Shown here: one piece after another, positions 1 to 42,956 of the stretch
How positions within the stretch are numbered: the first letter of the stretch is position 1
Layout: each line of letters opens with the position of its first letter
Assembly: GCA_002633005.1 (NCBI GenBank)
Contig: NMRA01000491.1
Location: forward strand, 210,374-253,329
DNA length: 42,956 nt
Reading direction: 5' to 3'
Origin: Phoronis australis
Lineage: Eukaryota; Animalia; Phoronida
Translations under genes and position numbers: made by a program
Notes under the pieces: generated by a model
Database searches by the model: none
What the model was told of the DNA's origin: nothing
Seen by the model: only the letters and a program-made list of their open reading frames with translations

Positions 1-215
1 CCGGGGGCCGCCATCTTGAAGAAGAGTGCAGCTACAGCCAAGAAAGTGGCCTTTTTTTATTCACAGCATGTTCACAAATACAAACAAACCACATTCACTG
101 AGCCTACGTGCAATGCCCGCCTACAAAATGCCCCCAAACTTGGCCTACCCCAAAATTTCTATATTTTGGCAGTGCAAATTAGCCGCGGCCGCAGCCTACC
201 TATTCAGTGCCACCA
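1..215 (+). repeat. Interspersed repeat, copy 1 (probable end of a DNA transposon; runs off the window start)
   Basis: Clear similarity to 31672-31884 in the same orientation (GGGGGCC.CCA.CTTGAAGAAGAGTGCAGCTACAGCCAAGAAA ... CTATTC.GTGCCACCA). Similarity stops at the same motif in both copies. Confidence 0.85.
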
Positions 216-1272
216 GACATAAAGCTTGACGGAGAAAGAGGCTGATTTGAGCCCGCAAGGGAAGAGGGGCGCGGGGCATACCTCCATACAAGCGGCAAAC
301 GCCGCTTAAAACGGTAACTTTGTAACGGCGAGGGTATTTCCTCGAATGCCACTGCAAAAAGTACAGAAGTCTGACGGGCAGGGACTAAAATGTTTTACCC
401 AGATTTTTCAATGTACACAAGACTACAGAAACCTTTTTATTTTTTGCAAACGATGTGCTCTTTTTTGACAACATGGCGTCTATTCTTGTGCTGAATCAGC
501 TAGCCAGCCTACGTAGCTGTACGAAAGCTGAAGACCACCCTATGGTCATAAAATACAAGCTATATTTTTATACAACATTGCACCAAGGCTACTTTTCGCA
601 CACTTTTGCGCTCATAAAATATGTCTCATGTATTCTTGAAGAACATTGAAACCAGTGATCGATTCAAGAACCTGAAAAGGGATGTTTTTCCTAACTTAAA
701 AAATTCTTGGTTTTCGCACAAAGGCGGGGCAAATCCTCGTTTAGGGCACGATTTTAAAATTATGTAGGACTATATAAAATGTCCAAACTAGTGCCTAACT
801 TCCGAACATCATATCTCAGGAGTGGCTGATCGGATTCATATGAAACTATCAGATACTGTGCTTTGTGCTTTGCTCTCCAATGCGCTTCCAGGAATCGTTT
901 TCCGAAACCTTCCAGTTTTGCATAAAAATATTACTTTTGATTTTTTATGAAAACAATAAAGTTGCATAAATCGATATTTTAGAAAACTGTTACTGGATTT
1001 TTGTTATTTTACCTTGACCATTAATACCTAACGAAATTTGGTCACGCCGTTTTTTGCAATCAACGTAGTATTCTTTTTTGCAGAATTTCATTAAAAAGAC
1101 ACGGTCGCGTGACTCAATTTATGGTAGATTGGCAAAAAGTCAAAATTCGTATTCTACCAAACTCCTTCTACTTCTATTGAATTGAAATGCATAGTTTTGT
1201 AGATAATTTACAAACACTACAGCATCGATTTCTTGCCTACACTAAAACCCTGGAAGGCTCACTACGAAAGGG
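216..1272. mobile_element. Possible non-autonomous DNA transposon remnant with a piggyBac-like right end
   Basis: Non-coding segment ending ...ACTACGAAAGGG/TAA, resembling the AAAGGG-TTAA end of piggyBac. No matching left TIR is visible in the window. Confidence 0.3.
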
Positions 1273-1984
1273 TAAGGTTTATCAGTGCTAAGAGTAAGTA
1301 GTAGTAGTACAGAAGGGTGTTGTTTCTTGAACAGTATCCTACAAATGTGTCCCCTTTTTCATCTCGCACATTCTCTAAATGGGCGAGTATTTTAATTTTC
1401 CACCAGCGATCCTGTAGTGGCGTATGAACTCGCCCGGTGTATTTTAGTCCCGACAAACTCAGCTCGGTTGCGACCTCCATAGTTATCAGTCGTCGCGAAG
1501 TCCCACAGAGCAAACCCAACATGGCGGGAGTTCTTTGCAACCTGTCTCGTTCCAGCCTCCAGCGCGCAGTCGGCCTTGTCCAAACCAAAAATGCAGTCAA
1601 GTTCCTGGCAGAATTGGCTTCCTTATTTGGAAAGTCACATAAGTTAAGAAGTCGGTTAGGTGTCGCTTCAGTTAAACGCATTTGCAACGAACTAACGGAG
1701 ACTAACGTAACTGTAGTGTATGCGGACAATGAAACTATAAACGAGTTGCAACCACAATATCAAGATGGAAGTAAAAGTAAAAGACGATTATCATGATGCA
1801 GGGACCAATCTGTGCCCTTGTTGAAAGGGCTCTAGCCTTCGTTGCTAGGTTACTCGACGACATTTCTATATCGGATCGGAGCCATTGGTTTCTGTTACGG
1901 CACTGTTGCAAGCACACTACAGCAGCTGATTCTGACCACTACAAGTTTTCCTCTCATTTCACTCGAATTCGTGCCATATAGAGC

Positions 1985-3221
1985 TGCATTATTAATTCAG
2001 TATTTATTAGAGTATTGTCAGAAATGGAAATTGATTGTTAACATGTCGAAGACTAACGGATAATTGTTTTCAGAAAGGGTGGAATGTTACGATCGTATGA
2101 AAAATGAACGTATAATGGGAATACTGTTAATATTGTAAATGCATTTAAATATTTATGATTAATGTTTACTGCGAAAGGTTCATGGTCTTGCGCACAGAAA
2201 ACTTTATCATTACAGGCTTCCAAGGCAGTGAATTTAATGAGGAAAAATGTCAATGGTTTTAATGCACTCCCTATTAAAGTTAGTTTGAAATTATTCGATT
2301 GTAAAATACTGCCGATACTTCATTATGCCTGTGAGATCTGGTGTTTTAGAGAGGGCTAATGTATTGAAATAGTCCACACAAAATTTTGTAAAGAAATTTT
2401 AAAGTTGCCTAGCACGGCAATTTCATCGGTTGTTAGAGGTGAGATGGGTCGTTACTCCTTGATTGCATACCAACTTCCTAGAATTATGTAATACTGGTTG
2501 AAACTATTAAAAACCGATGCGTCAAAAATTACATATCATTGCTATGAATGGCAGTCAGTACAATATGACGGAAAATGTTAATAAACCGTACTGGGTTAAC
2601 GATGTTAAGAACTTGCTGTTTCAGTTTGGATTTTGGAGAAGCATGGTACAATCAGGGTGTAGGTTCCGAGACAAGTTTCATATCACTTTTTAAACAGAGA
2701 TGCAAAGATACTGATCAGCAAAAATGGCAAGACATTTTGAACAATTCGAATAAGCTGGAAACTTACAGAACTTTTAAGTTAAATTTTGTTTTGAAAATTA
2801 TTTAGATGTAATTGACAATGTAAATGTTAGATCCGATATGGAAAGATTGAGATCTTCAGCGCATGCACTAATGATTGAAAAGGGTAGACACTTGAAACTT
2901 AGCAGACCAGAAAGGATATGCCCTCTCTGTGTTAGGACATATGTCGAGTCATCATCATTTTGTGACCGAATGTCCATTCTACGATGACCTTAAACGATAT
3001 TTGCCTGCATGGAGCTACAACAATCCCAATGTTACAAAATTTAACAGACTCATGACTGTGGAGGAAACAGATCTTATATGGTCAACATGTAAATATGTTC
3101 ATTTCGCATTCAAGCGAAGAAAAGCTCGGTTTACTTTTAGTGTTTGACACTTACCTGTGTTGTATTTTATGTTTTGATTGTAACAAGGGCCAGAGGCCTA
3201 GTTATTGAATAAATATATATA
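1985..3221 (+). mobile_element. 5'-truncated, degraded RTE-X-like LINE (end of RT, C-terminal cysteine-rich region, 3' UTR)
   Basis: Frameshifted fragments read EYCQKWKLIVNMSKT, LFDCKILPILHYACEIW, VRGEMGR, FGEAWYNQGV, LRSSAHALMIEKGRH..RPERICPLC and HFVTECPFYDDL. AATAAA and an (AT)n tail follow at about 3208-3221. Confidence 0.85.
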
Positions 3222-3281
3222 TTAAAATGGATCGTTGAAAAATACAAACAAACTGTATTGTCCACTGGTGGTCTACGATAA

Positions 3282-4476
3282 GGGGGTTCGACACAGTTTC
3301 AATTTTTCGTTGAATTCGAAAAAAGGCAATTTTTTATTTTGATCTTTCTGTACCACAAATCTGAAAAATGCGGAGGTCACCGAATTAACCCTTTCCTTTA
3401 TAGCTGGTTAAATAAATGCACCTCTGGTAAACAATGAGAAATTTACAAGGGTTTCTGAAAATCCGCTTCTAATTAAATTGATGACTGAAATCCTTTCGAA
3501 AACGGAAAAATTTCGTTGCGTGATGCCGGTTTCATCCTTTAATAGCTTTAATTATATTTCTCCGTTTTCTGAGTTTATCACGTCGGAGTAGGAAAACTTT
3601 TTGTCAATGGATTTGAGTTCTTCAATGTCAAACTACCCGTTCTGGTGACGCTATTTGAACTAAGATAGCGAAAAAACAAAGTCCGTTATATTTCACTTTG
3701 AAATAAGAAAAATAGTGTGTCGACACCGACTGAGCTATTGTGCTCAAACAGCGTCATTTTACAAGACGCAATTCGACCTTCTCAAGTGCGCGTCAGTTTC
3801 AATATCATGATAATTACCCTGCTACAATTCACTGAATAACCATCATGTTGTGCTGTTGGGATTGTGAAATAAGTTTAATTTAATTTTCTTTCCTTCACAT
3901 TCATCAATTTAGATCACAGGGTGAGTTTCGTCAGTCGAAAGATCTCACTAAAAATGAACATTTCGTAACTTTAGGCCTTGTATGTAGTTGCATTATTTTA
4001 CAGTTAATTTTCTTATCTTTTTTAAAAGTGGGTGGGTTTTCGCTGAAACCTCATTACATAAGGCGGCAGTTGAGTGAGTCACCCATAATGCATGAGTCAG
4101 CTGTCACTCACTACGGCGGCCATTTTAGGAGATGGTCGACCACAAAAAGAAAAAAAACTAAACTGAAAATTCATATGAAATTCAGTTAATTTTAAAAAAC
4201 TTTAGAATTGTGATGGGCTTAAGTTTCGAATGAACTAACTTGCGATAAATCCGTTTTTATTGATTTCAAAATTGACTTTTGAATAAAATTACACCTATTA
4301 TGACGTAAGTGTGAAATTTGATTTCGCGCGCTATCATAATAAAAACTGAACTCAAAATCAGCATTTTTCAAATTAAATAATGTTCTTTGAAATAGAAAGT
4401 CGAATTCAAATGTTTTATGAATAAATCAATGTCTGCTTTACGACGTTTTGTCCATACAAACCTATGTCGAACCCCT
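3282..4476. mobile_element. Non-autonomous TIR DNA transposon, Kolobok-like
   Basis: TIRs GGGGGTTCGACA (3282) and TGTCGAACCCCT (4465-4476) match at 11/12 and start with purines. The flanks ATAA and TTAC each differ from TTAA by one base. Confidence 0.6.
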
Positions 4477-6999
4477 TTACTGTTTTGGTTCACGTTCCCG
4501 TACGAAACACCGCCATCTACAAGCAACGATGCAACGCTTAATTCTTAATTTACGTTAGAAATCATTTTAATACAAATGAAATAAAAACAATGGTGAAATG
4601 TTATGCAGATGAATTTCTTTCGCTTTGTGCCTGTTTATCCATAGATATCCAATTAGAATTCATGATTTATCCAGGCGTAACGCGGTACATTCATGTGATC
4701 ATGAAGAGTCAAGTACATGTATTTACCTTCGACATGCATTTTGCTCTGTTATTTTCTGTATATCGTCGCTCTCTATCGCAAGTGCTCCAAATGCATTGCA
4801 AAATCACCGACAATGATGGCTCACTATCCGTTGTATTTTCAAGTTACCGCGGCCCGAGTGGCTGGAATCATAACTTGATTGACATGTCGTAACTGCTCAT
4901 TCCCTTGGCCAAGGGGAAAAACTAGAACGTAGTTATGAGCGACAAGACTTTATATAGGGAATGCGACTTAGTTTTTGACGCTCTAATGAGAGTCATGATG
5001 GACAAGTTATACCATTTTGTCAGTGTGAGATCAAGACTGAAGTAGAATTTCCCTTTAATAAGTCATCAGTTGCAGTCTCAAGACGTGTTCTACAGTTCAC
5101 ACCTAACCTTCAGAATGGGCTGTGTTTCAGGAGGTTTGCGATATCTACAAGACATCACTGATTGTCTAAAAAAGTTCTCTCGTGACCATGACACAAATGA
5201 TAATTATCTGAGATTTTCTGTTATCGCTTTTTAACCCGATGGAATGAGGCTGTCTGAAACGTAGTGCTTCGTTTATTTCAAGTTGTTTTGGCTTCTTCAT
5301 TGACATTTGAGTTCTCGGGCTAAAACAATCCCATTTTACTCATCTAGGAAAAAGAAAGCGGGCTAAAGCATTTATCCTATCACCCATCTGTCCGGTAGTG
5401 AACCACTAGAATCTGTGAACGTCTTTAAAAAAAAACAAGGAAACCAATAACTCTTACTAAATCTTCTGAAAAAATGCTCAGTTTATTTGTGTAGCAATAT
5501 AATTCAATGATGTTGACTTCTTTCAAATAAAAAGAATAAAAAATCTTCTCTTTTTATACGCCTACGATCTCCATGAAGGTTATAAGCACGTGTGTTACTG
5601 TTGGATCAACTTTTGCACATACTGTTGACAAACAACTGGTAAATACGCGCGTCCAGCGCACTCACAGGAAGGTTCAGTCGTTACGCCATGCGCGCACCCA
5701 GCCGAAAATATAGGGGGATCGAATTTTTCAGTATGTGAACCTTTCACTAAAACCAAGAACGGGGACTAAAAATTAAAAAAAAAATAACAAAAACGGGGTA
5801 AGTACTACTGCGTTCAGACCTATGAATTTTGCATTTGCACCGACTTCTCTATGACTTCTGTCTCGTTTTCTCGGACTTTTTGTTTCTATGAGGCGGACCT
5901 TTTTGCCCACTTCGCCAAATAGAGGAGGGGGGGGGGGGCGAGACCCCCTGGGTGCTTCTTCAGTGGGTGACATGCAAGACGACTGTACACAATCATTAAC
6001 GCTGGCATGGATGTGGTATTGCACATTTGCTCGCGTTTTGAACAAGAGGTTGTCTTTTGGATGCTTGGCAAAAGATTTATATCTGTGATAGCTGCCGGTG
6101 CGGGTCCAATTCAACATAAACCTAATGTGGCATTATTGATGAGAAAAATCTTTTTCTGAGACCAGACTGTACACATGATATTGCAATTCAATGAGGCTGC
6201 TTCGAAGAACTCCTGTACCCTATACGTATGCATTTTATAACAGTGAGACAAGTAGAACTTTGGAAAACACACAAAAGTCAATAACCAATTAACCAATAGC
6301 AGACATACGTCTCCAGTCTCAAGGGTTAACAAATCGCCTACTAGAGAAAAAATGTGATGAAGTATCAAACACGTCCTACTAATTGAACGGGAAATACGTA
6401 AATATTTCCGTTCAATCCAGAAGTCGACGTAAATCGTTAGTCTTGAGTCTAACATTTCTTCCAACAGCGAAGCCAAACTCCGGTCTTAAATGGGACAAGA
6501 TTTTCATCTTCAGTTTGGTTTTTCACTGCAAGTTTACATTTTCTCCCATCTTACGGAATTCTGCAGAACCGTCGTCTCAACGTCCAGAGGTAAAATCCCT
6601 GGCCAGAGTTAAAGCACATCTGTGCAGTCTTTTTGCACACACTATAACACACCATAAAAGTTTTATGAAACAGTAGCTTAGGTTTTCCATTAATTACATT
6701 GCGCCAAGTCTGTTCTTCCGTAAGACATACGCCATATTAAATTCATACCTGCTCCTATAAGTGAAGAATAGATACCAGCTCCTGTACGCGAAGCTGACGT
6801 GAGCAGAATGCTTTTGAAAAAGGAAAACGCACGTAAGCTTAAAAACATGCACTGACCGACCATAAGTGGCTAAGAAAAGGTGAGTTTCGTAAAATCTTTA
6901 AGGGTATAAAAGGGTGTATTTTATCGTGCTCTCGGTAAAAGGATGAGCGTCCACACTGCTGTCAATAATGGTGGAATCCCTTTAACGCTGATACTTCTC

Positions 7000-7147
7000 T
7001 CAGTGCAGATGAACTGGGCAACAACATTGTTGTGGGTTGAAGTCCACAATTAACAGTTTGATCATCTTGTTGACCGCTTCACCTATCAAACCGATAGCGT
7101 CTGTTAGGTTATTGTTCAGCGCAAGAATGCACTGAGTTAAAGTTTCA
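7000..7147 (-). CDS. Gene A, terminal coding exon (ETLTQCILALNNNLTDAIGLIGEAVNKMIKLLIVDFNPQQCCCPVHLH*)
   Basis: Strong acceptor (long poly-T then ACAG). Phase-2 entry matches the upstream GG|GTAAGT donor, and 48 codons are open to TGA at 7002-7000. Confidence 0.6.
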
Positions 7148-7380
7148 CTGTAAAAAAAAAACAAAAAACGTGGCGCTTGGCGAACCGACGACAGCGCAGG
7201 ATCCGCCGGCGCCGGCCAAGGCTGCCTGGTGCCAGATCACATTTGCCGTAGTATCCCGGCCATGCTTTGAATATTAGGCATTACATACCAATTAAAAGAT
7301 ATCATACCGTACAATAAGTTTTAACTAAATGAGGGGAACCGCCGGAAATTGCCAGTGTACTGGCGCCCAAGCCAGCCGGG

Positions 7381-7506
7381 GCTGCGTTCCGTAGACACAA
7401 GAGCTTCTCGAGGAAAGCTGGTTTGATCACATGCTTCGTTTGCGATATCTCGCGAAATCTAGTGCGGTTTTTTGTTAATGCGTGTCTCTTGAGTCTACGG
7501 AAGGCC
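7381..7506. mobile_element. Short MITE with TGCGTTCCGTA ends (Harbinger-like), in gene A intron 2
   Basis: Arms TTCCGTAGACACAAGAG and CTCTTGAGTCTACGGAA are inverted. The internal TTTGATCAC.TGCTTCG is shared with 34934-35077. Confidence 0.65.
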
Positions 7507-7604
7507 AGTCCAGGCCAGACGTCATTACTATACCCAATGACCATGGAATATACCATTATTGGAGCGGTTTCAGGAAATTTCCCACTCGGTATGAGGCTAC
7601 TTAC

Positions 7605-7868
7605 CCATATTCCTGGTCTTCGACTTTCGACATGAGCAGACTCTTCGGGACCTTTCTTCGGGTACGAACTTTTCCAACGCGTCCGACCAGTTGAATTACC
7701 ACCACACGGTCTTTCTTGCTGCCGGCTCCTCCCCCTAAATTGACCGCCTCGTCGATAGACTTCAGAGACGGCATCAGGACAAACTTTATCTCAGTCCCCC
7801 AAGATCGAGTGAAGATATACAATATATTGCAATAGTACTCCTGCTGCTTGCTATCGAAGATACTAAGT
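7605..7868 (-). CDS. Gene A, internal exon (LSIFDSKQQEYYCNILYIFTRSWGTEIKFVLMPSL...KVEDQEYG); alternative acceptor starts at 7873
   Basis: About 88 open codons bounded by tandem acceptors ATAATAG|TGTAG| and a consensus donor GG|GTAAGT at 7604. Confidence 0.6.
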
Positions 7869-8120
7869 CTACACTATTATAAGAAGTTCGTGAATGTTGA
7901 TCTCAGATTAAATAGTATGAACTCTGTCTTGGACACTGTTGCAACCGTAGATTATTTAGCCCTAATCGTTGATCTCTCGGAGATACACGCTGTTTGACGA
8001 TTACGGAATATCAACGTAAACACGATGTGCTTTCCTTCTCTCCAATGAACACTATTCCAGAAAATCATCATATTTCAAGTATTTGCACAACGGCCGCCGG
8101 GATCCCGGGTTTAGGCCTAC

Positions 8121-8299
8121 ACGTGAGAGTCTGTTGATGCCGGCTCCCTCAAAAGCGTTGTTACATAACAGATCACCTCGTCAGTGGTCAGATTCAAGGT
8201 CACCCTGGCACACAAAACCGGCTGCAAGCGAGTTTGTTTAGAGTCACTTACTATCTCACAAACATGCTTTAAAGTTGCTGTTTTTGGTCCCTTTTCCAT
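8121..8299 (-). CDS. Gene A, first coding exon (MEKGPKTATLKHVCEI...); an alternative donor ends it at 8252
   Basis: Kozak-like AAAATGG. Donor GT|GTAGGC (phase 2) fits the 7868 acceptor; donor ATA|GTAAGT (phase 0) fits the 7873 acceptor. Confidence 0.5.
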
Positions 8300-8593
8300 T
8301 TTTATATTCGATCAAACACTGCCTAAAGCAACAGTAAACTAGCGTTTCGTCCAGCGAACGTAGATCACATGGGTCAAAAATTAGTAAAATTCTGGTTACT
8401 CCTGTTTCTTACTCACTTGAAGAGCAAAATGACTTCTAGGTTAAACAAGCAGTTGACGTTTTGCTCAATCTTTGAGGGCATGCTCAAATTGAAAGCAAAA
8501 TTATAAGATATAGTTGTGCCCTTCAGGACAAAAGGTAGGCCGTAAACGAAAAAATCACTTGGGTACAGCGTACGTCGGATGTTTTGACTCAGC

Positions 8594-8886
8594 CAGCAGG
8601 CGTATTTATAGGGGGGGGGGGGGNGCCCGGGCCCCCTCCCCTCCTTGGCTGCCGCAAGCGAAATGAAACAGCTACAGCGTGAAGTGTGAGGAAATAATGA
8701 GTTCAGCCAGTACTGAGGACCTGTAGCGGCGGAATCGTGTTCCCGTTTAGTCTTCAGATAGATATTCTGGATCCACATACCAAGCCCTCGCAACTTTCGG
8801 GCCGCCTGTGTACATACAGTCGCGCTTTGCCCAATTCCCAGAGGCATTAACATGTTGCCCCCCCCTTAATCCTAGATCCGCCACTG
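8594..8886 (-). mobile_element. hAT-like MITE, inverted copy of 24489-24822
   Basis: Ends in CCTAGATCCGCCACTG. Shares CGCGCTTTGCCCAATTCCC, CGCAACTTTCGG and CCTTGGCTGCCGCAAGC with the reverse complement of the 24.5-kb copy. Confidence 0.75.
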
Positions 8887-9698
8887 TGTATTGTCCTTGC
8901 ACGCAGTTGAGTTCGGCTGTAGACGGCAGCTTCACAACCAAGCGAGAAATATACCGGCACAGGACCTCGTTCGGACTCCATAGTAGGGAGGTTAGTGCGC
9001 TCAAATTTTTTCGCGGCAGACATTTGAAATTAGAACCCGAGGCGCTCCTAGCGGAGTGAAGGTGCCGTGATTGAGGCTTATACTATAGGCTTATCAAACC
9101 AATAGTGCGATGTTGCCTGGCCGGCGATCGTCGCCGGCTTGTACGTACCCGTAGGACAATTTAATCGTGTCGACCGATTTGGATAGGCACCAGTACATGG
9201 AAATAGAAGGTCTGTCAAATATACTTTTAAGTGTATTTGTCTGTCTGTACATCTGACGGACACTATTTAATACAAGAGAATCCGGGTCAGTCACGTGGTC
9301 ACGCTTAGGCATTAGTTTGGCAGTATTGGTAGCCGAACCTTCAATACGGGGCTTAATTTCAGAATACTTTGATGAACTATTCTTTTAGGAAGAGAATAAA
9401 TGAAAATAAATTGTCTCAACTTAGCATAAATATGAACATTTATGGCATTATATTGCCCGTAACACGGCCTACATTTCGCTTGATTTTGCAAATGATATCA
9501 AAGGATTTTCGTTTTATTAAATGATTTAGGTGCGTCCAACGTCCGACGAGTAGATGCCTGACAGACATCGGCGAGAATTGGCGGTTAGTAAGAAAACACA
9601 ATAAAAGTTTGTTGAGTTACAACTCTGCCCCAAAATGACTTCAAGAAGTGATAATTCGTTGTTGCTTGAGACCAGACTCTACTCGTTGGCTGGCACAC

Positions 9699-11280
9699 CA
9701 GGCTTTTTTTTTCACTGTGATATATATTTATTGAAGGATACACAGAACATACAAAGAAATAATAACAAACCCAGAAACCGCGAAGCATTATATCTGGGTT
9801 GTAAACAATTCATAAATGAAACTTGTATACATAGAGATATATACAATTAAGTAGTATCTAAAATAAGTATTCCAATACTTAGACATGCTATTACAGATAA
9901 ATAAAAACAAAAATATTTACAGATTCATGTAGGGAAATCAGATGCAACAATATTGATAAACGGTATATAAAAATTTGCTAACGTTGCTTAGGAGGAATTC
10001 GTTAAGAACAAAGTCAAGGTTAGGACTACCATTCAGTAATAATGTAACTCTAGTAGGGATATTATTACAAGAATTGAGAGCGTTAACAACTGATTGGTTA
10101 TCATTGAGTGCACGAAAGAGTGAGTCTCTCAGGGATTCGATGAGGGGACATTTGAAGAAAATATGAGGATAAGATTGATGGTCACCACATTTACAGTTTG
10201 GAGATACATTACTAAAGTTGTGCCTGAACTTGTCAGAGTTGAGGAAAAGGCCACATCTTGATCTGTACAATGCTATTTCGTTATCGCGGGTAAGGNNNNN
10301 NNNNNNNNNNNNNNNNNNNNNNNNNNNNNNNNNNNNNNNNNNNNNNNNNNNNNNNNNNNNTGTTGACTGCCGCGTATTTTATTGATGATGTTCCAGTATT
10401 CTTTGGAATTCTTGCTTGCGCTGTTAATTTGTTGAAAAAGCTTGTGTCGGTGATCAGCTTTGGCTTGATTTACTAAAGTTTCAACCAGACGTGACTGCTC
10501 CTTGTATCTGTTGTAGATTATAGTGTTGTTAGATCTTCTGAAAGAGCTGTAAAGTCTGTTTCTTGTGCGGATTGCCCGTTTAACATTACTGTTGAACCAC
10601 GGTTTGCTGTTGTGTTTAATTATCTTTTCAGTTGATGGGATGTTGTTTTTTAAGATTTCATAGAGAGTACTAGTGAAGAGTGAAACAGTGTCATCAATGT
10701 CGCCAGTGTTCAATATGGAATCCCAGTCAGTGTTGGTGATATCCTGACGCAGTTTATCGGTGTCGACCTGATCATATTTCCAGTTGGTTCGAGTGGTGTG
10801 TTGCTCTTTAACCGGTTTTTTAAGTGTTAGAGTGGTTTCGATAGTGTGGTGATCAGAATTGCCAACAGGAGGTAGTACAGAACATGAGTCAATGATACTC
10901 AAATTGTTTGTTATACACAGGTCAATACATGAATGAGAAACGTCGGTGATACGGGTTGGCTCATTAATTAGTTGTATGCAGTCATTAGACAATAAAATAT
11001 CAAACAATTGTAGTCCGGCCGTATTGTCATGATCATCATTGTACCATGTAGAGTTTCGGGCATTGAAATCACCATTTATGATTATACTAACGCTATTGCG
11101 GTTAAGTTCCGCTAACTGATCCGCTAGGGCTTTGAAGTAGAGTTTTCTTTCAGTTGGAGATTGAGAAGGTGAGCGATAAAACAACCCATAGTAAATTTTT
11201 CTGTGATCGAAATAAATTTCGATCCAGCAGTTGCATAACTGAGGACAAGTTAAGCTAGGACATAATTTAAATGAGAGTGT
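9699..11280 (-). mobile_element. Young 5'-truncated CR1-group LINE (APE endonuclease, linker, [gap], C-terminal CxC..H..C, 3' UTR, A tail)
   Basis: Motifs YRSP, GDFNA, QLINEPTR, SCIDL, SDH and KPWFN; after the gap, NCKCG..HIFFKCP. AATAAA and an A9 tail are present. A 10-bp direct repeat GCTGGCACAC flanks it at 9689-9698 and 11281-11290. Confidence 0.9.
10296..10360. other. Assembly gap (65 N)
   Basis: Run of N located where the RT domain of the CR1 element should be. Confidence 0.99.
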
Positions 11281-11837
11281 GCTGGCACACTTGGTCAGAT
11301 TTGTAACACTATAGGAATTGGGAAAGGAAAGTCACGCGCTTTTCAATCATTTATGTAGGCAACAGCGGGGCGCGAAACACGGCTTCGATTACGACGTTTT
11401 CCCGTTGCTCCCAACTTGTTCGATTCTATAGCCCAACGACAAGTTGGGAAGAACACCCCTGTCACGGTACTGAGTTGAGTTGGGTTTATCCACTTATATG
11501 GTACTGTACTGAGCTCGTTAGGCCTAACCCCAGCGCCATTCGCCAGGATCGCTACTGCCCATGAAATCTAACTGGTTGTCAAGTCAAAATCGAAAGAGAA
11601 ACTTCACCCCAAAAAGTTAAGATAGTTTTTTTGCTTCGGTTCCCTTTCTATCTACGATTTCCCTGGAACTTAGTCAACTGGAGGGCCGCGTGGCTACTCT
11701 CGCCATCTGGTGACTGCACAGGAATATGCTACGAAACTCAAGCGCTTTCTTTTGGCAGACAGAAACAACACGACACGACAAACTTGTAGCAGAGACCAGG
11801 CGGCTCCGACCTATCGTGACTCACGATTGTCAAAGAA

Positions 11838-12114
11838 ATGGCATCGAATAACGTAGAAACGAGGACTGTCCCCTCCAAAAATTGCAAAAGCACAAGTTGG
11901 CTCCCTCATAGCAATAGTTCTCTTATACCTTTACTTCCATGTTGATGTCCGAATATCAACTCACATCGTTTTCCGAATAAGTCAATGATACAGCCACGAA
12001 CTGTATTTTCGGTTTCGAGAAGCCGATTGCACGTTGGAGGCTGGAAAGAGCAAAGACACGATATATAGACTCCACCCTCGTATTGGAGATGCATTTACTG
12101 CCCGCCGGGGACAC
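11838..12114 (+). pseudogene. Possible disrupted first exon of a type II membrane protein
   Basis: GAAATGG start. One frameshift leads into KRGLSPPKIAKAQVGSLIAIVLLYLYFHVDVRISTHIVFRISQ*YSHELYFRFREADC..., with a single TGA (11986) and a CAC|GTAAGT donor at 12115. Confidence 0.25.
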
Positions 12115-13113
12115 GTAAGTTGCGTACAAGGGGCAGTTCGCTCAGGCAAATGTGCTTTTCACACCCTTTCTACGAAGGGAAGTCTTTTGCCATTTGATTC
12201 CTTACGAAAGGATTCAGTAGGCTTTGAACTTAATGGTACATTTCGCTACAGAACTGCTCGAGTTTCGTAACCTACTTAGGTATTCGGATTGAGAAGATTT
12301 CATTTTTTAAAAAACGGTAGATGATTTATTGGTCCTGGGACACTCATAGCATAAGTCGAAGCGAGGGGCCCCTACTGAAATGCCCATGCACCGATTATCT
12401 TAAACAAAAAGTAAAATAGGATTAATTTTCACTTTTGAAAAGGAAAGCAGTTGAGGCGGGTTCTACATGATGATTACTTAACTGTGTCCACTGGGGAACG
12501 AATAGAATCAGACGATTTCAGGACTTAACACGCCGCTAATCAGTGTGGCCCCACACATGACACCTACAATTCTTTGAAAATTGCTTACTAATTGGGGACC
12601 CATACTCTTGGTCCTACACATGTTGTGTATGGTGGTGTCCAAACGCAAACTTTCGCACCACCAGCCAAGTGAGGTCGGTACTTCCATAGTACTGAGTAGA
12701 AACATGTTTACGTTTATTGTCACCAATTGCCTATAAAACTGTTATGAGCGCGGGGCCCCCAAAAGCGCGGGGCCCATAGCATATGCTGTTAAGTTGTTAA
12801 TCCAGCACTGAGCTAAACAAAATACAACCATCACATAAACTTTTCATTCCGGAATAAAAAATCATTAAAGGCTCTGTACTACTCAAATTTGGATGCGTGC
12901 AATAAACCATTATGCTTTTTCTGTAAAAATATCTTTTCATTAAAGCATTTAAAGAAGAATGTCACCCGAATTAATTAGTCTTTTTTACCGTCTTAATCGG
13001 TCTATATCCTCATCGCCTCTTATACGGTCGACCTCACCTTGCCGAGAGGTGTCGCGTTAACCTGCGAGGAAGGTGAGAAACGATGCAGCGACGTCAGTGG
13101 TTTGTATGCCGCT

Positions 13114-13350
13114 ATATTGCGGTGCATCGTTCCTGCTTGTCCGAACTATGAAGCTGCGAAGGAAGCGGGTATATCGTTTTTTCGACTTCCTCGAGAGCCC
13201 GAAATGCTTAGAAAGTGGCTCGCGGTATTGAAGAATGAAAGGTATGCTGTTAATAGCAAGTATGAGGCCGTGAAACATCTCCGTGTCTCAGTGTGGACGG
13301 CATTTCGTCGACAGTGATTTCTCTGACGAATTCCGGCTTACCAAAGAACT
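13114..13350 (+). pseudogene. THAP zinc-finger remnant (N-terminus of the Kolobok transposase)
   Basis: CIVPACPN...ISFFRLPREPEMLRKWLAVL...HLRV, then after a frameshift CGRHFVDSDF: the C2CH THAP signature with conserved P, W and F. Confidence 0.85.
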
Positions 13351-13371
13351 ATCCATATGTTCCGTTGCCTG

Positions 13372-13512
13372 TGCATGTCCACGGCGCCTCTCTAGTATTT
13401 CTTGATCATTGTATTCCGGTTCGAATTGATAGCCTGTGAAACCCACGATCCGACCAGTCACGGTGAAGTATTCGTCGGACTAAGTCGGGATTGGCGCCGG
13501 GCGAGTTGCTAT
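13372..13512 (-). pseudogene. KolX-like N-terminal remnant, convergent on the THAP remnant
   Basis: Minus frame reads IATRPAPIPT*SDEYFTVTGRIVGFTGYQFEPEYNDQEILERRR. From memory, YxFEPE is the N-terminal motif of the Kolobok second protein. Confidence 0.6.
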
Positions 13513-16016
13513 GTAGACGTTAAACTTTATTATTCTGCGTTCTGTTTCAAAATGAATTATTCTCATCCTAAAATGATCATAACCAATGCTTATATTATAA
13601 AACTGAACTAACGGTTTTTGAAGCCGGCAACAAAGGTAATTGACCAGGCACCGAGGCCGTGTGAGCGAAAGCTGTCTTGAAACAATTACTCGATTTTATG
13701 TGCTATGGTCACATGTTCGCCGTTCCGAGCCACTTCTGACCGGGATAACGACAGTCAGTCCGGCTGCGACGGGCCTGATCGGGCTCCGAGCCAGTGGCCG
13801 GGATAACAAGCGTTTTGTGTGTTTAGAACTCAAAAAGTCACAAGTATAAACAACACAGATCTAGGTTCTCCTGTCTGTATTTCAAGGAAGAATACTTCGA
13901 ATTTATCTCCGAACAGACCCCAAACTCCTGCTACGGACCTTGGTAAAATTGGCCTGCCGAACTTTTTAGGCTACGGTGTGTCCAAATTAATACCAGTAAA
14001 ACCGTAACACATAAACAGCGAAATATAAAACAACACTTTTTTATAAGAACTCGGGGTATTTTTAAGGGTTTTACATCGAAGTTTGATGGTTTTTGGCGTT
14101 AAACGATGAATTCAAGCGATAAGCTGACACCACAAACCCGTGTTGTGAACTGCTGAACAGACTGCGTGTGAAAGCAATTACGTCATTGGATAATTTCAAT
14201 ACCTCCGTCTGCCGTCAGGTAACGCAAACGAACCAGCCGTTATCGAGTAGAACTACTCGATCTAAATTGATACACAATACGTTGTTTTTTGGGTGGCATT
14301 CTCCTTAAAGGACCTGAAATCGACCTCATCGTGTAACTTACTAACATTAGAAATGACTTCTAAGCCTGCTAAAATTGCCATTTCATCATTTTCAACTCCC
14401 GAAGTAAAAACAAAATGGCCCTAACCAGTTTCTATTCAAACAAATTTAGGATTGAACGCGGTGACGTTACTTCTTTAGCAGGGCAAAATCTCCCGTGAAG
14501 GAGGTTGTTTCTAGCTTACAGGGGTTTACAAAACGTCACCAAGCCATCGCTCATATTTTTGGCTTTAACTTGCGTTTGCCGGCAAATTGTACAGGCACCG
14601 GTGCAAAGTGAAACATCTGGGCCAGAAGTTAAATCTTTCTACTCGAAATCGAAATTATTTTTAGCATTTTCTGTTCCCAAGTACATAAAGGCTTACGTTG
14701 GTAACTACCTTATGAGGAAAGACATGGACTCGTCCAGACTACGACGCTACAAAGTGAACGCACGGGTCGCCGTCGAAATATTTCAATATTAATGTTCCAC
14801 CATTTAAGCTGTGAGTAACAGTGTAGCTTCTCTTACTATGTGCTAGTTTGCACTCGTTGACCTCAGCATTAAAGCTAAAAATTCGAGTCTGAACTCGAAA
14901 TTTTGAGTTTTAATCTACTCGAGTTTGCAACTCGAATTTAGGGGTCATCAAGTGCAAACTTGGACTGGAAACTCGCTTGTATAAAACCTGGTATGCACAG
15001 TGCAGAATACCAGACACTTATCGTGAGTTCCCACAAAAATAGAATGAGAATTGCCAAGATAGTTTCGAGTTTAATCTAGAGTGCGAAAAATACACCCCCG
15101 CCCTTTATCTCTTTCTGCATATAAACACAGGATGTAAGAAACCTTAAAACTGAAGTGTGGCGGTGTCACGACATGTTTTCATTAAAAAACACTAGTTTGC
15201 AGCTATTTGATTCTCAAAACGTTTTTAGCACCAGTAATCGCCTACTACCTAGATTACATTTTCTGACGGGCGCCCGGGAATATAGAAATCTGTTAAAACA
15301 CTCTTTTTGTCGAAGCTGCCAAGTTCTTTACCACGGACTTATTGAAAGACTTCTAGGTTAATGATGACAACCTTAGGGCAAAGGCTGCCGGCTTTCAAAT
15401 TGCATACTATTAAGTGCGTATGCGGTAGCCCTAGGATTCAGAATGTTGTATCGTAGTAGAGTAGATGAGGACGAAGCCCTCGGACTGCTTCGCAAGATCT
15501 GTCGATCTCGCCTTCTGTAATTGTTGTGATTAGAATGTTGTATCACAGAGATACAACTACGGTAAAATCTCACAAATTTCGGCCAAAATTATTTGTCTTC
15601 TTTTGCTGTGTTTTACTTTTCGAACGCTTTTGTAACTTTGTTTTTGAACATTTATACTTTTTAAAACAATGTCTGATGGTAAGAGAGATTGAAAACCATG
15701 GGTAAAAACATTACTTTGGTTCTTCTTATCGTTAATGAAAAAATAATGAAATAAAAAATTTGGCTGTCATATTGTGTCCTAAATTGGTAAGATTTTATTA
15801 TAAATTTCTACGTACAACAAAACAGTGAAAAAAAACTGCTCTTTGAGTGACTTAGGAGACTTTTTGCACCTTCCATTCTGCTACACCGAGAATGAAACAC
15901 TTCGAACATAGTTTTGCAACTTGCCATTCTCAATTTCCATTAAAGAATAATATTGCAGATAAATCAAAATAAATACATACATAATAATCTTAAGCAAAGC
16001 ATGACAGACTTAAAAC

Positions 16017-17045
16017 TTATATTTTGTTTAAAACTTGTAAGCTTTGGACGCGACTTGACGATGGAGTGCCGTATTTAGCTGCCTGTTTATGACATCCAAA
16101 TGTAGAACATAGAGCTCGTCTGAACCGCAGGTTGGCCAATCCATATAGGCATGGGTTCACGGCGGCTGTACCTATAGCTAGTAGACTTCCAATCGTGTAA
16201 GCCCAATCTGGCACTATGACATCCGTCACCATGCCTACAGTAAATCCTCTAAAGTCAATGATTAGCATAAGCGCAACTGGGGCCCACGAAAACGCGAAGT
16301 ACAAAACTAAAACAAACAATATCGAGAGTCCTCGCTTTTCTTTGATTAACAAATTTTCTCGCTCTTGTTCATCAAAACTGAGTTCCATCGTGACTATTCT
16401 TTTCAAGTGCTCGGAGGCTGCCCTGAATATCCTCCAATAGAGAAATGCCAAAATTACCACCATAGGCATTACGTGGCCGTAAAATATTAGCGCAATGAAA
16501 CCTCCCGGATACACGAGATTATTAGCGCACTTGTACTCATTCCAAACATATCCTGCTTCCGCCCTGAATTTGATGTTGTTCCATCCACAAAGAGGTAGAG
16601 ACGTCAACAGAAGCGCGTACACCCAGATCATTCCGATAACAATCCTTGCTCGTCGCCCGGTGACTATGTCTGCGTGCCTCAGCGGATACACAAACTGTAT
16701 ATATCGTTCCACGGCGATTGCAATAAGCAACATAGCAGAAACCATAAGCGGAAGTTTCGTCAGCACGATCCCCACGAGACAGACGTATTCCGTGCCGCCG
16801 AACGTGCCATGGACGGTAAGCACACGAACAGGCACCAATACAGCTCCAAATAACAAGTCACTGCAGGCTAAAGCCACGATGAAGTAATGGGTCTTTGTGC
16901 GCAAATTTTTATGAGATCTAAACAGGTAAATCAGAGTAACGTTCCCAAAAATGGCGGCAATCGCAATTATTGTGCATCCGGCGTCGAATACAATGTCTTC
17001 CGGAGCACCATGCCGCCCAGTCTCGTTTGCAACACCCGCATCCAT
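16017..17045 (-). CDS. Class A (rhodopsin-like) GPCR, adenosine-receptor-like/MECA-type orphan, 342 aa, uninterrupted CDS
   Basis: Seven hydrophobic segments with GN (TM1), LACSD (TM2), C3.25, ERY, W4.50, LPLCGWN, an ECL2 Cys, SWAP (TM6), NPCLY (TM7), helix 8 FRRAL and an NET glycosylation site. Acceptor TTTATTTACAG lies 14 nt before the ATG. Confidence 0.96.
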   Translation of the reverse strand: MDAGVANETGRHGAPEDIVFDAGCTIIAIAAIFGNVTLIYLFRSHKNLRTKTHYFIVALACSDLLFGAVLVPVRVLTVHGTFGGTEYVCLVGIVLTKLPLMVSAMLLIAIAVERYIQFVYPLRHADIVTGRRARIVIGMIWVYALLLTSLPLCGWNNIKFRAEAGYVWNEYKCANNLVYPGGFIALIFYGHVMPMVVILAFLYWRIFRAASEHLKRIVTMELSFDEQERENLLIKEKRGLSILFVLVLYFAFSWAPVALMLIIDFRGFTVGMVTDVIVPDWAYTIGSLLAIGTAAVNPCLYGLANLRFRRALCSTFGCHKQAAKYGTPSSSRVQSLQVLNKI

Positions 17046-20000
17046 CTCCGGTCGTGCACCTGTAAATAAAAGTCAATTAATCAGACGAATTTCTCAATCG
17101 AAATCATGATCTAGATTTTTGTCAGGTGTCGCCTTTATGTACGTTACCAACTTAGACGATAAAAATATTTAGCGGGCAAAATACTCGACCGAGAAGACAC
17201 TTGAGAAGCACCCACCAATTTAGCAACACTGCGTTTCTGTGAGAGAAACCTCCGAGAAAATTCGGCGTCAGCCAATCATGGGTAAGCAGAGTTCACAGGG
17301 TTGGAAACTGCATAACTTCCTAATTTCCGGGGCAAAACGTTCATCACTTTGTAAGACCCCAGGAAAGTGTGTTTTATTACGCGAACTTGAATTTTTATTT
17401 CATTCGGGGATGAAAAAAATCCAGTAAGTTGTCTATCGTCTTGCATTTAGACTTTTGATGGCTTTCCCGTGTCTCATATTCTCGTAAACATCTCGAAGCG
17501 TTAAGTATGCAAACAATACTTCTGCCAATTTAGAAATCCTTTGCAGTTTACGAGAAGTGACATTTGCTAACACGAGCCAGTGATCGATAATGCCATCAAC
17601 ATTCTACGATTCTAGGATACCAACACCAAGCATCAATTGAAATGCGATTTCACCACATTGAACAAACGAGGTCATCATAGTTCACTGGCGGATTTAGGAT
17701 GTCGTAAGGGGTTCAACCACGACTTGGAGAAAAATGTTCGTGTAGACCTAAAATCGGCTTGTCGACGGCAAATCAAGTACTGGGATTTAGCCAGCAGAGC
17801 GCTTGGTTGCGACGCAAGAATGTCAAGTCTATTCTGCGCGCTGAGTCAGATCTTAGAAAAAAGATTGCTCCCACAGATAACTATAAGTTGCAAAGCTGGC
17901 TTGACCATTTTCATTTGCAACATGAGTAGAAGTTTCAAAAATACTGAGGACTTTCGCATAATTTGAGAGAATAGGTGATGTAACGGCGGACGTCGACTGC
18001 CTTTCTCGAGCACTGATGGCCTTTGTATTGTGTAACACCAACCACCCTAGCGGAAAACATTATAGAATTACATCTGAGCGCATTCTTATCATTGCAGGAA
18101 GCCTCAATCAAGGCTAATTACGTTTATTATCCGCTAATTTCTGCTGAATCGATAACATTGGAAGGCAAAAAAGCACGAACGATATCAAGACTTTGCTGAG
18201 CAAACAACATTAGTACATTGTGCAATCGGCAATTAAAAGATGTTTTACGTCACACCTGTTTATCATTAGAAAACTTAGCGACGACTGTAGGGAGAGTCAG
18301 CAAAACTAAAAGTATTCTTATTTCTATTCTTTTGCTAACTAGGGTCGTCAACTGAGTTTCCTCAACCGCAACATGATGTTTGAAGGCATTCCGTTATTGG
18401 GCGATTCTACAATGAGCAATTTTTGACAAGATGTACCATCATGCAACGGTTTTGTTCGTTAGAATTCCTGGTTGCCACCCGAAAGTTAAAAAGTCTTAAA
18501 ACAATACAATTTAAGAGACGTTTCGTCAAATCTGGCTTGTCTTACTATTAAATTTTGTAAGGTTTAAATCAGAAATGATGTGGGTACCGTCCCACCTGAT
18601 TCCATGAACAAAGCATATTTACATACTGAGTTCCCACGCACTGATGAAGCAGACGATTCAAGTTCAGTAAAATAGTGGTGAATTTTTACTTGAAGCAAAA
18701 GGTATCACGGAAAAAGTCGCCGTGAAACGGCTTAAGCTACATACGTTCTAGTGCACCCAGTACAAATGAACAACTCATGAAGGTGTCAAACGGTCGTAAT
18801 GACGGAAACGCACGAATCGCGGTGAATCATTTGCAACAGCGCCACCAGTCCAAATTTACTATAGTCACTTTGACAGCTCGCAATGATGCTTTACTACAGA
18901 ACAGAGGGCAAAATAGGAGACGCTATATTCACAACGAAGTACGCGTATCACACAAGTCAAATAAATGAACACAGGAAGAGATTATCTACTAACGACATAG
19001 TCCTGTCACAATCTTCCAACAAATGTTTGAAACACGAGACGAAAAGACATTACCTATTAGGAACGCACCGTCCAGAAAACAATACTTTAGAGGCGTAAAC
19101 CTTTCATCACTTGAGACGCCATCTTAGGGCCTCGACATCACCAATCCTGCATGTGTTCGATCACTGACGCCTGTAACACACAAGCTAGTGTTTATGTAAT
19201 GTGTTCATAATCTCAGCTAAACAAGCAATACACTGGTCCCGACTATGAATGCCTGAGAACATAATGAGAAACTGGTTAGGCATTGTCAATAATGGTGCCC
19301 TACATATAAAAATTATTGAGCCGCTTGTAATAGCTGTTTGTGGTTGGAATGATTTAGCTGCCCTGACATGACCTTGGTTGCAAATTAACAAATACTTCCG
19401 TGTTCTGTTCTGGTTAATGGGCTCAGCCTGCTCCAAGAATTGTAAGTACCAACTGAAGGGTGACTCTTGGGGGGGGGGGTGAATCTGTTGGCTGAACCCT
19501 TTGAAATGTACTAAGCGAGCACCGTTTTCGGAAATAACTTTCNGGGGTTGGGAGGAACTGCCAATGTCCTCTATGCTGAAGTTCCCATTACCCGAAAAAA
19601 GCGGAGGTGTGCGTTTAAGAAGGGTGTTAATTCTACTGGAAAAACGCCAAACAGTATGGCCTTGAGATGATTGTAAGGCTAGACCAATGCAGTATAAGCT
19701 CATACCGGGACTTTACTCGGATATGGGGCGTTTTTTCAAACTTTCTGCAGTCTCAGATGTTTACACTGTTGCAAATAGTGACTTGAACTAACGGGCAAAT
19801 GCGCACCTGTGGCTCTGAAAACAAACGGACTGAAATTCGTAGAGGCAAGCAGAAGTATACGATGACAAAAAGTACAGACTGGTAAAACAATTTTCCTGAA
19901 AGCATTTCTAGATCAAGAGTTGTTTTTTTGACACGTGATCCTGACTATCTGAAACCTTATCAGTTTTCATAGTTTCATCACGCACACACGAGTCGATTTC

Positions 20001-20702
20001 CGTAAGCCAACAAAAACATCAATGCTGACGCACTGAGCTGACCACAGCGTTACAAAAAAGTTTGAACCCATGCAGTAACATAGTAACGTTATAGAAGCCG
20101 GCCGTGCTTTACAAACTCTGTTTCATAGATGCCGAATATTTTCGCCTTACACGTCCAGACAATGGTCATTAATTTTTGGAAAACCTATGAACTAAGAAAA
20201 TTATGATTCTGGCTCTAAAATTAGCAGAATTTGTTATATTTTACATACCACAGTAACAAACTATCAATAAATCATTCTTGTGGAACTATTTTAAATCACG
20301 TCTTTAACAAGTTCTAAAGACTCTATAGACTGTTGATGAGGAGTGGAGCTCACTGTAAAAAGTACACTACTGCACTTTGCTTAGATTTCAAAATGGAGAC
20401 TGGATCAACAGCCCTTCTTCAAAGGAGTCTTGGGTCAAAACTCAACAGCCCTCAAAGTCCGCTTTATATACTCATATACGTAATATTCTGTGACAATAAC
20501 GGAGACCTATCAATGTTTGGAGCCAAGTTGCTTTTCAATTCCATTTTCTTAACCTTGACCCATACTTGGACATGCACTAATAAAGCACATTGTGACTGTC
20601 ACTCAACCTGACGGCCAGACACTTGTGACGTTCGTTAATAAATGGTGAACTAAAATTACATATTTATCCAACCCTCAGTCCCTCACAATGCATTTTGATG
20701 TG

Positions 20703-20791
20703 TACCTGTACAGTCTCTTCTCTACCTGTACAGTCTCTTCTCTACCTGTACAGTCTCTTCTCTACCTGTACAGTCTCTTCCGTCTACCTGT
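20703..20791. repeat. 20-bp minisatellite, about 4.4 copies (TACCTGTACAGTCTCTTCTC)
   Basis: Near-perfect tandem copies visible directly. Confidence 0.97.
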
Positions 20792-21894
20792 GTCGCTTGT
20801 TTTGTGTTCGTAACTGCTTCCTTGAGAATAGTTTAATGAAATAAACCCAGCGAAACGTTGGATTGGGTAGATATGTCGTTATTTACTTACGCGCTAATTT
20901 TAAAGTTCGTGCTTCTGTTCTGGCCTAGATCAAATGTGACTAAAATTACAATTATTGTAATTCTTGGCAGTATAACCATACTCAAAACAACATTGTGGTT
21001 CCCACGCATATTTACACTTCACAAACGTCATTATTGCCTTAGTCTTATGTCAAAAGTAAACTTGCAATCATTCGCCTAGACAAATCCAGTATCTCAAACG
21101 TTTACGCTGTGACACAAAACTTACTGAGCCTGGACTGACCAAGCACTAATGGAATGTCTATTCTATGCCCAGAAATCGCTGAAAGGAATAAGACGGGTAC
21201 ATTCCATAATAGTTAATGGACTAAATCAAACATTGGTTTATGATGGAAAGCATAATGAAGCATTATGTAAAGCCTGCCAATTGGGCTTCAAATGAATTAT
21301 ACCTTGCTATCATGAGACTTGCTTCAGAATGACACGAATGGAGAGAATATGACTAACATGCTTCCATTAACCTAGTGTTCAGTTCATATTTACTCAGGTG
21401 ATAAATGATTTATAGGTTTGCGAAGAGCTGACTGTTGGCTACAGTTCTTTATAGCGCTACCCGGAGACACTACACACTACATTGAAAGACTCGCAGCGAC
21501 AACTTCCAACTAGTTTCAACTAAGAACTAGTACTGGTTTCTAGGTCATTTCTATCGAAGTCCTGAATTCACCTCTCATATATTTAAGAACAAATTGAGAC
21601 GATTCTCATAAGTAACGGTAGGTAGTCTAGTAATATCAAAAGTGAGTTGGGTTTGATGGAAGGTACGCGTTTAGAGCCGATTTGACGAAAGTCACTTAAG
21701 AAATTCAAAAATATCGGAAAGGTACCATATCCTGGATTGACCTTCACAATGAATGGTTCGTCTTCATTGACCTCACATGGCAAAACAAGACTATAATCGT
21801 CGACTCTCAAACCGCTATATAGGCCTACTTAAGATATATATACAGAGGCGCCGCAAAAGTCTCTAAATGTAGGCCAAGTATTTACAAGTCTTAC

Positions 21895-22122
21895 CAGTGG
21901 TTGGTTGTAAAATCCTGTTTCGTTGTTATCTATTTTTCGCCTGACCTTCTTCTCCAATAAAATCATATACGTATAAACAGTAATCCGTAGTTATGTTGTC
22001 ATAAGTTTATCGCTTGACAATAGGTCTAGACTGACAGCGCCGCTTTCTACGGAGTAAGCAGTTGCATGTACTGAACCCGACCAACAAAGGTCATAAGGAA
22101 GTAAGCTGACCTCATGACGTCA
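21895..22122 (-). promoter_or_regulatory. Candidate promoter and non-coding first exon of the GPCR
   Basis: CRE TGACGTCA at 22115-22122, AGGTCA and TGACCT half-sites at 22088 and 22107, ETS core GGAAGT, Inr-like TCAGT on minus near 22072 and 22032, and donor CTG|GTAAGA at 21894. Confidence 0.35.
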
Positions 22123-22899
22123 CAACCGACGTTCACTCCTTGTTCCACCATGTGGTTTTCCATGAATCGAGGCAAATATTTGGGTTCGGAGGGAAAATGT
22201 TACATAATACACACCCAAGACGCATTACGAGCAGTCAACTGTGCAACCGAGTTCAGTGTATCAAGATTCAATATTCAAGAAGCTTTATTTAACGTCGTTT
22301 GGAGAACAGATCAACATTAGCCAGTTGGGCTATTACTACGACATTAAATTTAACAGAAAACATGAAGAAAATGGAACTTAAGCTAGAGGTGGAGAGTAAC
22401 ACAGAGATATAATTGTAAATAAAAGACAAGTTGTCGTAATCGCTAAACTATATACTAGCTACGGTCAAATGAGCATAGACAATACTAGTGAGTACACGTG
22501 TAAATGCTATAATCTAGATAAATCATAAGAGAAACGAGTGTATACACTAATTGCAGCATAACCTGGAGTGTTTACAAAGAGAACAGCTGCATTTAGGGCC
22601 AGTCCAGGTCCGAATCAGTCCACGGAAAATGGTGAAAGACCCTGTTGTGCGCAGCAGATTCGGTAGACTTTTCCAGACCCGAGCAGCCTCGTAGTCGAAG
22701 CGAAAAGATTGTTTTCCATATCTAACAGATTTAACTTGAGGAAAAGCTAGAAGGTTGCTGTAGCGAAAGGAGTAATTGTTTTCTTGCTTCTTTACAAATG
22801 AAGAAAGTGTCTTGGGTGATGATTTTATTTGAAAGCGATGGTTTTAGTGTCTATGACCCCGCGGTTAGCAACTCACTGGGAATCCAGGTTTTGGCGGAA

Positions 22900-23232
22900 C
22901 CGGGAAAGGGGTACTCGACTATGTTTAGAGGTGGGCGCAGCTAAATAGATAGGCACCCGCTCATTTATAGAATTGACTCTAAATGACCCATTTGCAGGAA
23001 GTTTCTGTGAAAATGTCACGTTTTGCTCCAGAAACAATACTTTTTGCAATTTTTGTAAATAAATGTACAGTAACCCTTTCGAAGGAATTATTGGACAGTT
23101 GATTTTTCGGTAGATTTGTGGACGTGTAGTGTTTCAACCGCTCGGGGTGACGCTTCTCGGAAAAGGTAGCCATTCCGTAGAAGATATTCTGAACGGCACA
23201 AGCCGCTATTATGGAAGTACCCCCCGCTAGGG
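22900..23232. mobile_element. MITE with degenerate CCGGG..GGGGTACT / AGTACCCCCC..GGG ends
   Basis: Imperfect terminal inverted repeats around a non-coding interior. Confidence 0.5.
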
Positions 23233-24488
23233 TTTACAATGAAAATCGAAACCGTCGGTTTGCCATGTTTAAAGGTAGTTCGACCAGGACATCATTTTTT
23301 ACAACTTTCACACTATGATTGTCAGTTATGAATAAAAAGTTCGATTATCCCAAACGCCTGATTGCTCACAGGAAATCATTGACGTGTCGAGTCTTCTCAT
23401 GCACGTGGGAAATCCAGTACAAAACAGCATCATGAACGCACCTTTCGTGTTCTCTGGATTTTGGGCAGCAAAATGTGTTTAAATCTGTGTTTTTGAGTGG
23501 GGAAGTCAGCTACATCTGTCGCAGCCATCATGAGCACAAATGCATGACTGTAGGCATCTGGGAGCTGGAGCATCCCACAGGGGTTAGGGGCTCCCCAAGA
23601 AATTTTGGGCGCCGTTAACGAAGGTTTCGGTTTTAAAATTAAAATTCTTTCAAAAATCTTCGTGAACGCCTGTTAGACACTCTCAGTGTACTCACAGAGA
23701 TTGATCATCGCAGCAATTCCTGCACAAAAATTACAAGCCACACGAATGTGAAACGGCGGTAAGTGAGAGCGGCATATTTTCATTTACCAAAAACAACGTT
23801 TCAACAACATTTCATTCTTCAATAAACCATCATCAAAACAAATACCCTTCCTGGGATGGGGCGAAAATATCCAGACGATGACCTAAGTAATCATAACGAC
23901 ACTTTGTAGTCTAAGTGTATTTCACAAATAGTTCACTTTCATCCTAACTCCAATTCCTGTAATTGCTATGGTTTTAAACCCAGTCTCGCATTTTTTCTTT
24001 GGGCCGCAGGACTTGATACCGCGGTACCTTGGAATTTTATGGGATAGAATTCGAAAAACATACTTCCCCTTGTTTACACAAAGTCATCTCTTCGTCTACA
24101 TTTACTTCTATACATTTCGCTATCGTTGTGGTTTCTACATGGTGTCTTTCCCTTGTTCTATTTTACCATTTTATGATGTGGCGAAATTTGGAGGGCAGCT
24201 GCCCTCCTGAACCCCGGCCGCAAACGCCTATCGTAATAAGCGGTTTAAAAATTAACCAAATTTAGTAACGCTGGACCTTGAAAATCTGAAAAAAAATTAA
24301 AACAACAATTCGTGAAAAAAATTAATTCTTTGCACTTGTCGACGGAATCTTTGACTTCCGCGTGCAAGTTGCACTGAATTCTTTCACCAGGTGACGGAGC
24401 CGGCTCGACCGGGCGAGTCAAGAACTGGGTAGAGTTGCGTAGCGGTCTCGTGGACAGAAAAATCTTTCTCAAATCACGTACTTTCTGA

Positions 24489-24822
24489 CAGTGGCCCATC
24501 TAGGATACCATAAGGGGGGAGGGCAACATGTTGTCGCGGGGAATTGGGCAAAGCGCGATTGTATGTGCACAGGCGGTCCGAAAGTTGCGGGGGCCGGGAA
24601 TGTGAACCTTCTGTTTGGCCGATCTACTATCGGTGGACTAAAGAAAATAAAAAAAAAAAAAAACGGGAAGACGATTCCGCCGCGATCTGAGCCCCCCATT
24701 CCGCAACCGGTCCTAGTAACTGAACTCAATAATTCTTCAGGCTTCACGCTCTTGCACTTTCGGCATTTTGCTTGCGGCAGCCAAGGCGGGGGGCGGGCGG
24801 GCCCCCTCTAAATCCGCCTATG
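24489..24822 (+). mobile_element. hAT-like MITE, apparently nested in a Harbinger-like MITE
   Basis: Ends CAGTGGCCCATCTAG and CTAAATCCGCCTATG. It is followed immediately by the right half of the 25050-type MITE (24823-24915). Confidence 0.75.
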
Positions 24823-25049
24823 TTTCATTGAAAATACACGGCAATACCTCGCATAATCTCGCGAAGTCTTGCTTTTCCAGCAAGGTCCTAGCGACTAGGT
24901 CCACGTTATTGAACTCTACCCTGACTGAAAGGCAAATACTGAACGTCGTGGAATGCGAGTCCGATAGAAATTGGTTCGGCAGCAAAGAACTGTTTTAAAT
25001 GGAGATGGACAAATCTACGCGCAAGGGAAACAACAAAAACGAAGTCCTG

Positions 25050-25200
25050 GCGTGCGTTCAGTAACGCTAGGACCAACGCCAGGACGACCTAGCTAAAATC
25101 TAGCCCAAGTCAAGTGCTCTCATTGAAAATATACGGCAACATCTCGCGTAATCTCGCGAAGTCTTGATTTTTAGGGAGGTCCTAGCGTTACTGAACCGTT
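25050..25200 (+). mobile_element. Harbinger-like MITE
   Basis: Perfect 19-bp inverted repeat GTTCAGTAACGCTAGGACC (25056-25074 / 25178-25196). Relatives at 24823-24915 and 37310-37430. Confidence 0.8.
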
Positions 25201-25794
25201 GGAGAAGCAGTTACCAAAAGCATATCTGTTTAACGGTCTGTTTAACAGCGCTACAGTAGAACATTCCAGAAAACCACAAGCCTGATTCCGATCTGTGGAA
25301 GAGTAAGTACAGCAAGAGACTGCTTTGTTGTTGCACTTGATTGACTTCCCGGTTCAACCCGCGCGCCGACCAAGACGTCAGATCGGCAGTCCACATCGAG
25401 AACCGCCGACTAAGAGCAGGTTGACCCAGTGTTGTTTAGTGCAATCATTTACTACAAACCTAACACTTTGCATTTCTCATACCGGAAATTACTTTCGTTG
25501 ATTCAATTAGTAACGCTCCACGGCGGTGGCAAAGGAAAAATCAAGCTGCACCCGCGGCCAATAAATTCTAGGGATATAGACCGACGGCCAGAACACTTAG
25601 CATAGATGAACGAATATGCATTTATTAACAAAAAATTAAATCGTGTCAAGTCAAGCAAAACTATGGCTTTCCGTTTACACGCCAGGCGTTTATTTGGTGT
25701 TGCTAAAACGCCTGAAAATGTCCATTTTCCGAATACACGCCCATGGGCGTATCTACGGAAATTCCTGGTATATACAAAAACGGAGGTCTGCCGT

Positions 25795-26625
25795 TTTCTG
25801 CACTCTGGGTTTGACCCCTGGGAACCTTAAGGAGGCTATAATATATAAATGAGCTAGATATTCGAGGTACCTGCCAAAACTGATTTAAAACGGATACTAG
25901 TACCGCACTGAACACCGAATGAGCCATGGCAGACACATTGCACTCTGGGGTGGGTCCGGCAGCCAAGAAGAACCCCCCAAAATGAGCTAACTCATTCCAG
26001 GTACCACAAAAAACCAATTCCATATGGTTAATAAATGTCACTGATCACTAAATGTCCCATGACAGACAAAATACACTCTGGGTTGTGCCCGCCAAAAACC
26101 TACCAGAATGTCAGCAACGGTATGCCTTTGAAAATCTGGGCTACATTAGATATTCGAGGTACCAGCTCACTGATTTAAAACGAACATCAGTACCGCACTG
26201 AACACCGAATGACCTTTTACAGACAAATTGCACTCTAGGGTCCGCCAGAAACCCCAAAAGGACCCCCAAAATGAGCTCGTTCATACATTCGAGCAGGAAG
26301 AGATAACCTCATTCGAGGTCCGTACCACAAAAGACTAATTTCACGTGATTCAATACATGTCACTGGTCACTAAATGCACCATGACAGACAAAATAACACT
26401 CTGGGTTGTGCCCACCAGAAACCCCTAAAATTGTCAACCACCATATGCCACTCAAAATCTGAGCTACATGTAGACTAGATATTCGAGGTACCAGCTAAAA
26501 CTGACTTTTAAGTCAGATTTAAAAAAAATAAACAATCGTGCCGGAATGATCACCGAATGCCACACGACAGACAAATTGTCCTCTGGAAAGGGTCGCCAGA
26601 AACTGAAAAACGGTGCCCAAAAAGG
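25795..26625. repeat. Diverged tandem array, about 2.5 copies of a 290-330-bp dimeric unit (about 150-bp subunits)
   Basis: TAGATATTCGAGGTACC recurs at about 25855, 26147 and 26476. A CAGACA..A...CACTCT.GG motif occurs twice per unit. Confidence 0.9.
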
Positions 26626-27869
26626 AAGAAACTGTCCCCTTTCTTCCATCTTTTTTCATATTTTTATTTTGCTCTAGCATGATAATTACACGTCACATAA
26701 AATAATACAGTATACATCTTTTACAAAAACATAACATTAAATCATTAGTCAACAAGTACCGTATTTCAGGATGTAATTTAATAAAGTTAATGAACAATTG
26801 GATATTAAGGTTTTTTAACAAACTTTTGGCTAAATATGTATTTTTTTGCTAGCATGATCAACAGATTAATTTTACAATTTTCCGACAGAATGTTTCCCCA
26901 AAAAACCCAAAAAACACTGCTATCTAGTCCACGTGAAAATTAACATGATACGTTTATTTTAACCACTCAGTAAACAGGAGCCAGAAACAGGAGACAAGAC
27001 GACATTCCCAAGAGATGGAGAAAAGTTTCACTGTGTTCACCACAGAAAGAACATAGATCACTTGTTTTTATTTTAATTTTATGTAAATAATTATTAGTTG
27101 GTAATATTCTGTGAATTAAGCGGTATTGAAACCAATGCAATTTTGTATCTTTTGCACAATTGAAGGGAAGTTTATTTACTTTTCTCCACCATGTGTCAGA
27201 GTCACTTAAATTTATATTATTTATAACACGGTTTATATCTATCTCAGATGACCACTTGTTTTTACATTTACAAGCTGTCTAAAGTGACTGTAATAAGGTG
27301 TCATAAATATTTAGCGCTTGTGATTTATCAAAATTTTATAGATATAACTTGGAAAATTTGGTAAAAAGATATTGTCTTGTTTATTCTTAAAGTCACTATT
27401 TCCTTTACTTTCACCTGCTTAGATCACAAATTGAGCTCTGTCAATCGATATAACTAAAATTAACACTTTTCGTAAATTACAGCCATGTACATACTCTCGT
27501 TATTTTACTATTAATTTTTTAAAATTTATAAAAAGTGGGCGGACCTTCAGCCAAACCTCATTATTTATGCGGGTTGCCAGTGGAGAGATTACCCATAATG
27601 CACACGAATCAGCTGACGGAAAAGAAATGTGTCAAGCACAAGCGACCGAGGTGAGTTAGGTGTTTTGGGACTTCTTGTCAGCTAACCAAGAAATCATAAC
27701 GTACAAACATGTGGAAATCACAGCTTGATTCTTACTCGTGACAACAAGATTAATTTGTTCTNGTAGAAAATAGATTTTTTTTACCAACTTTAATCTTTGA
27801 ATTATACCACAGGGGAGAGTAAATAATATTTTCATTTTTGTCACACATTTGAAACAGGAGCACAACATC

Positions 27870-30670
27870 GCTTAAAACTTTCTTCCAGAACAGATTGTCG
27901 GTTCCTTCAGCTATTTTTTAAGGAAAGCGTCTCCCATTTTAAAAAAGTTATCAACTTTACAACCCAAAACTGCCTCTGCAAGGTCACGTATGGTATTTGA
28001 GGTGAATAGTTTACGAAGCCACGACATTTTCAAAGACTTAAAAAAACTAACATGAACCATTCTTAAACCACCATGATCCTGATTTTGTACAATTTCATTT
28101 CAGCTAACTCTGTCATTCTTCCCATTCCAAATGAAGCCAAAAAACTCGCTCTAATTCTTGAATCATGTCAATGGAGGGGCTAGGGAGAGATTGAAGCAAA
28201 TGAACAATCTTGGGCAATAAAAGTGTCTTAACCGCGGGTATTTTACCTAAAACAGTAAGAATTCTTCTTGACCAAGAGCCCACCATTTTCTTAATTTCCA
28301 AAAGCCCGCAACTATAGTTAATACCCGGCATTGTATTATAATCAGTGGAGAAGTTGATTCCCAAAAACATGAAAGGTTTGTTGATAACAGGTTCTCATTG
28401 ACACAAAGTTTTTCGCCAGAGTTTTTTTCTGAACCAATCCAAACACATCTTGTTTTCTCGATGTTTGGCTTCAGACCAGAAAATTTCGCAAATTGGTCAA
28501 TTAAATTCAAAGATGATCTAAGAGATAACTCAAAACCGTCCAAAATTAAACAAGTGTAGTCAGTGTACTGGATCAATTTAAACTCAGAAACACCTATTCT
28601 GATCCCAGTGATGCCACCATCCCGACGAATTAAATTGCCCAATATTTCTACACATAATACAAAAAGGTAAGGAGAAATAGGGTCTCCTTGACGACAGCCT
28701 CTCCCCATTTCAAAAAATTCAGAGAAAAATCCATGTTGGAGAACACAAAGACAAGATTTGTTATAGAGCGTTTTGACCGTGTCAATGAACCTTGGGCCAA
28801 AGTTAAGTACGATAATGCCTTGAGGATGGAAGACCAGGAAACCAAGTCGAAAGCTTTTTCAAAATCGACCATTAAGAGGAGTCCGGGAAAGGGTTTACAA
28901 TCTAAAAACTGAATTACATCATATAAAATTCTTATAATTTCCCCAATATATCTGCCTTTCACGAAACACTGTTGGTTCACGTGAATAAGGGGTCCGAGGA
29001 CGCTTTTTAGGCGTCTTGCAATACAACCAGACAAAAATTTGTAAGTAATATTCAATAGTAAAATTGGACGCCAATTTTTGATGAATTCTCTTGGTTTATT
29101 TTCTTTTGGTATTATTGAGATAATACCATGTTTTTGCGTTGTAGATAATTTATTGATACCTTCTTCAAAAGATCGGAACAAATAATATTTAAGGTCAGGC
29201 CAAAAATTTTTTAAAAATTCTACTGTGAAACCATCTGGGCAAGGACTTTTGTGGTTTTTAAAATCTTTCAGAGTTGCATGAATTTCCTCCAAAGTGACAA
29301 ATTTTTCAAGTTCGACTCGGTTAGACTGGTTCAGTTTAGACATTGGGCACGATGCCAAAAGTTCATTTAAATTAACATCAACAAGGTCGCCGTCTTTACA
29401 GGAGTATAAATTTTTATAAAAAGAAGTGATCTCCGAGAGGATAGCGGATTGTTTCTTGATAGCGTTATTGGAGCTTAGTAGCTTAGTTACATTCTTATTC
29501 ACAAAATTTCGTTTTTTTAATGCACAAAAATATTTGGTTGGTTTTTCACCATTTTCAACCCAGTTGTCTCTCGATCTGACCATTGATCCATGCATGTATT
29601 CTATGCGATAATCCTCGTATTCTGACTTCTTTTATTTTCCAATAGAGCAGGATCGTCACTCTCATTGAACCTATGTTGTAAGGACATTAAATGTTCTTCC
29701 AAGTCTTTTCCTTTTCTATTTTTTTCTTAGAGATACAAAATGGAATAGTTACCGTTCGAATATTTAACAATAATGTCTCCAAAAATAATTGATCAGATAT
29801 TGAAGATTATCCGAGTCAATTTCTTGTATTTTGTTCAAATCGTATACTGGAAGAGCATATTGTTTTTTCGTACACAAAATCTCATTCTTGACGAGATTAA
29901 TATATTCTTTTTATTTTAGCAGTGAGTTATTAAATTTCAAAAACCCCGATCCTTTTTTGAACGTAGTTAATTGTATAGTTAAGACGACGTTGTTATGGTC
30001 CGATCGGTAGCCCGACTGTATTTCCACCTTTTCGATACGCGAGAGTAATTGTTGGGTAACAAGAAACTAATCTAACCTAGCCTTTTTGACTGGATTTGTC
30101 CTGGACCATATAAACTTTTTCGCTGAGGGATAATAAACACGCCATGGGCCCGTGCGATCAAGAGCCACCTTCATCTCCAGCATTTGGTCACGAATTTTAG
30201 GGTTATTTACAGAGATATAACTATGGCAATCAAGGTAAAAATCTTGGACCAAATTAAAATCGCCACAAACAACAACAAAATCGTTATTGTAACTGGCGAT
30301 TTTCTGTGAAATGTCATTAAAAATTGAGGGCTATCTTTGTTTGGTCCATAAATATTCACCAACACAATAGAAAAACCGTTATTTACTTCAAGCTCTAAAA
30401 TTTGGAGATTTCCTGCAGTATCCGAAGTAAAAGATTGAACTTTAAGTTGAAAATTACTATTAAACAAGATAGCAACACCCCTGGAATCACTTCGACCATG
30501 GCTGAAAAAACAGTCCTAACCTCACTGAGCTCGAATTGTGAGTCTTTCCGCAACAGTTAAGTGAGTATCTTGTACGCAGAAAATACTGTAGGCACGCTGC
30601 TTTATATAATGGAAAACAGAGTTCCTAGAGCTCTACAGTTAAAAGATGCAATTTTCAAATTGTTCGCCAT
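27870..30670 (-). mobile_element. Degraded Tx1/L1-clade LINE ORF2 (endonuclease plus RT, 3'-truncated); probable spacer sequence extends to about 31050
   Basis: Starts MANNLKIASFNCRAL, followed by SRGVAILF, VNIYGPN, GDFN, ENGEKPTKYF, KSPCPDGFTVEF, NWRPILLLN, VDFEKAFD, GCRQGDPISPYLF, QYTD and FSGLKPN, with many stops and frameshifts. Confidence 0.92.
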
Positions 30671-31671
30671 ATGAAGATAATTAAGACACTTCTAAACTCA
30701 ACCATACAGCGTTGCTCATTAAGTACAAAATGAATCACATTGTGTGTTCTAAACACCCCAAACCAACCGAAACCACAAGAACCCTAAACCAATATAAATA
30801 ATAAATTCTTCTGATGAAACATTCAATGCAACATATCGACACTAAGTGTTCAACGGGTATAAGACGTATGCAATGAAACATCGCCAATCTAAGACCAAAT
30901 GATATAATGGTACTTGCACTACAAAGGCTAGAAGCAAAATATTCAAAAAACATGAAGACCTGGAAAACAGGAAAGATAAACAAAACGAAAATAAAAGAAA
31001 TTAGGCAAAATTATAAAAATTACAGGAGGACAATAGGGACTCATAACTAATAACTGGAAAGATTGGGCACTGAAAAAACAGGACCAAATTCCGAAACTTT
31101 TAATTACAAGACCTCAGCCGCGAACACTATATACATGTAGCAGTTGTTTCGGTGCCCTGCGCGCCATCTTTCTTCCATCTTAGTCAAGCGGTAAAATATG
31201 GCTACATAATGTATGTCGCAAGGGAGGCTCAGAACAGTTCTCACAGGGGTTCGCCTGTCAGAACACACGTCAATGCACTCTTCACCCTTACTTCACTTTG
31301 TCAAAAACTGCATGCAAATAAGGAAATGTTTTGAGTCATTTCACATCAGAAGCCCTACAGATGAGCACAGAAACTTTATTCTCTCTTGCATTTTTGACTC
31401 TTTCACTCCCAGTGGAAACCAATCTGAACTAAGAAAAATGAGGGCAAGAAAATGCAAAATCGGCACTTTTCACCCCAAAATCACCACTTTCCTGCCGATG
31501 CTCGACTAAAGCCAACATTAGATTCCGAAAGCAAATTTCCTACCGATTCCAAAAATGTGGTCCAAAAGTACTGTCAACCAACTAGTTTTTTTGCAAATCT
31601 GGCTTGTTTGAGGGCTACCTGAAATCGCGGCCAATTTCTCAGTTGCTACACAGCAATGCACAACTGCAACA

Positions 31672-31884
31672 GGGGGCCACCAACTTGAAGAAGAGTGCAG
31701 CTACAGCCAAGAAACTGGCCTTTTTTCATTCCCAGCAGCATGTTCACAAATACAAAAACCACATTCACTTGGCCTACACACAATACCTAACTAAAAATGC
31801 CCCAAAGCCTGGTTTAGCCCTAGATTTTAACATTTTGGGAGTGCAAATTGGCCGCGGCCACAGCCTAACTATTCTGTGCCACCA
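31672..31884 (+). repeat. Interspersed repeat, copy 2 of 1-215 (probably extends upstream toward about 31200)
   Basis: Direct similarity to 1-215. The shared KKSAATAKK ORFs are artefacts of this repeat. Confidence 0.85.
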
Positions 31885-32801
31885 AGGGAACTTACAATAG
31901 TATATGATAGTAAGTCAGTTTAGCCGTGCGTCAAAAAGTGAGATATTTAGATGGCGTGGCGGAATGGCGGAAAAATTCTAAAAAGCGGGACAGTCCGCAA
32001 AGAGCGGGACAATTGGCAAATACACAGTGAAGCTGTCAGAAAGAAGAAGTACTGGATTGGGTTCTTTTACAAGGTAAACTTTTAATTTTATTTAACGGGT
32101 GTAGTCAAGTACTGCAGATAACAGTAGTTATAGGGAAATACAACAAAATAACACAGTTATTTTAACACACCTGTTTTTAGGGCCTAAGCTTTCATTTAGG
32201 ACAAATGTAACTTCTTTCCGTAAAAAGACGTAACACGAATTTAACACCCAAAAATGAGTAACAAGTAAATGCGCATGGCGCTATATAGTAGCTTAATACC
32301 ATTATCACAAAAAAGGAACAAATTCTTACGAAACGCGATAACAACATATATGACACGTCCAAATATTGGCCTGTAAAATTTAACGTAAATGAAAGAGCTT
32401 GCGTTTCACTGAAATGCCACAAGTATAATATTAAAGTCTGAATGGAGATTTGGTACTGAAAAAGAAGATAATGAAAAAAAAAACAAACAAAAGAAAACTG
32501 AAACTTTGCAGTATTTATCATTGACAGAGGTTGATATGTCAAATGAGCCGTTTCACTAAAGACGTGTCAAGTTTGTAATGCAGTTTAAAAACCACACTAA
32601 CGTTGCTTGTCTGGTGACAGTGTATGCAAAGCATTCCACATTAGCGACGCGTTAACGCGTCACAAAACGAACACATTTAAGTGAATAACATTACCTCGCT
32701 CAATACAAATATTAAAGTGTGTGTTACCATGCAGTCTTCACACACAGACTTACCCTGGAAGAACTTGTACTACTAGTGCAAGTTAAATGTCCCACTTTTA
32801 A

Positions 32802-34264
32802 AGGAGAATGCCACCAAAAAATCAACCTATTTTATATCAATTTAGATCGAGTAGTTCTACTCGATGACGGCAGGTTCGGTTGCGTTACCTGACACCTGAC
32901 GGCAGCCGGAGGTGTTGAAATTATCCAATGACGTAATTGGTTTCACACGCAGTCTGTTCAGCAGTTCACAACACGAGTTTGTGGTGTCAGCTTATCGCTT
33001 GAATTCATCGTTTGACACAAACTTCGATGTAAAACCCTTAAAAATACACCGAGTTCTTATAAAAACGTGTTTTATATTTCGCTGTTTAAGTGTTACGGAT
33101 TTACTGGTAGTGGACACATCGTAGCCTAAAAAGTTCGGCAGGTCAATTTACCAAGGCCCGTTGCAGGAGTTTGGGATCTGTTCGGGGATAAATTCGAAGT
33201 ATTCTTCCTTGAAATACAGACAGGAGAACCTAGATCTGTGTTGTTTATACTTGTGATTTTTTGAGTTCTAAACACACAAAACGCTTGTTATCCCGGCCAG
33301 TGGCTCGGAAGCCGATCAGGCCCGTCGCAGCTTGAGTTGGAAACTAAACCTCCAGTCACGAAAAGACTATAATGTTGAGCCAAAGAAATAATGTGCACGT
33401 AATTATTTATGTGAATTAGCCACGAAACTGAAAATCTATTTACTTGTCGGGGGCCGCGAAGTCGGGTTCCCCTTCCACATACCGTCAGGGCAAAGGTTGT
33501 ACAGTAACAATGATTTGAATAATGTATTTCAAAGATTTTCCTAACGAGTAATTGTTTCACGACAGCTTTCTGTCAGCAAACACTGAATTAGCATGCGCTC
33601 ACACGGCCTCGGTGCCCGGTCAATTACCTTTGTTGCCGGTCACGCAATGGTTGGCTAGGATCATTTTAAGATGAGAATAATGCATTTTGAAACAGAACGA
33701 AGAATAATAAACGTCTCAGTTCATAGCAACTCGCCCGGCGCCAATCCCGACTTAGTCCGATACTTCACCGTGACTGGTCGGATCGTGGGTTTCACAGGCT
33801 ATCAATTCGAATCGGAATACACTGATCAAGAAAAGCGCCGTGAACATGCACAGGCAACGAATCATACGGATAGTTATTTGGTAAGACGGAATTCGTCAGA
33901 AAAATCACTGTCGACGAAATGCCGTCCAACGACAAGGAGATGTTTCACGGCCTCATACTTGCTATTAACATTCTTCATTACCGCGAGCCACTTCGTAATC
34001 ATTTCGGGCTCTCGAGGAAGTCGAAAAAACGATATACCCGCCTTCTTCGCGGCTTCATAGTTCGGACAAGCGGGAACAATGTACCGCGACATAGCGGCAT
34101 TCAATCTGCCGACGAACCACTGACGTCGCTGCGTCGTTTCTCACCTTCCTCACAGGTTAACGCGACACCTCTCGGCAAGGTGAGGTCGACCGTATAAGAG
34201 GCGATGACGATATAGACCGATTAAGACGGTAAAAAAGACTAATTAAATCGGGTGGCATTCTTCT
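32802..34264 (-). mobile_element. Internally deleted Kolobok transposon, copy 2 (inverted relative to copy 1)
   Basis: TTAA|AGGAGAATGCCACC ... GGTGGCATTCTTCT|TTAA (13/14 TIR, perfect TTAA on both sides). THAP remnant at 33874-34092 (minus) and GYQFESEYTDQE on plus. Confidence 0.9.
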
Positions 34265-34933
34265 TTAACTTATAGTCTGTATTATTGATAAATAGTATTA
34301 GACCCTGAAGATCGTGATTACATTATGTAAACACACAGCTCAACAGCTGCATTAAGTTTAAATAGCGTCCACACAGCCTCCAAACCTAGCGATAACTCAT
34401 CCCAGGAGTAACGTTTTCTAGGATGGTTCTGCGCCAGTGTGAACGGCACTTCTTATTCAATGTCATCTGCGCTGGAACGCGTACACCGGAAGTCAAGCAG
34501 CTATGACTGATGATCAGGGTAGAGTTTAATGACGCTAGTACCTCGTTAAAAACCAAGGTCGCGAGACAGTTCGCGAGATGTTGCTGTGTGTGAGAGCACA
34601 TGATTTTGACTAGATTTTACTCACCGCCAAATAGCTACAATTGACCTCTACCTAGTTCTAGACCTACATTGTGTACAGGTGAGTGTCACGATCGGCCATT
34701 TTATCATGATTTCTCGTGTGAATTTAATCCTACTTTTTGATATCCAAAGAAAACTAACAACATCTGACACTGCATACAACACCAACAATTCTAAAAAAAC
34801 ACAGTGTAGTATTTACAGTTACATGTAGGTTATAAACGAGAAGGCAGCCAGGCAATAAGTGCTACTGGATACTTCCATTCCGCCTGAAGTTTAAAATGAG
34901 AACAACATTCGTACAGCGGGTGAAAAAATCTAA

Positions 34934-35077
34934 GGTGCGTTCCGTATAAGCAAGAAATCTAAAAACTCAAGATCACGCAAGTCTTCGCAATACGCGATGA
35001 ATTACAAGCGAAGCACGTGATCAAATTAAAATTAGTTTTTTTCTCGTGAGTGTCCTATGTCTATGTACGGAACGCAG
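34934..35077. mobile_element. Short MITE (family of 7381-7506), with an extra terminal half-copy at 35086-35110
   Basis: TGCGTTCCGTA ... TACGGAACGCA perfect 11-bp inverted ends; TAA lies to the left. Confidence 0.65.
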
Positions 35078-35248
35078 TACTAGTATGCGTTCCGTAGACG
35101 CGAGAATTTGTACCGAGGTCTATCGCAGGCTGGTAAAGAACTACACTGACGGTCGATCGACTATAACCCAACGCACAGAGTATCTACTCAGCTTCCAAAT
35201 GACGATGATCCTTCTTCTTGTAACGGCAAGATTTTTTCCTTTCATAGC

Positions 35249-35608
35249 CTAAAGTATAGCACAAATAGAACTGTATTCTTTCGATCCTCCATAAGATCGC
35301 GAAGCTGTGTTATCAGGCGACGAAAGCTTACGCTTGGTGCTCGGACCAGGGAGTTCCTGTTGCTTTTTCGTGATGCGTGGGGCTAAAGACTTCCGGATAC
35401 CTGTAAGATCTCGTTTCTTTTTCTCTTTACGGATAGTTTTCTTTTTATTAAATTTAGTCTCGTTTCCAGAGTCCATGCTGAAAAACGAAGAAAGAGATTC
35501 TCTGACAGTATCGACGTTATCGTCTTCGAGATCCTGCTGTTGCTGCTCTGAACAGTTGACGGACGGCTGCAGCGCCATCGGCAAAGTAGCTTTGACGGTG
35601 CTCTGCAT
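35249..35608 (-). CDS. Gene B, exon 4 (terminal): MQSTVKAT...KKKTIRKEKKKR...KRKLSSP...EYSSICAIL*
   Basis: Acceptor TATTTCAG|, phase 0, 119 codons, ending exactly in the CaaX motif CAIL before TAG. Confidence 0.75.
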   Translation of the reverse strand: MQSTVKATLPMALQPSVNCSEQQQQDLEDDNVDTVRESLSSFFSMDSGNETKFNKKKTIRKEKKKRDLTGIRKSLAPRITKKQQELPGPSTKRKLSSPDNTASRSYGGSKEYSSICAIL

Positions 35609-35860
35609 CTGAAATACCAAGTCGAATGTGATGATTTTTTGCGGTACGATGCATAACGCACTTTCCACACGTAGACAAGGGACCATTGTCCACATACTAA
35701 GATTATCTTACAAGATTTTTTTCAGGTTGATAGTGTTTCGGGAGAGGCGTTGCTGACGGAATGAGAGGTTTCATGATTCATTCACTCCATAATGCTGTTT
35801 TAACGTATTAAAATACGTCACGTTAAGTAATTCTGCCGTAGGTAAACCTGATTAACTTAC

Positions 35861-35959
35861 TATAATTTCAAGCGAACCGCGCTTCTCTTGGACCAGTATG
35901 CTGTGGGATGAATTAGGAGTTTCTGTTTTGGCGTCTCGAACTGCAGCAAAGTTCATGAT
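35861..35959 (-). CDS. Gene B, exon 3 (IMNFAAVRDAKTETPNSSHSILVQEKRGSLEII)
   Basis: Acceptor TTTCTTTACAG| and donor ATA|GTAAGT, 99 bp. Only the phase 0-0 frame is open. Confidence 0.75.
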
Positions 35960-36144
35960 CTGTAAAGAAATGTTGAAATTAGGAAACACTGAATTTTCAA
36001 ATGGTGAAGTCATTAATGTCGAAGTGTGCGAGGATGGCGTTTGTCCTTTATCAGTTACACAGGCATTCGTACTTTCGTTTATAATGTAAACAGCATCTCT
36101 GAGAAATGTTAACAGTGAAACGACGGCACATCTAGAAGCGGAAA

Positions 36145-36146
<2 letters not shown>

Positions 36147-36200
<54 letters not shown>
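36147..36200. repeat. (AT)27 microsatellite
   Basis: Read directly. Confidence 0.99.
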
Positions 36201-36202
<2 letters not shown>

Positions 36203-36329
36203 CAACAACTGTACACAAATAATTGTGCTTTCCCTGAAAAACACGAGTTCTCTATTCTGTAAGTAGAGACAGTTTTCATTGTTATAGGCCGGCAAACGGA
36301 CCTTCCGGAATTTTCTCGTGAATAAAATC

Positions 36330-36593
36330 TCTTTCTAAAGATTTCCCAGCCCCTTTATTAGACTTTGGCACCGTGTTAAAGATTTTCTAGCCCTTAGTTT
36401 TTATTTTCCCACCCTTTATTAAAGATTGTCCCGCCCTTTTAATTTTCCTGCTTTTTCTTTAAAGATTTTCCCGCTCTTTTGTCAATATTTCCCGTCCTGT
36501 TTCCCGCGCTTTTATTAGATTTTCCCGCCTTCTTAAACATTTTCCCGCCTTCTTAAAGATTTACCACTCCACTTTTAAGATTTTTCCCGCCCA
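36330..36593. repeat. Degenerate 20-23-bp minisatellite (TAAAGATTTTCCCGCCCCTTTAT-like), roughly a dozen copies
   Basis: Recurring AGATTTTCCCGC core. Confidence 0.85.
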
Positions 36594-37309
36594 ATATATT
36601 TGGTTTGCTTCTCAAATATGCATTTGATTCTTTTGGAGGGCCAAAATTGAGATTCCAAAATTTAAGTTTGAGGCATCTTGCATGCATACGTTGCTATGGA
36701 GACTGTAGGCAGTTGTGCGATTTTGGTAAGATATCCTACTTCTAGAGCGTCATACGATATGAAGAAGGATAATTGCATATACCCTTTATGTTTTTGTAGA
36801 GCTAAGATCATTATAGGCACAGACACAAACTAAGGTACGAAGGTTGGGTCGTCAATCCCTACCATCATACATACTATCAAAGAAATACGTAAATGTTTGT
36901 CTGGTTCACTCGTGGACGTGCACTTAAAAGCGTTGATAACAGCACAGCTTTTACGTGACGTTTGCGTTTCATAACCTAAGCATGTAACACCAGGGTAGTT
37001 TCCCAGCCAAAGGTGATTCCCGTACAATAGCAGGTATCCGTGCGAAGCACGGGTTCCAGTAGCGTGGTTTTGAGAGTATATCAAAAGCCTTTTTGACATC
37101 GTTGCTTGTAGTGCAGCTTTTGACCATGGGTTACAACGAAAGAAGGCAAAGACTATGGCCCAAAATCAGGGTCTGTAGTTATGATTTTGGTTTTCGGAGC
37201 TTTCATTGTGTGACTGCTTAAAAAATCTTATCCATGCGAAGTTCAGTTTCACGGCAATGTAGAATAATCGTTGTCTACAAGCGTTAAGTAATGAGAGACA
37301 TGCCTCCCA

Positions 37310-37430
37310 TTCAGTAACGCTAAAAAGCAAAACTTCGCAAGATTACGTGAGATATTGCCGTGCATTTCAAATTAGAACACGTGACTTTGACTAGGTTTTA
37401 GCTAGGTCCTAGCGTCTACTGAACGCACGC
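37310..37430 (-). mobile_element. Harbinger-like MITE, inverted copy of 25050-25200
   Basis: TTCAGTAACGCTA ... TAGCGTCTACTGAACGCACGC; the interior matches the reverse complement of the 25-kb copy. Confidence 0.75.
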
Positions 37431-38035
37431 GTGATCATTTAAACAAAGTTGAGAATTCTTGGCTTAAAAATATACAAAAACTTGCGTGTTTATCGCATTT
37501 CACCACAGAATGCATGGTAGTTAGAAATGCATCACAACCATGACTCAAAATTTAGCAAAAAGTACGCAATATTATGGCAAATGCGGGGATCTTATCACTC
37601 ATCATATTTATTTGGGAACATTGATTTTAAAAGATTTGAAAACATACTAGCGTGTTATATGAAGTCTTCGATACACGTCGCTGCAAAATATTTTAAAATT
37701 CATTTAGAACAGTACCAATAATATGCCCGTACATGTATGAACCTTTATATATTATAAGTCGATCTTGTGCACGCGAAGAGCCATTTAAGTGGCTCACCCT
37801 AGAGACCAGAGCCTGCATTTGTTACCAATCTGTTTCCTTGGACACCCCGGCCAACTGAAGGATACTAATTTTCTAAAATTATGGCAGAGGGAAAACGTGA
37901 CGGTCAATTTTTTCATCAAGTCAACGGAAGTGTCATACGTTTGGTAAATGTGCGATCATCGTTCGGTAAAACTAAACCTTAGACTTTATCCCATACGCGT
38001 TGAATCAGTTGAGTGCAATACGGCCATGTATTCAC

Positions 38036-38138
38036 CTCCCGCACTACTTCAACAGTGCCCTCTGACATGGAAAGTTCAAAAGGTAGCCGGTCGATGTCTA
38101 CTCGACGTTGTATTTGCGCGTTAGGATGCAAGTTTTCT
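38036..38138 (-). CDS. Gene B, exon 2 (ENLHPNAQIQRRVDIDRLPFELSMSEGTVEVVRE)
   Basis: Acceptor TTTCTTTTACTAG| and donor GAG|GTGAAT, 103 bp. Phase 2 in and phase 0 out match both neighbouring exons. Confidence 0.65.
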
Positions 38139-38445
38139 CTAGTAAAAGAAACATTTTTAAATGTGACGATTATGTACGCCACTCTCGGTACGTTTTGTGT
38201 ATTTATATGACAGTTCTATCTCAGTTTTCAATTGATAATTGATATACCGTCTGAAACTCAGGCGCCGATTCCTCGGTAACTACAATATCAAATATTGTTG
38301 TTTATTAACTATTATCAGGACATGTTACAAGTTCAATGCACAGTTACCCTTTTTCATCTTTGTTACCTCTTTTAAAGTAATAAATCATTACATTTAAAAC
38401 TGTTTCTTTTACTAGAGAAAACTTGCAACTTAACGCGCAAGTACA
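38109..38445. repeat. 56-bp inverted repeat (52/56) with a 225-bp spacer
   Basis: 38109-38164 is the reverse complement of 38390-38445 with 4 mismatches. Confidence 0.95.
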
Positions 38446-38827
38446 TACATATAGGATGTGATCCGCCACGCGAACAGTCTGAGTGAAGTATTTAAAAAAT
38501 CTGCCGAAAAAATGAAAAAACTTAGGAATTCGAAGCGCATGGGGTAAATGCGGTCTGTCGGTACGCGGAATATTGTCTCGTGGGATATTACTTCATCTAC
38601 GCCACTCTCGGTACGTTTTGTGTATGCCCTGTCACGTGACTATCGGCATGGATCTGTGCAAGTCATCTCGAGCCGTTACCTGAGGCGATTGAGAGAATCT
38701 GCTTTTTCTCAATTTTTACAATCAATGTAGGATCTACGCTTTCGGGAGCAGGGGCAGTATTATAAGGAGATGGAGGCAGTACTTTGAAACAAAAAACGTG
38801 TGTGAGTTCAGAAGCAAGGTAAATTAC

Positions 38828-38889
38828 CGTCCGCTCTCATTGGCTTCATAATCCTTACGCTTAGCACAGGCAGAGAACAACGAACCCAT
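38828..38889 (-). CDS. Gene B, first coding exon (MGSLFSACAKRKDYEANESGR)
   Basis: GAGATGG Kozak context, in-frame TGA 27 nt upstream, MGxxxS motif and donor CG|GTAATT (phase 2). A possible 5' UTR intron spans 39205-39091 (GG|GTAAGT ... CTTTATTCAG|). Confidence 0.7.
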
Positions 38890-40115
38890 CTCGTCGTCCC
38901 AAGTGAAAGGCAGTCATGGGGAACAGTTGTACGAATTAGAGGCTAGTTCATCATTGCACTAGCTTGTCACGGCGGGTTACTTCAGATGCTGACTGGGCGT
39001 CTTGGGAATTTCTTGTGTTTTGCGAAAACCAAGATCACTAAAAAGGGATACGAATAAACTGACTTTGTTTTGGAAAGGGGAAAGACGGCACTGAATAAAG
39101 TTATCTTTTTATACCTGAACATAGTTTAAAGTGGCTAAAAGCGCAGAGAGTAGTTTGATACATTGAATTGTGTATTCGATTCAAATTCCGATTTCAATCA
39201 CTTACCCGTTACAGATTGCTTATTGATGGCAATGACCATTCACTGTACACTCCATCGCGGTCCAGTATGGAACTGATTGACACTGTCTTACTGGACCATT
39301 CAAATGGTTGCTATGGACATGCGAAGTCTAATTTGTCAATTCCCTCAGTGGGTTGCCTTGTCATAGTAGTTCATAGCATCAATAGTTGGGTATGCCTCCG
39401 TCTCATTCCCGGTAGTCGTTCTCACCCAGGTGTCTCATTTTTGTCTACTGTTGGCACCCCCTCCTTTTCCAGCCGTGGCAATAGGCACTGCTAATTGAAA
39501 GGTTAATAGACGGACCTAGGGGGAAGAACAGGGGTCCGCCTCTCCATATACGCAACCCAAACTGCATGCCGTTTAAAAGCTAACGCGAACCTTTTATTCG
39601 AAAATTATGGTTTAGATCAGTTCCCTTAAGACATTCTAGATCCACCACTGGAATTTCGAAGTTGATGCAATTGTTTCTTGGATAACTACGTGAGCAAGAT
39701 GCTGTTTAAATATCTTCGCTGTACTTTAATTCAGATCATCGCATACTGTTATTCAAGTTTATGACGAACAGTTATAAATAAAATATAATTCTCCAAAATC
39801 CATTCGGGCTCTAGCATACGGGGTATAACGACTTCGCCATCTATATTTATTTATGACTTTATTTAGACTCGTGCGCTAGTTGCGATAATAATATGCATAT
39901 AGGCACATGCGCCAAAAATTCGCGTAGGGTACATGCCGACTTAAAAAGGCCCAGGGTCACCCCTTAGGGTAAGACCAACCAAAAAGAACACTTTGCTTGA
40001 AAATCGTCCAATTTTGGGAGGCTTTCGCAGTTCATTGTATTTTTTTGGTGCGGCTGTATTGTTTCTGAAAATAACATTGCATCCGCAACATCAAGCAATT
40101 AAGATGCATTATCAA

Positions 40116-40261
40116 GTAAACAACACACGCGGGGAATAATTATTCGGTTATTACGACGTGTGAGACTTTGTTTACTAACAAGAGAAAAAGATACCGATAA
40201 TATTTTCTTTAGGGAATTCAGTTGAAAGCCATGGAGTAGTTTACCTATGTTGCCTAGCAAC
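40116..40261. promoter_or_regulatory. RFX X-box plus two forkhead sites upstream of gene B
   Basis: Palindromic GTTGCCTAGCAAC at 40249-40261. GTAAACAA at 40116-40123 and its reverse complement TTGTTTAC at 40168-40175. Confidence 0.5.
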
Positions 40262-40752
40262 ACATAAATGTCGCGTTACGTTTGCAATCTATGTCTTTTG
40301 CGTTCGGAATTAAAATGCTATCACAACCTGACAGCACTTGGGCTTGAGTATTTGCATTGTAGTTACTGCACCTAACAAGTACAACCAACATAGCAATTGC
40401 AAGCAGATCATGGGATTTTGCAGAAACTTTAATATTACACATTTTTAGCATTTCTGTAGGAGCAGATGGCATGAATTACGGAGGTTGACAACATGACTGT
40501 TTAAATTGTCGCTCCTGATCACTGTTTGGACAATCTTCATTTTAATGGGATACCTTAACCTGTTTTTGTCATTTCTTTGACCAGTCCCTGTTCTAATCCC
40601 ACTAATCATATTTTAAACCCATCGTCCAGTCTCATTTATTTTGTGACTGTCATTGTTATAAACATGAAACCACTTGCCCGTTGCTGAGATTGGAGGTGAT
40701 TCGAGGGTATGGGAAGACTTGTCAGTCAGTTCATTGTTGACCGAGACCAGGC

Positions 40753-42956
40753 TAAAATTCTCGGTATTTCGGGGTAGGGCAAAGTCGTGCGGGGCTTTGT
40801 GAGGACTGACGAAAACTTAACCATTAAAAGTCAGTTCTTTTTCTTTTCCTCTACTGAGGGATGGCCATAGGACTTAGGAACGGAGGGGCATCGATTTTCA
40901 AAGGTTAGTTTTTCAGCAACAGACGTTTGAACTGAGGAGGCGGAATCTCCGAAAAATTCTCGGTTTTTCGAGGTAGGGCAAAGTCGTGCGCGGTTTTGCG
41001 CCAATTGACGAAAACTCAACGGATGAAAGTCAGTTCTTTTTCTTTTCCTCTACTGGTGGAGGGCCAGAGTACCTAGGAACGGAGGGGCATCGATTGTCAA
41101 TGGTTAGTTTTCCGGCAATAGACGTTTGAATTGAGGAGGCCGAATCTCCGTAAAATTCTCGGTTTTTCGGGGTAGGGCAAAGTAGTGCGCGGTTTTGCGC
41201 CAACTGACGAAAACTCAACGGTTGAAAGTCAATTCTTTTTCTTTTTCTCTACTGATGGAGGGCCAGAGGGCCTAGGAACGGAGGAGCATCGATTTTCAGC
41301 GGTTAGTTTTCCGGCAATAGACGTTTCAACTGAGGAGGCGGATTCTCCGTAAAATTCTCGGTTTTTCGGGGTAAGGCAAAGTCGTGCGGGGCTTTGTGCC
41401 GATTGACGAAAACTTAACCGTTGAAAGTCAGTTTTTTTCTTTTCATCTACTGAGGGATGGCCATAGGACTTAGGAACGGAGGGACATCGATTTTCAAAGG
41501 TTAGTTTTTCAGCAACAGACGTTTGAACTGAGGAGGCGGAATCTCGCAAAATTCTCGGTTTTTCGAGGTAGGGCAAAGTCGTGCGCGGTTTTGCGCCAAT
41601 TGACGAAAACTCAACGGTTGAAAGTCATTTCTTTTTCTTTTCCTCTACTGGTGGATGGCCAGAGTACCTAGGAACGGAGGATCATCTATTTTCAACGGTT
41701 AGAATTCCGGCAATAGACGTTTCTACTGAGGAAGTGGAATCTCCGTAAATTTCTCGGTTTTTCTGGGTAGGGCAAAATCGTGCGGGGCTTTGTGCCGATT
41801 GACGAAAACTTAACCGTTGAAAGTCAATTCTTTTTCCTTTCCTCTACTGATGGAGGGCCAGAGTACCTAGGAACGGAGGGGCATCGATTTTCAGCGGTTA
41901 GTTTTCCGGCAATAGATGTTTGAATTGAGGAGGCTGATTCTCCGTAAAATTCTCATTTTTTCGGATAGGGCAAGGTAGTGCGCGGTTTTGCGCCAATTGA
42001 CGAAAATTCAACCGTTGAAAGTCAATTCTTTTTCTTTTTCTCTACTGATGGAGGGCCAGAGGGCCTAGGAACGGAGGATCGTCTATTTTCAACGGTTAGT
42101 TTTCCAGCAATAGACGTTTCAACTGAGGAGGCGGAATTTCCGTAAAATTCTCGGTTTTTCGGGGTAGGGCAAAGTCGTGCGGGGCTTTGTGCCGATTGAC
42201 GAAAACTTAACCGTTGAAAGTCAATTCTTTTTCTTTTCCTCTACTGATGGAGGGCCAGAGTACCTAGGAACGGAGGGGCATCGATTTTCAACAGTTAGTT
42301 TTCCGGCAATAGATGTTTGAATTGAGGAGACGGAATCTCCGTAAAATTCTCGGTTTTTCGGAGTAAGGCGAAATAGTGCGCGGTTTTGCGCCAATTGACG
42401 AAAACTCAACCGTTGAAAGTCAATTCTTTTTGTTTTTCTCTACTGATGGAGGGCCAGAGAACCTAGGAACGGAGGAGCATCGATTTTCAGCGGTTAGTTT
42501 TCCGGCAATAGACGTTTCAACTGAGGAGGCGGATTCTCCGTAAAATTCTCGGTTTTTCGGGGTAAGGCAAAGTAGTGCGCGGTTTTGCGCCGATTGACGA
42601 AAACTCAACCGTTGAAAGGCAATTCTTTTTGTTTTTCTCTACTGATGGAGGGCCAGAGAACCTAGGAACGGAGGAGCATCGATTTTCAACGGTTAGTTTT
42701 CCGGCAATATACGTTTCAACTGAGGAGGCGGATTCTCCGTAAAATTCTCGTTTTTTCGGGGTAGGGCAAGGCAGTGCGCGGTTTTGCTCCAATTGACGAA
42801 AACTCAACCGTTGAAAGTCAATTCTTTTTCTTTTTCTCTACTGATGGAGGTCCAGAAGACCTAGGAACGGAGGAGCATCGATTTTCAACGGTTAGTTTTC
42901 CGGCAGCAGACGTTTCAACTGAGGAGGCGGAATCTCCGTGAAATTCTCGGTTTTTC
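40753..42956. repeat. Satellite DNA, about 199-bp monomer, about 11 copies, running off the window end
   Basis: Units start at 40831, 41030, 41229, 41428 ... 42221, 42420, 42619 and 42818 and are highly similar to each other. Confidence 0.98.

Follow-up and report, generated by a model that had tools for sequence, protein, structure and literature searches.

A candidate gene of Phoronis australis predicted to encode a mostly disordered protein with lipid-anchor motifs at both ends

A window of 42,956 nt from the Phoronis australis assembly GCA_002633005.1 (contig NMRA01000491.1, positions 210,374 to 253,329) was analyzed, and all positions given here are those of the window. Four exons on its reverse strand (Table 1) join through GT-AG introns of phases 2, 0, and 0 into 624 nt (62 + 103 + 99 + 360 nt), encoding 207 amino acids and a stop, with no internal stop codon; in the spliced-gene test, the frame stayed open across the introns. 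The model carries Gly2, Ser6, and Cys8 and ends in CAIL with Cys204. The join, introns, phases, length, and terminal motifs of the preliminary description were recomputed from the sequence, and all hold. Upstream of the exon-1 ATG, the frame is closed by a stop 9-10 codons away. The TATA-like site was rejected as strong support for the gene, since such sites occur at 0.76 per kb in the window. The possibility that exon 1 belongs upstream in the GPCR gene at 16017-17072 was also rejected, given phase 2 versus phase 1 and a distance of 22 kb.

Table 1. Features of the candidate gene and of the repeats around exon 2
Feature	Position	Strand	Description
Exon 1	38828..38889	-	62 nt; ATG, MGxxxS, Cys8, short basic stretch; single-copy DNA; RNA depth 0
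Exon 2 of the preliminary description	38036..38138	-	103 nt; open in frame, protein-like composition; wholly in nested dispersed repeats; optional
Exon 3	35861..35959	-	99 nt; strong acceptor and donor; RNA depth 0
Alternative middle exon, 40 nt	35861..35900	-	acceptor 35900; in-frame link between exons 1 and 4, 153 aa
Alternative middle exon, 271 nt	35861..36131	-	acceptor 36131; in-frame link between exons 1 and 4, 230 aa
Exon 4	35249..35608	-	360 nt, 119 aa and stop; starts with ATG, ends CAIL-stop
TATA-like site	39107..39113	-	224 nt upstream of ATG; weak support
CaaX box CAIL	35252..35263	-	sequence
Polybasic cluster	35411..35455	-	residues 140-154, ~50 residues before CaaX Cys
Phospho-FFAT core, borderline	35468..35488	-	residues 129-135 of the 207-aa model; score 3.0-3.5
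Dispersed repeat covering exon 2	37995..38625 (approximate ends)	.	matched by reads, 85-99% identity, both strands, 4/4 runs
Inverted-arm element	38109..38445	.	63-nt arms 38109-38171 / 38383-38445, 90%

Ranked with rough matrices, all three donors fell within the top 1.2-2.8% among 5101 GT sites, and acceptors 3 and 4 within the top 1.1% and 5.0%, respectively, of the 4771 AG sites scored. The acceptor of exon 2 was the weakest (top 10.4% of the same AG sites), and the best splice pair of the model belongs to exon 3. Direct splicing of exons 1, 3, and 4 through the acceptor at 35959 leads to a stop at codon 22. Two three-exon routes from exon 1 to exon 4 keep both lipid-motif ends without exon 2, giving 153 or 230 amino acids, and both are in frame and repeat-free.

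Exon 2 and both of its splice sites lie inside nested dispersed repeats, whereas exons 1, 3, and 4 are single-copy DNA. The left arm of the inverted-arm element, which appears to be MITE-like, provides the acceptor and the first 30 nt of exon 2. The RNA reads matching exon 2 were rejected as paralogous transcripts: their loose ends run into sequence resembling the introns on either side of exon 2, and although the library is stranded, they fall on both strands. How the middle of the gene is built is uncertain, with exon 2 either a repeat-derived cassette or unused; if the gene is real, use of exon 2 is judged somewhat less probable than its omission. The four-exon, 207-aa product is the weakest part of the preliminary description because exon 2 is repeat-derived; its frame and splice consensus stand, and exon 2 itself is replaceable. 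The Rfam search gave a single match, mir-1277 at a (TA)n microsatellite, under the gathering score.

Transcripts were sought in three RNA-seq runs and one contig set (~35 million read records, covering 18-19% of every RNA run). Detection of the three junctions had been suggested earlier as a check of the model; no spliced read was found at any of them in 4/4 runs, in a region without a single-copy expressed gene as a positive control. The depth over exons 1 and 3 was zero in 4/4 runs. For exon 4, one read pair (302 nt) was found in run X3, and it crosses the intron-3 border, indicating that it is unspliced.

Exon 4 had no homologue at E values up to 10 among 361 longer and 7 near-length candidates, and none of 594 pattern matches in metagenome contigs was confirmed. 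With phmmer, the only match among 1.84 billion representatives was P0001 (E 2.3e-6), which was rejected as an artefact of a 52-residue tandem repeat, the score being the sum of 8 weak stretches (best BLAST, 25.8 bits). There was no usable match in the ESM Atlas (recognition 1267), no relative among PDB sequences (sole match at E 0.98), and no hit in three exact sequence look-ups. No Pfam family exceeded its cut-off for any exon, which, with the PDB result, agrees with the earlier statement that no domain is recognizable. The sub-cut-off match of exon 1 to Herpesvirus UL11 (E 0.1) was rejected, only the acylation motif being in common. Exon 1 is too short for the protein homologue searches, and two metagenome loci matching a 21-nt exon-1 pattern were attributed to chance, as the agreement is limited to those 21-23 nt. 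Orthologues, also suggested earlier as a check, were not found in these searches, and the neighboring GPCR, used as a control, likewise matched none of 7805 candidates at E up to 1e-30. The absence of homologues says little because this real neighboring gene also lacks close relatives.

Provided that the exon-1 ATG is the true start, Gly2, the uncharged or neutral residues 3-5, and Ser6 fit the consensus for NMT substrates, and the residues G-S-L-F-S-A agree with the NMT consensus given in sections of PMC10616557. At the C terminus, C-a-a-L follows a flexible hydrophilic linker (compared by eye), as in GGTase-I substrates. Leu at the X position of CAIL favors GGTase-I, and farnesylation in vitro is also possible (PMC1175975; PMC3017772). 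The 11 residues preceding the CaaX Cys are mostly small or hydrophilic, like the prenylated tails described in PMC1175975, and residue -1 is Ile, where GGTase-I prefers Ser or Lys (PMC1175975). The N-myristoylation and CaaL motif readings of the preliminary description are consistent with these sources (for PMC10616557, with sections of it; PMC1175975; PMC3017772).

The first half of exon 4 is acidic (net -7) and the second half basic (net +15). The exon is predicted to be disordered, and single-sequence AlphaFold gave a weak model with one helix (pLDDT 58.9, pTM 0.18); by these two predictions, the disorder claimed earlier is upheld for exon 4. The polybasic cluster may be a lipid-binding patch or a nuclear signal, and a KKKR nuclear-signal-like motif is present in the model. 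Exon 3 encodes a PKA-type KRGS motif and has an in-frame ATG at codon 2 with A at -3. The phospho-FFAT core scores 3.0 or 3.5, depending on which conversion table in Table EV4 of PMC7705450 applies; in extracts of that paper, the score range used is 0-3 and STARD3 scores 2.5. The same score was reached by 226-322 of 5000 exon-4 shuffles (4.5-6.4%).

The gene is likely real, as an unconfirmed orphan model from a single assembly. The reading we tentatively prefer, at a probability just short of even, is a tissue-restricted and lineage-restricted gene for a mostly disordered scaffold of 150-230 amino acids with both ends in one membrane. The gene would be silent in the sampled tissues, and its first and last exons would encode the chain. 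NMT would add myristate to Gly2 during translation, and GGTase-I would add geranylgeranyl to the Cys of CAIL. Palmitoylation of Cys8, which is probable, together with the polybasic patch might retain the chain at the plasma membrane, and both ends would likely sit in one and the same cytosolic face of the membrane, an arrangement for which DIRAS3 may serve as precedent. The loop between the anchors, with PKA-type sites and a weak phospho-FFAT motif, could act as a phosphorylation-controlled adaptor. In favor of this reading are the rarity of the full chain and of joinable starts in the chance trials given below, the protein-like composition of exons 1, 3, and 4 and their single-copy DNA, the mostly small or hydrophilic residues ahead of the CaaX Cys, and the DIRAS3 precedent. 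An in-frame exon within 1 kb matching the short form of exon 3 in strength, moreover, arose in 139 of 3000 trials.

The points that weigh against such a scaffold are the lack of a spliced read, of a homologue, and of a Pfam family over cut-off, the location of exon 2 in repeats and its weak acceptor, the Ile at -1, and the distance of the basic cluster from the Cys. The post hoc thresholds of the null runs, the rough splice matrices, and the size of the scan weigh against it as well.

Exons 3 and 4 may instead form a gene with a single CaaX anchor, starting at the ATG of exon 3 or exon 4 or in an unseen exon, with exon 1 untranslated or unrelated, which we consider rather unlikely. The polybasic cluster and CaaX would target such a product either to the inner nuclear membrane, where Kugelkern-type proteins reside, or to the plasma membrane. 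The splice pair and ATG context of exon 3, the ATG at the start of exon 4, the stop after direct exon 1-3-4 splicing, and the KKKR motif are consistent with this gene structure. So is the frequency of chance starts: given that exons 3-4 are real, a joinable MGxxx[ST] start arose in 159-346 of 6944 trials (2-5%; 2.3-5% as weighed here), and one with MG alone in 13-26%. However, exon 1 holds the full consensus with Cys and a top-3% donor, and chance produced a joinable start of the MGxxxS+Cys type in 20-50 of 6944 trials (0.3-0.7%); the sole joinable MG start in the actual sequence is that at 38889. The two repeat-free, in-frame routes from exon 1 to exon 4 also argue against a single anchor. 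Against the nuclear version, CAIL favors geranylgeranyl; the tails of lamins and of Kugelkern carry farnesyl instead.

It is unlikely that there is no functional gene at all and that the model is either a decayed pseudogene or a set of open stretches, some of them from repeats, put together by chance. With 8 MGxxx[ST] starts and as many loose CaaX-stop endings in the window, each motif is common by itself. Terminal exons that end in CaaX and reach 300 nt or more occur by chance in 0.9-1.3% of windows; the model comes from a scan of about 250,000 windows, in which many such exons are expected and rare chains will therefore turn up. The lack of spliced RNA and of homologues and the repeat origin of exon 2 fit this explanation, but the homologue blanks are uninformative by the GPCR control, and the RNA data are without a single-copy expressed positive control. 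The full MGxxx[ST]...CaaX chain ending in an exon of 300 nt or more was found in 0 of 691 Markov windows, against 5 of 691 when the final exon was required to reach only 60 nt; both rates are optimistic, as the thresholds were fixed post hoc at the observed scores. Against a reference composition, the protein-like composition of exon 4 was exceeded by 0 of 64 stop-free random stretches, that of exon 1 by 286 of 17810, and that of exon 3 by 438 of 8634 random stretches, and exons 1, 2, and 4 rank in the top 0.5-1.6% or better. Motifs at both termini had been taken earlier to argue against chance; the null runs indicate that the chain is rare, but the argument is partly circular because the motifs were used to choose the termini.

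The preliminary description also offered a staple linking two bilayers or a loop along one. A staple, with the lipid ends in two different bilayers or with phospho-FFAT and VAP on the ER and the lipids on the plasma membrane, would make the protein an organelle tether and is quite improbable. A disordered chain of 150-200 residues spans ~10 nm at rest and up to ~70 nm stretched by polymer scaling, within contact-site range, and the phospho-FFAT score of 3.0-3.5 compares with 2.5 for STARD3 (Table EV4 in extracts of PMC7705450). Still, the score is equaled by the exon-4 shuffles counted above, both anchor sets are expected to prefer the same plasma-membrane leaflet, and the gene itself is unconfirmed. 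In the one tested precedent, DIRAS3, both ends are modeled in one membrane according to sections of PMC10616557. Nothing in these results supports the two-bilayer version over the one-membrane loop. The most elaborate version, a domain-less, disordered, phosphorylation-gated minimal tether with three lipids at opposite ends, a mid-chain phospho-FFAT switch, and a span set by a cassette exon that arose where two nested transposon insertions meet, is very improbable.

MARCKS and BASP1 are disordered membrane scaffolds with N-myristoyl and a basic patch, paralemmin is a disordered scaffold with a C-terminal CaaX and palmitoyl, and Kugelkern has a nuclear signal and CaaX. Like the model, these proteins are domain-less, charged, and disordered, combine lipid and basic residues at the membrane, and are tuned by phosphorylation; unlike it, each has lipid at one end, and no homology to them was detected here.

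The combination of myristoyl and prenyl on one chain, described earlier as uncommon, is indeed so, though it was known already from DIRAS3 (sections of PMC10616557). In this human Ras-family GTPase of 229 amino acids, the Gly2 myristate, shown by MS, accompanies a CaaX box; the G2A and CaaX Cys mutants each lose function, and the protein is modeled as doubly anchored in one membrane (PMC10616557, same sections). The present model, a chain of comparable length, shares with it Gly2 myristoylation (here predicted) and a C-terminal CaaX. DIRAS3 differs in having a GTPase domain between its anchors, whereas the model is without a detectable domain, and the likeness does not imply homology. Protist Rheb variants such as the T. 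trahens protein combine N-terminal acylation with CaaX, the anchors having been gained lineage by lineage, and, as here, myristoylation, palmitoylation, and prenylation are all predicted on one chain (extracts of PMC5869587). They differ as GTPases with no sequence link to the model, and their lipidation, as far as those extracts go, is predicted and only partly shown. With no GTPase domain, no Pfam family over cut-off, and no PDB relative, the model falls outside the double-anchored GTPases of the Ras family. STARD3-type phospho-FFAT ligands of VAP resemble it in an F-F-S core after an acidic tract and in a membrane-bound partner, but Met at position 5 of the model core is penalized and its score is borderline (extracts of PMC7705450). 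A literature search for a domain-less myristoyl and CaaX tether gave none by title among the matches listed. The doubly lipid-anchored proteins found in print, DIRAS3 and some protist Rhebs, have a GTPase between their anchors as far as the cited sections describe them. If the present gene is real, its disordered linker alone would offer a clean natural experiment on whether two lipid ends form a loop on a single membrane or a bridge between two membranes, and on how a repeat-derived exon can alter linker length.

Scripted joining of the four exons proposed in the preliminary description reproduced its arithmetic: 62 + 103 + 99 + 360 = 624 nt, with GT-AG borders at all three introns and phases of 2, 0 and 0. 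The 207-residue frame contains no internal stop, carries Gly2, Ser6 and Cys8 at its start and ends with CAIL and a stop codon; a further in-frame stop lies directly upstream of the exon 1 ATG. With approximate splice matrices, donors 1 to 3 ranked in the top 2.8%, 1.2% and 2.7% of 5101 GT sites; among 4771 AG sites, the exon 2 acceptor fell in the top 10.4%, that of exon 3 in the top 1.1% and that of exon 4 in the top 5.0%. Taken singly, the terminal motifs are common in the window, with eight MGxxx[ST] starts and eight loose CaaX-stop endings. Similar branch-point-like CCTAATT sequences precede the two exon 3 acceptors at 35959 and 35900 (-), a pattern that a minor ancient duplication could have left, and the 59-nt offset between the acceptors means that they serve different upstream phases.

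Among 691 order-4 Markov versions of the window, 0.9-1.3% contained by chance a terminal CaaX exon 300 nt or longer; the full MGxxx[ST]-to-CaaX chain appeared in none of them, or in 5 when the last exon was allowed down to 60 nt. When the real exons 3 and 4 were kept and the 4 kb upstream was randomised (6944 trials; ranges run from strict to loose thresholds), a joinable start appeared in 909-1805 trials for a bare MG, 159-346 for MGxxx[ST] and 20-50 for MGxxxS with Cys. That the locus encodes a protein with the CaaX box only, starting in exon 3 or 4, appears rather unlikely. With one acceptor fixed, 139 of 3000 trials produced a strong exon in frame no more than 1 kb away. The composition score, which uses an average protein composition as reference and is a rough measure because it fails to flag the real, hydrophobic rhodopsin-family GPCR nearby, was reached by random open stretches in 286/17810 cases for exon 1, 40/8174 for exon 2, 438/8634 for exon 3 and 0/64 for exon 4. 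Since the strict thresholds were placed at the observed values and some 250,000 windows were scanned, these rates make a real, as yet unconfirmed gene likely, not certain; the exact 207-residue form has about one chance in five. The standing given here to every reading is a judgement from the chance rates.

The proposed exon 2 held up in part: its frame is intact, its composition is in the top 0.5% and its donor is strong, but it consists of repeat DNA and is dispensable. Inverted arms span its acceptor and first 30 nt, and the remainder with the donor lies inside a second repeat. Position 38058 was covered by 255-389 reads per RNA run, about 80% of them with a different letter, and reads over this repeat derive from both strands despite stranded libraries (the allele at 38415 was counted 321 versus 3 in X1, one of the RNA-seq runs). 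The loose ends of reads before 38028 and behind 38086 continue into sequence resembling the introns on either side and reach neither exon 1 nor exon 3. Some reads jump from 38075 to sequence that matches the window from 38444 on, a form without the insertion, and the loose-end consensus, read by eye, has an in-frame stop where the window copy has an inverted arm, suggesting that exon 2 exists only at the insertion junction of the window copy. Exon 2 differs little from the read consensus, and no difference breaks the frame. The acceptors at 35900 (score 3.39) and 36131 (4.97) outscore that of exon 2 (0.28) and link exon 1 in frame to the exon 3 donor, giving 153 or 230 residues with both ends kept, so that exon 2 is not needed. 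Joining exon 1 to the 35959 acceptor without exon 2 leads to a stop at codon 22.

Features of the window
Feature	Position	Strand	Remarks
Open stretch	7602-7774	-	about 57 codons from ATG, closes at consensus GTAAGT donor; may be another gene's first exon
LINE-type elements, two, broken	9938-11331; about 26967-30515	-	pieces of endonuclease (PF14529, E 5.9e-15) and reverse transcriptase (PF00078, E 5.3e-9)
THAP-domain repeat, two inverted copies	12949-14309; 32798-34268		84-90% identical; THAP E 1.8e-7 in first copy
Rhodopsin-family GPCR	16017-17072	-	uninterrupted 7tm_1 frame, Pfam 7tm_1 E 9.8e-39
(TA)27 microsatellite	36147-36200		intron 2, directly before acceptor 36131
Degenerate tandem array, 20-40 nt	36331-36590		intron 2
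Short palindromic repeat	37318-37430		intron 2; very abundant, depth about 300-700 per RNA run; three more copies in window, including 34524-34619 and 24825-25187
Inverted arms, 63 nt	38109-38171; 38383-38445		90% identical
Tandem satellite	40753-42956		repeat unit about 199 bp; 11 or more copies with 85-90% identity; extends past window end

The window, with a GC content of 40.5%, is animal DNA. The GPCR frame has a strong acceptor at 17059, directly before its ATG, and the closest clusters to it in the Atlas belong to cnidarians, echinoderms and chordates, a spread that does not settle the phylum. RNA reads originating from other copies lie densely over the THAP repeat, likely a P-element-type transposon derivative.

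The RNA sample, all under the same species label, comprised three raw runs (12.8, 11.3 and 11.0 million records, 18-19% of each) and one set of 239,584 contigs. Exons 1 and 3 had zero depth in all four with bins placed on the exons, so that none of the records read spanned the proposed joins of exons 1-2, 2-3 or 3-4. Exon 4 was covered over 302 nt (118 nt of exon and 184 nt of intron 3) by one pair in a single RNA-seq run, X3, indicating unspliced RNA. Joints in reads all fell in repeats among the 15 listed of 21, and a wider alignment agreed with the exon-binned result. This blank, from runs of unspecified tissue and from stretches that contain no single-copy expressed control gene, lowers the odds of a gene without refuting it; that there is no gene at the locus is unlikely when set beside the chance rates.

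The large protein searches used exon 4 as query (119 of the 207 residues), and no relative was found in protein, metagenome, ESM Atlas, PDB or exact-match searches. A single phmmer match was rejected as a tandem-repeat artefact. No Pfam family scored above cut-off for any exon. For the control GPCR, none of 7805 candidates was a relative at E up to 1e-30 and the collection contained no exact match, indicating that the databases seem to lack kin of P. australis.

Its position relative to the charge-hydropathy line places exon 4 among disordered sequences, and its net charge is -7 over the first 50 residues and +15 over the last 69, in agreement with the disorder and the acidic-then-basic pattern described previously. 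The chain contains KRGS and RKLS (PKA type), DSGxxT and KKKR motifs. A single-sequence structure model placed one helix over an FFAT-like stretch at low confidence (pLDDT 58.9, pTM 0.18). The start matches the NMT consensus as quoted in PMC10616557, as the proposed myristoylation motif implied. GGTase-I preferences, according to PMC1175975, are Leu at X, a flexible hydrophilic linker and Ser or Lys at -1; the CAIL tail has the first two and lacks the third. CAIL can also receive farnesyl, as PMC1175975 and PMC3017772 note.

The myristate and palmitate of one end would draw the chain to the inner plasma-membrane leaflet, as would the geranylgeranyl and basic patch of the other, and the part between them would form a loop displaying phosphorylation sites. 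By our judgement from the rates, such a doubly anchored loop is the reading that we tentatively prefer. The tether role proposed initially, in which the protein bridges two bilayers, is feasible on physical grounds but improbable: it has no support beyond a borderline phospho-FFAT (score 3.0-3.5 by Table EV4 of PMC7705450), a score that 226-322 of 5000 shuffles also reached.

A doubly anchored loop would share its architecture of N-myristate and CaaX box with DIRAS3, whose myristate was shown by mass spectrometry, which needs both and whose model anchors the two termini in a single membrane (PMC10616557). N-terminal acylation and prenylation have been predicted together for several protist Rhebs, and three kinds of lipid for one of them (PMC5869587). 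No domain-less myristoyl-plus-CaaX protein was found in the literature searched, which lay mostly outside subscription journals. Lipid anchors at both ends are thus uncommon and already known, and the novelty of the candidate, if real, would be that no folded domain lies between the two anchors.
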